Virus record (IMG/VR): IMGVR_UViG_2541047907_000003
Direction: 5' to 3' (one strand)
From: a virus
Taxonomy: Duplodnaviria > Heunggongvirae > Uroviricota > Caudoviricetes
Length of the DNA: 47,013 nt
In this document: positions 1 to 47,013 of the stretch, one piece after another
Position numbering within the stretch: the first letter of the stretch is position 1
How the letters are laid out: every line of letters begins with the position of its first letter
Program-made: the position numbers and the translations under genes
The notes under the pieces: generated by a model
Told to the model about the DNA's origin: nothing
The model's input: only the letters and a program-made list of their open reading frames with translations
The model's database searches: none

Positions 1-97
1 AAAATAATCTCGGTGTGAGATGCTTTACGTCTTCCAAGCCCCCTTCCTTGCCGTAAATGGAAAGATACATCTAATTATAGAATTTATATGTTTTACC

Positions 98-673
98 CTA
101 CGGCAGTGCTGGCCATTCAATATCCTGTGAAGTTGACGTATCAACACGGTTCAGCAATACCCGATACTTTTTCCATGCTTCCAGCAACGAGATTTCTTCC
201 TCCGTTGCAATTTCCAGATCTGCAGCATCCTGAAGCGGCGCAATATGCTCACTGGCTACCTGCATCAGGTTGTTTTTTGTTTCTTCCGCCTCCCGGATCC
301 GGAACAGTTTTTCTGCTTCCGTATCCTTCACCCAGGCTGTGCCGTTCCACTTCTGAAACTCTCCTTCCGGCGATAACCAGGTAACATTTTCCGGTAACGG
401 ACCGAGTTCAGAAATAAATAACGCGTCGCCGGAAGCCACGTCATAAACCGTTTTACCCCGATGATCTTCAACGAGATGCCACGATGCCTCATCACTGTTG
501 AAAACAGCCACGAAGCCTGCCGGAATATCTGGCGGTGCAATATAGGTACTGTTTGCTGGCAGACCTGTATGAGGCGGAATATATGCGTCACCTTCACCAA
601 TAAATTCATTAGTTCCGGCCAGCAGATTATAAATTTTTATGGTCCGTGGTTGTTCACTCATTCTGAATGCCAT
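98..673 (-). CDS. tfa: tail fiber assembly protein (lambda Tfa-like)
   Basis: 191-aa ORF; translation [24 protein letters not shown]... recognised as lambdoid Tfa; start shares 1 nt with stf stop (coupled). Confidence 0.85.
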
Positions 674-3456
674 TATGCAAGCCTCACAATATAGTTAAAT
701 GCGATGTTTTTGACGGTGTTTTCCGCGTTACCCGCAGCGTTAACGGTGATGGTGTGTCCATGTGAGCCAATCGCAACAGAGTGCGTATGAGCACCAATAC
801 CGACAGTATGTGCGTGAGCACCTGCAGATGCAGCTGTGCCGCTGACACTATGAGTGTGCGCTCCTGCAGCACTTGTATTCACACTGGCCGCAGACACTAC
901 CTTATGTACTGACCCATTTTGTGACCACTGGCTGACTGCTGATGCGCCTGTGACACTATGAGTATGTTTTCCGGCACTTGCGGCTGTACCGCTCACACTG
1001 TGCGTATGCGCCCCGGTGTTATTCGTGGATTTAGTGCCGTAATCAAACGACGATGTGGTTTTCGTCCCCAAATCCGTACTGGATGCGCTGGCGCTGTGGG
1101 TGTGCGATTTAATGCCGTCCTGTTCCTGAGACAATACGGCCCGACCACTGGCAGGTTTGCCCTTAATCGTCCAGCCACGCATATCAGGGATCACGCCTGA
1201 CGGATAAGCGGTTGCAAGTTTCGGGTAAGCGGATTTGTCAAAAGTCTGCCCCTGCATCAGGGCATAACCAGACGGAACGGTATCTGATGGCCACGGGATT
1301 GGTGCGCCAGGCGGATAAAACTGCTCTGATGGCGTATAGAGTGAATAAACTGTACCGTCCGTTAACCCTTCCGGCTTATTAGCAGAATATGCTGGTGACG
1401 TATGAATCGTCACGCTGGCATTACTGGTATAATCCCATTGAATATTTACACCAGTCGCATAATTTCCGATTGCAACGTAAATATCGTAAGTATCACCAGA
1501 TGTATTGACCCAGGCAAAATTTGTAAACCCTGTCGATGTGCGCTGCCATAAAGCACCAGTAATCCCCTTCGGATTACCATTACCTGCACGCAAAACAAGT
1601 TCAGATATACCTGCCTGTTGAGGTGACCCCACGTTAAATCCAGCGCCACCAATCAACGTAATTGAAACAACAGAACTCGCCTGTGGCATGGTTACCGTTG
1701 CTAATTTGAACCAACCAGCACCACCGCTGAATGACATTGTTGTTGAGTTAAGCGTACCAATATCTTTCGGCGTCAGTGTTATATCCGCTGAAAGCGCCTT
1801 ACCATTCACCTTACGGGCAGAAGGTACCCGACCATTCGCATTATCATTAGCTGCTTTCACTGCTTTCGGTGTCGCGGCAAGCGTTTCAGATGCGCTGTTG
1901 GTTGCACTACTGAGCTGGACAATTCCTTTTTGTGCTGTCGTAGCGTCCTGTGCGGTGTATTTCCCGTTAGCCAGGTCATACGCGGCCTTAACGGCTTTTG
2001 GCGTTGCCGCCTGTGACTCGGAAGTGCTGTTGGTCGCACTGCTAAGCTGTACTACCCCCTTTTTCGTCGTGCTCGCATCCTCAAGCGCCACAGCGGATGC
2101 AATATCCTCTGCCCGTTTTGCTGCTGTCTCGGCGCGCGTTGCTGCGGATTCTGCCGTACTTTTGCTCTGTGCTGCCGCTGCCGCACTGCCAGCAGCCTCT
2201 GTCGCCTTCGTGGATGCCGTCGTGGCGCTGCCACTCGCTGCTGACGCCTGTCTGGTCGCCTCATCTTTTGAAGCAGATGCCGATGATGCCGATGACGCCG
2301 CCGAACTGGCTGACGATGCGGCAGCCGTTTTTGAGGATTCTGCGCTGGTTTCCGACGCTTTCGCGTTCGTTTCGGATGTCTTCGCTGCGGAAGCAGAACT
2401 CGCTGCTGCCGTGGCCTGTTCAGTGGCTTCGCCAGCCTTCGTTGTGGCTGTTGAAGCGGATGATGCGGCGCTTTCTGCCGACTTTCCGGCAGCGGTGGCA
2501 CTGGCTGAGGCCTGCCCGGCATTTGTTGACGCGGCGCTGGCAGATGAGGCAGCCGCTGTTTTTGAGTCTGCTGCTGCGGAGGCACTCTGTGCTGCTGCCG
2601 TCTCAGAAGACTTAGCGTTCGTCTCGGACGTTTTTGCCGCCTTCGCGGAATTGCCTGCCGCTGTTGCCGAGGAGGCTGCACTACTGGCGCTCGAGGCTGC
2701 GCTCGTTTCTGATGATTTTGCCGCCTCTTTTGAAGCCGACGCATCCCGGGCTGAGGTGGCAGCTTCTGACGCTTTCGTGGTCGCGGTGGATGCAGAAGTG
2801 GCGGCTGATTGTTGTGACGCTGAAGCATTCGTTTCTGACGTTTTCGCCGCACCGGCACTGGTGGCCGCCGCGCTTTTTGAGGACTCTGCAGCGGCAGCAC
2901 TTTTTGAGGCTTCAGTGGCCTTTGTTGATGCCGTTCCTGCGCTGGAAGACGCTGACTGAGCCGACGACGCGGCCTGTCCGGCTGACGTGCTGGCTGCACG
3001 TGCTGAATCTGCAGCATCAGTCGCACGGGTTGCCGCCTCACTGGCAGATGTGCTGGCATCACTGGCTGACTTCTTTGCGGCTGCCGTGTTCTGTGCCACC
3101 ACGGACGCGTTACGCGCCACCTCTTCCACCATCAGTTCAAAACGACGCAGTGCCTCCGGACGGGCATCATCCTCCGTCATGGCACCGAGAAAATCATTCA
3201 GCGTACCGGGTTGAGAATCTTCATACACGGTGATGGTCCCGGCATGTGACGGCGGGAATCCTTCCACCAACAGAATAACGCTGTACTGACCGTACTCAAC
3301 GTCCATGCTGTAACGCCCGGCTTCATCCGGATTTTCTGAGGCCAGCGTGTTCACCACCACCGTGGTGCTGTTACGTTTTGCTTTCAGCTGGATTGTGCAG
3401 TTCTGTACCGGTTTTCCTGTGCCGTCTTTCAGTACACCTGAAATCTTTACTGCCAT
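673..3456 (-). CDS. stf: side tail fiber protein (lambda Stf-like) with long Ala/Ser/Thr-rich repeat region and C-terminal GAHTHS-type repeats
   Basis: ORF 673..3462; N-terminus [26 protein letters not shown]... matches lambda Stf; start placed at the MAVK Met (third codon of the track ORF). Confidence 0.85.
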
Positions 3457-3464
3457 ATTCACCC

Positions 3465-3493
3465 CACAAAAAAGCCCGCCTGAACCGGCGGGC
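3465..3493 (-). terminator. rho-independent terminator-like hairpin downstream of lom
   Basis: GC stem GCCCGCC/GGCGGGC with 6-nt loop; on the minus strand it is followed by a run of T (A-run 3465-3472 on plus strand). Confidence 0.5.
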
Positions 3494-3520
3494 TGTCATA
3501 ACACTGTGTTACCTGGCTAA

Positions 3521-4120
3521 TCAGAACTTATAACCGACACCCACGATGAAACCGTCAGTGCGCCAGTCACCACTGCCGGAGCCTTCATAAGCAATATCAA
3601 TGGCCACGGATTCGGTCGGGTTAAACTGCACGCCAGCCCCCCACGCCAGAGACGTGTTGCTGTGGCGACCGTCATCACTTCCGGTCAGCACATCGTGCGT
3701 TTTCCCCTTGTTGTCAGTTACGCGGAGATAATCCCCGAAGAAAGTCGACACACGGCTGTAAGCCACACCCGCCATCGCATACACGCTGAACCATTCATTC
3801 ACGCGCACAGACGGCCCCGCCATTACGCTGAACCAGCGGTTACGAACGGAATCTTCATGCCAGCGGGTATCGCTGTAATGGGTCAGCTGGCGATTCTTGT
3901 CTCCTGCATAGCTGAATGACGTCACCATCCCCAGTGTGTCCGTAAACTCATAACGGTATTTCACGTTAATCCCGTTCAGATCATCGCTGCCGGGAACGTT
4001 CGTCGAGGCATGAAGATACCCCGCGCTCAGCGTGGACTGATGTTCAGACGCCCATGCAGACGCACCGGATACGGCCAGACAAATGGCTGCGGACAAAATG
4101 GCGGCATAAAGTTTACGCAT
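3521..4120 (-). CDS. lom: outer membrane protein Lom (Ail/Lom family beta-barrel)
   Basis: 199-aa ORF with signal peptide MRKLYAAILSAAICLAVSGASAWA and terminal ...GVGYKF; recognisable as lambda Lom. Confidence 0.9.
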   Translation of the reverse strand: MRKLYAAILSAAICLAVSGASAWASEHQSTLSAGYLHASTNVPGSDDLNGINVKYRYEFTDTLGMVTSFSYAGDKNRQLTHYSDTRWHEDSVRNRWFSVMAGPSVRVNEWFSVYAMAGVAYSRVSTFFGDYLRVTDNKGKTHDVLTGSDDGRHSNTSLAWGAGVQFNPTESVAIDIAYEGSGSGDWRTDGFIVGVGYKF

Positions 4121-4145
4121 AATTACCTCTCGCTTTTCTGCAATA

Positions 4146-4171
4146 AAAAAGGCGTCATTTCTGACGCCCGT
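4146..4171 (-). terminator. rho-independent terminator-like hairpin between J and lom
   Basis: stem GGCGTCA...TGACGCC, followed on minus strand by TTTTTTTATT. Confidence 0.5.
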
Positions 4172-4186
4172 TATGGGTTATAAAAT

Positions 4187-7100
4187 TCAGCTGATACTGA
4201 TACCTGCTGTGGATTTCTTCATCACCACAACCAGCAGATCGCTGATACTGGTTGTTGGTGTCCAGTTATTCGCTCCTGATGAAGATACGGTGAATGTCAG
4301 TGTCAGTGTCCCCTGTCCGGCAGGCATATCTATAACTGAGGAAAATACGCCCTGAGCATCCGTCGTGGACTGATTAAAAATCTCCTGACCATTGCGGGTC
4401 ACTCTTAACCGGCAGGTTGAATACCAGTATGACTGTTGGTTATTACTGTTGAAATTCTCATGCTTACCACCGCGGAATAACACTGGAGGTATCATGACCT
4501 GCCGGTCAAACTTCTGATCATCACTGATTCTTACCGTGATGGTGCCACTGGCATAACTGTTCGTGCGGGGGAAAGACTTGCTGACCGTTTTGACAATATC
4601 GCCTTCAATCTGATTGGCTGACAGTTTCCCCTTAATCTGACAGTTCTCATTAATCGTGACGTTGTTGAGCGTCCCGGAGTTCGCATTCACACTGCCACTG
4701 ATATCCGCATTTTTAGCAGTCAGCTTTCCGTCCGGTGTCAGGGAAAATGCCGGTGGATTTCCACCGCTGGTAATGGTGGGGGCCGTCAGGCGTTTCAGGA
4801 ACACGTCGTTCATGAATATCTGATCGCCCTGACCAACAAACATCGGTTTTGTGTTGCCATTCGCAGGATTAACCATCGCAATCCTGTCCGCCGCCAGCAG
4901 CACCTGACTCTGCATGCCGTCAGGGGTGTTCTCAATACCGGCACCAATACCCGCGATATAAAGGCGTCCGTCCTGCATCTGCTGCAGCTTCACAGCCCAC
5001 ATGCTGTTCAGGTTATTATTTGTATCAACCTGAACCTTCTGTATCTGCTGAATTGCCGCACTCTGGTCTTCCAGTTTCTTATTGACGGTCTGCGTGATTT
5101 CATTGCTGACATCCGTAATGGACGTCCTGATTTCAGCCAGGTCAGGCGCAAGCTGACCGTTATCAATCTGCGTCCACAGCTCCTGAGCCAGATGGGTTTT
5201 CCCTATCTCGCCTTTGAAAAAATCCAGATAGCCGGATGCATCATCACTCGGCTGACCAACAGCCTCCACGAATGCCGATTTGCCAACGGTGTTCACACTG
5301 CGAACGTAAAAATAATAATCATGGCCCGGCCTGATATTGATACTGGCGGCTATCCAGTACAGCGCCGTGCCAAGATAGCGCGCTGTGGTTTCAACCTGCC
5401 TGATACCAGCAATCCGTTTTTCCGAGAACCAGAACTCAAACTGTACTGTCGGGTCATAAACCGCAAGATGCGGCGTGGCAGTTATCTGAAAATAGCCCGG
5501 CGTCAGCTCAATCCGCGACGGTGCTACCGGTGCGGCAATCCGGAACGATACCGACGCCGGATCGCCCTGCTGTCCCCACGCATTTACCGCCCGGACTGTC
5601 AGCGTGTACCGTCCCAGCGCCAGTTGCGTGAAGCGGTATGTGGTTTCCGTCGTCCGGGCCGTGCTGACCAGCCGCTCACTGCCGTCATCCGCTGCCACGG
5701 TCAGGCGAAGCATAAAGCTCACCCCCTTCACCACCTTCGGCGTGTCCCAGCGCGCCGGCACCTGATATTCCCCGCTGTCTGCGGTGACTTCGGCAGTCAG
5801 GTGCTGCACCGCTGGCGGCGTGACACCATTCACCGTGCCGCTCTGGTCGCCGTCAAAGTGCGCCCCGTTATCCACGATGGCTTCTTTTTCCGGTACATGC
5901 TGCACGGCAGTGATGGCATACGTGCCGTCATCGTTCTCACGGATACTCACACAGCGGAACAGGCGCTGACGCAACGTCGGCAACTTCAGCCCCCACACAC
6001 TGTATTCTGCAACGCCGTCAGGAACCCGGTTCACTTTCACCTTAAGTCCGTCGGTGACGGACTGAACCTCCACGCTGACCGGATTACCACTTCCGTCAAC
6101 CAGGCTTATCAGCGTGGTACCGGAGGATGGCAGCGTGATTTCACGGTCGAGCGTCAGCGTCCGGGTCTGGCTGTTCACCGCCAGCACGCGACCACCGGTG
6201 CTGATACCGGCATAGTCATCATCGCAGATTTCAATGACATCGCCCGGTACATGGCGAAGCCCTTCTGCGCCCACGCTGAAATCCACGGTCTGCGTCTCCA
6301 GCAGTTCCGTTTTAATCAGCCACAGCCCGGCGCGGTGTGCCTGCCCCCGGCTGGTACAGCCAAAAGCATCCATCTTCGTGACGTTACGACCGTAACGGGC
6401 AATGGCCTGCGTGTCCTCCACAAGCTCTGTCGCCGTCTCCCAGCCGTTATTCGGGTCAATCCAGTTCACCTCAACGGCATTATGGCGGTCCTTCAGGGCG
6501 CTGAAGCTGTAGCGGAACGGCGCGCCATCATCCGGCATCACCACATTACTGCGGTTATAGGTCCACACCTTATCCGACGGTCGGTCCTGCACGAACGTCA
6601 GCGTCTGCCCGTTCCATACCGGCATACAGCGCATCGCCGAGCAGAAATCACTGAGAACATCCCACGCCTTACGCTGTGTGGTCAGGTACGCATTACAGGT
6701 GATGCGCGGCTCCGTGCCGCCAAAACCGTCCGGCACCGACTGCTCGCAATGCTGGCCGATGACATACAGCGCCCATTTGTCCACATCCGCCGCACCAAGA
6801 CGTTTCCCCATGCCGTAGCGCGGATGGGTCAGCATATCCCACAGACACCAGGCCATGTTGTTGCTGTATGCTGGCTTAAACGTTCCGTCCCAGATACCGC
6901 TGTATTGCCGCGTCTGCGGGTTATAGTTCGACGGCACCTGCAGAATGCGTCCGCGAAGATGATAATTACGGCTCACCTGCTGGCTGCCGAACTGCTCCGA
7001 GTCCACCTGCACGCCGACCAGTGCCGTGTTCGGGTAGCACTGTTTCACATCGATGATTTCGGTGTATGACGACCAGAGCGTTTTGTTCTGCAGCTGGTCT

Positions 7101-7669
7101 GTGGTGCTGTCCGGCGTCATCCTGCGCATCCGGATATTAAACGGGCGCGGCGGCAGGTTACCCACCACCACCGAAGCCAGATACTGCGAGGTGGTTTTGC
7201 CCTTAATGGTGATGTCTTTTTCCGTCACCCAGCCACCGTTACGTTGTATCTGAACCAGCAGGCGGACTTCCGATGGATTCCGGTCCCCCTTTGAGGTGGT
7301 TTCCACCAGTGCCTGCACACCGAAGGTAAAGCGCAGACGGTCGATGTTTGCAGACGTGATGGTCCGGGTGATCGGCGTGTCGTATTTCACTTCCGTACCC
7401 AGCACCGTCTCGGAGCCGGAGGATTCAAATCCCTCCGGCGGTGTCTGCTCCTGCTCACCGGCCCGGAACACCACCGTGACGCCGGAGATGTTGGTATTCC
7501 CCTCACTGTCCAGCACTGGCGTACTGTTCAGCAGCACGCTTTTTAATCCATCCACCGGACCTTCAATCGGCCCTTCGCTGATGGCATCGATCACACTCAG
7601 CAACTGCGTGGACTTCAGGTTGTCCTTCGCTTCGCGCGGAGTATGCCCCTTACTGCTGCCTTTACCCAT
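4187..7669 (-). CDS. J: tail tip host-specificity protein J
   Basis: 1160-aa ORF; N-terminus [45 protein letters not shown] recognisable as lambda J. Confidence 0.95.
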
Positions 7670-7728
7670 TCCTCACGCTCCATAAACGACAAAACCGCCC
7701 GGAGGCGGTTTCACATAAACGTTTTTCA

Positions 7729-8400
7729 TCAGCGACCAATCACCACAACCTGACCACCATCCCCTTCGTCTGCCGTGCTGATCTCCTGAGAAACCACGCG
7801 TGACCCCACGCGCATTTCACCGTACAGAACAGGCAGAACATTGCCCTGGGCAACCATGTTATCCAGTGAGGAGAAATAGGTGTTCTGTTTGCCGTTATCC
7901 GTTGTCTGTGTACGGGGAGTTCTGGCTTTCGGTGCCAGCATCTGCGCCACACCACCGAGCACCATACTGGCACCGAGAGAAAACAGGATGCCGGTCATAC
8001 CTCCGGCCCCAATGGCTGCCCCCCATGCTGCAAGGGTGGCTCCGGCGGTAAAGAATGATCCGGCAATGGCGGCTGCTCCCAGGACAATCTGGAATACACC
8101 ACCAGACTTGGCCCCGGCGACTCTGGGAACAATATGAATCACAGCGCCATCAGGCAGAGTCTCATGTAACTGCGCCGTTAATCCGGACGTGCTGACATCC
8201 TGCCCGGCAATCCGTACCTGATACCAGCCGTCGCTCAGTTTCTGACGAAACGCCGGGAGCTGTGTGGCCAGTGCGCGGATGGCTTCAGCCCCCGTTTTCA
8301 CACGAAGGTCGATGCGGCGGCCAAATCGTTGCAAATCCCCGTAAAGGCAGATGCGTGCCATTCCCGGTGACGCCAGAGGGAGTGTGTGCGTCGCTGCCAT
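7729..8400 (-). CDS. I: tail assembly protein I
   Basis: 223-aa ORF MAATHTLPLASPGMARICLYGDLQRFGRR...; lambda I-like; Gly/Ala-rich hydrophobic middle. Confidence 0.9.
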   Translation of the reverse strand: MAATHTLPLASPGMARICLYGDLQRFGRRIDLRVKTGAEAIRALATQLPAFRQKLSDGWYQVRIAGQDVSTSGLTAQLHETLPDGAVIHIVPRVAGAKSGGVFQIVLGAAAIAGSFFTAGATLAAWGAAIGAGGMTGILFSLGASMVLGGVAQMLAPKARTPRTQTTDNGKQNTYFSSLDNMVAQGNVLPVLYGEMRVGSRVVSQEISTADEGDGGQVVVIGR

Positions 8401-9041
8401 TTGTCGGTGTACCTCTCTCGTTTACTCAGTTGTTCAGGAATATGGTGCAGCAGCTCACCGTCACCACAGTAAATGGCGGCATGATTCGGCACCGATGAAC
8501 CAAAACAGCACAGCAGCACATCGCCCGGCTGCGCCGCTGACAACGGCACCTGATACAGCCCTGTGGCCTCCAGATTATCCAGATAGAGATTCTGACCGTG
8601 ACGCCACCAGTCATCCCCGCGATGAAAATCCGGCATCTCAATCCCCGCCAGATGATAAGCATCCCGGAACAGCGTGTAACAGTCCGTCACCCCGTGCTCA
8701 AAGCGCCGCCCGGTGAGATGCGGCACACAGCGGAACTTATGAATCGCCCCCCGGCAGACCAGCCACCACGGCAAATCACTCTGCACCTGCAGCCGCCGGT
8801 CAGCCTCACTCAGCCAGGGCAGACCACCGGGGTGGCTGTGGACCAGCGCCACAATCTCACCCTGCATTTCTGCCTGCAGCCAGTCCTCCGGAGCCATCCG
8901 GAAATAATCCTCCGGCTCACCGGAAATATTCACGCCGGGAAAATATCTTTCCCCCTCCGGCGCTCTCACCACGAAGCCGCACGACTCCGCTGGCGCACAT
9001 CGTCGGGCGTGCGCCAGAATCGCTGATTCTGTCTGTGTCAT
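8298..9041 (-). CDS. K: tail assembly protein K (MPN/JAB plus NlpC/P60-like domains)
   Basis: 247-aa ORF MTQTESAILAHARRCAPAESCGFVV...HSHPGG (JAB-like) ...DCYTLF...NHAAIY (NlpC/P60-like Cys/His); overlaps I by about 100 nt. Confidence 0.8.
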   Translation of the reverse strand: MTQTESAILAHARRCAPAESCGFVVRAPEGERYFPGVNISGEPEDYFRMAPEDWLQAEMQGEIVALVHSHPGGLPWLSEADRRLQVQSDLPWWLVCRGAIHKFRCVPHLTGRRFEHGVTDCYTLFRDAYHLAGIEMPDFHRGDDWWRHGQNLYLDNLEATGLYQVPLSAAQPGDVLLCCFGSSVPNHAAIYCGDGELLHHIPEQLSKRERYTDKWQRRTHSLWRHREWHASAFTGICNDLAAASTFV

Positions 9042-9046
9042 GGGAT

Positions 9047-9745
9047 TTACTGCGAAAGTTTGTTAATGGAAAGGAAGCCGCCAAAGTTGCCGACGTTATT
9101 GCGAAACTTACAGCCACTCAGGCATTTGCTGCATTTATCCTTCGTGATATCGGACGTTGGCTGGTCATATTCATCCGCGACCGCCGGACCGTGATAACCG
9201 CACTCATCGCCGCGATAGGTCCAGGTGCAGGTGTTGGCCAGCATGATACGTCCCGGAAAAACAGCGCCATCTGTTTCCGTCGGCGTGGACAGTACAAAGG
9301 AGGCACTCACCGCGCTCAGTTCGCTGCACTGCTCAATGCGCCAGCGGCTGATCACCTCCTGCTCCGGATCGGCGCCACTGTTTCCGTTGACGAAGTTCAC
9401 CGCATCCAGAAAACGGGCGTAAACCTTACGCCGGACCACCGTTCCGCCGACCAGACTCTGCATATCTTCCACCATACCGGTGACCATGCCGTACAGGTTA
9501 GAGACTGCCAGCGTGGGCCGCGTACTGGTGCCTTTGCCATTCAGTTCAAAACCGCTCCCCTGAATGGGATACGCCTGATACTGCCTCCCCTGCCAGGTGA
9601 CCGGCTCACCTTTTTCGTTCTGCTCATTACAGAAAAAATAACGTTCTCCACCGACCTCTGTCAGGTCGATTTCCCAGAGCACCACGCTGGCCGACTGCTC
9701 CGCACGGGTGCATTCATTCAGTGTTTCCTGCCGGATATCCTGCAT
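9047..9745 (-). CDS. L: minor tail protein L
   Basis: 232-aa ORF MQDIRQETLNECTRAEQSASVVLWEIDLTEVGGERYFFCNEQNEKGE...; lambda L-like. Confidence 0.95.
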   Translation of the reverse strand: MQDIRQETLNECTRAEQSASVVLWEIDLTEVGGERYFFCNEQNEKGEPVTWQGRQYQAYPIQGSGFELNGKGTSTRPTLAVSNLYGMVTGMVEDMQSLVGGTVVRRKVYARFLDAVNFVNGNSGADPEQEVISRWRIEQCSELSAVSASFVLSTPTETDGAVFPGRIMLANTCTWTYRGDECGYHGPAVADEYDQPTSDITKDKCSKCLSGCKFRNNVGNFGGFLSINKLSQ

Positions 9746-10074
9746 CAGTTCACCACCTGTTCAAACTCTGCGCTGAACTCAACACGCAGCATACTGACCC
9801 GCGACGTCCATTTTGCGCAGGTCACCTTTATCTGCCGCCAGTCATAAGGCGGTGTCCACAGAAAGGCTTTCCAGCCTCCGTGCTCTGCCAGAAACGACTC
9901 CAGTACCGTGGCCTCCTCACGGGGGACAGAAAGCGTCACGCTGTACGTTTTCAGGTTGGCATTCAGCCCGGCAGGCGCTCGCTGGGAATAGCCATCACCA
10001 AAGCGCACCTTCCTTACAGAAGGGGCCGAAGCCACATCCATACCGGGTTTCACTTTCCAGCGGAAGGTTTTCAT
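9745..10074 (-). CDS. M: minor tail protein M
   Basis: 109-aa ORF MKTFRWKVKPGMDVASAPSVRKVRFGDGYSQRAPAGLNANLKTY...; lambda M-like; overlaps L start and H stop. Confidence 0.95.
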   Translation of the reverse strand: MKTFRWKVKPGMDVASAPSVRKVRFGDGYSQRAPAGLNANLKTYSVTLSVPREEATVLESFLAEHGGWKAFLWTPPYDWRQIKVTCAKWTSRVSMLRVEFSAEFEQVVN

Positions 10075-12632
10075 CGTCCACCTCCGGAGAACAGGCCACC
10101 ATCACGCATCTGTGTCTGAATTTCATCACGGGCACCCTTGCGGGCCATGTCATACACCGCCTTCAGAGCAGCCGGACCTATCTGCCCGTTCGTGCCGTCG
10201 TTGTTAATCACCACATGGTTATTCTGCTCAAACGTCCCGGACGCCTGCGACCGGCTGTCAGCCAGACTGCCCGGTGTACCGACATAACCACCGGTGGCAT
10301 AGCCGCGCATCAGCCGGTAGAGATTCCCCACGCCAATCCGGCTGGTTGCCTCCTTCGTGAAGACAAATTCACCACGGTGAACAATCCCCGCTGGCTCATA
10401 TTTGCCGCCGGTTCCCGTAAATCCTCCGGTTGCAAAATGGAATTTCGCCGCAGCGGCCTGAATGGCTGTACCGCCTGACGCGGATGCGCCGCCACCAACA
10501 GCCCCGCCAATGGCGCTGCCGATACTCCCGACAATCCCCACCATTGCCTGCTTAAGCAGAATTTCTGTCATCATGGACAGCACGGAACGGGTGAAGCTGC
10601 GCCAGTTCTGCTCACTGCCGGTCAGCATCGCCGCCATATTCTGCGCAATACCATCAAAGGTCTGCGTGGCTGCACTTTTAACCTGCGACATACTGTCCGT
10701 GGCGCTCTCTTCCCACTCACTCCAGCCGGACTTCAGGCCTGCCATCCAGCTCCCGCGAAGCTGGTCTTCAGCCGCCCAGGTCTTTTTCTGCTCTGACATG
10801 ACGTTATTCAGCGCCAGAGAATTATCGCCATACTGTTCCTTCAGGCGCTGTTCTGTGGCTTCCCGCGCTGCCTGCCGGTCAGTCAGCCCCCGGTTTTTCG
10901 CATCAATGGCGGCCCGTTTTGCCCGTTGCTGCTGTGCGAATTTATCCGCCTGCTGCGCCAGCGCGTTCAGGCGCTCCTGATACGTAACCTTGTCGCCAAG
11001 TGCAGCCAGCTGGCGTTTGTACTCCAGCGTCTCATCTTTATGCGCCAGCAGGGATTTCTCCTGTGCAGACAGCTGGCGACGTTGTGCCGCCTCCTCCAGT
11101 ACCGCGAACTGACTTTCAGCCTTCCACAAATCCCGGCGCTGCTGGCTGATTTTCTCATTTGCTCCGGCATGCTTCTCCAGCGTCCGGAGTTCAGCCTGAA
11201 GCGTCAGCAGGGCAGCATGAGCACTGTCTTCCTGACGATCGCCCGCAGACACCTTCACGCCGGACTGTTTCGGCTTTTTCAGCGTCGCTTCATAGTCCTT
11301 TTTCGCCGCCGCCATCAGCGTGTTGTAATCTGCCTGCAGAATTTTCCCGTCCTTCAGTGCCTTGTTCAGTTCTTCCTGACGGGCGGTATATTTCTCCAGC
11401 GGCGTCTGCAGCCGTTCGTAAGCTTTCTGCGCCTCTTCGGTATATTTCAGCCGTGACGCTTCAGTATCGCTCTGCTGCTGCGCATTTTTGTCCTGTTGAC
11501 TCTGCTGTTCAGCCTTCTTTCTCGCGGCTTCAAGCGCAAGACGGGCCTTTTCACGATCATCCCAGTAACGCGCCTGCGCTTCATCGTTAACGAAATAATC
11601 ATCCTTGCGCAGACTCCAGATGTCGTCCGCTTTCTTAAACGCAGCCTCTGCCTTAATCAGCATCTCCTGCGCGGTATCAGGACGACCAGTATCCAGCACC
11701 GCATCCCACATGGATTTGAATGCCCGCGCTGTCCTGTCTGCCCAGGTCTCCAGCGTACCCATGTTCTCTTTCAGGCGGCGGGTCTGGTCATCAAACCCTT
11801 TCGTCGCGGCCTCGTTCGCAGCCTGCAATGCCCCGGCTTCATCGCCGGAATGCTGCAACTGAGCAACATACGCAATCTGCTCCGCCGTCACGTTATGGAA
11901 CTGGCGTGCCATCGCTGTCAGCCCTGACGTCGGGTCTGTGGTCAGCTTCCCGAAGGCTTCAGCGACCTTGTCCACCTCCACGCCGGATGCAGAGGAGAAA
12001 CGCGCCACACTCTGGCTGATGGATGCAATCTGAGCCTCACCGCTTACTCCCGCCTTAACCAGTGCGCTGAGTGACTCGCTGGTCTGGTTAAACGTCAGCC
12101 CTGCCGCCTGCCCGGCTCTGGACAGGACCAGCATACGATCTGCCGTCAGACCCGACTGATTGCCGGAAAGGACCAGCGTTTTGTTGAAATCGGACAGGGT
12201 TGAGTTGCCCTGATACCAGGCATACGCCAGCGCACCGGTCGCCACCGCCAGCGAGGTGGCCCCGACCATCGGCAGGGTGATCGCACCGGCAAGCCCCCTG
12301 AACATGGGGATCATCCCGCCGAAGGAGTCCTTCACCTGACCACCCTGTTGCAGCAGGATCAGCCACGGACTTTGCCCGCCTGCAAGCTGCGTGGCCACGT
12401 CAGTGAACTGTGCAGGCAGCATACGCATGGCGGCTTTATACTGCCCGACGGAAATCCCCGCTTTCTGTGCAGCCAGCGCCTGCCGGCTCATCGACTGTTC
12501 AACGACTGCCGCTGTTTTTTTCGCATCAGTTTCCGTACCGGAAAAATGACGCCTGACTCTGGCCATCTGCTCGTCAAATCTGGCCGCATCCAGACTTAAA
12601 TCAACGACCAGATCGCCTACCGGTTCAGCCAT
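10071..12632 (-). CDS. H: tail tape measure protein H
   Basis: 853-aa ORF, same length as lambda H; coiled-coil-rich centre, Gly-rich C-terminal region. Confidence 0.95.
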   Translation of the reverse strand: MAEPVGDLVVDLSLDAARFDEQMARVRRHFSGTETDAKKTAAVVEQSMSRQALAAQKAGISVGQYKAAMRMLPAQFTDVATQLAGGQSPWLILLQQGGQVKDSFGGMIPMFRGLAGAITLPMVGATSLAVATGALAYAWYQGNSTLSDFNKTLVLSGNQSGLTADRMLVLSRAGQAAGLTFNQTSESLSALVKAGVSGEAQIASISQSVARFSSASGVEVDKVAEAFGKLTTDPTSGLTAMARQFHNVTAEQIAYVAQLQHSGDEAGALQAANEAATKGFDDQTRRLKENMGTLETWADRTARAFKSMWDAVLDTGRPDTAQEMLIKAEAAFKKADDIWSLRKDDYFVNDEAQARYWDDREKARLALEAARKKAEQQSQQDKNAQQQSDTEASRLKYTEEAQKAYERLQTPLEKYTARQEELNKALKDGKILQADYNTLMAAAKKDYEATLKKPKQSGVKVSAGDRQEDSAHAALLTLQAELRTLEKHAGANEKISQQRRDLWKAESQFAVLEEAAQRRQLSAQEKSLLAHKDETLEYKRQLAALGDKVTYQERLNALAQQADKFAQQQRAKRAAIDAKNRGLTDRQAAREATEQRLKEQYGDNSLALNNVMSEQKKTWAAEDQLRGSWMAGLKSGWSEWEESATDSMSQVKSAATQTFDGIAQNMAAMLTGSEQNWRSFTRSVLSMMTEILLKQAMVGIVGSIGSAIGGAVGGGASASGGTAIQAAAAKFHFATGGFTGTGGKYEPAGIVHRGEFVFTKEATSRIGVGNLYRLMRGYATGGYVGTPGSLADSRSQASGTFEQNNHVVINNDGTNGQIGPAALKAVYDMARKGARDEIQTQMRDGGLFSGGGR

Positions 12633-13463
12633 ACCGGACTCCTCCTGCGATCCCTTCTGATACTGTCATCAGCATTACGTCATCCTCCGTCATGTCCGCC
12701 ACATCCGGGGAAGCGGGGATAACTTCATTCCCGTCCGGGCCAAAACGAACGCCTCCGGCAAGCCCTGCCGCTTTCTGCATCAGCACATCATCTTCAGGCT
12801 CTTCGTCAGCCTCGCGCCGGTTCAGCAGACTGAAATCCAGCGGATGCATCTCCGGATCGCTGAAAAACAGGCTGAGCACGGTGTACGTCAGCCCGGAAAA
12901 GTGCATATCCAGCAGAACATCATGAAAATAATGGGTACTGTAAAAGCGGTGCCAGTCGGCATACTCCGTGGATGACATCCCGGCAAGCATGGCGCGCCAG
13001 TCGGGTCGCCCCATCTCACGCGCCAGTTTCAGGGCAAAACTCAGCTCACCGTCGAACACTTTCCCGCAGAAACAGGCTCTGCAGACCCGGCGTCCTCTGC
13101 CTGTTCAGGAGCATCATTCACCACAAACTCATACATACCGGACAGCCGGTACACCACGTTTTCAGCATGAGAAATTGCCTCTGTGGGCCAGGTGGTAAGC
13201 ACTTCCTGCTCAATCTGTTTAACGGCTTCATTCATGGAAGGCAGCTTTGTCTTCTTCGGATGGTTATGCCACAGGGACATCGCCACCAGAAACGCGCCGG
13301 TTCTGATGGCGTCTTCCACAGTAAACTTCCGGTTGCTGTCTGACTCCGCCTGTTCTGCCTGCCGTTTCATCAGGTCGAGATGCTCAATACGCTGCAGGGC
13401 TGACAGTTCAGAAAGCGTGACGGTCACACCGTTATGTTCAAATGATTCGGTTTTCAGGAACAT
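12625..13463 (-). CDS. tail assembly chaperone G-T fusion, made by programmed -1 ribosomal frameshift
   Basis: G frame (13041..13463) and T frame (12625..13059) overlap at slippery heptamer GGGAAAG (plus-strand CTTTCCC 13059-13065); T frame has no independent ATG (track start is GTG). Confidence 0.85.
13041..13463 (-). CDS. G: tail assembly chaperone G
   Basis: 140-aa ORF MFLKTESFEHNGVTVTLSELSALQRIEHLDLMKRQAEQAESD... ending ...SAGKCSTVS; lambda G-like. Confidence 0.9.
   Translation of the reverse strand: MFLKTESFEHNGVTVTLSELSALQRIEHLDLMKRQAEQAESDSNRKFTVEDAIRTGAFLVAMSLWHNHPKKTKLPSMNEAVKQIEQEVLTTWPTEAISHAENVVYRLSGMYEFVVNDAPEQAEDAGSAEPVSAGKCSTVS
13059..13065 (-). other. programmed -1 frameshift slippery site (G GGA AAG) for G-T
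   Basis: heptamer read directly, 5 codons before the G stop; -1 shift gives GKVFDGELS..., continuing into the T ORF. Confidence 0.85.
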
Positions 13464-13478
13464 CGCTGACTCTCCGGA

Positions 13479-14219
13479 TTAACTGGCGGTGACGTTGATT
13501 TCTGCAACCGCAGCAAACTCACCATTACCAGATACGACCGGAATGTTGACCTTGCCTGCAGCAACACCTTTCACGGTGATGGTCATACCACTGACCGACA
13601 CGGTGGCTTTTGTTTTATCCGCAGACACCGCACGGAAGCTCTTGTCGGTTGCGCCTTCCGGCTGGAATGCCACGGTCAGCGTGGTGCTCTGCCCTTTCAC
13701 CACCGAAGTGCTGGCAGGCGTCACGGTCATGCCGGTTGCCGCTGTTACCGTGCTGCGATCTTCTGCCATTGACGGACGTCCCACGTTGGTGACTTTCACC
13801 GTGCGGGTGATCACTTCCTTCGCCGTCACCGCTTTACCGATACTGCTGACCCAGCCACGGAACACATCGACCGTGCCGTTCGGGAAGCGGATTTTATAGG
13901 CACGGGTATCACCTTCATTAAACCACGCCAGCAGCGCCTGCTGCCCCTGCTCTCCGGGCATCCACGCCAGCGTGAAGCTGGTATCTCCGGCGGATTTCTG
14001 CCCCTGCCCGGTCGCAGTCCAGTCTGCATCTTCATCATCGAGATAGCTGTCGTCATAGGACTCAGCGGTCAGTTCGCCGGGCGTCAGGTCTTTAACTTTT
14101 GCCAGACGCGACCAGTCAACGTCTGAAAGCGGATTCGCATAAGGGTCACCGCTCCCCTTATAAACCCACAGGGTGGTCCCGGCACCTTTCACCGGCATTG
14201 TAGGATTTGGTACAGGCAT
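13479..14219 (-). CDS. V: major tail tube protein V with C-terminal Ig-like domain
   Basis: track ORF 13479..14249; start placed at [24 protein letters not shown] (lambda V N-terminus), 10 codons inside the ORF. Confidence 0.9.
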
Positions 14220-14226
14220 AGCGTCC

Positions 14227-14622
14227 TCACATTTCATAGGTAATGACATAAGTCAGATCGGCTGAACTCCACAGGCCCGCATCATCGTCGCGCCGGTAGT
14301 CATAGCCGCTGGCCACCATACTGGTGATCAAATCTGACAGTGCCGGGATATCGCTCATCACCGGATAAATCCGGGACTCCATCCACGCATCCAGCTCTGA
14401 ATCCGGCACCTGAGCAGGCAGGAAAACTTCGATATGCAGCTCCGCCTGCCAGGTATCGCTGTCCAGCTCTTCGCCCGTGTATTCAGCGCCGGTGAGATAA
14501 ACGGCAACTGCCGGAAAATCCGCCTCATCAAAAACAGCGGGGCGACCATCAAAAAACGTCGCCCCGGTGTCATGCTTCTCCAGTGCATCCAGTACGGCTG
14601 CACGGAGTTCAGTATGTTTCAT
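14227..14622 (-). CDS. U: tail terminator protein U
   Basis: 131-aa [51 protein letters not shown]...; lambda U-like. Confidence 0.9.
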
Positions 14623-15197
14623 CGCTTTATTACCATCCTCAGTTGATGCTGCAGCGCATAGCCCAGCTCTTTCGGAAGACGTTCACGCCTTATCCGCTCA
14701 ATATTTTGTTTAAACGCCGTGGTCAGCGGCACCGCCATCGGGATTTTCACCACATCAATGGGGTAACGGTTTTTCCCGGCCACACGCTGCATGACATGCC
14801 ACCGGCCATTTTTCAGTTGCTGAATAAACGCGCCGGGAATACGACGGTTTCCCACCACAAGCACGCTGCCGCCACCTTTCAGGACTGAACGCTGCCCCTT
14901 TTTACGACGCCTGCGTCGGGACAGGACAATCCGCGCGTTACCCAGCTTTATTACGGGCAAATCCCCCCGGTTAACTTTGATTCTGGCCTGCGGATTTTTG
15001 ACCGTGGCCCTTTTCAGCCTGGCCCTTTCCTTTACCAGTTTCCGGCGTACCTTTGTCTCACGGGCAACCTGTGACGCCGACTGCGATATCGCGGATGAAG
15101 CAACGCGGTTAATGGCCATTGCGGCGGCACCGGGCACCGCCGTTCTGCTGATACGGCTGAGGTTTTCAACGGCCTGCTCAAGACCTTTTATGGCCAT
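14619..15197 (-). CDS. Z: tail completion protein Z
   Basis: 192-aa ORF MAIKGLEQAVENLSRISRTAVPGAAAMAINRVASSAISQ...; lambda Z-like. Confidence 0.9.
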   Translation of the reverse strand: MAIKGLEQAVENLSRISRTAVPGAAAMAINRVASSAISQSASQVARETKVRRKLVKERARLKRATVKNPQARIKVNRGDLPVIKLGNARIVLSRRRRRKKGQRSVLKGGGSVLVVGNRRIPGAFIQQLKNGRWHVMQRVAGKNRYPIDVVKIPMAVPLTTAFKQNIERIRRERLPKELGYALQHQLRMVIKR

Positions 15198-15208
15198 ACA
15201 TCCCCCTT

Positions 15209-15562
15209 TCAGCGGCGACGGTTAACGGCAGGCGGTACGCCCCGCCCAAGCCAGAGATGACAGCTTCCGCCATCATCCGGCGAAATCCGGTCTATCCAGA
15301 AGTTTTCCTCACCGATGGTCAGCGTGTCGCCGCGCCGCAGCTGCCGCACATCATCAGTCCGGACAAACAGGGACGGGCTGGAGCCTTCAACGCGCACGCC
15401 CTGTCCGGCATAGCTGATATTTTCAGGGTCATCAAAAACACCACGTATCACAGCACCGGACTGCTCACCGGATGTCATGGTGGCTGACGTTCCCATGTAC
15501 CCGCGTATCGTTTCATCGGCGCGGGCAATGGCAGCATCGAACAGGTTATCGAAATCAGCCAC
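15209..15562 (-). CDS. FII: head-tail connector protein FII
   Basis: 117-aa ORF MADFDNLFDAAIARADETIRGYMGTSATMTSGEQSGAVIRGVFDDPENISYAG...; lambda FII-like. Confidence 0.9.
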   Translation of the reverse strand: MADFDNLFDAAIARADETIRGYMGTSATMTSGEQSGAVIRGVFDDPENISYAGQGVRVEGSSPSLFVRTDDVRQLRRGDTLTIGEENFWIDRISPDDGGSCHLWLGRGVPPAVNRRR

Positions 15563-15573
15563 AGCGCCTCCCG

Positions 15574-15969
15574 TTATTGCATTCTGGCCAGGCCGCGCTC
15601 TGTCATTTCAGCTGACACACCGGCAGAGACACGGAACGCCGTTCCCGGCAGCACAAATGCCACAGCCTCATCCCGCGTGGCGTGAAGTGCATCAGTATGC
15701 AGCGTCACCAGTGCCACAACCGTGACCAGATCAGCCGTATCAGTCACGGTATCCGGCTGCGCTGATACAACCTCATTTTCATGTCCGGTCAGCGCATTTT
15801 CCGGGCTGACAGATGTGTCCTGACCGGCAGCGTCATCCGTGTCATCAAGCTCCTCTTCCAGCTCTGCCACACGGAGCACCAGTTCTTCTTTCGTCCCCAT
15901 CAGGCTGACATCACGGTTCAGTTGCTCACCCAGCACCTGAAGACGGGCAATCAGTTCATCTTTCGTCAT
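15574..15969 (-). CDS. FI: DNA packaging protein FI
   Basis: track ORF 15574..16008; start placed at internal Met MTKDELIARLQVLGEQLNRDVSL (lambda FI N-terminus) with GGAGGA Shine-Dalgarno upstream. Confidence 0.85.
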   Translation of the reverse strand: MTKDELIARLQVLGEQLNRDVSLMGTKEELVLRVAELEEELDDTDDAAGQDTSVSPENALTGHENEVVSAQPDTVTDTADLVTVVALVTLHTDALHATRDEAVAFVLPGTAFRVSAGVSAEMTERGLARMQ

Positions 15970-15990
15970 GGACTCCTCCACAGAGAGAAA

Positions 15991-16008
15991 ATGGCCCCGA
16001 AGGGCCAT
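15991..16008 (-). other. perfect palindromic hairpin ATGGCCC-CGAA-GGGCCAT between E stop and FI start
   Basis: 7-bp GC-rich stem with tetraloop read directly; followed on minus strand by TTTCTCTCT. Confidence 0.5.
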
Positions 16009-16010
16009 GA

Positions 16011-17036
16011 TTACGCCAGTTGTACGGACACGAACGCATCAGGGTCAGCCAGCAGCATCAGCGGTGCTGACTGAATCATGGTGAACTCACGCGCCGGATC
16101 GCCGGTGGTCACCCAGTTTTTCGGGTAGCGGGCAGAGGCGTTAATACCTTCGCGCTGTGCGTCCGCATCCTGAATGCAGCCATAGGTGCGCAGACCGCGT
16201 GCCTGAGTGTTCCCCAGCACCATCGTGTTGTCCGGCAGGAAGTTCTTTTTGACGTCGTTTTCTACGTACTGTCCGGAATACACGACGATCGCCGTATCGC
16301 CATACATTCCCTTATAGGACACCGCTTCGCCCAGGTCTTTTACCGCTGTCTCCAGCTCGGAATTAGAGCCGCGACGGGTATCCAGCTTCTCCTTGACGGC
16401 TTTGAAGGAACGGAACAGCGCCCAGCCTTTCGGATCAAACACGATGATATTCACCACTCCGCTGGCGTTCAGCGCATAGGCTTCGATATCGTCGGTCGGG
16501 TCATACGTGGACTTGTCACGCTTGCTCCACTCCGTACCACCGGACTGCGTGATGTTGTTCGCCGCACTGCGGCCCATATCCACCTCAACCGGATCGAAGG
16601 CTTCACCGGTCATGGTGTATTTGCCCTTAAGCACAGCAGAAACTGCCTGCATCTCTTCGACCTGAGCAATGGCCAGCTCTTCGTCTCGCATGTTCTGCAT
16701 GATGATGCGACGGCGGCGGTAAGCCGGGTCCGCCAGATTCTGCGGATCTTCATCCGGCAGGCGACGCAGGGTCATCTGCGGATTCACCTCATGCTTCGGC
16801 TTGACATATCCCGGTGTAAATTCAGAGGTGGAGCCGCCACGGGAGCGGATAACCTCACCGGAAACAATCGGCGAAACGTACAGCGCCATGTTTACCAGTC
16901 CCGGAATTTGTGAGAGATAGACTTTCTCCGTGGTGAAGGGATAGCTCTCACGGAAAAAGAGACGCAGAAACAGCGGATCAAACTTAAATTTCTGCTCATT
17001 TGCCGCCAGCAGCTGGGCGGTTGTGTACATCGACAT
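16011..17036 (-). CDS. E: major capsid protein E
   Basis: track ORF 16011..17063; start placed at MSMYTTAQLLAANEQKFKFDPLFLRLFFRESYPFTTEKVY (lambda E N-terminus); 341 aa. Confidence 0.95.
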   Translation of the reverse strand: MSMYTTAQLLAANEQKFKFDPLFLRLFFRESYPFTTEKVYLSQIPGLVNMALYVSPIVSGEVIRSRGGSTSEFTPGYVKPKHEVNPQMTLRRLPDEDPQNLADPAYRRRRIIMQNMRDEELAIAQVEEMQAVSAVLKGKYTMTGEAFDPVEVDMGRSAANNITQSGGTEWSKRDKSTYDPTDDIEAYALNASGVVNIIVFDPKGWALFRSFKAVKEKLDTRRGSNSELETAVKDLGEAVSYKGMYGDTAIVVYSGQYVENDVKKNFLPDNTMVLGNTQARGLRTYGCIQDADAQREGINASARYPKNWVTTGDPAREFTMIQSAPLMLLADPDAFVSVQLA

Positions 17037-17091
17037 AAAAAAATCCCGTAAAAAAAGCCGCACAGGCGGCCTTTAGTGATGAAGGGTAAAG

Positions 17092-17424
17092 TTAAACGAT
17101 GCTGATTGCCGTTCCGGCAAACGCGGTCCGTTTTTTCGTCTCGTCGCTGGCAGCCTCCGGCCAGAGCACATCCTCATAACGGAACGTGCCGGACTTGTAG
17201 AACGTCAGTGTGGTGCTGGTCTGGTCAGCAGCAACTGCAAGAATGCCAACGGCAGCACCGTCGGTGGTGCCATCCCACGCAACCAGCTTACGGGTGGAGG
17301 TGTCCAGCATCAGCGGGGTCATTGCAGGCGCTTTCGCACTCAATCCGCCGGGCGCGGTTGCGGTATGAGCCGGGTCACTGTTGCCCAGCGGCTGGTAATG
17401 GGTAAAGGTTTCTTTGCTCGTCAT
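17092..17424 (-). CDS. D: head decoration protein D
   Basis: track ORF 17092..17430; start at second Met [40 protein letters not shown]; lambda D-like 110 aa. Confidence 0.9.
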
Positions 17425-17433
17425 AAACATCCC

Positions 17434-18039
17434 TTACACTGGTGTGTTCAGCAAATCGTTAACGGCATCAGATGCCGGGTTACCTGCAACCAGCGGTGCC
17501 GGTGCCCCCTGCATCAGACGATCCAGCGCAGTGTCACTGCGCGCCTGTGCACTCTGTGGTGCTGCGGCCAGAATGCGGCGGGCCGTTTCCACGGTCATAC
17601 CGGGGGTTTCTGCCAGCACGCGGGCCTGTTCTTCGCGTCCGTGAGCCTCCTCACAGTTGAGGATCCCCATAATGCGGCTGTTTTCTGCCGCAACCGCAGC
17701 GGTGATCTGCGCGTTCACGTCCGGCTGCGCCGCGCTGGCGTTTTCGCCCTCCGTCGCTGGCACCACGTCAGTAATGTCAGCCTGCGAAGCAGTGGCTGAA
17801 ACAGTTGTTGATTGAGTCTCTTTGGTCATTCGCCCTCCTGAGAGACGGGATTTACGTGCATCCAGTGCATCACGCATAACGGTGATCGCATCGGTGCTGT
17901 TGACAAGTTCATCAGCCAGTCCGGCATCAATGGCCTCCTGACCGCTGTACACTGCAGCCTCGGTATCCAGCACAGCCTGCACGGACAGGCCGGTATATGC
18001 CGACACCTTCTGCGCAAACATCCGGCGGGTTGCATCCAT
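17434..18039 (-). CDS. Nu3: capsid scaffolding protein Nu3 (nested in-frame in the 3' part of C)
   Basis: internal Met MDATRRMFAQKVSAYTGLSVQ... exactly 201 codons before the C stop, matching the lambda C/Nu3 nested arrangement. Confidence 0.7.
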   Translation of the reverse strand: MDATRRMFAQKVSAYTGLSVQAVLDTEAAVYSGQEAIDAGLADELVNSTDAITVMRDALDARKSRLSGGRMTKETQSTTVSATASQADITDVVPATEGENASAAQPDVNAQITAAVAAENSRIMGILNCEEAHGREEQARVLAETPGMTVETARRILAAAPQSAQARSDTALDRLMQGAPAPLVAGNPASDAVNDLLNTPV

Positions 18040-18733
18040 CCGGGACTGCAGTGTCTCCCGGACGTCATCCGGAAGATGGCTGTAGGGGTTGCCATCCACC
18101 TTATGGCTGCCGCTGTAAATCAGCGTGATTTCCACGCCCTGTTTCTCCAGCGCAGCACCGTAATTACTGTGAGCCATCATGACGCCGATGGAGCCTGTCC
18201 GGGCGGTCTGCGTGACCAGACGCCGGGAGGCGGCGCTGGCAAGCAGCTGACCTGCACTGCAGTTCATGTCGTTGGCCAGCGCCCATACCGGTTTTATGTC
18301 TCGCACACGGGCGATGATGTCAGCACAGTCAAATGCTCCCGCCACCATCCCGCCCGGTGTGTCCATATCGAGCAGAATGCCGTCCACCATCGGATCGCTG
18401 GCAGCCTGTTGCAGACGGGCGATAATGCCGTTGTAACCGGTCATTCCCGAATACGGCTGCAGCGCCCGCGTCCGGCTGACCAGCGTACCGGACACCGGCA
18501 GCACGGCGATGCCGTTCATGACCTGATAACTGCGGGCCTGTCGTGGTCCGTCATCATCACCGGATAACGCCAGCGCCGCGGGTGCCTCTCCGGCAGTCAG
18601 GCTGTCGCCGGACACCGCATCCGTCAGGCGACTGATCCCAAGCTGGCCTGCAAGCGCACAAAAGAAAACCCGCGCATAGGCGGGTTCAAGCATCAGCGGC
18701 TCATTAAAAGCCATGCTGGCAATATGCGGGAGA

Positions 18734-18753
<20 letters not shown>
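17434..18753 (-). CDS. C: capsid assembly protease C (S49/ClpP-like)
   Basis: track ORF extends to 18888 but lambda C N-terminus (V/M)TAELRNLPHIASMAFNEPLMLEPAYARVFF begins at a GTG codon 45 codons in; overlaps B stop by about 20 nt as in lambda. Confidence 0.85.
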
Positions 18754-22434
<3,681 letters not shown>

Positions 22435-22460
<26 letters not shown>

Positions 22461-22980
22461 TCAGCAACCCCGGTATCAGTTCATCCAGCGCGGCTGCTTT
22501 GTTCATGGCTTTGATGATATCCCGTTTCAGGAAATCAACATGTCGGTTTTCCAGTTCCGGAAAACGCCGCTGCACCGACAGGGGGATCCCGTCGAGAATA
22601 CTGGCAATTTCACCTGCGATCCGCGACAGCACGAAAGTACAGAATGCGGTTTCCACCACTTCAGCTGAGTCTCTGGCATTCTTCAGTTCCTGTGCGTCGG
22701 CCTGCGCACGCGTAAGTCGATGGCGTTCGTACGCAATAGTCCCTGGCTGGAGATCTGCCTCGCTGGCCTGGCGCAGTTCTTCAACCTCCCGGCGCAGCTT
22801 TTCGTTCTCAATTTCAGCATCCCTTTCGGCATACCATTTTATAACGGCGGCAGAGTCATAAAGCACCTCATTACCCTTGCCACCGCCTCGCAGAACGGGC
22901 ATTCCCTGTTCCTGCCAGTTCTGAATGGTACGGATACTCGCACCGAAAATGTCAGCCAGCTGCTTTTTGTTGACTTCCAT
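22435..22980 (-). CDS. Nu1: terminase small subunit Nu1
   Basis: 181-aa ORF MEVNKKQLADIFGASIRTIQNWQEQGMPVLRGGGKGNEVLYDSAAVIKWYAERD (winged HTH); lambda Nu1-like. Confidence 0.95.
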
Positions 22981-22984
22981 TGTT

Positions 22985-23200
22985 CATTCCACGGACAAAA
23001 ACAGAGAAAGGAAACGACAGAGGCCAAAAAGCTCGCTTTCAGCACCTGTCGTTTCCTTTCTTTTCAGGGGGTATTTTAAATAAAAACATTAAGTTACGAC
23101 GAAGAAGAACGGAAACGCCTTAAACCGGAAAATTTTCATAAATAGCGAAAACCCGCGAGGTCGCCGCCCCGTAACCTGTCGGATCGCCGGAAAGGACCCG
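22985..23200. other. lambda-type cos site (cosB R elements, cosN cohesive end, cosQ side)
   Basis: reverse complement of about 23158-23169 reads GGGCGGCGACCT (lambda 12-nt cohesive end) followed by CGCGGGTTTTCGCTATTTATGAAAATTTTCCGG; three CGTTTCC-type R elements near 23010-23020, 23047-23057, 23110-23119 between cosN and Nu1. Confidence 0.85.
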
Positions 23201-23368
23201 AAAAATGATAATAATTATCATCTACATGTCACAACGTGCATCTACGCCATCAAACCACGTCAAATAATCAATTATGACGCAGGTATCGTATTAATTGATC
23301 TGCATCAACTTAACGTAAAAACAACTTCAGACAATACAAATCAGCGACACTGAATACGGGACAACCTC

Positions 23369-23602
23369 ATGTCAACGAAGAACAGAACCCGCAGAACAAC
23401 AACCCGCAACATCCGCTTTCCTAAACAAATGATTGAACAAATTAACATCGCTCTTGATCAAAAAGGGTCCGGGAATTTCTCAGCCTGGGTCATTGAAGCC
23501 TGCCGCCGGAGACTGTGCTCAGAAAAAAGAGTTTCTCCTGAAGCAAACAAAGAAAAGAGTGACATTACTGAATTGCTCAGAAAACAGGTCAGACCAGATT
23601 GA
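23369..23602 (+). CDS. small basic protein, possible ribbon-helix-helix DNA binder
   Basis: 77-aa ORF MSTKNRTRRTTTRNIRFPKQMIEQINIALDQKGSGNFSAWVIEACRRRL; pattern resembles Arc/MetJ-type RHH; about 200 nt from cosN. Confidence 0.4.
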   Translation: MSTKNRTRRTTTRNIRFPKQMIEQINIALDQKGSGNFSAWVIEACRRRLCSEKRVSPEANKEKSDITELLRKQVRPD

Positions 23603-23644
23603 AGCAATTTAGATAATCGTGCAGACTACGCCCCCTCATATCAC

Positions 23645-24070
23645 ATGGAAGGTTTATCTATGGATCAGGTAGTCATTTTTAAACAAATATTTGATAAAGT
23701 TCGAAACGATTTAAACTATCAATGGTTTTATTCTGAGCTAAAACGTCACAATGTCTCACATTACATTTACTATTTAGCCACAGAGAATGTTCATATTGTA
23801 TTAAAAAATGATAATACAGTGTTATTAAAGGGCCTAAAAAACATTGTGTCTGTCAAATTTTCAAAGGATAGGCATCTTATAGAAACGACCTCTAATAAGC
23901 TGAAATCCAGAGAGATCACATTTCAGGAATACAGAAGAAACCTTGCTAAAGCAGGAGTTTTTCGGTGGGTTACAAATATCCACGAACAAAAAAGATATTA
24001 CTATACCTTTGATAATTCATTACTATTTACTGAAAGCATCCAGAAAACTACACAGATCTTACCACGCTAA
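23645..24070 (+). CDS. hypothetical protein in AT-rich moron block
   Basis: 141-aa ORF in AT-rich DNA; I do not recognise the family with confidence (possibly a Qin-prophage YdfO-like protein). Confidence 0.4.
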
Positions 24071-24221
24071 ACCATAACGTCCGGCTTCTCTCACTCCTGA
24101 GCCGGACTGCATTGGTTTAATAAAAACCATCAACAATTGTGATTTAGATATTCGGAACCATTCAAATATAACAAAACCCCGTAAAAACGAGGTTTATGGA
24201 TAAATTTTATTATTGAATACA

Positions 24222-24395
24222 TCAGATTAAATTAATCTTGACATCATAGCTTTCAAGACCCGTCATTTTTTCCCGTGCGGTAAACTGAATACTGGTAACT
24301 TCTTTCCCGGTCTTTTTCTTAAGTTCAATAATTTTTTTTGTTATATATTCAGAAATATCTGCTTCTGCTTTTGTTTTTAAGTTTTCAATATTCAT
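24222..24395 (-). CDS. GnsA/GnsB-family small protein
   Basis: ORF below the 60-aa track threshold found by hand: MNIENLKTKAEADISEYITKKIIELKKKTGKEVTSIQFTAREKMTGLESYDVKINLI with AGGAAA Shine-Dalgarno; strongly resembles E. coli GnsB. Confidence 0.6.
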   Translation of the reverse strand: MNIENLKTKAEADISEYITKKIIELKKKTGKEVTSIQFTAREKMTGLESYDVKINLI

Positions 24396-24566
24396 CATTT
24401 CCTCTTTTAGTCTGTTATGACTTTCCAGTTACACAGTAAGTCGATTATATGGTGCAAACGTGTAAAAGATAAGATGAAACATCGCAATAATCAACATACG
24501 ATAGTCTAAATTTTACACAAACAGACAAAGAGAATTTTCCTGAATTATCAATGCAATAGCATCAAA

Positions 24567-24797
24567 TCAACTCAAGAGCCTTATTGCTGCTTCCAGAATT
24601 TCTTCTGAAGTAACATGTCGATCCGCGGCTACATAAATGACTTTATGATCTCCGGTCAGAGATGGAAACCCTGCGGCCATTACAGTAAGGTGTGTTTTTT
24701 CGCCATTTGGATATTCACGCATGATGGTGTTAACTCCAGTCATCGCTGGCACTACCACTGCTGGTTCAGAGTTAAAAAAAACTATGATTTTTTTCAT
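24567..24797 (-). CDS. hypothetical small protein
   Basis: track ORF 24567..24839; probable start at internal MKKIIVFFNSEPAVVVPAMTGVNTIMREYPNGEKTHL. Confidence 0.4.
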   Translation of the reverse strand: MKKIIVFFNSEPAVVVPAMTGVNTIMREYPNGEKTHLTVMAAGFPSLTGDHKVIYVAADRHVTSEEILEAAIRLLS

Positions 24798-25068
24798 GAT
24801 GTTACCGTAGTATGTGAGTATCCATCGAATAGACACCAAGCAAAAAAGCTCCCGAAGGAGCCTTCATTTTCACTTTTTTAAATCCAACGACAGACGGCTG
24901 GCATTTAAGTATTGTGAAATATTATCAAATGTAATCATCATTGATTTACAAAAGATACATTTTGCCCCGAAAGGATTCATGTCAGAAACATCAAAAGATG
25001 ATGTTCTATACTGGGAACCATGACAACACGGGCATCTAAAGTGAATATGGTTTGTAATATTGTCTACC

Positions 25069-25281
25069 TCAAAGCGCCACTACATGAACAGCGGCAGGAC
25101 CTTTAGGTCCGTTCTCAATACCAAATTCAACTTCCTGATTCTCAGTTAATGTTTTGAAATCGTTGCTCTGAATTGCTGAGAAATGGACAAACACATCTTT
25201 GCTGCCATCTTTCGGCGTGATGAAACCAAAACCTTTTTCAGGGTTAAACCATTTCACTAAACCAGTCATTTTGTTAGACAT
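25069..25281 (-). CDS. cspI: cold-shock domain protein (CspA family)
   Basis: 70-aa [56 protein letters not shown] with RNP1 motif KGFGFI and RNP2 VFVHF. Confidence 0.7.
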
Positions 25282-25643
25282 AATTATTACCTTTTGAAGA
25301 AATTAGCCCTTGGGCAGAATGGTCCGAAAAAAAATATCAGAGAGAAAAACCAACAAGGAAATCTCAAGAGGTACAAATAATAAAATTATAACAATGACTG
25401 CTTCAGATAAATTTGTAACAAACCAGAACACCATTAACGCATGATTAACCACCCATAGCAAGGATTACTTTTGTAAAGAAAAACACAGCAATGAAAGAAT
25501 AGCTTTATTTATTAATAAAACGTGTCATTCTGATTAAGACCTTTTATCTTACCCTTAAGATTTCAGGAATTTTGGCTCATGGAAGAGTCCTTTTTATTTA
25601 AATTTTACATTCCGCGATGTAAATGTTCCGATTTAATATTACC

Positions 25644-26671
<1,028 letters not shown>

Positions 26672-26749
26672 AGATATTTATGATGAGGACGCTCGTGCTT
26701 ATTGGCAGGATTTTCAATCTTAAAGGAGTACTGATGCTGCAGATAAGAC

Positions 26750-26977
26750 TCAACTTTTCTGACAATTTTCTGCTACTTCCAGGAAGACTTGCCGGACGCT
26801 CATTCTGGCTGCTGCCTCGTAAAACTCCAGCGCAGCTCCTTCAACACGGTCCATGGCGACATCCAGGCCAAAAATTTCACCGTCAAAGCGTTCTTTGTCC
26901 TGTAAGGCTACAGTTACCGTAACTTTATTCTCAAAATTACGGACTCCTTTCACAACCAGTTCATAGTCTTGAGTCAT
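26750..26977 (-). CDS. hypothetical protein between holin and endolysin (YdfR-like position)
   Basis: 75-aa ORF MTQDYELVVKGVRNFENKVTVTVALQDKERFDGEIFGLDVAMDRVEGAALEFYEAAARM filling the holin-lysozyme gap. Confidence 0.5.
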   Translation of the reverse strand: MTQDYELVVKGVRNFENKVTVTVALQDKERFDGEIFGLDVAMDRVEGAALEFYEAAARMSVRQVFLEVAENCQKS

Positions 26978-26981
26978 TGGA

Positions 26982-27197
26982 TTATTCTCCTCTCGCAGCC
27001 TTACGCCTGTCTTCTTTAATCTTGAAATAAAGATTTGTCAGATACGTCAGCAGGCCAAAAACCAGGCTACCCAGCACACCGATTGCAGCCCACTGTGACG
27101 GAGTTACTTTATCGAGTAACTGCAATGCCCAGAAACCAGCATTACCCGCCGATGTGCCATAGGCAACACCTGTTGTTAACTTATCCATTGATTTCAT
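26982..27197 (-). CDS. class II holin, P21 S-like pinholin with dual-start motif
   Basis: track ORF 26982..27272; start placed at [71 protein letters not shown] (71 aa, two TM segments, MKSM dual start). Confidence 0.85.
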
Positions 27198-27416
27198 ATC
27201 CTCACCCCGATGTACACGGATGGTGCAATATGTTTGAAAAGATCGGAGTCTACGGGGTAGTTTTGACAGCACACGTTGTTCTCAACGGCGCTAAAAAAAC
27301 ATACACATTAAAAATGTGGGTAATTATTTTGAAAGAAAGTCATATATAAAATAATAATACGAGAAATGTTTTCATATTTAGTGTACTGTATACGGCCATT
27401 TATACAGGAAAAGCCT

Positions 27417-27587
27417 ATGTCAGAACGTAAAGACTCAAAATCACGCCGTAATTATCTCGTTAAATGTTCCTGCCCAAACTGCACCCAAGAGTCAGAACAC
27501 AGTTTTTCAAGAGTACAAAAAGGTGCCCTTTTGATCTGCCCTCATTGCAACAAAGTATTCCAGACAAATCTTAAAGCTGTAGCCTGA
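27417..27587 (+). CDS. small zinc-ribbon protein
   Basis: track ORF 27366..27587; probable start MSERKDSKSRRNYLVKCSCPNCTQESEHSFSRVQKGALLICPHCNKVF with CxxC...CxxC; RBS AGGAAAAG upstream. Confidence 0.5.
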   Translation: MSERKDSKSRRNYLVKCSCPNCTQESEHSFSRVQKGALLICPHCNKVFQTNLKAVA

Positions 27588-27644
27588 TTGATTTTATTAG
27601 TAACAAGTATTTTTTATATTTTAATAATATATTTAAAACAGATA

Positions 27645-27668
27645 ATAAAAAACCCGCCTGAGCGGGTT
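27645..27668 (-). terminator. rho-independent terminator downstream of cspB
   Basis: stem AAACCCGC-TCAG-GCGGGTTT followed on minus strand by TTTTTATTAT. Confidence 0.65.
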
Positions 27669-27950
27669 TGAGATTGTGGTGCTTTTTGTGGGAGTCATCC
27701 ACTTACGCACTTTGTTTTGCGATGCCAGCAGTTAGCTTCTGCTGTGAAACTATTCATGCAGCAAACCTGCACTTCACCACAATGGTTAGCATACTTTTCC
27801 TGATTAAGATTTTGCCAAATATGCTGGCCATTGTTTCATGTATTGGACCTCCTTACTTTTTATTAAAGAGATCCAATATTCACTACTCTGTCCGTATCTC
27901 TACTCAGGCATCAGCCTTCTTCGTTATCGTATACAGACGAGCGATGAATT

Positions 27951-28166
27951 TTAATCAGTAATGATGACATTTGCTGCTGCAGGACCTTTAGCACCACTCT
28001 CTATAGAGAAGGTAACCTTTTGACCTTCAAATAAGGTTCGATAATTATCATTCTGAATCGCAGAAAAATGCACAAACACATCTTTACTACCATCAACAGG
28101 AGAAATAAAGCCGAAACCTTTATCAGCGTTAAACCATTTTACTAAACCAGTCATTTTATTTGACAT
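27951..28166 (-). CDS. cspB: cold-shock domain protein (CspA family)
   Basis: 71-aa [56 protein letters not shown]. Confidence 0.7.
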
Positions 28167-28466
28167 TCTACATTCCTTAACTTGAGCCTTTCGGCATAAA
28201 TGGTTTGCATAACAGAAACGACTTCGTACTTAATTGGAGAGACTCAAAGAAGGAATAAGTGAATAACACCTGAAATGAGAACTGCTTTAGTAAACTACTT
28301 CGTATATCGTCTGTTCTTCAAACCGACGCAATCATTAACGCATAGTTGAACATATGAAGCAATGTTTATTTTAGACATCCAGCCATCTTCAACCCCATCA
28401 AAAAACTATAGCTTTCTTCAGGAACGTGTGTATAGTGCGCCAAGTTATCAGTATTAAGGAATTTTT

Positions 28467-28679
28467 TTGTCCCGTAAAATGACAGGAATTGTCAAAACCT
28501 TTGACGGCAAAAGCGGCAAGGGTCTTATCACCCCATCCGATGGTCGTATCGATGTCCAGCTTCATGTTTCAGCGCTCAATCTCCGCGATGCAGAAGAAAT
28601 TACCACCGGATTACGCGTGGAATTTTGCCGGATAAATGGTCTGCGTGGCCCTTCAGCTGCCAATGTTTACCTTTCATGA
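28467..28679 (+). CDS. cspF: divergent cold-shock domain paralog
   Basis: 70-aa [73 protein letters not shown]; degenerate RNP motifs. Confidence 0.6.
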
Positions 28680-28733
28680 GCTATATTAAAGCTTTAATTT
28701 CAGGCCCCATCGGATCACACATGGAGAGTTTTT

Positions 28734-28823
28734 ATGAATAACCCCGTCTGTCTTGATGACTGGTTGATTGGCTTTAAAAGCTTATGCTGTACTTTGGCCG
28801 TAATAGCTCTGCTAATAATATAA
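28734..28823 (+). CDS. candidate 29-aa hydrophobic small protein
   Basis: hand-found [32 protein letters not shown] with GGAGAG about 7 nt upstream; lies between cspF and a plus-strand terminator. Confidence 0.35.
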
Positions 28824-28975
28824 TAAGCAGACTCATTGTGTTTAGGGACATTGTACTGGAAGAAAACATTTTAAACATCAGGCAAATAACCAAGTCACCA
28901 GCTAAATAATAAGTTAACAGACATGAGTCCCGGGATGAGATTCATCATTACCATTGCCCCATTTAAAGCACAAAA

Positions 28976-29005
28976 CCCGCTCATCAGCGGGTTTTCTACT
29001 TTTTC
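28976..29005 (+). terminator. rho-independent terminator
   Basis: stem AAACCCGCT-CATC-AGCGGGTTT followed by TCTACTTTTTCTT on the plus strand. Confidence 0.6.
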
Positions 29006-29100
29006 TTAACGTCGGGTATACAAAGCCCATCGTTGAAAAAAATTTATCCATATTTTTTGAAAAATGCAAACATCATGTCGCCATCTTCAGCAAAAATCAT

Positions 29101-29853
29101 TTATCTCGTCACCTTCCTCAATTGCGCTTCCGCGTATGCTTCTTCCTGCCAGCACTTTGTTACCAGTTTACCAATGACGTCCGCATACCCCTTATACCAC
29201 TGATAATCGGTCAGGTCTGGTACCAGCTTCTGGACATGACGTCGTGCCAGCGTGGTCGGTAAACGACTAAACCGGTTTCCATTACAACGCCCACAAATCT
29301 TATATACCGGTACGCCATGAAACCGGGTTCTTTTTTCATCCAGAACAATCCCTTTACCCTTACACCCTCTGCACGCTGTGCTGGCTTCGCCCTTACCATG
29401 GCAATGCTGACATAGTTCCTTCACCCATTCTTCCTTGATTACAGATTCCCCGCGTCTGTAGTGTTTCACCACTTCGCGCAATACATTATAAAATCCCGTA
29501 CCTGAACAATGCTCACAGCGAGCCTTACTTGCCGCAGACCTGGAGTAATCAGCAAAGGCAAAACTCACGAGGTAAGGAATAATCTGTAACCGGATTTCTT
29601 CACTCAATTTGTTCAATGTCGGGTTATCCAGTGCCATCGCGTAATTTAGCAGGCCTTCAATCGCAAACTGAGGGTCCTGAACACCAACTTTTGCCAGAAA
29701 TAAGGCCAACCCAAGTGGTGCTTTCGACTGCACCATCCCCTGCGCTGCCATTACATCCGTAATTGTTAAACAACCGGTGCCTGTCGCTGGAGCGTCATCG
29801 CTCAATTTTGGAGATTTTGGGGAGTAATATTTTGGTAAGGCTTCAAGGTTCAT
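29101..29853 (-). CDS. late-gene antiterminator Q (Qin QuuQ-like)
   Basis: track ORF 29101..29883; start at MNLEALPKYYSPKSPKLSDDAPATGTGCL; Cys/His zinc-binding cluster CEHCSGTG...CQHCHGKG...CRGCKGKG. Confidence 0.75.
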   Translation of the reverse strand: MNLEALPKYYSPKSPKLSDDAPATGTGCLTITDVMAAQGMVQSKAPLGLALFLAKVGVQDPQFAIEGLLNYAMALDNPTLNKLSEEIRLQIIPYLVSFAFADYSRSAASKARCEHCSGTGFYNVLREVVKHYRRGESVIKEEWVKELCQHCHGKGEASTACRGCKGKGIVLDEKRTRFHGVPVYKICGRCNGNRFSRLPTTLARRHVQKLVPDLTDYQWYKGYADVIGKLVTKCWQEEAYAEAQLRKVTR

Positions 29854-29866
29854 GCTCGTTCTCCAC

Positions 29867-30955
29867 TTACGCCAGTACGCCAATTGCCAGCGCGCGATCG
29901 ATAAAACGAAATATCAGCTCCAGTTGGGAGCCATACTTCTCTTCAAATGCCACTGTATCCGTATGCAGCTCGTTGTGATGCTTTCTGCACAAAGGCAACA
30001 CAAAGAGATCATGTGCTTTTGTTCCCATTCCGCCCTGCCCGTGACCAATCAGATGATGCGGATCGTCGGCTGGCATACCGCAGCAAGCACACGGCTGTGT
30101 CTTAACCCAACGTGTGTATTTCTCCTTAACCCAGCGGCGACGTTTAGGCAGCTTCATGAAAGATTCCGGAGACTCTGGATCAACGGTGATGCTTACCACC
30201 GTCTTTTCCTGTGGTAGTTTTTGTTGCTGGTGGGCGTAAGGCAACGGTGCAAGATTTTTTGTGCGTTGTTTCAATATGCTGGTGGCGGTCTGCTCTCCCG
30301 GTACGATGTCGCTTTCGCGGTACACCGAGCAGATTTTTTCCGCTGGTAATCCCAGCGAACGACGCGATACAGCCTCAGGTAGTGCATCCACCACCTGATT
30401 GCAGACCGCCCACCAGGATAATTCAGCCAAAGATAATTCCCGCTCCTGCGTACCGCTTATTGCGTGACGGATGACGTCAATCACCCATGCTGTCAGATTT
30501 TGTTGAGCAAGCAGCTCCAGTGATTCCGATGTCTGGTCACGCAGTTGGTTGTCGCAGTGCCAACACAACACCATTGCGCCGGTACCATAACGGTGAATGA
30601 CTGTTTCAGTGTGATGGTAATCGCCATTAGGCCACTGGCAGGATGTAACATGACGTAATAGCCAGTCAGACAATGAGCCAACGCCGCCAGCAGCACGAAT
30701 CACCCGTTCGTTACTAAAAAACGGCAGCAATGTTTTGTCTTCCGCCAGCGGCTGGCCAACGGCAGGAACGACTCCGGATGGCAGATTACGCATGCTTTTT
30801 GGTTCCGGTTCCACCAGCACTCGAGGATTATGAAATATCTGTATGGATTCACGGCCCGGCTTAAGGACCACCAGCCCAAGCTCAGGCACCAGAACAGGTC
30901 TAAGTAATACCCGCACGTTACCTCCAGATCCGTTGCTGGAAAGTGCGGGACGCAC
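29867..30955 (-). CDS. DUF968-like protein with C-terminal HNH-like Cys/His motif (YdfU-like)
   Basis: 362-aa ORF; C-terminus CACCGMPADDPHHLIGHGQGGMGTKAHDLFVLPLCRKHHNELH; true start uncertain. Confidence 0.6.
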   Translation of the reverse strand: MRPALSSNGSGGNVRVLLRPVLVPELGLVVLKPGRESIQIFHNPRVLVEPEPKSMRNLPSGVVPAVGQPLAEDKTLLPFFSNERVIRAAGGVGSLSDWLLRHVTSCQWPNGDYHHTETVIHRYGTGAMVLCWHCDNQLRDQTSESLELLAQQNLTAWVIDVIRHAISGTQERELSLAELSWWAVCNQVVDALPEAVSRRSLGLPAEKICSVYRESDIVPGEQTATSILKQRTKNLAPLPYAHQQQKLPQEKTVVSITVDPESPESFMKLPKRRRWVKEKYTRWVKTQPCACCGMPADDPHHLIGHGQGGMGTKAHDLFVLPLCRKHHNELHTDTVAFEEKYGSQLELIFRFIDRALAIGVLA

Positions 30956-31196
30956 GTGGTGGGCGTTCGGAGTAAGGCAATCTGACTGAGATTATCCAGT
31001 GACGGTAGTCGAGACTAAGGGCTTTCTTAACCTCGTATCCGCGCCTGCGGTAACACTGAATTATCCATTCAGCCTGCTCTTCAGTGCATGGAGGGTGTTG
31101 GAACCATTCAGACTTGAATGCGTGAGAATACCGCTCGTGCGTGCAGGCAAGAACGGGCGAATTATCAGAATTGTAATATTTTACGTTGCGTGCCAT
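30918..31196 (-). CDS. hypothetical protein
   Basis: 92-aa ORF MARNVKYYNSDNSPVLACTHERYSHAFKSEWFQHPPCTEEQAEWIIQCYRRRGYEV; overlaps the start of the upstream gene. Confidence 0.4.
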   Translation of the reverse strand: MARNVKYYNSDNSPVLACTHERYSHAFKSEWFQHPPCTEEQAEWIIQCYRRRGYEVKKALSLDYRHWIISVRLPYSERPPRASRTFQQRIWR

Positions 31197-31262
31197 CGGT
31201 TTTCTCCGGTGGCACGGTGTTACTCAGCGGGAGTTCAGCCCCGCGCAAGATTGTAGATGAGT

Positions 31263-31514
31263 TTATTCTTCTGCAAAAGCTGAAAAGCCTGCTTTTATTC
31301 CGATCTCTTTCAGTGCCTGTAATGAAGTGACAAACTCACCTTCGCGCAAGATAAATCTGTCTGTCACTCGACCATCCACAAAATTAATTAACGCAGCCCC
31401 ATTCTTTCGCAAACACATAATGCGGTAATGACTAACAAGATTTCCATTTTCAACGCACACAGCATAGAGGCCATCTTCACAAAAAATTTTACGCAGTTCT
31501 TCGATGTTCATCAT
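31263..31514 (-). CDS. hypothetical protein (possibly Rem-like)
   Basis: 83-aa ORF MMNIEELRKIFCEDGLYAVCVENGNLVSHYRIM...; position and length match what I recall for Qin rem, sequence identity not verified. Confidence 0.4.
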   Translation of the reverse strand: MMNIEELRKIFCEDGLYAVCVENGNLVSHYRIMCLRKNGAALINFVDGRVTDRFILREGEFVTSLQALKEIGIKAGFSAFAEE

Positions 31515-31630
31515 CAGAATCCTTCCGGATAATTAGCTCTCCCCTTTAAGGGACCATCCCTCTTATCCCTGCGCGCTACTTAAGTATTTTTGATTCTATT
31601 CCGGCACCGTCCAGAACTTCAAACGCGTTG

Positions 31631-31662
31631 AAAATAAAAACAAAAACCCGCCGAAGCGGGTT
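31631..31662 (-). terminator. rho-independent terminator downstream of hokD
   Basis: stem AACCCGC-TTCG-GCGGGTT followed on minus strand by TTTTTGTTTTTATTTT. Confidence 0.7.
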
Positions 31663-31730
31663 AAGTGCGGGTGCGTTGAGGATGCCTGACACATCAGAGG
31701 TGGCGAGGGATTTCTCCCTCGCCGGGTCTC

Positions 31731-31886
31731 TTACTCCTCAGGTTCGTAAGCTGTGAAGACAGCGACCTCCGTCTGGCCGGTTCGGATTCGTACCTCGCAG
31801 AGGTCTTTCCTCGTTACCAGTGCCGTCACTATGACGGTTAAACAGATGACGATCAGGGCGATTAACATCGCCTTTTGCTGCTTCAT
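31731..31886 (-). CDS. hokD: Hok-family type I toxin (small membrane peptide)
   Basis: hand-found 51-aa ORF MKQQKAMLIALIVICLTVIVTALVTRKDLCEVRIRTGQTEVAVFTAYEPEE, below the track threshold; a Hok sequence. Confidence 0.85.
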   Translation of the reverse strand: MKQQKAMLIALIVICLTVIVTALVTRKDLCEVRIRTGQTEVAVFTAYEPEE

Positions 31887-31957
31887 AGCCTGCTTCTCCT
31901 GTCAACGCAAAGCAGAAGTGTCACCTTCGGTGCGAAACAGAGATGTCATGCTTTGGT

Positions 31958-32245
31958 TCAGAGAATGCGTTTGACCGCCTCGCTATATACTTCCGAGCGT
32001 TCTCTTTTCCCAACAGAAATCACGAAAACGACAACTTTCTCGTCTATAACCTGGTATACAAGGCGATAGCCTGAAGACCGGAGCTTAATCTTGTAACAAT
32101 CAGGCATACCACGGAGCTTGTTTGCTTCAATCCGGGGTGACTCAAGTACTTCAACCAGCTTCTTTTTCAACTGTTCACGTACCGTCGAGCCCAGCTTTCG
32201 CCATTCCTTTAGTGCCCGCTCGTCAAAATCCAGAAAATACGCCAT
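31958..32245 (-). CDS. relE: RelE mRNA interferase toxin
   Basis: 95-aa ORF MAYFLDFDERALKEWRKLGSTVREQLKKKLVEVLESPRIEANKLRGMPDCYKIKLRSSGYRLVYQV. Confidence 0.9.
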   Translation of the reverse strand: MAYFLDFDERALKEWRKLGSTVREQLKKKLVEVLESPRIEANKLRGMPDCYKIKLRSSGYRLVYQVIDEKVVVFVISVGKRERSEVYSEAVKRIL

Positions 32246-32484
32246 CAGAGTTCATCCAGCGTCACACGTACTGGCTTAGGATTACGAAGCCGTTCTTTCA
32301 CTATCTCCACAAGTTCAGCATCTTCATCACTCAGGAGTGTCTGTTTGAACGGCAAGCGTTCATTGTCAGCGATATACTCGAGCATGAGACGAAGCGCTTC
32401 AGAAGGAGTTACACCCATTTTTTCAAGCGCGGCGTAAGAACGCGCTTTAAGTTCATCGTCAATACGCAGGTTAATGCTACCCAT
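32245..32484 (-). CDS. relB: RelB antitoxin
   Basis: 79-aa ORF MGSINLRIDDELKARSYAALEKMGVTPSEALRLMLEYIADNERLPFKQTLL; stop overlaps relE start. Confidence 0.9.
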   Translation of the reverse strand: MGSINLRIDDELKARSYAALEKMGVTPSEALRLMLEYIADNERLPFKQTLLSDEDAELVEIVKERLRNPKPVRVTLDEL

Positions 32485-32496
32485 GTCTTACACCTC

Positions 32497-32522
32497 TTGT
32501 AATTACAAATGTCATTACAAGT
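32497..32522. promoter_or_regulatory. relBE promoter/operator with TTGTAAT repeats
   Basis: TTGTAATTACAAATGTCATTACAAG just upstream of relB; palindromic TTGTAAT/ATTACAA units read directly. Confidence 0.6.
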
Positions 32523-32814
32523 ATCGCACTACAACATGCTTAGGGCAAGTCACGAAGGAAGTCAGAAAGTAGTCGTAAGAACGGTGATCACTGTCCGCTT
32601 TCTGCCAGGAGCAGCCATTGCTAAGTCCATCCTGTATTGTGCAGGTCAGCTCGTTTTTAAAGAGTCCGGCCATCATCTTACTGGTACAGACACCATATAC
32701 TTTGTGACGGTCAGGCTACATATGCACAACTCAACTTATTCATCTATTTTTTGCTTTAGCATGTCAGTGTTGCTTTCTCGTCGGCGGGTGAGCGGTGACC
32801 TGACCTGTCGATAA
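32509..32814 (+). CDS. hypothetical protein
   Basis: 101-aa ORF divergent from relB; no recognisable domain; could be non-coding. Confidence 0.25.
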   Translation: MSLQVSHYNMLRASHEGSQKVVVRTVITVRFLPGAAIAKSILYCAGQLVFKESGHHLTGTDTIYFVTVRLHMHNSTYSSIFCFSMSVLLSRRRVSGDLTCR

Positions 32815-33016
32815 AGGAACGTAACACGTTTTATGCAACACCCGCATGCGGCAGAAAATTATTGCCGAACGTTTACCCCTGTCAACAAGCTTTACTTTCT
32901 GAGGCGCGCCAGCCCGCGAGGAAAACAATCTGAACATCAAACAATTAATGACACAAGAAATACGATTAAAGATTTTTTTGTGCATGCCGATAGTGCTTTT
33001 TTAAAAGGAGAAATCT

Positions 33017-33349
33017 ATGTCTGTCACAATTCAGGGAAATACCTCAACCGTTATTTCAAACAACTCCGCCCCGGAAGGAACATCAGAAATAGCCAAAATC
33101 ACAAGACAAATTCAGGTGCTGACTGAAAAGCTTGGGAAAATCTCATCGGAAGAGGGGATGACGACACAGCAGAAAAAAGAAATGGCTGCATTGGTACAGA
33201 AGCAAATTGAAAGCCTCTGGGCTCAACTGGAGCAGTTGTTAAGGCAGCAGGCAGAGAAAAAGAATGAAGACGCGACAGTTCAGCCTGATAAAAAAGAAGA
33301 GAAAAAAGACGATACAAATACCGCTGGCACCATTGATATTTACGTCTAA
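33017..33349 (+). CDS. flxA: FlxA-like protein
   Basis: 110-aa ORF MSVTIQGNTSTVISNNSAPEGTSEIAKITRQIQVLTEKLGKISSEEGMTTQQKKEMAALVQKQIESLWAQLEQ. Confidence 0.75.
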   Translation: MSVTIQGNTSTVISNNSAPEGTSEIAKITRQIQVLTEKLGKISSEEGMTTQQKKEMAALVQKQIESLWAQLEQLLRQQAEKKNEDATVQPDKKEEKKDDTNTAGTIDIYV

Positions 33350-33429
33350 GTGACAGCCGTATTGTGGCCCTCATCGGGCCACTTTTCGCCATCAGCCTTT
33401 TCTTTAAAGACATATTATCTTTGTATCAT

Positions 33430-42206: not shown

Positions 42207-42263
42207 TTCTGGTGACGTTTGGCGGTATCAGTTTTACTCCGTGACTGCTCTGCCGCCGTTTTT
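42207..42263 (+). ncRNA. dicF: DicF small regulatory RNA
   Basis: TTTCTGGTGACGTTTGGCGGTATCAGTTTTACTCCGTGACTGCTCTGCCGCC followed by GTTTTT; matches the DicF sequence as I recall it, immediately upstream of dicB. Confidence 0.8.
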
Positions 42264-42432
42264 AAAGTGAATTTTGTGATGCGGTGAATGCGGCTAAGCG
42301 CACGCGGAACAGTTAAAACCAAAAACAGTGTTATGGGTGGATTCTCTGTATCCGGCGTTAATTGTTAACTGGTTAACGTCACCTGGAGGCACCAGGCACT
42401 GCATCACAAAATTCATTGTTGAGGACGCGATA

Positions 42433-42621
42433 ATGAAAACGTTATTACCAAACGTTAATACGTCTGAAGGTTGTTTTGAAATTGGTGTCACTATCAGTAA
42501 CCCTGTATTTACTGAAGATGCCATTAACAAGAGAAAACAAGAACGGGAGCTATTAAATAAAATATGCATTGTTTCAATGCTGGCTCGTTTACGTCTGATG
42601 CCAAAAGGATGTACACAATGA
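42433..42621 (+). CDS. dicB: cell division inhibitor DicB
   Basis: track ORF 42328..42621; start at MKTLLPNVNTSEGCFEIGVTISNPVFTEDAINKRKQERELLNKICIVSMLARLRLMPKGCTQ (62 aa). Confidence 0.85.
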   Translation: MKTLLPNVNTSEGCFEIGVTISNPVFTEDAINKRKQERELLNKICIVSMLARLRLMPKGCTQ

Positions 42622-42809
42622 ATTCAGCATTTGCGCTTGTTCTGACAGTTTTTCTTGTTTCCGGAGAGCCAGTTGATATTGCAGACAGTGTTCACAGGAC
42701 AATGCAGGAGTGTATGACTGCAGCAACCGAACAGAAAATTCCCGGTAACTGTTACCCGGTCGATAAAGTTATTCACCAGGATAATATCGAAATCCCGGCA
42801 GGTCTTTAA
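42618..42809 (+). CDS. ydfD: YdfD-like small membrane protein
   Basis: track ORF 42564..42809; start at MNSAFALVLTVFLVSGEPVDIADSVHRTMQECMTAATEQKIPGNCYPVDKVIHQDNIEIPAGL (63 aa); ATGA overlap with dicB stop. Confidence 0.7.
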   Translation: MNSAFALVLTVFLVSGEPVDIADSVHRTMQECMTAATEQKIPGNCYPVDKVIHQDNIEIPAGL

Positions 42810-42902
42810 AACAGTTCCGTAATAAATATCCGGTTTCATTCTTATATGCCAGCAATGGCAGGGATTTGTTCATCCTTAAATCTGTCATGAGGTTAAAACA
42901 AA

Positions 42903-45374
42903 ATGAGTAAAGTCTTTATTTGCGCCGCTATTCCTGACGAACTGGCAACAAGGGAAGAAGGCGCTGTGGCTGTAGCCACAGCCATTGAAGCTGGCGACGA
43001 ACGCCGTGCTCGAGCAAAATTTCACTGGCAGTTCCTGGAACATTATCCGGCTGCTCAGGACTGCGCTTATAAATTTATTGTCTGCGAGGATAAACCTGGC
43101 ATACCCCGCCCTGCCCTCGATTCATGGGATGCTGAATATATGCAGGAAAACCGCTGGGATGAGGAGTCTGCTTCTTTTGTCCCGGTTGAGACTGAATCCG
43201 ATCCGATGAACGTCACTTTTGACAAGCTGGCCCCTGAAGTACAGAACGCTGTCATGGTTAAGTTCGACACATGTGAAAACATCACCGTTGATATGGTTAT
43301 TAGCGCACAGGAATTGTTGCAGGAAGACATGGCAACATTCGACGGACATATCGTTGAAGCGTTGATGAAAATGCCAGAAGTTAACGCCATGTATCCGGAG
43401 CTTAAGTTGCACGCCATTGGGTGGGTTAAGCATAAATGTATTCCTGGTGCTAAATGGCCCGAAATTCAGGCAGAGATGCGCATCTGGAAAAAACGTCGCG
43501 AAGGTGAACGCAAGGAAACCGGAAAATACACGTCTGTTGTTGATCTCGCCCGCGCCAGAGCCAATCAACAGTACACTGAAAATTCAACAGGAAAAATCAG
43601 CCCGGTCATTGCTGCCATTCATCGCGAATACAAGCAGACATGGAAAACACTGGATGACGAACTGGCCTACGCTCTCTGGCCTGGTGATGTGGATGCCGGA
43701 AACATTGACGGCAGCATCCATCGCTGGGCAAAAAAAGAAGTTATCGACAACGACCGCGAAGACTGGAAGCGTATCTCGGCATCAATGCGCAAACAGCCTG
43801 ATGCCCTTCGCTACGACCGCCAAACTATTTTTGGCCTTGTCCGTGAGCGTCCGATCGACATTCACAAAGATCCCGTAGCACTGAACAAATATATCTGCGA
43901 ATACCTGACGACAAAGGGCGTGTTTGAGAATGAAGAAACAGGCCTGGGCACTGTTGATGTTCTCCAGTCATCAGAAACACAAACTGATGCAGTGGAAACT
44001 GAGGTATCTGATATCCCAAAAAATGAAACCGCGCCGGAAGCTGAACCATCTGTAGAGCGTGAGGGGCCGTTCTATTTCCTCTTCGCAGATAAGGACGGAG
44101 AAAAATACGGTCGCGCAAACAAACTTTCTGGTCTGGATAAGGCACTGGCTGCTGGCGCCACTGAAATCACAAAAGAAGAATATTTTGCCCGAAAAAATGG
44201 CACATACACGGGCTTACCGCAAAATGTAGATACCGCTGAAGATTCAGAACAACCAGAGCCGATAAAAGTTACCGCTGACGAAGTAAACAAAATTATGCAG
44301 GCAGCCAATATCAGCCAGCCTGACGCCGATAAGTTGCTTGCTGCATCACATGGTGAATTTGTTGAAGGGATTAGTGACCCGAATGATCCGAAATGGGTTA
44401 AGGGGATCCAGACCCGCGATTCTGTGAACCAGAACCAGCATGAATCGGAACGGAACTACCAAAAAGCGGAACAAAACAGCCCAAATGCGTTACAAAACGA
44501 GCCAGAAACGAAACAGCCTGAACCAGTGGCGCAACAGGAAGTGGAAAAAGTCTGCACCGCCTGCGGTCAGACCGGCGGCGGCAACTGCCCTGATTGTGGC
44601 GCGGTGATGGGCGACGCAACATACCAAGAAACATTCGATGAAGAGTATCAGGTTGAAGTTCAGGAAGATGATCCGGAGGAAATGGAAGGCGCTGAACATC
44701 CACACAAGGAGAACACTGGCGGCAATCAGCATCACAATAGCGATAATGAAACTGGCGAGACGGCAGATCACTCAATTAAGGTGAACGGTCATCACGAAAT
44801 CACATCCACCAGCAGGACGTGTGACCATCTAATGATCGACCTTGAAACCATGGGAAAAAATCCTGATGCACCGATCATCTCAATAGGTGCAATATTTTTC
44901 GATCCGCAAACCGGAGATATAGGACCGGAATTTAGTAAGACTATCGATCTGGAAACTGCTGGCGGAGTCATTGATCGGGACACCATTAAATGGTGGCTTA
45001 AGCAATCACGCGAAGCACAATCTGCCATTATGACCGATGAAATCCCGTTAGATGATGCACTGTTACAATTGCGGGAATTTATCGACGAAAACTCCGGTGA
45101 ATTTTTTGTTCAGGTTTGGGGAAATGGAGCCAACTTCGACAACACGATTTTGCGCCGTTCATACGAACGGCAGGGGATCCCCTGCCCGTGGCGTTACTAC
45201 AACGATCGCGATGTACGCACAATCGTTGAGCTGGGGAAAGCCATAGATTTCGATGCCAGAACGGCTATTCCATTCGAAGGTGAGCGCCATAATGCACTTG
45301 ATGACGCCCGTTACCAAGCAAAATACGTTTCAGTTATCTGGCAAAAACTGATCCCGAGTCAGGCTGATTCTTAA
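42903..45374 (+). CDS. large exonuclease with C-terminal DnaQ-like DEDDh 3'-5' exonuclease domain
   Basis: 823-aa ORF; acidic N-terminal two thirds, Cys4 cluster CTACGQTGGGNCPDCG, C-terminal MIDLETMG...WGNGANFD...HNALDDARY motifs. Confidence 0.75.
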   Translation: MSKVFICAAIPDELATREEGAVAVATAIEAGDERRARAKFHWQFLEHYPAAQDCAYKFIVCEDKPGIPRPALDSWDAEYMQENRWDEESASFVPVETESDPMNVTFDKLAPEVQNAVMVKFDTCENITVDMVISAQELLQEDMATFDGHIVEALMKMPEVNAMYPELKLHAIGWVKHKCIPGAKWPEIQAEMRIWKKRREGERKETGKYTSVVDLARARANQQYTENSTGKISPVIAAIHREYKQTWKTLDDELAYALWPGDVDAGNIDGSIHRWAKKEVIDNDREDWKRISASMRKQPDALRYDRQTIFGLVRERPIDIHKDPVALNKYICEYLTTKGVFENEETGLGTVDVLQSSETQTDAVETEVSDIPKNETAPEAEPSVEREGPFYFLFADKDGEKYGRANKLSGLDKALAAGATEITKEEYFARKNGTYTGLPQNVDTAEDSEQPEPIKVTADEVNKIMQAANISQPDADKLLAASHGEFVEGISDPNDPKWVKGIQTRDSVNQNQHESERNYQKAEQNSPNALQNEPETKQPEPVAQQEVEKVCTACGQTGGGNCPDCGAVMGDATYQETFDEEYQVEVQEDDPEEMEGAEHPHKENTGGNQHHNSDNETGETADHSIKVNGHHEITSTSRTCDHLMIDLETMGKNPDAPIISIGAIFFDPQTGDIGPEFSKTIDLETAGGVIDRDTIKWWLKQSREAQSAIMTDEIPLDDALLQLREFIDENSGEFFVQVWGNGANFDNTILRRSYERQGIPCPWRYYNDRDVRTIVELGKAIDFDARTAIPFEGERHNALDDARYQAKYVSVIWQKLIPSQADS

Positions 45375-45446
45375 TGTTCAACTGTCGCCGGTTGTGACTG
45401 GTATTCTGCAACCGGCGCTCGTCTGATGTAAGAGATAAAGAAATCG

Positions 45447-45698
45447 ATGAGCGAAGTAATCATGATTGTCTCTCCCGGCAAATGGGTATCCGAAGAGCAG
45501 TTAATTGCGCTGAAAGGAATAAAAAAAGGTACGTTAAAAAAGGCCCGGGAAAAATCGTTTATGGAAGGAAGGGAATATAAGCATGTCGCTCATGACGGTA
45601 TGCCATGGGATAACAGTCCATGCTTTTACAACCTGGAAGAAATTGATCGCTGGATTGAGCGCCAGGCATCAGCAAGACCAAGACGTCATCTTACTTGA
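45447..45698 (+). CDS. excisionase-like small protein
   Basis: 83-aa ORF MSEVIMIVSPGKWVSEEQLIALKGIKKGTLKKAREKSFMEGREYKHVAHDGMPW immediately upstream of the integrase; assignment by position. Confidence 0.5.
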   Translation: MSEVIMIVSPGKWVSEEQLIALKGIKKGTLKKAREKSFMEGREYKHVAHDGMPWDNSPCFYNLEEIDRWIERQASARPRRHLT

Positions 45699-45717
45699 CT
45701 AAAAGCCACACTAACTA

Positions 45718-47013
45718 ATGAGAGAAGTTGAAATGAAATATCCGACAGGCGTGGAAAACCATGGAGGGAAATTACGTATCTGGTTTGTTTATAAAGGCGT
45801 AAGAGTCAGGGAAAACCTGGGGGTTCCTGACACAGCAAAAAACAGGCGCGTTGCAGGTGAGCTACGCGCCTCTGTTTGTTACGCAATAAAAACTGGTGTT
45901 TTCGACTATGCAAAACAGTTTCCCTCCTCACGCAATCTGGAAAAATTTGGTGAGACCCGACAAGATTTAACCATAAAAGAACTGGCTGAAAAATTTCTGG
46001 CACTGAAAGAAACTGAAGTCGCAAAAACATCACTCAACACATACCGTGCCGTCATCAAAAATATCCTGAGCATAATCGGTGAAAAAAATCTTGCCTCATC
46101 GATTAATAAAGAAAAATTACTGGAGGTTCGTAAAGAGCTACTGACTGGATACCAGAGCCCCAAAAGTAACTATATTGTTACACAACCAGGGAGATCGGCT
46201 GTAACTGTAAATAATTACATGACAAATCTTAACGCCGTGTTCCAGTTTGGTGTTGATAACGGTTACCTGGCAGATAACCCGTTTAAGGGGATCTCGCCAT
46301 TAAAGGAATCAAGAACCATTCCGGATCCTCTTTCGCGGGAGGAATTCATCCGTCTTATCGATGCGTGCAGAAATCAGCAAGCCAAAAATTTATGGTGTGT
46401 TTCTGTTTATACTGGCGTTCGCCCTGGTGAGCTGTGTGCACTTGGATGGGAGGACATAGATCTGAAAAATGGAACAATGATGATCAGGAGAAATTTAGCA
46501 AAAGACCGTTTCACGGTACCAAAAACACAGGCGGGAACCAATCGGGTCATTCATCTTATTAAGCCAGCAATCGACGCTCTCCGGAGTCAGATGACATTAA
46601 CGAGACTGAGCAAAGAGCATATCATTGATGTTCACCTCAGAGAGTATGGCAGAACAGAAAAACATAAATGCACCTTTGTTTTTCAACCTGAAGTGTCAGC
46701 GAGAGTAAAAAATTATGGTGACCATTTTACCGTTGACTCAATAAGGCAGATGTGGGACGCAGCGATAAAACGTGCCGGACTCCGCCATCGAAAATCATAT
46801 CAGTCGAGACATACTTATGCCTGCTGGTCGCTGACAGCTGGTGCTAACCCGGCATTTATAGCAAACCAGATGGGCCATGCAGATGCGCAAATGGTATTTC
46901 AGGTATACGGAAAATGGATGTCTGAAAACAATAATGCACAGGTAGCTTTGTTAAATACACAGTTAAGCGAGTTTGCCCCAACCATGCCCCATAACGAAGC
47001 AATGAAAAATTAA
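45718..47013 (+). CDS. tyrosine site-specific integrase
   Basis: 431-aa ORF ending at the last base of the window; catalytic region ...HRKSYQSRHTYACWSL... (R/H-x-x-R/Y signature); alternative start MKYPTGV at 45733. Confidence 0.9.
   Translation: MREVEMKYPTGVENHGGKLRIWFVYKGVRVRENLGVPDTAKNRRVAGELRASVCYAIKTGVFDYAKQFPSSRNLEKFGETRQDLTIKELAEKFLALKETEVAKTSLNTYRAVIKNILSIIGEKNLASSINKEKLLEVRKELLTGYQSPKSNYIVTQPGRSAVTVNNYMTNLNAVFQFGVDNGYLADNPFKGISPLKESRTIPDPLSREEFIRLIDACRNQQAKNLWCVSVYTGVRPGELCALGWEDIDLKNGTMMIRRNLAKDRFTVPKTQAGTNRVIHLIKPAIDALRSQMTLTRLSKEHIIDVHLREYGRTEKHKCTFVFQPEVSARVKNYGDHFTVDSIRQMWDAAIKRAGLRHRKSYQSRHTYACWSLTAGANPAFIANQMGHADAQMVFQVYGKWMSENNNAQVALLNTQLSEFAPTMPHNEAMKN

Follow-up and report, generated by a model that had tools for sequence, protein, structure and literature searches.

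The window analysed here, the whole stretch of 47,013 nucleotides of a Caudoviricetes virus record (IMG/VR IMGVR_UViG_2541047907_000003), is a mosaic lambdoid prophage that runs from tail-fibre assembly to the integrase, with PhiR42_1 as its best match. Two overlapping open reading frames, G and T, are located between the gene of the major tail protein and that of the tape measure protein, in the order V-G-T-H, with all genes of the region encoded on the minus strand (Table 1). The product of G is identical to lambda G at 133 of 140 amino acids (95%) and matches both the Pfam family PF06894 (Phage_TAC_2; 2e-59, 199 bits against a cut-off of 27) and the NCBIfam equivalog TIGR01674 (4e-63, 211 bits against a cut-off of 74). 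T shares 143 of 144 amino acids (99%) with lambda T, with matches to PF06223 (Phage_tail_T; 54 bits, cut-off 25.9) and to the equivalog TIGR01715 (189 bits, cut-off 77). A sequence search of the PDB with G-T gave no match at E <= 0.01. Shine-Dalgarno (SD) complementarity was measured throughout as the best duplex formed by the 17 nt upstream of a start with the 3' end of 16S rRNA. By this measure the ATG of H, which overlaps the end of T, is preceded by a strong SD sequence (-10.3 kcal/mol). An ATG at 14249, annotated as the start in PhiR70_1, would lengthen the V reading frame by 10 codons at its 5' end; SD complementarity is better for the lambda-type start at 14219 (-5.9 vs -2.2 kcal/mol).

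Table 1. Features of the G-T region and its neighbouring tail genes (positions in the window)
Feature	Position	Strand	Description
V, major tail tube protein	13479..14219	-	Phage_TTP_12 and Big_2 matches
G, tail assembly chaperone, 140 aa, zero-frame product	13041..13463	-	ATG 13463 to TGA 13043-13041
Slippery heptamer G_GGA_AAG	13059..13065	-	GGGAAAG; Gly-Lys in the zero frame and in the -1 frame
G/T overlap zone	13041..13104	-	-1 frame already open, beginning 13 codons ahead of the heptamer; ends with the G stop
T reading frame, 144 codons from the nominal GTG	12625..13059	-	-1 relative to G
Predicted gpGT fusion, 279 aa	12625..13463	-	G codons 1-135, slip back by one base at 13059, then T frame
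H, tape measure protein, 853 aa	10071..12632	-	TMP_2 and Tape_meas_lam_C matches

Several other elements were identified in the window. An IS629-like insertion sequence of the IS3 family occupies positions 38047-39356 (-; 1310 bp) and carries 25-nt terminal inverted repeats. Its orfA starts from the ATG at 39302 and has an A6 run (TGGAAAAAATGA) at its end, orfB with an rve integrase core lies in the -1 frame, and the Rfam ALIL pseudoknot matches at 38905-39021 with 120 bits. With this orfA-orfB pair, the window contains two programmed -1 frameshifts, and the one in the IS element is equipped with a dedicated RNA stimulator. A further transposase-like ORF of 446 aa with HTH_28/HTH_29 and rve_3 domains (33786-35126, -) suggests another IS element in the early region, and the adjoining ORF of 495 aa (35475-36962, -) had no Pfam match. 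Two full-length matches to the cspA thermoregulator 5' UTR, at 25042-25427 (-) and 27935-28327 (-) with 113 and 159 bits, imply two cold-shock-protein genes in the late and lysis region of the prophage. Rfam matches at gathering level were also obtained for the sok antitoxin RNA of a hok/sok-type module (35205-35371, -), for the DicF antisense sRNA (42207-42258, +) and for the IS009 sRNA (132-330, -), the latter adjoining a tail-fibre assembly gene.

Position and phase of the slippery heptamer

Read on the minus strand, positions 13065 to 13041 are GGGAAAG TGT TCG ACG GTG AGC TGA. Counted from 0, the first base of the heptamer has offset 398 in the G reading frame and hence phase 2, so that its zero-frame codons are G, GGA and AAG; it is the sole occurrence of GGGAAAG in this phase within G. 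Five sense codons follow in the zero frame before the TGA. An earlier note on this DNA, made from its sequence alone, had placed G_GGA_AAG five codons before the G stop and delimited the site as 13041-13065. Both statements are exact according to phasing, codon count and stop, the interval beginning with the first G of GGGAAAG and closing with the final base of the stop codon. The same note had the T frame open exactly at the heptamer, which is wrong: the upstream stop of this frame is the TGA at 13107-13105, and the frame opens at 13104, 13 codons ahead of the heptamer, giving a G/T overlap of 20 codons. This error leaves the conclusion of a G-T fusion unchanged. The likeness to lambda tail assembly, also drawn in the note, is borne out by 87 nt identical to lambda NC_001416, comprising 22 nt upstream, the heptamer and 58 nt downstream, by the identities of G and T given above and by the same gene order. 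Beyond the G stop, the -1 frame runs for 138 codons and ends at 12625. A -1 slip at the heptamer would read GGG AAA GTG TTC GAC GGT GAG CTG..., that is ...GK VFDGELSFALKLAREMGRPDWRAML..., and the predicted gpGT carries the junction ...PVSAGK/VFDGELSF..., the slash marking the transition from G to T.

As a bare motif, GGGAAAG is present in 11 copies in the window compared with 6.4 +/- 2.8 expected, and 10 of 100 shuffled sequences reach this number. Enrichment of the heptamer as such was rejected as evidence, since the count is not significant, and the argument therefore rests on phase, geometry and homology. With respect to geometry, heptamers of the type XXXYYYZ were screened on both strands of the window for three features together: the zero frame had to be free of stops over 80 codons or more on the upstream side and to terminate within 30 codons, and the -1 frame had to continue without a stop over 80 codons or more on the downstream side. 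Four of 520 heptamers passed this screen. TTTCCCC at 6803 and at 8948 (+) is antisense to tail genes, and the "-1 frame" of TTTTTTA at 30721 (-) is a real ORF of 362 aa (DUF968); none of these three is a credible frameshift site. The G/T site alone remains, and it is the only one of the four with a heptamer that is shift-prone in E. coli, where G_GGA_AAG is listed as highly shift-prone (PMC5009743). The same heptamer is the published shift site of lambda G/GT (PMC3296357 Table 1; PMC7618472).

Conservation of the slip site

Close relatives of the locus were compared among IMG/VR records, phage records and bacterial genomes. GGGAAAG is present in 79 of 80 close IMG/VR loci, though 40 other columns of G vary; in the remaining locus (L029) it is replaced by AGGAAAG. 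The 901-nt G-T region is 99.9% identical to that of PhiR70_1 and 99.8% identical to that of phage 434, and its identity to lambda and 70 other phage records is approximately 95-99%. The 434 record contains a joined CDS named "GT tape measure protein chaperone frameshift product". In complete E. coli genomes, the region was found in 3710 of 5426, with a median of two copies per genome. Because of this frequency, an E. coli-like host is plausible.

Diverged phage relatives with 28-85% identity in G display an in-phase A_AAG at the aligned junction in 12 of 13 cases, and the thirteenth, phage 204576 (L087), has a broken G frame. The junction is G_GGA_AAG in lambda and in Stx2a phages, A_AAA_AAG in an Stx1a phage and G_GAA_AAG in HK225, phi80, mEp043, Eeyore, Tritos, phi458 and Gifsy-1. 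As the G stop of the diverged phages is positioned either five codons or one codon past the slip site, the conserved element is the slip site and not the position of the stop.

A broader scan, restricted to one genome per species, yielded 80 loci, of which one truncated locus and one Shigella locus with a disrupted G were set aside. All 78 readable, intact species-representative loci, which belong to Enterobacterales, comprise a G-like frame of 130-185 codons overlapping a -1 T frame, and an in-phase N_NNA_AAR within the overlap. The heptamer is GGAAAAG in 49 of these loci and GGGAAAG in 20, and rarer slip sites are A_GAA_AAG (3), G_GTA_AAG (3), G_GCA_AAA (2) and G_GGA_AAA (1). Across Enterobacterales, G_GAA_AAG is thus commoner than the G_GGA_AAG of lambda (loci L114-L175, phages L088-L096); a slip there would leave the tRNA-Glu of the P site opposite GGA, so that its re-pairing would be near-cognate. 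Among 49 distinct junctions, the AAA at heptamer positions 4-6 never varies, conservation at positions 1, 2 and 7 is at least 90%, and the nine columns that follow the heptamer are variable.

Some loci in these comparisons look degraded. L049 has an apparent deletion early in T, and the G frame of L142 (Shigella flexneri) is broken; together with L029 and L087, they probably represent prophages in decay or errors of sequencing. Short contigs (L098-L112, L124, L131, L154), many of them with a coverage of about 1 in the contig name, carry lambda T sequence at 99-100% identity; they come from assemblies labelled Neobacillus, Oceanobacillus, Kitasatospora, Shewanella, Leeuwenhoekiella, Pseudoxanthomonas, Psychrobacter and others. 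Contamination of the assemblies with lambda control DNA is the most likely source of these contigs.

Independent translation of T, RNA stimulators and transcriptional slippage

A rival reading is that T is translated alone, from the GTG at 13059 or from one of the in-frame ATGs at 13014, 12990 and 12978, with the heptamer being incidental. The GTG, whose first base is also the final G of the heptamer, opens the ORF exactly at the annotated T start and is the nominal start in the lambda RefSeq record NC_001416, and separate T coding sequences are found in NC_001416, in PhiR70_1 and in RefSeq PGAP annotations. The statement of the earlier note that T lacks an ATG start accordingly holds for the beginning of T only, given the nominal GTG and the internal ATGs. 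However, none of the four candidates is preceded by an SD match: their duplexes amount to -1.5 to -2.2 kcal/mol, compared with -5.9 for V, -6.6 for G, -10.3 for H, -10.8 for M, -9.6 for U and -10.7 for Z among the neighbouring genes. Residues E5, F8, L12, A13, R14 and E15 of T are invariant among relatives and all lie upstream of the first ATG; in most relatives Phe is encoded in place of this ATG, and the position of the GTG is occupied by GCC, GCA or GTC elsewhere. In every intact relative, the T frame is already open upstream of the slip site, and the lambda literature describes gpGT with the T part as a domain of the fusion (PMC5009743). A functional T start with its own ribosome-binding site, named in the note as one finding that would contradict it, was looked for by SD energy without a match, and its reading that T can be expressed only as a G-T fusion is supported, because the possible T starts lack an SD match and conserved T residues precede every ATG. 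As judged from the sequence, independent initiation of T is unlikely, and we consider it very improbable that T is translated on its own next to a merely incidental heptamer.

A second possibility leaves the lambda-like frameshift in place and adds an irregular downstream hairpin (about 13051-12981), starting 7 nt past the heptamer, that tunes its efficiency in this clade. In favour of such tuning, the 99 nt after the heptamer have a minimum-free-energy fold of -40.6 kcal/mol (z = -2.16; 9 of 200 shuffles as good), and in 10 diverged sequences 92% of the cells are paired, with four pairs showing double changes. This pattern did not extend to the 49 distinct junctions from phages and species-representative genomes, where 77% are paired vs 73% in shuffled alignments, many pairs are broken in 20-45% of the sequences and covariation is not in excess (9 double-change pairs vs 7.3; 80 of 500 shuffles reach 9). 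Coding constraint explains the apparent conservation, since the paired segments code for LAREFGRPDWRAML, a strongly conserved motif. The hairpin was rejected as a family-wide stimulator. An upstream internal Shine-Dalgarno stimulator of the dnaX type was likewise rejected, as the 17 nt preceding GGGAAAG (GAGCCUGUUUCUGCGGG, -2.2 kcal/mol) contain nothing SD-like. We conclude that the G/T site has no family-wide stimulatory structure, in line with the literature. Tuning by the hairpin in this clade is unlikely, and fine-tuning of the G:GT ratio by it in the lambda/Stx2a clade is quite doubtful; if hairpin tuning were true, the lambda G-T site would not be stimulator-free, contrary to the general statement. 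The fusion could also stem from RNA polymerase, slipping on the A run during transcription, instead of from ribosomal slippage. A short homopolymer (AAA) is indeed part of the site. Sites of transcriptional slippage typically have long runs, and the run here is shorter, with just three A's (four to six in relatives); the conserved feature is a phase-specific, X_XXY_YYZ-like geometry. Transcriptional slippage makes fusion proteins in other systems (PMC5009743), but the frameshift level in lambda responds to U34 thiolation of tRNA-Lys, a ribosomal property (PMC3296357). We regard slippage of the polymerase at this site as extremely improbable.

Proposed mechanism and comparison with known systems

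The locus almost certainly harbors a programmed -1 ribosomal frameshift of the lambda type, by which two tail assembly chaperones are made from one message. Seen in this DNA itself are the sequence, its phase and reading frames, the homology and gene order, the lack of a ribosome-binding site for T and the conserved slip site. The slip event, its rate and the functions of the proteins are what we infer from lambda, the local sequence being identical. Most ribosomes would read G_GGA_AAG in frame, stop five codons on and release the 140-aa gpG. A few percent would slip back by one base with the Gly and Lys tRNAs on GGA and AAG, and the slipped tRNAs would re-pair with GGG and AAA. Assuming an E. 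coli-like host, the only tRNA-Lys (mnm5s2UUU) would pair weakly with AAG. Slipped ribosomes would then read GTG TTC GAC... in the T frame and bypass the G stop, resulting in a gpGT of 279 aa. By analogy with lambda, the tape measure protein H would be coated by the G part of gpG and gpGT, the T domain would recruit the tail tube protein V, and a G:GT ratio of about 30:1, set by the frequency of the slip, would be needed for correct tail assembly.

These steps follow published work on lambda. The lambda frameshift was demonstrated by Levin et al. 1993, as cited in PMC3296357 and PMC5009743, and approximately 4% of ribosomes make gpGT at G_GGA_AAG. In E. coli, AAG and AAA are both read by one tRNA-Lys (mnm5s2UUU), whose thiolation state alters the gpG:gpGT ratio and phage yield (PMC3296357; PMC7618472). 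The lambda tape measure protein is bound by gpG and by the G part of gpGT, the major tail protein by the T domain; a gpG:gpGT ratio of about 30:1 is critical, and the virion contains neither gpG nor gpGT (PMC5009743, citing Levin 1993 and Xu 2013/2014; PMC4493119). For lambda it has also been demonstrated that the fusion amounts to a few percent of gpG and that tails are not assembled correctly without it, as described in PMC3296357 and PMC5009743 (the latter again on the basis of Levin 1993 and Xu 2013/2014).

For annotation, T should be described as the frameshift-extended G-T (join 13463..13059, 13059..12625, minus strand) and not as a free-standing gene; a separate T CDS is still carried by the lambda RefSeq record and by PGAP-annotated E. 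coli genomes. The site would set the proportion in which gpG and gpGT, the chaperones that build the tail tube around the tape measure, are produced, and the intact slip site suggests that the tail module of the prophage is functional. Being base-for-base identical to lambda around the slip site, it is real but ordinary, and nothing new on frameshifting or tail assembly is learned from it.

As in G/T, orfA-orfB of the IS3 family, represented in the window by the IS629-like copy, combines a -1 shift at an A-rich site with a position at the end of the upstream ORF and a fusion product; its proteins are unrelated to G and T, and it harbors the ALIL stimulator that is absent from the G-T site. The junctions of N15, HK225, phi80 and Gifsy-1 resemble the present locus in that their G and T are homologous, T is again in the -1 frame and an A_AAG stands in phase at the aligned position, whereas their P-site codon is GAA (G_GAA_AAG) and not GGA, with an identity in G of only 28-46%. 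In Gifsy-1, Tritos and phi458, the G stop is located one codon after the slip site. Phage 434 (OL657226) and PhiR70_1 (PV340577) carry essentially the same allele of the G-T region; the remainder of the window is mosaic and best matched by PhiR42_1. Lambda G/G-T (Levin, Hendrix & Casjens 1993; NC_001416 9711-10549) likewise displays G_GGA_AAG, five codons to the stop and a 20-codon overlap, and has the V-G-T-H order and an H of 853 aa in common with the prophage, which differs from it by seven amino acid substitutions in G, one in T and a few silent changes. No functional difference from lambda G/G-T is apparent, and the site presents itself as the textbook lambda G/G-T frameshift in a near-identical, already known copy.

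What the first reader, a model, noticed from the sequence alone, without database searches (positions are those of the whole stretch)
22985..23200. Intact lambda-type cos site joining the packaging module to an unrelated right arm
The 12-nt cohesive-end sequence (reverse complement GGGCGGCGACCT) and three CGTTTCC-type elements for small-terminase binding are present next to Nu1. The DNA on the other side of cos leads into an AT-rich moron block and a P21/Qin-type lysis cassette rather than lambda-type S/R genes, marking a mosaic joint.
Basis: partly seen in the sequence, partly recalled or inferred. Interest (0 to 1): 0.4.

Follow-up and report, generated by a model that had tools for sequence, protein, structure and literature searches.

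The report
Intact lambda-type cos in Qin-like prophage

Summary
Window 22985-23200 holds a complete lambda-type cos on the minus strand: cosQ, the exact 12-nt cohesive end, I2, R3, the I1 region, inverted R2 and R1, directly upstream of Nu1. Every defined subsite is identical to lambda. The only cosB differences from working lambda (lambda 73 A>G, 102 T>C) lie in spacers and are the majority state in 48 natural lambda-type cos sites. Nu1 is 179/181 and gpA 635/641 identical to lambda.

About 96% of the DNA beyond cos has no lambda homology and carries a Qin-type lysis cassette with a P21-family holin. But the joint is not at cos. Lambda homology continues 362 bp (95%) and then 505 bp (84%) past cosN, ending near 24090. 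Window 22452-33970 is colinear with the E. coli K-12 cryptic prophage Qin at 99.3%, straight through cos. The arrangement occurs in 1142 of 5426 complete E. coli genomes.

One caveat: IS629 interrupts replication gene O in this copy, so the prophage is probably unable to replicate and the cos may be idle without a helper.

Novelty: already known. Interest: low.

The parts
23193..23199 (-). cosQ (GGGTCCT, lambda 48473-48479), the packaging-termination signal
   Evidence: Identical to lambda. Invariant in 47 of 48 natural lambda-type sites. Role from PMC4669245.
23153..23174 (-). cosN, the 22-bp nicking region. The cohesive-end 12-mer GGGCGGCGACCT is 23158-23169. Inferred nicks lie between 23170/23169 (minus strand) and 23158/23157 (plus strand).
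   Evidence: Exact single match. Identical to lambda, including the CG pairs flanking both nick positions. Nick positions are inferred from the lambda paradigm (PMC4669245).
23120..23152 (-). I2 (lambda bp 18-50), the bent spacer that sets the cosN-cosB distance
   Evidence: 33/33 identical to lambda. Extent and role from PMC4856287.
23111..23117 (-). R3 core CGTTTCC (lambda 53-59), a small-terminase binding site; includes the T:A at bp 56
   Evidence: The bp 56 / Nu1 Glu24 specificity contact is from PMC4669245.
23079..23096 (-). I1 region, the IHF-site candidates between R3 and R2 (lambda 74-91)
   Evidence: Matches to WATCAANNNNTTR with 1-2 mismatches. Sequence identical to lambda over lambda 74-101. 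IHF binding itself was not tested.
23050..23056 (+). R2 core (CGTTTCC on the plus strand, inverted relative to R3 and R1; lambda 114-120)
   Evidence: The 16-mer is identical to R1's.
23010..23016 (-). R1 core CGTTTCC (lambda reference 155-161)
   Evidence: Invariant in the natural sample.
22435..22980 (-). Nu1, the small terminase subunit (181 aa)
   Evidence: 179/181 identical to lambda; residues 1-82 identical.
20535..22460 (-). A, the large terminase subunit (641 aa; endonuclease and packaging ATPase)
   Evidence: 635/641 identical to lambda. Five substitutions are private to the window.
23170..23531 (.). Lambda-homologous DNA beyond cos (lambda 48502-48141, 95.0%); includes most of a YnfO/DUF3950 gene at 23369-23602 (+)
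23586..24089 (.). Second, weaker lambda-homologous block (84.4%, lambda 47527-47023, lambdap78), carrying the YdfO/DUF1398 gene at 23645-24070 (+). The true lambda/Qin divergence point is at its far end, about 24090.
24222..25281 (-). AT-rich accessory genes on the late-transcript strand: gnsB (24222-24398), ynfN (within 24567-24839), cspI (25069-25281) with its cspA-type 5'UTR
25644..27197 (-). Qin-type lysis cassette: Rz (25644-26141) with embedded Rz1 (25694-25948), lysozyme (26138-26671), frameshifted ydfR (26750-26977), P21-family holin (26982-27197)
38047..39356 (.). IS629 inserted in replication gene O, with loss of 46 codons. Not part of cos, but it decides whether this cos can be used autonomously.

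Best explanation
Window 22985-23200 is the cos site of a Qin-family lambdoid prophage with lambda packaging specificity.

Inferred mechanism, from the lambda paradigm:
- After excision and rolling-circle replication, dimers of the Nu1 winged-helix domain dock on R3 and R2, which are brought face to face by an IHF-assisted bend at I1. R1 also contributes.
- This anchors gpA at the distance set by I2, so that gpA nicks cosN 12 nt apart and leaves 5'-GGGCGGCGACCT ends.
- The Nu1-proximal end (window 23169 downward) enters the prohead first. Packaging runs through the head and tail genes, round the genome, and ends at the next cos, where cosQ (23193-23199) is needed for the second nick.
- cos also lies inside the Q-dependent late transcript, which runs from the lysis cassette across cos into Nu1.

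What is shown:
- All subsites, their spacing and their orientation are identical to working lambda.
- Nu1's N-terminal 82 residues are identical to lambda's, and gpA is 99% identical.
- cos is not a mosaic joint. It sits within a block colinear with K-12 Qin at 99.3%, and lambda homology persists for about 0.9 kb beyond it.

Caveat: in this copy replication gene O is broken by IS629 plus a 46-codon deletion. The prophage probably cannot make concatemers on its own, so its cos is most likely competent but idle unless replication is supplied in trans or the arm is rescued by recombination.
For: Subsites:
- Exact 12-mer, single occurrence.
- Base-by-base alignments to DE3, the lambda reference, K-12 Qin and PhiR42_1. 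cosQ, cosN, I2, R3, R2 and R1 are all identical to lambda.
- The only cosB differences from working lambda are lambda 73 A>G and 102 T>C, both between elements.

The apparent 1-bp deletion against NC_001416 (GAGGC>GAGC) is shared by three other lambda records: DE3, PV340536.1 and KT232076.1.

Natural variation:
- R-core spacing of 61/40 is found in 44 of 45 natural sites, as in the window.
- In 48 natural lambda-type cos sites, G73 (35/48), C102 (34/48) and C48486 (45/48) are the majority states.
- In the same sample cosQ and the R1 core are essentially invariant (the printed coordinates are 1 too high).
- The window's combined haplotype is the commonest, 11 of 34.

Proteins and arm integrity:
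- Nu1 179/181 with Glu24 present, opposite the T:A at bp 56 (PMC4669245).
- gpA 635/641.
- All morphogenetic ORFs from Nu1 to Tfa are full length.

Mosaic map:
- Lambda 1-18002 matches window 23169-5173 at 97.2%. Beyond cos only 23170-23531 and 23586-24089 match.
- Window 22452-33970 is colinear with Qin at 99.3%.
- The arrangement is in 1142 of 5426 genomes.

Replication gene O::IS629.
Against: - No cleavage or virion-end data exist for this sequence; function is inferred from identity to lambda.
- No phage record is 100% identical over the 225 bp. The best are 223/225.
- gpA has five private substitutions, two of them non-conservative (R381W, H384Y; 0 of 32 natural contigs have them). Their effect is unknown.
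- The claim that the prophage cannot replicate rests only on the disrupted O reading frame.
- I found no paper describing PhiR42_1, so its status as an active phage rests only on the GenBank host field.
Confidence: 0.86

Rival explanations
1. One reading: cos itself is the recombination joint where a lambda packaging module was joined to an unrelated right arm.
For: - 96.4% of the window beyond cos has no lambda homology.
- Among 122 natural cos sites, homology to the window ends within about 130 bp past cosN in 61 (29 at 23193-23215 and 32 at 23216-23300). It ends inside I2 on the other side in 43 of 93.
- All four combinations of the left-of-cosQ and cosB haplotypes exist.
- Double-strand cuts at cos stimulate recombination (PMC3945230).
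Against: - Window-to-lambda homology continues 362 bp at 95% and then 505 bp at 84% past cosN. The break is near 24090.
- The window is colinear with Qin at 99.3% across cos.
- The same layout is in 1142 genomes and in K-12 itself.
Confidence: 0.08
2. The prophage is fully active, and this cos is used routinely in autonomous lytic growth. On this reading the IS629 in O is tolerated or bypassed.
For: - Complete and intact int, xis, Q, holin, lysozyme, Rz/Rz1 and the whole Nu1-to-Tfa series.
- No significant excess of amino-acid-changing private mutations (68:132 against 117:321, P=0.07) and an ordinary mutation spectrum.
- The near-identical PhiR42_1 is deposited as a phage with a propagation host.
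Against: - O is split into residues 1-175 and 222-321 by a 1310-bp IS629, with 46 codons missing.
- PhiR42_1 and the genome examined have an intact O gene (966 bp).
- Established lambda biology (not checked against a paper here): monomeric circles are poor packaging substrates.
Confidence: 0.1
3. The site is a decayed, non-functional relic, like the cos next to the truncated nohA in K-12 Qin.
For: - The prophage carries IS629 in O, a frameshifted ydfR and private gpA substitutions.
- K-12 Qin shows that such cos sites can persist in dead prophages.
Against: - No substitution in any defined subsite.
- The window carries the commonest natural haplotype.
- The window has the canonical R3, unlike K-12 Qin (G54A).
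- Terminase and all structural genes are intact.
Confidence: 0.03

Closest known systems
Bacteriophage lambda cos (cosQ-cosN-I2-cosB; NC_001416, and the cos feature annotated in DE3, EU078592)
   Same: - The 12-nt end, cosQ, I2 and the R3/R2/R1 cores are identical, with the same orientation and spacing.
- The same adjacent Nu1 (99%) and A (99%).
- Homology extends 18 kb leftward at 97.2% and about 0.9 kb rightward.
   Different: - Two spacer substitutions (lambda 73, 102) and about eight substitutions left of cosQ. At all but one of these (lambda 48471) lambda holds the minority state.
- The rest of the right arm is unrelated: the lysis cassette, Q, replication, immunity and integration genes.
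cos/nohA region of the E. coli K-12 cryptic prophage Qin (NC_000913.3, 1632277-1652745)
   Same: - 99.3% colinear identity from inside Nu1/nohA through cos, ynfO, ydfO, gnsB, ynfN, cspI, rzpQ, rrrQ, ydfR, essQ, cspB/F, Q and on to ydfW.
- tfaQ, dicF-dicB-ydfD and intQ also match at 98-99%.
   Different: - K-12 Qin lacks window ~842-22451 (the end of Nu1, A, and all head and tail genes), and nohA is truncated.
- Its cosB carries G54A in R3 plus three other changes that the window lacks.
- The window has IS629 in O; K-12 has IS2 near intQ.
Escherichia phage PhiR42_1 (PV340562.1) and relatives HannyBb, Tritos, mEp460
   Same: The same overall genome plan: a lambda-type left arm, this cos, and a Qin-type right arm. 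Identity is 99.1% over window 22400-24600 and 98.6% over 82% of the right arm.
   Different: - PhiR42_1 has an intact O and the Qin-type R3 variant.
- It has different cargo between the DUF977 gene (just downstream of O) and hok/sok.
Phage 21 cos and the DLP12 cos/nohD region
   Same: According to PMC4669245, phage 21 has the same cosQ and cosN and the same three-R-plus-IHF architecture. The window shares the P21-family holin type. DLP12 shares 3.3 kb with lambda across cos (PMC3945230).
   Different: Phage 21 has a different cosB and Nu1 specificity (G:C at bp 56). The window has lambda's T:A and a lambda Nu1 recognition region. No phage 21 or DLP12 sequence was compared directly.

Membership tests
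Lambda-type cos with lambda packaging specificity | 12-nt 5' cohesive-end sequence GGGCGGCGACCT, with conserved CG pairs flanking both nick positions | tested here: met
   Exact single match at 23158-23169. The flanking ...TTACG|...|CGCGG is identical to lambda.
Lambda-type cos with lambda packaging specificity | 7-bp cosQ (GGGTCCT), with 23 bp between it and the top-strand nick | tested here: met
   Window 23193-23199 corresponds to lambda 48473-48479. Invariant in 47 of 48 natural sites.
Lambda-type cos with lambda packaging specificity | I2 segment (bp 18-50) and unaltered cosN-cosB spacing | tested here: met
   33/33 identical, with no indel between cosN and R3. Definition from PMC4856287.
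Lambda-type cos with lambda packaging specificity | Three R sequences, with R2 inverted relative to R3 and R1, at lambda spacing | tested here: met
   Cores at lambda 53-59, 114-120 (inverted) and 155-161. Spacing 61/40, as in 44 of 45 natural sites and in three modern lambda records.
Lambda-type cos with lambda packaging specificity | IHF site I1 between R3 and R2 | tested here: inconclusive
   Sequence identical to lambda over lambda 74-101, with consensus matches carrying 1-2 mismatches. Protein binding cannot be tested here. A>G at lambda 73 abuts the site but is the majority natural state.
Lambda-type cos with lambda packaging specificity | Lambda (not 21) specificity determinants: T:A at bp 56 of R3 and Glu24 in the Nu1 recognition helix | tested here: met
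   T at lambda 56. Nu1 residues 1-82 identical to lambda, including E24. Determinants from PMC4669245.
Lambda-type cos with lambda packaging specificity | Cognate terminase genes Nu1 and A immediately downstream | tested here: met
   Nu1 at 22435-22980 and A at 20535-22460, 99% identical to lambda.
Lambda-type cos with lambda packaging specificity | Actual staggered cleavage by terminase, and virion DNA ends at this site | not testable with these tools
   Needs an in vitro cleavage assay or virion-end sequencing.
Qin-family lambdoid prophage | Colinear gene order nohA/Nu1 - cos - ynfO - ydfO - gnsB - ynfN - cspI - rzpQ - rrrQ - ydfR - essQ - cspB/F - Q - ydfU - rem - hokD - relBE - flxA, plus dicF/dicB and intQ | tested here: met
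   99.3% over 11.5 kb, plus 98-99% blocks at tfaQ, dicF-ydfE and intQ. DicF, sok and cspA-type UTRs found by Rfam.
P21-type (pinholin / SAR-endolysin) lysis cassette | Holin of the P21 S family | tested here: met
   71-aa holin matches PF04971 'Bacteriophage P21 holin S', E 4e-34, full length.
P21-type (pinholin / SAR-endolysin) lysis cassette | Endolysin with an N-terminal signal-anchor-release domain and an E-x8-D-x5-T triad, orthologous to R21 | tested here: inconclusive
   The 177-aa PF00959 lysozyme has a Gly/Ala-rich hydrophobic N-terminus (residues 8-23) and E35-x8-D44-x5-T50, by direct reading. The motif definition is from my own knowledge. No phage 21 sequence was compared.
Mosaic joint located at cos | Homology to the reference phage ends at or within cos | tested here: not met
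   Homology to lambda ends at 23531, and then at 24089. There is no break at all against Qin.

The most novel reading that the evidence does not exclude
A sequence-perfect lambda-specificity cos, with a complete terminase, head and tail arm, persists in a prophage that has just lost replication (O::IS629). It could act as a helper-dependent packaging substrate. It could also act as a donor of a working packaging and morphogenesis arm to incoming lambdoid phages through cos-stimulated recombination. On this reading the element is a standing reservoir for mosaic formation, not a dead end. The four-gamete pattern across cosQ-cosN-I2 would then be the population-level trace of that process.
Probability: 0.2. 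Interest if true: 0.3.

Novelty: already known. Interest (0 to 1): 0.08.

Why it matters
It matters little as a discovery. Lambda cos is one of the best-characterised DNA sites in biology, and its presence next to a Qin-type right arm is the normal layout of a prophage family found in about a fifth of complete E. coli genomes, including K-12.

The practical value lies in annotation:
- The window is an undeleted relative of K-12's Qin, and shows what that cryptic prophage lost.
- The true lambda/Qin divergence point is near 24090, not at cos.
- This particular copy is probably crippled by IS629 in its replication gene, so an intact cos should not be read as an active phage.

Tried and rejected
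- CGTTTCC enrichment across the window: not significant (7 found, 7.3 expected). Only the local cluster and its arrangement carry weight.
- A paper on PhiR42_1 or the ECOR 'PhiR' phages: none in the held library.
- Papers on the Qin cos/nohA, or on lambda terminase cutting chromosomal cos sites: searches returned only name collisions or irrelevant reviews. My recollection of a 1992 report on lambda terminase cutting the K-12 chromosome is unverified, and I did not use it.
- The same O::IS629 junction in 5426 complete E. coli genomes: not found. The two apparent full-length hits are different arrangements.
- A 100% identical cos in the phage collection: none; the best is 223/225.
- Whether the window lineage shows relaxed selection or a mutagenic spectrum, prompted by five private gpA changes: rejected. 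Private-difference counts are 233, 256 and 247 with similar spectra. N:S is 68:132 against 117:321, P=0.07, driven largely by FI.
- The apparent 1-bp deletion between R2 and R1: rejected as a defect. It is peculiar to the NC_001416 record.
- The PICI or satellite-cos reading: rejected, because the site abuts full-length Nu1 and A within a complete late arm.
- One paper reading failed on a two-letter search term.

Full report
OBSERVATION

The window's minus strand at 23158-23169 reads GGGCGGCGACCT, a single exact occurrence (1 match allowing one mismatch, 0.07 expected by chance). Reading leftward on the plus strand from there, the sequence runs into the ATG of a 181-aa ORF at 22980.

Three CGTTTCC cores lie at 23111-23117 (-), 23050-23056 (+) and 23010-23016 (-). 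The 7-mer is not enriched in the window as a whole (7 found, 7.3 expected). The weight therefore rests on the cluster (three in 108 bp, roughly 3e-4 after correcting for the number of windows) and on the order and orientation of the copies.

COMPARISON WITH LAMBDA

I aligned the minus strand with four sequences: DE3 (a lambda derivative whose record annotates the cos site), the lambda reference NC_001416, K-12 Qin, and phage PhiR42_1. The mapping is lambda n = window 23170-n for n up to 137, and 23171-n beyond that.

- Identical to lambda: cosQ, the 22-bp cosN region with its flanking CG pairs, I2 (bp 18-50), R3 (core 53-59), the stretch 74-101 that holds the IHF-site candidates, R2 (114-120, inverted) and R1 (155-161).
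- Substitutions: within lambda 1-190 there are only two, A73G and T102C, both between elements.
- Apparent deletion: the 1-bp deletion against NC_001416 (GAGGC>GAGC at 138/139) is not a defect. DE3 and two independent lambda records (PV340536.1, KT232076.1) have the window's sequence.
- No viral contig out of 126 segments has GAGGC. The R-core spacing of 61/40 seen in the window is found in 44 of 45 natural sites.

The subsite definitions and roles come from PMC4669245 and PMC4856287:
- cosB holds R3, R2 and R1, with the IHF site I1 between R3 and R2.
- I2 spans about bp 18-50, and both its spacing and its sequence matter.
- cosQ is a conserved 7-bp termination signal.
- Glu24 of Nu1 contacts the T:A at bp 56 of R3, where phage 21 has G:C.

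The window has T at bp 56. Its Nu1 is 179/181 identical to lambda, with residues 1-82 unchanged. gpA is 635/641 identical.

NATURAL VARIATION

A scan of IMG/VR for the cosN core returned 120 contigs with 126 cos segments. Of these, 48 have a lambda-type cosB (the coordinates printed are one too high).

- In the 48 sites, G73 (35/48), C102 (34/48) and C at lambda 48486 (45/48) are the majority states. Lambda is the minority variant.
- The patch of differences left of cosQ (lambda 48427-48467) is also the majority haplotype.
- cosQ and the R1 core are essentially invariant. The R3 core varies in about a fifth of sites (C53T, G54A), and the window has the canonical form.
- The window's combined haplotype is the commonest, 11 of 34.
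- No deposited phage is identical over all 225 bp. The closest are Kati and PhiR30_1 at 223/225.

WHAT LIES ON THE OTHER SIDE

GC falls from 0.54-0.60 (18-23 kb) to 0.35-0.39 (23-26 kb). The genes there are as follows:
- YnfO/DUF3950 (23369-23602, +)
- YdfO/DUF1398 (23645-24070, +)
- GnsB
- YnfN
- CspI
- Rz/Rz1 (DUF2514)
- a PF00959 lysozyme of 177 aa
- YdfR
- a 71-aa holin that matches PF04971 'Bacteriophage P21 holin S'

WHERE THE JOINT REALLY IS

Against the whole lambda genome:
- Window 5173-23169 matches lambda 18002-1 at 97.2%.
- Beyond cos only two blocks match: 23170-23531 (95.0%, lambda 48502-48141) and 23586-24089 (84.4%, lambdap78).
- Those two blocks amount to 3.6% of the right side.
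- The divergence point is therefore about 920 bp past cosN.

Against K-12 MG1655:
- Window 22452-33970 is one colinear block at 99.3% with the cryptic prophage Qin. It runs from inside nohA (the truncated Nu1) through cos to beyond flxA.
- Further 98-99% blocks lie at tfaQ, dicF-dicB-ydfE and intQ.
- K-12 Qin simply lacks window ~842-22451. The window is an undeleted relative of Qin.

The Nu1-cos-ynfO...rzpQ arrangement is present at 80% coverage or more in 1142 of 5426 complete E. coli genomes. It is also in deposited phages such as PhiR42_1, with further relatives of the right arm in HannyBb, Tritos and mEp460. cos is thus interior to a conserved block, not a junction.

- In the sample of 122 natural cos sites, homology to the window ends at 23193-23215 in 29, and at 23216-23300 in 32.
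- On the other side, homology ends inside I2 in 43 of 93.
- The roughly 80-bp cosQ-cosN-I2 core is therefore a conserved island, and flanks are frequently exchanged around it.
- Lambda, K-12 Qin, PhiR42_1 and the window show all four combinations of the left-of-cosQ haplotype and the cosB haplotype.
- The natural sample shows the same pattern. This implies exchange within the roughly 90 bp around cosN.
- That agrees with experimental evidence that cuts at cos stimulate recombination between lambda and defective prophages (PMC3945230).

IS THIS COS LIKELY TO BE USED?

Intact genes:
- The late arm is complete. ORFs of the expected lengths run from Nu1 through A, W, B, C/Nu3, D, E, FI, FII, Z, U, V, G, T, H, M, L, K, I, J, Lom and Stf to Tfa.
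- int (431 aa), xis, the exonuclease, a DicA-type repressor, a Cro-like protein, Q, the holin, the lysozyme and Rz/Rz1 are also intact.

The replication gene is broken:
- A 1310-bp element with 25-bp inverted repeats lies at 38047-39356.
- It is 99.5% identical to an annotated IS629 and contains the IS3-type frameshift pseudoknot.
- It splits the replication gene O into residues 1-175 and 222-321. Forty-six codons are missing and there is no target duplication.
- The insertion lies immediately beside the iteron array at 39403-39533.

The insertion appears to be recent:
- The junction is in none of the 5426 complete genomes.
- The lineage shows no significant decay signal.

I conclude that the cos is competent by sequence, but the prophage is probably unable to replicate. 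The cos is then idle unless O is supplied or the arm is rescued by recombination. This step is inference from the broken reading frame.

MECHANISM

This part is inferred from the lambda paradigm as described in PMC4669245 and PMC4856287.
- Nu1 dimers bind R3 and R2 across an IHF-bent I1, and this positions gpA on cosN.
- gpA makes staggered nicks that give 12-nt 5' ends.
- The terminase-bound Nu1-side end docks on the portal, and DNA is translocated.
- At the next cos, cosQ and cosN direct the terminating cut.

In window terms, packaging starts at 23169 and proceeds toward position 1, and the last DNA packaged is 23199-23170.

VERDICT

This is a genuine, sequence-intact lambda-specificity cos. 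It is already known as a kind and as an arrangement. The 'mosaic joint at cos' reading is not supported for this window.

Noticed in passing
window 38047-39356 (O fragments at 39862-39357 and 38043-37744; iterons at 39403-39533): IS629 (1310 bp, 99.5% identical to an annotated copy) interrupts replication gene O. 46 codons are lost and there is no target-site duplication. The junction is absent from all 5426 complete E. coli genomes searched.
   Followed up: yes
window 26750-26977 (deletions near 26770/26769 and 26759/26758): ydfR (DUF1327), between the holin and the lysozyme, carries two 1-bp deletions in A5 runs relative to K-12 Qin and PhiR42_1. This truncates it to 75 aa from 103. It could be a real pseudogene or a homopolymer sequencing error.
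   Followed up: partly
lambda reference NC_001416 positions 138/139 (corresponds to window ~23032): The reference lambda record has an extra G (GAGGC) between R2 and R1. It is absent from DE3, PV340536.1, KT232076.1, K-12 Qin, the window and all 126 IMG/VR cos segments. The reference numbering of R1 and Nu1 is therefore +1 relative to every other sequence examined.
   Followed up: yes
window 842-22451, against K-12 Qin (L003 5054-5840): The window is an undeleted relative of K-12's cryptic prophage Qin. K-12 lacks about 21.6 kb (the 3' end of Nu1, A, and all head and tail genes up to stf), which explains the truncated nohA abutting stfQ.
   Followed up: yes
window 35392-37294 (ORF 35475-36962, minus strand): An AT-rich segment absent from both K-12 Qin and PhiR42_1 encodes a 495-aa P-loop ATPase of the Sll1717 family (NCBIfam NF047389, E 4e-74). 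It has no Pfam hit and only a weak PADLOC hit (PDC-M28C). It lies between a sok RNA match (35205-35371, presumably a hok/sok module) and the DUF977/Ren-like gene. It may be an accessory or defence cargo gene.
   Followed up: partly
window 33786-35126 (minus strand): A 446-aa ISNCY-family transposase ORF (NCBIfam, E 4e-139). The homologous region in PhiR42_1 is annotated as two shorter CDSs.
   Followed up: partly
window 20535-22460 (gpA codons 228, 245, 263, 381, 384): Five gpA substitutions are private to the window: S228N, E245K, T263M, R381W and H384Y. None of 32 viral contigs has W381 or Y384. The lineage-wide mutation load and N:S ratio are not significantly unusual (P=0.07).
   Followed up: yes
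window 23203-23245 (lambda 48427-48467, left of cosQ): A cluster of seven substitutions forms two haplotypes. Lambda and K-12 Qin share one; the window, PhiR42_1 and most natural contigs share the other. Combined with the cosB markers, all four haplotype combinations occur, which indicates exchange across cosN.
   Followed up: yes
IMG/VR loci L006, L013, L016, L033, L045, L083, L104, L113, L116: Nine of 120 viral contigs carry two cos cores in convergent orientation, 524-868 bp apart, within 56-72-nt inverted repeats. In L013, the one contig examined, they lie next to lambda E-like and D-like capsid genes. They fall into at least two sequence families. Their nature (satellite, junction of two elements, or something else) was not resolved.
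   Followed up: partly
window 132-330 (-), 25042-25427 (-), 27935-28327 (-), 35205-35371 (-), 42207-42258 (+): Rfam gathering-threshold matches: IS009 sRNA overlapping the tfa ORF (98-673), cspA-type thermoregulator 5'UTRs upstream of cspI and cspB, the sok antitoxin RNA, and DicF. There are no tRNA genes in the window.
   Followed up: no
window 1 and 47013: The window ends exactly at the stop codon of a full-length integrase (45718-47013) and starts 97 bp beyond the tfa stop. It is therefore a gene-bounded slice of a prophage. It lacks the pin-side end (pinQ, ydfK) and both att sites.
   Followed up: partly

Follow-up and report, generated by a model that had tools for sequence, protein, structure and literature searches.

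Is the 29-codon hydrophobic open reading frame (ORF) that begins at position 28734 of this viral DNA a genuine gene, and if it is, does it encode a toxin or a regulator, as small membrane peptides of prophages often do? The question was raised by a preliminary description of the window (i.e., the whole stretch of 47,013 nts analyzed here), in which the ORF was presented as unannotated, preceded by a ribosome-binding site, and followed by a strong terminator of its own. The overall explanation that we regard as probable is that we are dealing with ynfS, a small gene already known from the Qin-type lambdoid prophages of E. coli and translated into 29 residues, which would share a transcript with cspF, face a bidirectional tR' terminator, and encode a predicted tail-anchored peptide under weak or no selection.

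Identification of the reading frame as ynfS

The ORF (28734..28823, plus strand) consists of 29 codons plus a stop, with an ATG start at 28734-28736 and TAA at 28821-28823. A Shine-Dalgarno sequence, GGAGAG, is located at 28723-28728 and is separated from the ATG by TTTTT, which gives a distance of 5 nts (7 nts for the GGAG core). Start codon, GGAGAG, and frame all lie where the preliminary description had placed them. The encoded peptide is 100% identical to the product of ynfS in E. coli MG1655 (b4750, YP_009518791.1, 1642122-1642211), and the DNA around the gene differs between MG1655 and the window by only 2 SNPs in 451 nts. The Pfam family PF23697, "YnfS", matches the peptide over residues 1-29 of 29 (80.9 bits compared with a cut-off of 27, E-value 4.7e-23); searches of NCBIfam, PHROGs, and PADLOC returned no meaningful family for it. 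In UniProt, the ynfS product has the entry YNFS_ECOLI, and in RefSeq the gene appears as a CDS in other strains, with its product named hypothetical protein. When positions 28400-29100 were compared with complete E. coli genomes, more than 1,400 of them matched at >99% identity, and these matches fall within the Qin prophage, between cspF and ydfT, where a 90-nt CDS is annotated at the position of ynfS.

The ORF of the window is ynfS, a member of the YnfS family and in fact its type sequence itself. It is a genuine gene, not a new one, having already been named and catalogued. The label "unannotated" has to be withdrawn in view of b4750 in MG1655, the RefSeq CDS in other strains, YNFS_ECOLI, and PF23697; the accompanying remark that a 60-aa ORF cut-off would overlook such a gene is right. 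No second copy of ynfS was found in a search of the 47-kb window. A 39-codon ORF antisense to ynfS (28774..28893, minus strand) was also considered as a true gene and rejected: it starts with TTG, its start context is changed in the diverged haplotypes, and no support for it was obtained.

Chance expectation and evidence for translation

A short ORF by itself means little, because 62 ORFs of at least 20 amino acids overlap the 3 kb around ynfS. The combination that we counted consists of an ATG-initiated ORF of 20-60 amino acids, a Shine-Dalgarno core 5-10 nts upstream, and a 19-residue window with a Hessa sum below 0. Throughout the whole 47-kb window, this combination occurs twice, in ynfS and in hokD (31886..31731, minus strand), compared with a mean of 0.03 in 30 block shuffles, and its presence in ynfS is beyond chance. 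The criteria used in the preliminary description, namely a Shine-Dalgarno sequence and a hydrophobic short ORF, select only YnfS and HokD here, which is a fair validation of that reading. In this way ynfS was found from the raw sequence alone; originally, epitope tagging and ribosome profiling were needed to establish the gene.

With regard to translation, VanOrsdel et al. (2018) fused the SPA tag to 80 short ORFs at their chromosomal loci and could detect the products of 36, among them YnfS, whose entry reads 'cspF / ydfT, 1642122-1642211, 29 aa'; it had also been positive in an earlier tetracycline ribosome-profiling screen (PMC6001520). Weaver et al. (2019) reported strong start peaks for YnfS with both retapamulin and Onc112, and the protein was detectable by immunoblotting in stationary phase in LB at a level comparable to that of most newly found small proteins (bioRxiv 10.1101/511675). 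The ynfS of the window, including its Shine-Dalgarno sequence, is identical to the K-12 gene whose synthesis was shown in these studies. The proposal that a small prophage ORF is translated here is thereby borne out by SPA tagging and ribosome profiling in the literature (PMC6001520; 10.1101/511675). As the first step of the proposed mechanism, the ORF, identical to b4750, is translated from its own Shine-Dalgarno sequence, as both the present analysis and the literature show.

In a 2024 survey, ynfS was still counted among the uncharacterised genes of Qin (PMC11551758). Our literature search found neither a functional study of ynfS nor a report of a toxicity test; a NaF transcriptome paper includes the gene merely in a cluster table, and the literature on cspF and the Qin prophage that we searched contained nothing on ynfS regulation.

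Predicted membrane segment

The best 19-residue window of YnfS (residues 11-29) has a Hessa sum of -1.0 kcal/mol, which is marginal, and a mean Kyte-Doolittle value of 2.46, with Lys15 lying inside it. After Lys15, only about 14 uninterrupted hydrophobic residues follow. The peptide has an acidic N-terminus of nine residues, no flanking positive charges, and nothing C-terminal of the hydrophobic segment. The hydrophobic character noted at the outset is thus confirmed as a C-terminal segment, although a marginal one by its Hessa sum. Residues 10-29 most likely form a tail-anchored inner-membrane helix, as judged by these predictions, and as the fourth step of the mechanism this part of YnfS would be located in the inner membrane.

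Linkage of ynfS to cspF

The genes around ynfS are arranged in the order cspB (minus strand), cspF (plus), ynfS (plus), hairpin, ydfT/quuQ (minus), and ydfU; past cspB come the lysis genes, likewise on the minus strand. cspB occupies 27951..28166 (minus strand), and cspF occupies 28467..28679 (plus strand). The latter encodes the cold-shock-like protein CspF of 70 amino acids (NCBIfam NF012007, 160 bits) and carries the same annotation in MG1655 and other strains. Between cspF and ynfS is a spacer of 54 nts (28680..28733, plus strand) that contains the GGAGAG, and the stop codon of cspF is located exactly 54 nts upstream of the ynfS ATG in all 122 loci with enough flanking sequence (122/122). 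On the other side, the distance from ynfS to the terminator varies from 142 to 149 nts across loci. A scan of the spacer detected no terminator- or promoter-like site on the plus strand, and the consensus scan did not identify a promoter for cspF.

From the invariant spacer of 54 nts, the shared orientation of the two genes, and the lack of a terminator in between, we infer that cspF and ynfS form a bicistronic transcript; most simply, ynfS would be the second cistron of the cspF mRNA. In the second step of the mechanism, ynfS would be the distal cistron of this transcript, within a cspB/cspF accessory ('moron') insertion that would sit between the late terminator of the phage and its lysis genes. 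In the chromosomal paralogue cspH, homology to cspF ends at the stop codon, and no ynfS-like ORF was found downstream of it.

Several observations concern the csp genes themselves. The prophage cspF/cspB pair (27951..28679) and cspI-ynfQ are mirrored in MG1655 (1050963..1051872), where cspH and cspG are divergent and ymcF follows cspG, which suggests that the csp modules of chromosome and prophage are paralogous to each other; among the csp units compared, only the prophage cspF carries ynfS. The cspA thermoregulator (RF01766) was matched at 27935..28327 (minus strand) on the cspB leader and at 25042..25427 (minus strand) on the leader of a second csp gene, presumably cspI, and no RF01766 match was found for cspF. 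cspF is not known as a classical cold-shock-induced gene, which its lack of an RF01766 match fits.

The downstream hairpin and a proposed Q-controlled late unit

The hairpin that was described as the terminator of the ORF is present at 28972..28995, 148 nts past the ynfS stop codon. It comprises 10 base pairs (5 G-C) and a 4-nt loop, followed by CTACTTTTTC, and its fold has a free energy of -14.7 kcal/mol on the plus strand (z -6.6) and of -21.2 kcal/mol on the minus strand (z -7.7). It is flanked by T-rich tails, at 28996..29007 (plus strand) and at 28975..28965 (minus strand). A strong hairpin terminator does exist here, as the preliminary description stated. From the terminator scan, the folds, and its co-conservation with Q, the feature is assigned as a putative bidirectional intrinsic terminator (28962..29007, both strands), proposed to be tR' on the minus strand.

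Its assignment to ynfS is not upheld, since its conservation follows Q in phages that do not carry ynfS and since PR' is on the minus strand. In the search of phage genomes, only the segment from the hairpin to the Q stop codon (28972-29100) was widespread. SfV, Ayreon, mEp460, many Stx2c phages, and others have the Q gene and the hairpin without cspF or ynfS; the annotations of SfV and Ayreon list this hairpin as a terminator on the strand of Q. Even between haplotypes with flanks of just 84-92% identity, the hairpin is 100% conserved. The adjacent gene, ydfT/quuQ (29101..29853, minus strand), encodes an antitermination protein of the lambda-Q type with 250 amino acids (PF03589 Antiterm, E-value 3.6e-54; PHROG 127; annotated as ydfT), which is 33% identical to lambda Q (E-value 2e-40). 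Compared with lambda Q, the Qin-type protein contains 48 inserted residues, which carry extra CxxC motifs and match the central zinc finger of DnaJ (PF00684, E-value 1.3e-08).

A putative lambda-type late promoter, PR', is located at 29026..29069 on the minus strand and is colinear with lambda PR'. It consists of a -35 element TTGCAT (29069..29064), a 17-nt spacer, a -10 element TAAATT (29046..29041), TTTTTC, and CAACGATGGG (29035..29026). The corresponding arrangement in lambda is TTGACT-17-TAAATT-TGACTC-AACGATGGG; the two align without gaps, and the -10 element and the 10-mer of lambda are identical to those of the window. This 10-mer includes AACGAT, a sigma70 pause element; in lambda, AACGAT is a -10-like element that causes a sigma70-dependent promoter-proximal pause and is the site of Q loading. 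The -35 element agrees with the consensus at 3 of 6 positions, and for this reason PR' was missed by the consensus promoter scan. SfV, Ayreon, 2H10, and Tritos have kept the element, and five phages have both the promoter and the pause element. A 51-codon ORF on the minus strand (28914..29069), annotated in phage PhiR42_1, begins upstream of the inferred PR' start and was set aside for that reason.

The hairpin lies about 40-63 nts into the PR' transcript, and the terminated RNA is predicted to be about 70 nts long. This close spacing of promoter and hairpin is conserved in SfV, Ayreon, Stx2c phages, and mEp460. Because it is conserved with Q in the absence of ynfS and sits about 40 nts into the transcript of a lambda-type PR', the hairpin is best read as primarily tR', the terminator of the Q-controlled late operon. 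Its conserved role would be that of tR' for a short PR' transcript, overridden by Q, as suggested by the identity with lambda PR' and the co-conservation with Q. Since the structure is symmetric and a T-rich tail follows it in either direction, the cspF-ynfS transcript that converges on it can stop there as well, and the third step of the mechanism would be that this transcript ends at the plus face of the bidirectional hairpin. For ynfS, a better description is that its transcript meets the late terminator of the phage from the opposite side.

With Q active, the late transcript from PR' would cross ynfS and cspF in antisense orientation on its way to cspB and the lysis genes. The layout of the locus alone suggests a regulatory reading, in which the cspF-ynfS and the Q-dependent late transcripts would be a convergent, mutually antisense pair meeting at one bidirectional terminator. 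Upon prophage induction, Q-driven read-through might then silence ynfS and cspF, or host-driven transcription of cspF-ynfS might dampen leaky late transcription of the lysis genes; in both cases, YnfS would be a membrane peptide whose level might report or modulate lysogeny. We consider this reading highly improbable.

Distribution, conservation, and natural loss

Copies of ynfS were gathered with a degenerate DNA pattern for the fixed 10-residue core of YnfS and from BLAST hits (n = 129). When one genome each of 185,579 species was scanned with the pattern, only two E. coli records and Shigella flexneri contained it, and tblastn against 50,697 phage records recovered only PhiR42_1, HannyBb, PhiR63_1, and 2H10. 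Near-identical copies were also found in a few Salmonella and Klebsiella records. The gene is nearly confined to Qin-like prophages of E. coli and Shigella and to a few temperate phages.

The 129 copies represent eight DNA haplotypes, all of 29 codons. Seven nonsynonymous differences were observed (N2D, N3K, P4S, S16I, A22T, V23L, and I29M), along with one synonymous difference and one loss of the start codon (ATG>ATA). Conservation of the frame in homologous regions had been named in advance as a check on the ORF, and the 29 codons are intact in 129/129 copies, with the start codon lost in one. The resulting pN/pS is approximately 1.9 (18.7 synonymous and 68.3 nonsynonymous sites), which is indistinguishable from neutral and is based on only 8 events; the count is biased, as copies with an amino-acid change in any of ten codons could not be collected by the pattern, and the actual proportion of nonsynonymous changes should, if anything, be larger. 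The substitutions are spread evenly over codon positions. In the protein collection, common variants occur inside the fixed core as well, namely I12T on 661 contigs, L11M on 559, and D9N on 180. The comparative data show no sign of purifying selection on the YnfS peptide.

Identity between diverged haplotypes differs among the segments of the locus, decreasing from 98-100% in cspF to 96-98% in ynfS, 91-94% in the spacer, and 84-87% in the 3' stretch. This last segment, 148 untranslated nts that separate the ynfS stop codon from the hairpin (28824..28971, plus strand), is the most variable of the locus. That ynfS is better kept than its noncoding flanks could reflect some constraint; the gradient could also mark the border within a mosaic, where a conserved csp module adjoins a Q module that has diverged.

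Natural losses of the gene were also detected. A 258-nt deletion (window positions 28670..28927), which takes away ynfS along with the final codons of cspF, is present in E. coli JNEC-KY208 and in the isolated phage Tritos, and cspF is also frameshifted in this lineage. Among 1,720 matching E. coli records, approximately 170 appear to carry the deletion, a figure estimated from the 80-90% identity band and evenly spaced rows. In another lineage (NZ_CP092449/NZ_CP092452), an IS1 element is located inside ynfS. The linkage of the locus, the deletion, the IS1 insertion, and the cspH data characterize ynfS as a constant attachment of the cspF carried by the phage, and one that is dispensable for phage growth. 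The narrow range, the neutral-looking substitutions, the natural deletions, and the expression during ordinary growth together suggest the fifth step of the mechanism, in which YnfS would be an accessory product under weak or no selection and not a gated toxin.

Competing explanations for YnfS

A possible, though clearly less probable, alternative is that ynfS is a translated ORF without any function, in which a fortuitous Shine-Dalgarno sequence and ATG in the 3' region of cspF would give rise to translational noise or to a young proto-gene. The pN/pS of about 1.9 with changes even over codon positions agrees with this, and so do the many single-residue variants, which include polar ones in the hydrophobic part (such as I12T on 661 contigs). 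A family nearly limited to E. coli and Shigella, with a variant named in Salmonella records, no distant homologues, and nothing equivalent after cspH, points in the same direction, as does the 258-nt deletion in an estimated 170 or so of 1,720 E. coli records and in the viable phage Tritos. However, the length of the frame is intact in all 129 copies, ynfS is more conserved than the noncoding flanks, and a Shine-Dalgarno sequence combined with a hydrophobic segment is rare (2 observed vs 0.03 expected). This alternative overlaps the weak or absent selection of our preferred explanation, from which it differs in degree, not in kind.

A membrane-damaging toxin of the type I-like or holin-like kind, checked by an antisense RNA, which could be the Q-dependent late transcript across ynfS, appears improbable. 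TisB, ZorO, ShoB, and Ibs are small toxins with a hydrophobic segment and a size similar to that of YnfS, and the 29 residues and hydrophobic tail of YnfS resemble them; moreover, the prophage also carries hokD and relBE, and the late transcript from PR' would be fully antisense to ynfS. Against this, the Pfam search at E-values up to 1 gave PF23697 alone, with no Hok or other toxin family, and PADLOC gave no match. No antisense or antitoxin RNA of Rfam was detected at 28400-29100, whereas sok and DicF were recovered by this search from other parts of the window. On the minus strand, promoter-like sites are no commoner than in shuffled sequences, and the Shine-Dalgarno sequence is free of significantly stable structure (fold of 28655-28830, z -1.75). 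The peptide lacks flanking positive charges, it accumulates from its chromosomal locus in ordinary LB cultures, unlike the tightly repressed type I toxins, and its gene is naturally deleted in a viable phage. The toxin or regulator role put forward in the preliminary description is accordingly disfavored by the absence of a toxin or defence family and of an antisense RNA family, by synthesis in ordinary growth, and by the deletion. A very improbable reading is that the RNA matters and not the peptide, through stability of the cspF 3' UTR, a 3'-derived small RNA, or an antisense target, with translation being incidental or protective. Conservation at the nucleotide level without an excess of synonymous changes and the convergent arrangement with PR' are in line with such an element; however, Rfam gave no match at the locus, the stability of 28655-28830 when folded does not significantly exceed that of shuffled sequences, and the adjacent 3' stretch, which would belong to the same UTR, is the least conserved segment. 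The consequence of the result is small, and the sequence of YnfS gives no strong lead to a function.

Other elements of the prophage

Outside the locus, a sok antitoxin RNA of Rfam was identified at 35205..35371 (minus strand; 111 bits compared with a gathering score of 59), between an ISEsa1-type transposase (33786..35126, minus strand) and a P-loop ATPase (35475..36962, minus strand). No hok-sized ORF of at least 40 amino acids is listed at 35205..35371, and this sok may be an orphan or part of an IS-truncated hok/sok locus, separate from hokD (31731..31886).

The early region of the prophage (32000..44000) differs from that of the K-12 Qin prophage, and its best matches are three pig strains, one of them named ETEC (99.9% identity, 89% coverage). 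The matching strains carry an ISEsa1 element, an IS3-family element (with an ALIL frameshift pseudoknot at 38905..39021), and a P-loop ATPase of the Sll1717 family; in a related strain, a Kiwa KwaB-like gene is found at the position of the early region. This region may be a variable spot for defence or cargo genes.

Comparison with known systems

The closest known counterpart is YnfS of the K-12 Qin cryptic prophage, which shares all 29 residues, the place between cspF and ydfT/quuQ, the spacer, and the terminator. The prophage of the window differs in its early region and comes from a non-K-12 strain; the gene itself is the same. YnfQ and YnfR (after cspI of the same prophage) and YmcF (after cspG) are likewise encoded by small translated ORFs that trail a csp gene on the same strand. 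YnfQ and YnfR were found by the same tagging study as YnfS, and YnfR is induced by cold shock (PMC6001520).

The type I toxins (Hok/HokD, TisB, ShoB, Ibs, Ldr, and ZorO) have 19-52 residues and one hydrophobic helix and are often borne by prophages, and a member of this class, hokD, lies 2.9 kb from ynfS. In contrast to them, YnfS has no match to their families, no detected antisense RNA, and no long folded leader, and it is translated in normal growth. Its likeness to these toxins is superficial.

With the PR'-6S RNA-tR' unit of lambda, the region downstream of ynfS shares a promoter directly after a lambda-Q homologue, the -10 element TAAATT, a 6-nt gap, the CAACGATGGG pause element, and, downstream, a predicted intrinsic terminator. 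The two units differ in that the terminated RNA is predicted to be about 70 nts here compared with 194 nts in lambda, the -35 element of the window (TTGCAT) is weaker, and its Q carries the 48-residue insertion; in addition, the hairpin of the window also faces a convergent, host-expressed transcript. By this comparison of sequence and arrangement, the hairpin and the promoter upstream of it appear to be a compact version of lambda PR'-tR'.

What the first reader, a model, noticed from the sequence alone, without database searches (positions are those of the whole stretch)
31631..31960. hokD type I toxin gene missed by the ORF track, with terminator and fold-back elements
A 51-aa Hok-family peptide gene lies on the minus strand at about 31731-31886, below the 60-aa track threshold, immediately downstream of relBE. 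It is followed by a strong intrinsic terminator (about 31631-31662) and a second stem GGCGAGGGA-GAAA-TCCCTCGCC (about 31700-31725) resembling the 3' fold-back elements of hok mRNAs. A Sok-like antisense RNA would be expected on the plus strand near 31890-31960; I could not delimit one, and it may be missing or decayed as in some chromosomal hok loci.
Basis: partly seen in the sequence, partly recalled or inferred. Interest (0 to 1): 0.5.

Follow-up and report, generated by a model that had tools for sequence, protein, structure and literature searches.

The report
hokD: Hok toxin orphaned by transposon
The small gene is the already known E. coli membrane toxin gene hokD (relF); it has no antisense Sok partner next to it because a 3.3-kb mobile element carrying the relBE genes landed exactly on its ribosome-binding site and pushed the Sok half of the locus 3.3 kb away.

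Summary
A 51-aa Hok/Gef ORF lies at 31731-31886 (-), 71 nt after relE. It is followed by a 9-bp GAAA hairpin (31702-31723) and an intrinsic terminator (31631-31662). It is hokD/relF of the Qin-type prophage, identical in protein to K-12 b1562, so it is already known.

The interpretation needs correcting. No Sok gene, decayed or otherwise, lies at 31890-31960. Similarity to intact phage hok/sok loci stops at 31900. The 57 nt beyond that are the right end of a transposon.

The window holds both halves of one hok/sok locus. The 5' half (hok promoter, tac, mok start, Sok gene at 35251-35321 +) ends at 35202. The 3' half (SD, hokD, hairpin, fbi, terminator) starts at 31900. Between them lies a 3301-bp element flanked by a 14-15-bp target duplication (AGGAGAAGCAGGCTA). 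The element has imperfect terminal inverted repeats, an intact ISEsa1 (IS1202-family) transposase, flxA, ydfV and relBE.

Elements with the same ends sit at the same position in at least eight different hok genes on plasmids and chromosomes. Each complete copy I could check carries a duplication of its own hok site. hokD is therefore a promoter-less, Sok-less hok gene, transcribed by read-through from the relBE promoter. The hok-targeting relBE transposon appears undescribed.

The parts
31731..31886 (-). hokD (relF) coding sequence, 51 aa, Hok/Gef membrane toxin. The Tyr47 codon TAC followed by G (GCTTACGAA) is the reported TadA A-to-I editing site.
   Evidence: ORF. Pfam HOK_GEF 1.2e-23. Protein identical to K-12 b1562. 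Annotated hokD in RefSeq genomes that are 100% identical over 31400-32700. Editing of hokD is reported in PMC5630033 and PMC12214031.
31886..31900 (-). Right copy of the target-site duplication AGGAGAAGCAGGCTA (14-15 bp). It runs from the hok Shine-Dalgarno to the A of the ATG. Similarity to intact hok/sok loci begins here.
   Evidence: Exact 15-nt direct repeat with 35202-35216 (D10). Phage hits start at query position 61, which is window 31900. Alignment with the intact mEp460 locus.
31702..31723 (-). Conserved 9-bp hairpin with a GAAA loop directly after the hokD stop codon.
   Evidence: Fold. A hairpin sits at the same place in 12 diverse hok loci, and 4 of its 7 consensus pairs show compensatory changes.
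31663..31688 (-). fbi-like (fold-back inhibition) segment. It is complementary to the tac sequence at the 5' end of the severed hok leader and has no partner in the relBE-hokD transcript.
   Evidence: Duplex with 35350-35380 at -33.3 kcal/mol against shuffles -19.9 +/- 3.5, with 2 of 500 shuffles as good. It aligns with the equivalent segment of hokB.
31631..31662 (-). Intrinsic terminator of the relB-relE-hokD transcript (stem 31662-31645, then a T-run).
   Evidence: It is 99% identical to the terminator of the intact phage hok/sok locus.
31901..31957 (-). Right end of the transposon, between the relE stop codon and the duplication. The terminal inverted repeat is about 31901-31927.
   Evidence: Read inward from the end, GTCAACGCAAAGCAGAAGTGTCACCTT matches the left end at 20 of 27 positions. 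The same end abuts other hok genes in pCAV1151-215 and Klebsiella p00001 and in 150 metagenome and viral loci.
31958..32484 (-). relE (31958-32245) and relB (32245-32484), a type II toxin-antitoxin pair. Together with its promoter region up to about 32611 it forms the conserved right arm of the transposon.
   Evidence: Pfam and NCBIfam hits. Window 31882-32611 is 98.4% identical to the right arm in pCAV1151-215. Co-transcription of relB, relE and relF is shown by Northern blots in PMC3598666.
32509..33349 (+). Variable cargo of this copy: ydfV (32509-32814) and flxA (33017-33349). The plasmid copies carry ncr/chr metal-resistance genes in this position instead.
33786..35126 (-). Intact ISEsa1 (IS1202 / ISNCY family) transposase ORF, 446 aa. 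K-12 'ydfW' corresponds to its last 49 codons.
   Evidence: Translation without stops. 99.8% identical to WP_004196353. NCBIfam ISNCY transposase 463.8 bits against a cut-off of 250; HTH and rve_3 domains.
35175..35201 (-). Left terminal inverted repeat of the element, GTGTTAACACCAAGCTGTAATGTCCCC.
35202..35216 (-). Left copy of the target-site duplication.
   Evidence: (D10).
35217..35375 (-). Severed 5' half of the hok/sok locus: the hok mRNA leader with tac (35360-35373), the mok start (35259) and the Sok target. The truncated mok' ORF (35259-35182) runs 25 codons into the transposon end.
   Evidence: Rfam RF01794 at 111.2 bits against a gathering score of 59, at 35205-35371. 98.4% identical to the intact mEp460 locus. 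mok' translation.
35251..35321 (+). Sok antisense RNA gene, with its promoter at about 35215-35243 (TTGCCT-17-TAACCT). It is displaced 3.3 kb from hokD.
   Evidence: Mapped from the sokW annotation of phage 933W. The RNA is 64/71 identical and the 45 nt upstream are 45/45 identical. Its complementarity to the hokD mRNA (-37.1) is no better than shuffled Sok (-42.5 +/- 3.8).

Best explanation
The ORF is hokD (relF), the known Hok-family inner-membrane toxin gene of the Qin-type prophage.

[quoted passage not shown] A 3.3-kb transposon inserted into the hok Shine-Dalgarno/start region and duplicated 14-15 bp of it. The transposon consists of a left inverted repeat, an ISEsa1 transposase, cargo genes (flxA, ydfV), relBE and a right inverted repeat.

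The insertion separated hok from its own promoter, from the tac/mok/Sok-target leader and from the Sok gene. All of these remain 3.3 kb upstream in this window; K-12 has since lost them.

hokD keeps its own SD, its coding sequence, the post-stop hairpin, a now partner-less fbi sequence and the terminator. Because no terminator lies between relE and hokD, hokD is transcribed only as the third gene of the relB-relE-hokD mRNA from the RelB/RelE-autorepressed relBE promoter.

Shown here: the anatomy, the split and the transposon. Taken from the literature: co-transcription, toxicity on overexpression, and low-level TadA editing of the Tyr codon to Cys. Inferred: control of HokD is now transcriptional (RelBE) rather than antisense, and the stable 3' hairpin plus terminator explain why the relF part of the mRNA accumulates.
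For: Identity of the gene. It matches Pfam HOK_GEF. A 1301-nt stretch around it is 100% identical to RefSeq genomes annotated rem-hokD-relE-relB-ydfV. The region is 99.9% identical to K-12 over 31600-33970, and the HokD protein is identical.

The split. The intact hok/sok locus of phage mEp460 aligns to window 35450-35202 at 98.4% and to 31900-30120 at 98.8%. The two pieces share 15 nt of the phage sequence. Thirteen or more phages match from exactly 31900 onward. An exact 15-nt direct repeat flanks 31901-35201. The two ends of that segment match at 20 of 27 positions as inverted repeats. The transposase ORF is intact.

The same element elsewhere. pCAV1151-215 carries a 12.8-kb copy with duplication AGGAGAAGTCAGCTA. 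Klebsiella p00001 carries a 4.66-kb copy with AGGAGAAAAAGGCTA. Metagenome and viral copies carry AGGAGAAGAAGGCCA and AGGAGATGTATGGGT. Every left end with readable flank abuts a hok leader just after the SD: four GTDB loci with three distinct leaders, two plasmids, and the window, giving six distinct leaders in all. Of 155 right-end junctions, 128 are followed by a hok SD and a Hok ORF.

No Sok at hokD. Sok is intact in the 5' half and not complementary to the hokD mRNA. Only one terminator lies in 31450-32650.

Literature. A full-length relBEF transcript is detected with relB, relE and relF probes, it is lost when PrelBEF is deleted, and the relF part accumulates most (PMC3598666). HokD is toxic on overexpression (bioRxiv 10.1101/2025.08.07.668861). 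hokD mRNA is edited at about 6% (PMC12214031).
Against: There are no expression data for this strain. Whether HokD is translated from the relBE read-through mRNA at physiological levels is unknown. In canonical loci hok translation depends on mok, which is missing here, and no significant structure was found around the hokD SD (z = +0.6).

Mobility of the 3.3-kb unit as a whole is inferred from duplications, not demonstrated. ISfinder defines ISEsa1 as a 1609-bp IS with its own 15/22 repeats and no duplication (PMC10132070). The longer unit may therefore be 'IS plus adjacent DNA plus a second right end' rather than a single designed transposon.

The tip of the left repeat is 1 nt shorter here (GTGTT) than on plasmids (TGTGTT), so this copy may be immobile. 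The duplication length (14 or 15 bp) is ambiguous, because the last base of the element equals the next target base.
Confidence: 0.9

Rival explanations
1. One reading: hokD is a self-contained chromosomal hok/sok locus whose Sok gene and leader lie just upstream (31890-31960) and have decayed by point mutation.
For: Chromosomal hok loci with point-mutated regulators exist; hokB in K-12 is one (my recollection of Pedersen & Gerdes 1999, cited). A weak ungapped resemblance between 31900-31957 and hok leaders appeared in the first alignment.
Against: Similarity to intact loci ends abruptly at 31900, dropping from 99% identity to none. The stretch 31901-31957 lies within a 730-nt region that is 98.4% identical in pCAV1151-215, and the same end sequence sits next to unrelated hok genes on two plasmids; it is an inverted copy of the element's left end. 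There is no Rfam sok hit at E<=10. The real leader and Sok are found intact at 35202-35375.
Confidence: 0.02
2. hokD is a dead remnant: an intact-looking ORF that is never translated and has no function, carried along passively by relBE.
For: It has lost its promoter, mok (needed for hok translation in canonical loci), tac and Sok. The literature calls it inactivated by genomic rearrangement (PMC12214031; PMC5630033). Editing is only about 6%.
Against: The ORF is intact and nearly invariant in 110 of 110 Qin-type junctions sampled, and in every plasmid copy the hok ORF downstream of the transposon is also intact. Its SD is retained inside the duplication. The mRNA is made and its relF part is the most abundant fragment. 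The peptide is toxic when expressed. Low divergence means purifying selection cannot be measured.
Confidence: 0.3
3. The 3.3-kb segment is not a transposon. Instead a 1.6-kb ISEsa1 inserted at hok, and relBE-ydfV-flxA arrived separately by insertion or recombination near the IS right end.
For: Similarity of the left arm to plasmid ISEsa1 copies stops at 33581, close to the ISfinder length of 1609 bp. The cargo between the arms differs between copies.
Against: The duplication flanks the whole unit in five different hok targets and five different sizes, from 3.3 to 12.8 kb. relBE always lies next to the distal end. That distal end is a better inverted match to the left end (20/27) than the sequence at 33581. 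Harmer & Hall found no duplication around the 1.6-kb unit, which is expected if the mobile unit is the longer one.
Confidence: 0.12

Closest known systems
hokD / relF (b1562) of E. coli K-12, third gene of the relBEF operon in cryptic prophage Qin
   Same: Identical protein and 99.9% identical DNA over 31600-33970. Same neighbours (rem, relE, relB, ydfV, flxA, ydfW), same 3' UTR architecture and same read-through transcription.
   Different: K-12 has lost everything beyond 33970, namely most of the transposase, the left repeat, the left duplication and the hok 5' half with Sok. The origin of the arrangement therefore cannot be seen in K-12 but is visible in this window. The K-12 hairpin has a G·U pair where this window has A-U.
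hokW/sokW of phages 933W and Sp5, and the hok/sok locus of phage mEp460 (intact phage-borne type I TA)
   Same: The coding sequence, SD, hairpin and fbi are 93-99% identical to hokD, and the terminator is also shared with mEp460 (933W diverges just before it). The leader and Sok are 98% identical to the severed 5' half. The prophage position is the same, upstream of rem and Q.
   Different: Those loci are uninterrupted: hok promoter, tac, mok, Sok target, hok and fbi lie on one mRNA, with Sok antisense to it. Here the two halves are on different transcripts.
IS-disrupted chromosomal hok loci of K-12 (hokA, hokC/gef, hokE, with IS150 or IS186 just downstream of hok)
   Same: In each case a hok/sok locus is disabled by a mobile element that inserts at a precise place without touching the hok reading frame (PMC3562002; PMC12214031).
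   Different: Those IS insert after the ORF and remove the fbi. Here the element inserts before the ORF, removes the promoter, mok and Sok, and supplies a new promoter (relBE).
ISEsa1 and the IS1202 family (the ISAba32/ISAjo2 group targets XerC/D dif-like sites)
   Same: The transposase is 99.8% identical to ISEsa1. The transposase has HTH and DDE domains, the plasmid copies have TGT...ACA tips, and insertion is oriented and site-specific as in the dif-targeting subgroup. Cargo-carrying members are known in the family.
   Different: ISEsa1 was reported as 1609 bp with no duplication and no target. Here the mobile unit is longer (3.3-12.8 kb), ends next to relBE, makes a 14-15-bp duplication and targets the hok translation-initiation region rather than a Xer site.

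Membership tests
Hok/Gef toxin family (Pfam PF01848) | A peptide of about 50 aa matching the family profile above its curated threshold, with an N-terminal hydrophobic helix and a conserved Cys | tested here: met
   82.9 bits against a cut-off of 22, profile positions 1-42 of 42. Protein identical to K-12 HokD. NCBIfam Hok subfamily 48.5 bits, below its strict cut-off of 73.
[quoted passage not shown] | A cis-encoded Sok antisense RNA with its promoter, overlapping the hok mRNA leader | tested here: not met
   Nothing at 31887-31960. The Sok gene is at 35251-35321, on the other side of the transposon, and is not complementary to the hokD mRNA.
[quoted passage not shown] | An overlapping mok reading frame that couples translation to hok | tested here: not met
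   The mok start is at 35259 in the severed half and yields a 25-aa mok' that ends inside the transposon. No start codon extends the hokD frame upstream.
[quoted passage not shown] | A 5' tac element and a 3' fbi element on the same mRNA (fold-back inhibition) | tested here: not met
   fbi is present at 31663-31688, but its tac partner is at 35360-35373 on another transcript. The complementarity is significant.
[quoted passage not shown] | Its own hok promoter upstream of the leader | tested here: not met
   The promoter region lies with the 5' half, above 35375. No promoter-like site lies between relE and hokD. Deleting PrelBEF abolishes the relF signal in K-12.
relBE type II toxin-antitoxin operon (relBEF) | RelB antitoxin and RelE toxin genes overlapping, followed by hokD with no terminator in between | tested here: met
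   RelB PF04221 at 112 bits and the NCBIfam equivalog at 133 bits. RelE matches ParE_toxin and TIGR02385. There is a single terminator, after hokD.
IS1202-family (ISEsa1) transposable element | A DDE transposase of the family | tested here: met
   446-aa intact ORF. NCBIfam ISNCY_2 at 463.8 bits against a cut-off of 250. 99.8% identical to an annotated ISEsa1 transposase.
IS1202-family (ISEsa1) transposable element | Terminal inverted repeats and a target-site duplication flanking the unit | tested here: met
   Inverted repeats match at 20 of 27 positions. Exact 15-nt direct repeat. Four further copies each carry a different duplication that matches their own target: three intact hok SD regions, and one hok SD already interrupted by another IS.
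IS1202-family (ISEsa1) transposable element | Demonstrated transposition of the unit | not testable with these tools
   This needs a mating-out or papillation assay.

The most novel reading that the evidence does not exclude
relBE of E. coli, the textbook type II toxin-antitoxin pair, is the fixed right-arm cargo of an ISEsa1-type (IS1202-family) transposon. This transposon inserts in one orientation, with a 14-15-bp duplication, into the Shine-Dalgarno/start region of hok genes on phages, plasmids and chromosomes.

Each insertion converts a Sok-controlled type I toxin into the third gene of a relBE operon (the 'relBEF' arrangement). It also points the hok promoter and leader into the transposase gene.

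This would explain the 'genomic rearrangement' that orphaned hokD. It would also explain why ISEsa1 was reported to have neither a duplication nor a target.
Probability: 0.7. Interest if true: 0.6.

Novelty: already known. Interest (0 to 1): 0.3.

Why it matters
The gene flagged is a well-annotated K-12 gene, so the finding as written adds nothing new.

What the window adds is the mechanism behind a 25-year-old remark that hokD lacks its regulators 'because of a rearrangement'. Both halves of the original hok/sok locus and the intact inserted element are preserved here.

Comparison with plasmids and metagenomes shows a recurrent, site-specific event. If it is confirmed as unreported, three things follow:
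- ISEsa1 gains the target and duplication that were reported as missing.
- The model relBE module turns out to travel as transposon cargo.
- There is a natural case of one addiction module being rewired under the control of another.

For annotation, 'hokD' genes should be split into Sok-controlled (intact) and relBE-driven (split) classes. PGAP currently gives both the same name.

Tried and rejected
1. Rfam searches for Sok at hokD, at gathering threshold on the whole window and at E<=10 on 31300-32300, found nothing there. The only sok hit is at 35205-35371.

2. I first read 31900-31957 as a diverged leader remnant with a decayed Sok promoter (TGTCAA-17-ACCTTC), based on the alignment. I rejected this when the phage hits showed a sharp breakpoint at 31900 and the stretch proved to be the transposon end.

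3. I first took 33581 as the right end of the IS. No convincing inverted repeat is there; the distal end at 31901 is the partner of the left end.

4. I looked for translational coupling between the truncated mok' and the transposase. The frames differ between the window and the plasmid copies, so nothing can be concluded.

5. The sub-threshold isrK hit on the 3' UTR (25.6 bits against a gathering score of 50) reflects only a hairpin-plus-terminator architecture.

6. The fold of the hokD translation-initiation region shows no significant structure.

7. Pedersen & Gerdes 1999 is not in the held library. Its conclusion is cited second-hand and from my own memory.

8. Literature searches for ISEsa1, IS1202, hok and relBE found no description of this transposon or its target.

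Full report
**The observation**

The minus strand of 31400-32700 carries relB (32484-32245) and relE (32245-31958). After a 71-nt spacer comes a 51-codon ORF at 31886-31731, translating to MKQQKAMLIALIVICLTVIVTALVTRKDLCEVRIRTGQTEVAVFTAYEPEE. The ORF matches Pfam HOK_GEF over the whole profile, at 82.9 bits against a cut-off of 22. The upstream genes match RelB and RelE/ParE families.

The stop codon is followed by a 9-bp stem with a GAAA loop (31723-31702), then a stem-loop at 31662-31645 with a T-run to 31631. That is the only terminator-like site in 31450-32650. The 3' UTR folds better than all 200 shuffles (z = -3.56).

**What it is**

The 1301-nt stretch is 100% identical to RefSeq E. coli chromosomes annotated rem-hokD-relE-relB-ydfV, and 1156 of 5426 complete genomes carry it. 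It is 99.9% identical to K-12 MG1655 (Qin prophage, hokD = b1562), and the HokD protein is identical.

The literature on this gene says the following:
- relF/hokD is co-transcribed with relBE. A full-length transcript hybridises with relB, relE and relF probes and disappears when the relBEF promoter is deleted. The relF portion accumulates most after mRNA-interferase cleavage (PMC3598666).
- HokD is toxic when overexpressed (bioRxiv 10.1101/2025.08.07.668861).
- Its Tyr codon at the family-aligned position 46 is edited to Cys by TadA at about 6% (PMC5630033; PMC12214031). The required TACG context is present (GCTTACGAA).
- hokD is said to lack canonical components 'by genomic rearrangements' (citing Pedersen & Gerdes 1999, which I could not read).

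The gene itself is therefore already known.

**Where Sok is**

Rfam finds no sok at hokD, either at gathering threshold or at E<=10. No promoter-like site lies on the plus strand there. The only sok hit (RF01794, 111 bits) is at 35205-35371 on the minus strand. The model is written in the sense of the hok mRNA, so this hit is a hok leader. The leader stops at ...GGAGAAGCAGGCTA, and an IS end follows immediately.

A search of phage genomes with 31620-31960 gave more than a dozen phages that are 98-99% identical, but only from query position 61 (window 31900) onward. This is a sharp breakpoint 14 nt before the ATG.

Aligning the intact hok/sok locus of phage mEp460 with the window settles the matter. 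Its 5' part equals window 35450-35202 (98.4%) and its 3' part equals 31900-30120 (98.8%). Fifteen phage nucleotides, AGGAGAAGCAGGCTA, are present in both window pieces. The repeat finder reports that exact 15-mer at 31886-31900 and 35202-35216.

The window thus contains one hok/sok locus split by a 3301-bp insertion that made a target-site duplication.
- The 5' half keeps the hok promoter region, tac (35360-35373), the mok start (35259) and the Sok gene (35251-35321, +). The 45 nt upstream of Sok are 45/45 identical to those of sokW in phage 933W, and the RNA is 64/71 identical.
- The 3' half keeps the SD, hokD, the hairpin, an fbi-like segment and the terminator.

**The fold-back element**

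The GAAA hairpin recurs directly after the stop codon in twelve diverse hok genes, with compensatory changes in 4 of 7 consensus pairs. It is a family feature, but it is not the fbi.

The fbi-like sequence is 31663-31688. It pairs with the 5' end of the severed leader at -33.3 kcal/mol, against -19.9 +/- 3.5 for shuffles, with 2 of 500 shuffles as good. In the intact phage locus both sequences lie on one mRNA; here they cannot meet. Sok is no more complementary to the hokD transcript than shuffled Sok.

**The inserted element**

Reading along the minus strand, 35201-31901 contains the following:
- a left end, GTGTTAACACCAAGCTGTAATGTCCCC;
- an intact 446-aa transposase (35126-33786), 99.8% identical to ISEsa1 (IS1202/ISNCY family);
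- flxA and ydfV on the other strand;
- relB, relE and a 57-nt right end.

Read inward, the right end matches the left end at 20 of 27 positions.

K-12 matches the window only up to 33970, so it has lost the left part of the element and the hok 5' half. Its 'ydfW' is the last 49 codons of the transposase. The left junction is kept in 692 E. coli genomes.

**The insertion recurs at other hok genes**

Several independent lines show that this is a recurrent event.
- Plasmid ISEsa1 copies abut hok leaders at the same point.
- In pCAV1151-215 the element is 12.8 kb (transposase, ncrYCBA, chrBA and other genes, relBE). It is flanked by AGGAGAAGTCAGCTA, the SD of that plasmid's own and different hok gene.
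- In Klebsiella p00001 the element is 4.66 kb and flanked by AGGAGAAAAAGGCTA.
- An unbiased scan of one genome per species for the left-end 27-mer gave five loci. All four with readable flank sit just after a hok SD, in three distinct leaders.
- Scans for the right-end 25-mer gave 73 metagenome loci and 77 viral loci.
- Of 155 right-end junctions, counting the five loci already held, 128 are followed by a hok SD and an intact Hok ORF. These represent at least eight different hok sequences.
- Two more complete copies carry matching duplications of their own: AGGAGAAGAAGGCCA, and AGGAGATGTATGGGT at a hok SD already interrupted by another IS.
- relE plus the right end occurs on 678 plasmids.

The conserved parts are the left arm (to 33581) and the right arm (32611-31901: relBE promoter, relB, relE, repeat). 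The cargo between them varies. In many E. coli copies the base before the left repeat differs, so the duplication proper is 14 bp and the element ends ...ACA, as in the family.

**Comparison with the literature**

Harmer & Hall (PMC10132070) list ISEsa1 as 1609 bp with 15/22 repeats, no detectable duplication and no identifiable target. Siguier et al. do not mention it. The recent Hok survey does not describe it either. In the literature I could search, the hok-targeting relBE transposon is therefore not described. I cannot exclude a description elsewhere.

**Mechanism**

hokD has no promoter, mok, tac or Sok of its own. It is transcribed by read-through from the RelB/RelE-autorepressed relBE promoter and terminated at 31631-31662. 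These points rest on the sequence and on the K-12 Northern blots.

Three points are inferred:
- Translation must start from hokD's own SD, which is retained in the duplication.
- Control has shifted from antisense RNA to RelBE autoregulation, with weak editing as an additional brake.
- The hairpin and terminator stabilise the 3' fragment.

Whether HokD is made at physiological levels remains open. The rival view, that hokD is a silent passenger, keeps a probability of about 0.3.

**Verdict**

The flagged feature is already known, so its intrinsic interest is low. The added value is the visible origin of the relBEF arrangement and a probable new target-specific transposon.

Noticed in passing
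window 33786-35126 (-): The ISEsa1 transposase ORF is intact in this window (446 aa). The K-12 gene 'ydfW' (window 33786-33935) is only its C-terminal 49 codons. RefSeq annotates the same region in a near-identical strain as a truncated pseudogene plus ydfW.
   Followed up: yes
L007, L008/L009, L010-L012, L014, L015 and 150 metagenome/viral loci (L016-L165): ISEsa1-type elements with relBE at their right end sit in one orientation at the SD/start of at least eight different hok genes. The complete copies I could check carry matching 14-15-bp duplications (five different duplication sequences). The literature reports no target and no duplication for ISEsa1.
   Followed up: partly
L016, L018, L021, L024 and others (right flank AGGAG(A/T)TGTATGGGTCCACC...): In 12 junctions the right end is followed, after AGGAG(A), by the terminus of a different IS occupying the same spot in a hok SD. 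In one of them the relBE transposon's duplication includes that IS end. The hok SD seems to attract more than one element.
   Followed up: partly
L120: One left-end/right-end pair lies in non-hok DNA with only a 6-bp flanking repeat (ACGCCT). It may be a rare off-target insertion or a rearrangement.
   Followed up: no
window 31641-31722 (-): A sub-threshold Rfam hit to the Salmonella prophage sRNA isrK (25.6 bits against a gathering score of 50, E = 0.003) falls on the hokD 3' UTR. It probably reflects only the hairpin-spacer-terminator shape. The relF 3' fragment is, however, known to accumulate.
   Followed up: no
window 35182-35259 (-); L009 about 19400-19640: The truncated mok' frame runs into the transposon's left end. 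On the plasmid copy it stops 11 codons before the transposase ATG, in the same frame. The hok promoter and Sok-controlled leader thus point into the transposase gene, so Sok might influence transposase expression.
   Followed up: partly
window 31593-31622 (-): A sigma-70-like site (TTGAAG-18-TAGAAT) lies just downstream of the hokD terminator and upstream of rem.
   Followed up: no
window 132-330, 25042-25427, 27935-28327, 38905-39021, 42207-42258: Other Rfam hits above gathering score are IS009, two cspA-type thermoregulator leaders (cold-shock genes of the prophage), an ALIL frameshift pseudoknot of an IS3-family element, and DicF. These are consistent with a Qin-like prophage.
   Followed up: no
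E. coli genome hits H88-H96: PGAP names both the intact, Sok-controlled phage hok genes and the split, relBE-driven copy 'HokD'. The name therefore does not say whether the antitoxin RNA is present.
   Followed up: no

Follow-up and report, generated by a model that had tools for sequence, protein, structure and literature searches.

The relBE operon of a Qin-like prophage as probable cargo of an IS1202-family element inserted at the start of hokD

Introduction

The question raised by this locus is why a relBE type II toxin-antitoxin operon should lie directly beside hokD, the gene for a Hok-family membrane toxin, and how the two came together. The locus belongs to a 47,013-nucleotide stretch of viral DNA (IMG/VR record IMGVR_UViG_2541047907_000003, Caudoviricetes), which was analysed as a whole and is called the window below. 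The original prediction, made from the letters of the window, had described relBE as stacked beside hokD and had grouped both with the dicF/dicB module as growth-control systems within 11 kb, with the implication that relBE was native cargo of the prophage.

relBE itself is already known and ordinary, and nothing is added here on its function. In published work, a dimer of the ribbon-helix-helix protein RelB binds the four hexads of the operator relO and represses the promoter PrelBE, whose -10 box and start site lie within the reach of the operator. RelE is a co-repressor as long as RelB outnumbers it, but an excess of RelE destabilises the complex, a behaviour known as conditional cooperativity (PMC2812701, PMC3507626). 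The operator spans positions -10 to +17, and mutations in the TACT at -10 to -7 kill the promoter (PMC2812701). Downstream, hokD is co-transcribed with the two genes as relBEF (PMC3598666).

Results

The genes relB (79 aa) and relE (95 aa) form an antitoxin-first bicistronic unit with coupled frames, and the one-base overlap read from the letters of the window is there, base 32245 being common to the relB stop codon and the relE start codon (TGATG). When aligned to characterised proteins, RelE is identical to the wild-type RelE of PDB 4V7K (95/95 residues, 100%) and RelB to 4FXE_A (79/79 residues, 100%), as well as matching the fragments 2K29 (residues 1-50) and 2KC8_B (residues 46-79). The profile matches are to Pfam ParE_toxin (51 bits) and TIGR02385 RelE_StbE (54.7 bits, cut-off 27.9) for the toxin, and to Pfam RelB (112 bits) and the NCBIfam equivalog NF008412 (133 bits, cut-off 96) for the antitoxin. 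All residues of RelE are wild type, including R81, which is replaced in the A81 mutant of 4FXE, and no inactivating substitution is present. Those residues that we take to be catalytic, by an attribution to Neubauer et al. 2009, are K52, K54, R61, R81 and Y87. A decayed relBE was ruled out, the sequence being identical to that of the functional K-12 system. Judged by its sequence, the operon is canonical, intact E. coli relBE, a type II toxin-antitoxin system, and RelE toxicity, its neutralisation by RelB and autorepression in vivo would be expected from this identity with the characterised K-12 system.

Table 1. Features of the relBE-hokD locus and of the surrounding prophage, in window coordinates
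Feature	Position	Strand	Description
Terminator-like site	31645..31662	-	intrinsic terminator-like hairpin and T run, 3' of hokD
hokD (relF)	31731..31886	-	Hok-family membrane toxin, 51 aa (ORF list)
Target-site duplication, hokD-side copy	31885..31899	.	coding sense GGAGAAGCAGGCTAT, from the hok Shine-Dalgarno sequence to the AT of the ATG
IS1202/ISNCY-family transporter IS	31900..35200	-	3301 bp, TGT...ACA ends; relE, relB, relO, ydfV, flxA, transposase
IRL	31900..31925	+	terminal inverted repeat, relE end; TGTCAACGCAAAGCAGAAGTGTCACC; same boundary in every copy
relE	31958..32245	-	95 aa, ribosome-dependent mRNA endonuclease toxin (ORF list)
relB	32245..32484	-	79 aa, ribbon-helix-helix antitoxin/autorepressor (ORF list)
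relO	32497..32520	-	half-sites TTGTAATGACAT and TTGTAATTACAA, identical to those in PMC2812701
ydfV	32509..32814	+	101 aa, divergent from relB, starts inside relO; doubtful gene
PrelBE, inferred	32520..32548	-	mapped through PMC2812701 numbering
flxA	33017..33349	+	110 aa, passenger of this element variant; Pfam FlxA, 53.8 bits
Transposase	33786..35126	-	446 aa; N-terminal HTH domains and rve/DDE core
IRR	35175..35200	-	terminal inverted repeat, transposase end; TGTTAACACCAAGCTGTAATGTCCCC, plus subterminal repeat AATGTCCCC
Target-site duplication, leader-side copy	35201..35215	.	one mismatch, at 35201
Orphan sok/mok leader	35205..35371	-	Rfam RF01794 sok, 111.2 bits (gathering score 59)
DicF	42207-42258	+	Rfam, 72.5 bits
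dicB	42433-42621	+	62-codon frame within a longer listed ORF

The operator that had been predicted upstream from TTGTAAT/ATTACAA repeats is relO, with exactly the sequence described by Overgaard et al. 2009 (PMC2812701). On the coding strand it consists of TTGTAATGACAT abutting TTGTAATTACAA, which together give four [A/T]TGT[A/C]A hexads, two per strand (32497-32502, 32503-32508, 32509-32514 and 32515-32520), and it overlaps the promoter. Three copies of the repeat fall within 24 bp (32497-32503 on the plus strand, 32508-32502 and 32520-32514 on the minus strand), an arrangement that appeared in 0 of 1000 shuffles; across the whole window the motif is not enriched (8 found, 6.0 expected), and only the local clustering is significant. 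A sigma-70 scan called no promoter at relO because PrelBE, at 8/12 to consensus, lies below the threshold, and the promoter was therefore placed by the numbering of PMC2812701, which would give a -35 box TTGCCC (32548-32543), a 17-nt spacer, a -10 box GATACT (32525-32520) and a start near the G at 32513. The interval 31958-32522 takes in relE, relB and relO, but not the -35 box (32543-32548). The terminator-like site 3' of hokD (Table 1) is the only one between 31500 and 32900, and transcription from PrelBE would continue through hokD to it, yielding a relBEF mRNA.

The setting is a Qin-like prophage. Gene order follows that of Qin (Kim), the cryptic lambdoid prophage of K-12, from ydfJ to rspB, in a copy larger than that of K-12; positions 22452-33970 are 99.3% identical to K-12 from nohA to ydfW, further blocks match dicC to intQ, and a terminase, a portal protein and an integrase are annotated in the closest aligned genome, that of strain HCP5S3_I2. 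Between 31500 and 33399 there are three SNPs in 1.9 kb relative to MG1655, none of them in relB, relE, hokD or relO, and RelB, RelE, HokD and relO are identical to those of the K-12 operon (relBEF; b1564, b1563, b1562), in the same gene order, rem-hokD-relE-relB-ydfV-flxA. At least 80% of the segment 31500-33100 (hokD, relE, relB, ydfV and the start of flxA) is present in 1148 of 5426 complete E. coli genomes. The predicted grouping of hokD, relBE and dicF/dicB holds, hokD to dicB measuring 10,891 bp, and further growth-control genes lie nearby (ydfD and the gene for a YdaT-family protein). K-12 lacks what corresponds to 33970-40085. With that region went the orphan sok leader, the second copy of the duplication, the IRR end and all of the transposase gene but its last 49 codons, which are annotated as ydfW. 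Because that region was lost, the mobile-element nature of the relBE locus is invisible in K-12.

HokD, encoded 71 nt downstream of relE, belongs to the Hok/Gef family (Pfam HOK_GEF, 82.9 bits); the protein is that of K-12, there being no SNP in the coding sequence, and the closest genomes annotate the same gene as hokD. It is in fact the third cistron of relBEF and is cut off from its own leader. The description of relBE as stacked beside hokD was thus right about the adjacency and not about mere stacking. The mok and antisense sok sequences of a complete hok/sok locus are not contiguous with hokD, no Rfam sok match adjoins the gene, and the 5' half of its locus, the orphan sok/mok leader (Table 1), lies 3.3 kb away from the ATG of hokD. 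A search next to the orphan leader and beyond the transposase found no further hok frame; when the relE-hokD junction was folded in search of a sequestered hok ribosome-binding site, nothing significant emerged (z = -1.06). If the orphan leader is joined in silico to hokD, the resulting sequence is found contiguous and 100% identical in E. coli NRG 857C, where the same prophage backbone carries an uninterrupted hokD/sok and no relBE element, and where the empty site lies, like the occupied one in the window, between a P-loop ATPase gene and rem. At least 80% of the joined sequence is covered in 3249 of 5426 complete E. coli genomes.

What stands between the leader and the hokD start codon, inserted exactly there, is a 3.3-kb element. 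Its two terminal inverted repeats are imperfect (19/26 matches). Close to the transposase end AATGTCCCC recurs, as does GTGTCA/ATGTCA close to the relE end. The two copies of the 15-bp duplication that flank the element are 14/15 identical here and 15/15 in Shigella flexneri. Bounds of 31901-35201 were superseded, since the Shigella and plasmid copies fix the TGT/ACA ends at 31900-35200. The transposase matches NCBIfam NF033594, ISNCY transposase (463.8 bits, cut-off 250), and Pfam HTH_28 and rve_3. It differs by one or two residues from plasmid copies that are annotated as intact and labelled in RefSeq 'IS1202-like element ISEsa1 family transposase', with E307 here and V in those copies; a near-identical transposase in the closest genome is flagged as partial by PGAP. 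A single HTH+DDE transposase, recognisable ends with terminal inverted repeats, and duplications at several independent sites place the element in the IS1202 (ISNCY) family. As for its other contents, ydfV matches nothing in Pfam or NCBIfam and runs across position 32612, the limit of the conserved relBE module. Were the IS a separate 1.6-kb unit, it should have an inner end somewhere between flxA and the transposase; a search of the window for such an end found no IR-like sequence. It is very probable that canonical relBE is a conserved passenger of a 3301-bp IS1202/ISNCY transporter IS that inserted, with a 15-bp duplication, at the start of the prophage hokD. relBE would then adjoin hokD because the element that carries it inserted into the hokD/sok locus, and the operon would have arrived in this element instead of being native prophage cargo, as had been implied.

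The element recurs end to end at 99.5-99.8% identity on plasmids of Salmonella, Enterobacter and E. coli. The same 3301 bp, with 7-8 nt differences, occupies a hok of the pndA type in a Salmonella IncI plasmid and one of the R1 type in an Enterobacter IncF plasmid. Taken together, the insertion sites are on chromosomes, on plasmids of the IncI and IncF groups and, in one case, in a phage record. Fifteen paired ends show duplications of 14-16 bp with eight different sequences (14 of the 15 perfect), made of each locus's own sequence (ATAGCCTGCTTCTCC, ATCATAGCCCCTCCA, (A)TGGCCTTCTTCTCC, CATGGCTTCTTCTCC, TTTGTCAGCATATC). Among the copies, the genes directly adjoining the relE end code for at least eight different Hok proteins, and Rfam sok matches stop exactly at the transposase end in seven further loci. 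A match to a sok/hok-leader profile ends 1-8 nt from the IS at 130 of 168 sampled ends; counting truncated and tandem cases, about 91% of the 168 lie in a hok context and about 9% in non-hok DNA, and a single hokD site contributes 92 of them. The insertion point relative to the ATG varies by several bases among hok sites, and one hok insertion is oppositely oriented (loci L044/L045). Perfect 16-bp duplications are present at non-hok sites too, and of 13 distinct non-hok flanks three carry GGCAW at a distance of 15-16 nt from the end, where about 0.05 would be expected by chance. Because hok loci are mutually homologous, common descent is a partial confounder of the conservation seen in the target sequence. 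In loci L005, L084 and L143, copies lie head to tail with a spacer of 15 bp, one duplication length, between them, and these may be tandem insertions. IS1202-family elements from marine Pseudomonadales and other MAGs, which matched a degenerate IR pattern, were set aside as they have neither the IRL nor the IRR of this element.

Discussion

Our results lead us to favour, with only modest confidence, a wider reading in which an undescribed IS1202 transporter IS carrying relBE targets the starts of hok/sok loci on plasmids and prophages through GGCAW, frees hok from Sok and fuses it to the relBE transcript. The element (31900-35200) very probably inserted between the sok/mok leader and the hokD start codon, duplicating 15 bp, and it appears to choose hok-family translation-initiation regions in which GGCAW stands 15-16 bp from its transposase end; in hok the motif is the GGCAA that precedes the Shine-Dalgarno sequence. 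Such an insertion would detach hok from its antisense-controlled leader and put it behind PrelBE, and it leaves the transposase gene downstream of the hok promoter, from which it may be transcribed. The element could still be active, relBE could stabilise it or the replicon on which it resides, and hok loci, enriched on plasmids and prophages, could offer it a safe landing site. No published description of relBE as IS cargo, of a hok-targeting IS or of an ISEsa1/IS1202 element with toxin-antitoxin passengers was found in a literature search that covered few subscription-journal papers; the element may already have a name in ISfinder or TnCentral.

It is possible, if rather doubtful, that this copy of the element is a fossil and that relBE, with its operon present as described, acts as a chromosomal toxin-antitoxin system. 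The mismatch in the duplication, E307 in place of the V of the plasmid copies, the partial call by PGAP in the nearest genome and the reduction of the K-12 transposase to ydfW would all be in keeping with decay. However, the transposase frame has its full length of 446 aa and differs by one or two residues from copies annotated as intact, the element is complete at both ends, and the identity of 99.5-99.8% across genera implies that the element family has moved recently.

We consider it improbable that the 3.3-kb segment spreads by homologous recombination through its hok/sok flanks and that hok specificity is an artefact. hok loci are related, so that flanking homology is present, the single hokD site accounts for more than half of the sampled ends (92/168), and in some variants the relBE and transposase modules differ in divergence (98.9% versus 91.5%), from which it follows that recombination does reshape the element. 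But each site has its own duplication, made from its own locus, and the insertion point shifts relative to the ATG; GGCAW is spaced alike at the non-hok sites, where perfect 16-bp duplications are present too; and the head-to-tail junctions lie exactly one duplication apart, as in the tandem targeted insertions of ISKpn21. The idea that relBE is an ordinary Qin resident, brought next to hokD by the gradual accretion of toxin and growth-control modules in a 'moron' region, is scarcely credible, for although the whole neighbourhood is syntenic with K-12 Qin, the hokD-relBE segment is present in 1148 of 5426 complete E. coli genomes and dicF, dicB, ydfD and the YdaT-family gene lie nearby, the same backbone exists with an uninterrupted hokD/sok and without relBE, the segment with relBE is bounded by IS ends and a 15-bp duplication, contains a transposase gene and is found nearly unchanged on plasmids of other genera, and secondary deletion through the 15-bp repeat, possible in principle, is countered by the existence of independent insertion sites.

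Insertion of a relBE-carrying element at the start of hokD would add to what is known of hok loci in K-12, others of which are disrupted by IS150 and IS186. As in those loci, hok would have been inactivated here by mobile DNA; unlike them, the rearrangement at hokD would consist of the insertion of the relBE element at the start codon, an event that recurs in many hok genes. In PMC7232551, which cites Pedersen and Gerdes 1999, hokD is listed among the inactivated hok loci of K-12 with 'genetic rearrangement' as the cause. For the toxin-antitoxin field, this reading would explain in concrete terms how the relBEF operon arose and why hokD is truncated. The 'chromosomal' relBE of E. coli would be recent mobile cargo, carried almost unchanged on Salmonella and Enterobacter plasmids, which bears on the debate over whether such systems are host stress modules or selfish addiction elements. 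If correct, it would also be the first transposable element bearing a type II toxin-antitoxin system that homes into type I toxin-antitoxin loci. Toxin-antitoxin pairs are likewise found inside transposons of the Tn3 family, where, as here, a plausible role is the stabilisation of the element or its replicon; they differ from our element in transposon family and mechanism and in not being reported to target a type I toxin locus (PMC7157771).

With the IS1202 family (ISKpn21, the dif/pdif group of ISAjo2/ISAba32 and others), the element shares TGT...ACA ends, imperfect terminal inverted repeats of 22-29 bp with a subterminal repeat of the inner IR, a single HTH+DDE transposase in a family size range of 394-507 aa, duplications that are unusually long in some subgroups, insertion guided by target sequence and mostly in one orientation, tandem copies one duplication apart (in ISKpn21) and occasional passenger genes (PMC10132070; bioRxiv 10.1101/2022.12.17.520857). 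Here the insertions go to the start region of hok, whereas dif is the target in the ISAjo2/ISAba32 group, and the duplications of 14-16 bp differ from the classes reported for the family (3-6, 16-17 and 27-28 bp). The nearest named relative, ISEsa1, is 1609 bp long and has no cargo, and Harmer and Hall reported neither a duplication nor a target for it. The present element would thus supply the ISEsa1 branch with both a target and a duplication length, and the family with a second example of site-directed insertion, in this case into a sequence found mainly on plasmids and prophages. Its passengers are a characterised toxin-antitoxin operon and variable cargo, unlike those of the five known tIS, which carry hypothetical proteins. 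flxA, for instance, is swapped for other cargo in a 6.1-kb variant of the element, and a relative that is 91% identical and carries no cargo exists elsewhere (L005).

The relBE operon and its control

The relBE operon proposed in the original prediction is already known. Its RelE is identical at 95 of 95 residues to the wild-type RelE of PDB 4V7K and its RelB at 79 of 79 residues to chain A of PDB 4FXE; the RelE chain of 4FXE differs at residue 81 alone, the crystal holding an A81 mutant and the window the wild-type arginine. The catalytic residues of RelE are reportedly K52, K54, R61, R81 and Y87, and all five are kept in the window because the protein is the wild type, so that none of them bears an inactivating substitution. 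RelB scores 112 bits on Pfam RelB and 133 bits on the NCBIfam equivalog NF008412 (cut-off 96), RelE 54.7 bits on the RelE_StbE model, and hokD 82.9 bits on HOK_GEF. The predicted arrangement also held, since the relB stop codon overlaps the relE start by one base (TGATG), hokD lies beside relE, and the span from hokD to dicB, 10,891 bp, agrees with the placing of several growth-control systems within 11 kb. Comparison of 31500-33399 with E. coli K-12 MG1655 gave three differing positions, two in the hokD 3' region (31689 and 31719) and one upstream of the promoter (32602), and none in relB, relE, hokD or the operator. Of 5426 complete E. coli genomes, 1148 contain 80% or more of 31500-33100, and on all sequence criteria the operon belongs fully to the E. 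coli RelBE family.

The TTGTAAT/ATTACAA repeats expected upstream of relB are present, the heptamer or its complement occurring three times within 24 bp, a clustering reached in 0 of 1000 shuffles; across the window as a whole the motif is not enriched (8 observed vs 6.0 expected). Mutagenesis and footprinting have defined the relBE operator, relO, as four [A/T]TGT[A/C]A hexads, two per strand, extending from -10 to +17, and the relBE promoter, PrelBE, loses its activity when -10 to -7 (TACT) is mutated (Overgaard et al. 2009, PMC2812701). All four hexads stand in the window at exactly the published positions, and the coding strand at 32520-32497 reads TTGTAATGACAT, the pseudo-palindromic half-site of that study, followed by TTGTAATTACAA, the perfectly palindromic one. 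A consensus promoter scan did not detect PrelBE because only 8 of its 12 consensus positions match. The one terminator-like site within 31500-32900 (31662-31645) comes after hokD, which fits the published finding of relB, relE and relF (hokD) on a single full-length transcript dependent on the relBE promoter (PMC3598666). For this same operon sequence it is established that RelE acts as a co-repressor that strengthens repression and, in excess, relieves it (conditional cooperativity), and that RelB is a Lon substrate. The ydfV ORF (32509-32814, plus strand) starts inside relO, crosses the boundary of the conserved relBE module at 32612, has no match in Pfam or NCBIfam, and may not be a real gene.

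Features of the relBE region and its surroundings (window coordinates)
Feature	Position	Strand	Remarks
hokD	31731-31886	minus	51 aa; 71 nt beyond relE
relE	31958-32245	minus	95 aa
relB	32245-32484	minus	79 aa
PrelBE transcription start	near G 32513		inferred from PMC2812701 coordinates
PrelBE -10 hexamer, GATACT	32525-32520		inferred from PMC2812701 coordinates
PrelBE -35, TTGCCC	32548-32543		17-nt spacer to -10; predicted from PMC2812701 coordinates
P-loop ATPase, Sll1717 family	35475-36962		495 aa
ALIL frameshift pseudoknot of an IS3-family element	38905-39021
YdaT-family protein	39843-40364
DicF	42207-42258
dicB frame	42433-42621		62 codons

A mobile element in the hokD/sok locus

The operon lies in an element of 3301 bp (31900-35200) that starts with 5'-TGT and ends with ACA-3'. 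Its terminal inverted repeats are 26 bp long with 19 matching positions, their inner part recurs subterminally, and its transposase of 446 aa combines N-terminal HTH domains with an rve core (463.8 bits against the NCBIfam ISNCY model, cut-off 250). Such ends, repeats and transposase are hallmarks of the IS1202 family (PMC10132070; bioRxiv 10.1101/2022.12.17.520857), and on these features the element falls within the definitions of that family. Element positions 1-713 (window 31900-32612) form a conserved passenger module of terminal repeat, relE, relB, relO and promoter, and positions from about 1692 to 3301 the transposase module; the middle is variable between variants and holds ydfV and flxA in the window copy. 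The flanking 15-bp duplication (GGAGAAGCAGGCTAT) covers the stretch from the ribosome-binding site of hok to the AT of its start codon, and is perfect in Shigella flexneri, with one mismatch in the window.

Beside the transposase end lies a full-length Rfam sok match (35205-35371, minus strand; 111 bits, gathering score 59) behind which no hok reading frame was found, and its final 15 bases (AGGAGAAGCAGGCTA) recur directly before hokD. Joining 35470-35202 to 31885-31600 in silico gave a 555-nt product that E. coli NRG 857C and strain EA2 carry without interruption at 100% identity; 3249 of the 5426 complete genomes cover at least 80% of it. The hokD locus of NRG 857C, noted earlier as apparently intact in a published survey (PMC7232551), sits between the P-loop ATPase and rem genes, the same neighbours as in the window; 31900-35200 is therefore an insertion into hokD/sok. 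The sok match is the 5' half of the hokD locus, severed by the relBE-carrying element; with its leader 3.3 kb away, the window hokD does not make up a complete hok/sok locus. A mok-like frame of 25 codons (35259-35182) reads through the duplication into the IS end.

The neighbourhood is annotated as Qin-type both in the closest complete genome and in K-12, with the gene order nohA, ynfO, ydfO, gnsB, cspI, rzpQ, rrrQ, essD, cspB, cspF, ydfT, ydfU, rem, hokD, relE, relB, ydfV, flxA, then dicC/dicA, dicF, dicB, ydfD, integrase and rspB. Window 22452-33970 is 99.3% identical to K-12, and the following 6.1 kb (33970-40085), with the rest of the transposase, the P-loop ATPase, a DUF977 protein, the IS3-family element and the YdaT-family protein, are missing from K-12 Qin. 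Since the similarity stops at 33970, within the transposase gene, K-12 ydfW (b1567, 49 aa), which corresponds to the last 49 transposase codons (33786-33935, minus strand), is a transposase remnant and not a gene in its own right. K-12 conceals what the element is, since a deletion took away the IRR end, the sok leader, the second copy of the duplication and most of the transposase. Reviews (PMC7232551) that cite Pedersen and Gerdes 1999 give K-12 hokD as inactivated by 'genetic rearrangement', and this rearrangement is the insertion of the relBE element. Elsewhere in the window, Rfam matches were found to IS009 RNA (132-330, minus strand, 221 bits) and to cspA-type thermoregulator leaders (25042-25427 and 27935-28327, both minus strand), the latter presumably the 5' UTRs of cspI and cspB in the Qin cold-shock cluster.

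The insertion would strip hok of its promoter, mok frame and Sok target, and would leave it its own ribosome-binding site, because this was duplicated on insertion. Being now behind PrelBE, hok would acquire the relBEF arrangement; folding gave no significant RNA structure at the relE-hokD junction. The orphan leader is now aimed into the transposase gene on the same strand, and could drive or regulate it.

Target preference

Terminal repeats were scanned for in one genome per species, with metagenome and IMG/VR scans added later. The one-genome-per-species scan found ends in Klebsiella, Enterobacter, Kluyvera, Citrobacter, Pseudocitrobacter, Huaxiibacter, Superficieibacter, Leclercia, Pantoea, Buttiauxella, Escherichia and Shigella. 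The relE end lies within a few bases of the start of at least eight different Hok proteins; the duplications from 15 end pairs measure 14-16 bp, comprise eight different sequences and are perfect in 14 cases; and seven further loci have Rfam sok matches whose ends coincide exactly with the transposase end. All scans together gave 168 transposase-side ends with usable flanks, and in 130 of these a sok/hok-leader profile match ends 1-8 nt from the element, with 17 truncated hokD leaders, five head-to-tail IS junctions with a hok-type spacer and one inverted hok insertion besides. Hok context is found in about 91% of the ends, a figure that counts sequences, not events, and includes 92 at the single hokD site; a better measure is the 35 distinct leader-type flanks vs 13 distinct non-hok flanks. 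GGCA[AT] stands exactly 15-16 nt from the element in three of these 13 (about 0.05 expected by chance), and at 15-16 nt, just outside the duplication, in most hok leaders as well. This spacing, shared by hok leaders and these non-hok flanks, suggests recognition of a short motif that lies a fixed distance from the cut.

The non-hok flanks with this spacing belong to the compared loci L028, L064 and L077/L160. At L064 6628-6741 (Kluyvera sp. STS39-E) the site has a perfect 16-bp duplication and overlaps an Rfam match to the Hfq-binding sRNA isrO (58.8 bits); it may be another small toxin or sRNA locus. At the GGCA[AT] site the hok leader (GCAAGGAGAAG) is similar to the inner portion of the terminal repeat (GCAAAGCAGAAG). 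In Citrobacter portucalensis (L044/L045) the element is reversed in hok, with the transposase end beside the hok frame and a perfect 15-bp duplication; either orientation is not absolute or an inversion occurred.

Whereas described IS1202-family members target dif, the window element has hok start regions as its target, its duplication length of 14-16 bp differs from theirs, and its cargo is a toxin-antitoxin operon already characterised, the passengers of the five known transporter IS in the family being hypothetical proteins. For ISEsa1, the nearest named relative, neither duplication nor target had been found. Transposons of the Tn3 family are known to carry toxin-antitoxin pairs (PMC7157771). 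A search of a literature library with few subscription-journal papers and without ISfinder turned up no account of relBE as the cargo of an IS, nor of an IS aimed at hok, and we lean towards regarding the mobile-element reading as both correct and undescribed.

Distribution and variants

End-to-end 3301-bp copies with 99.5-99.8% identity occur on plasmids from E. coli, Salmonella enterica and four species of Enterobacter. A Salmonella IncI plasmid has the element in a pndA-type hok beside trbA (duplication ATCATAGCCCCTCCA) and an Enterobacter asburiae IncF plasmid in an R1-type hok (duplication TGGCCTTCTTCTCC), with 7 and 8 nt differences from the window, respectively, none of them in relB, relE or relO. 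The only INPHARED phage record with the element, Escherichia phage PhiR42_1 (PV340562.1 11493-14766, host ECOR13), has it at 99.8%, so that at least one deposited phage genome transports relBE. A variant of 6093 bp, found at 662-6754 of an Enterobacter adelaidei plasmid locus (L018) and 1677-7769 of a Superficieibacter electus locus (L054), is 98.9% identical to the window element in the relBE module and 91.5% in the transposase module; in place of ydfV-flxA it has cation-diffusion-facilitator-like, cytochrome b561-like and IS110-type transposase ORFs, named by translation alone.

On an Enterobacter hormaechei IncFII plasmid (L005 2469-4810) the relE end adjoins a 1.6-kb relative that has no cargo and is 91% identical, an arrangement resembling the targeted insertions in tandem known from ISKpn21. 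In the head-to-tail junctions of L005, L084 and L143, the transposase end of one copy, or of the cargo-less relative, faces the relE end of another across exactly one hok-type duplication of 15 bp; these junctions are either tandem targeted insertions or circle-junction-like products. A 535-bp contig of Streptomyces sp. E11-3 (L048) carries an enterobacterial hok::element junction that matches the Enterobacter type exactly, most likely by assembly contamination.
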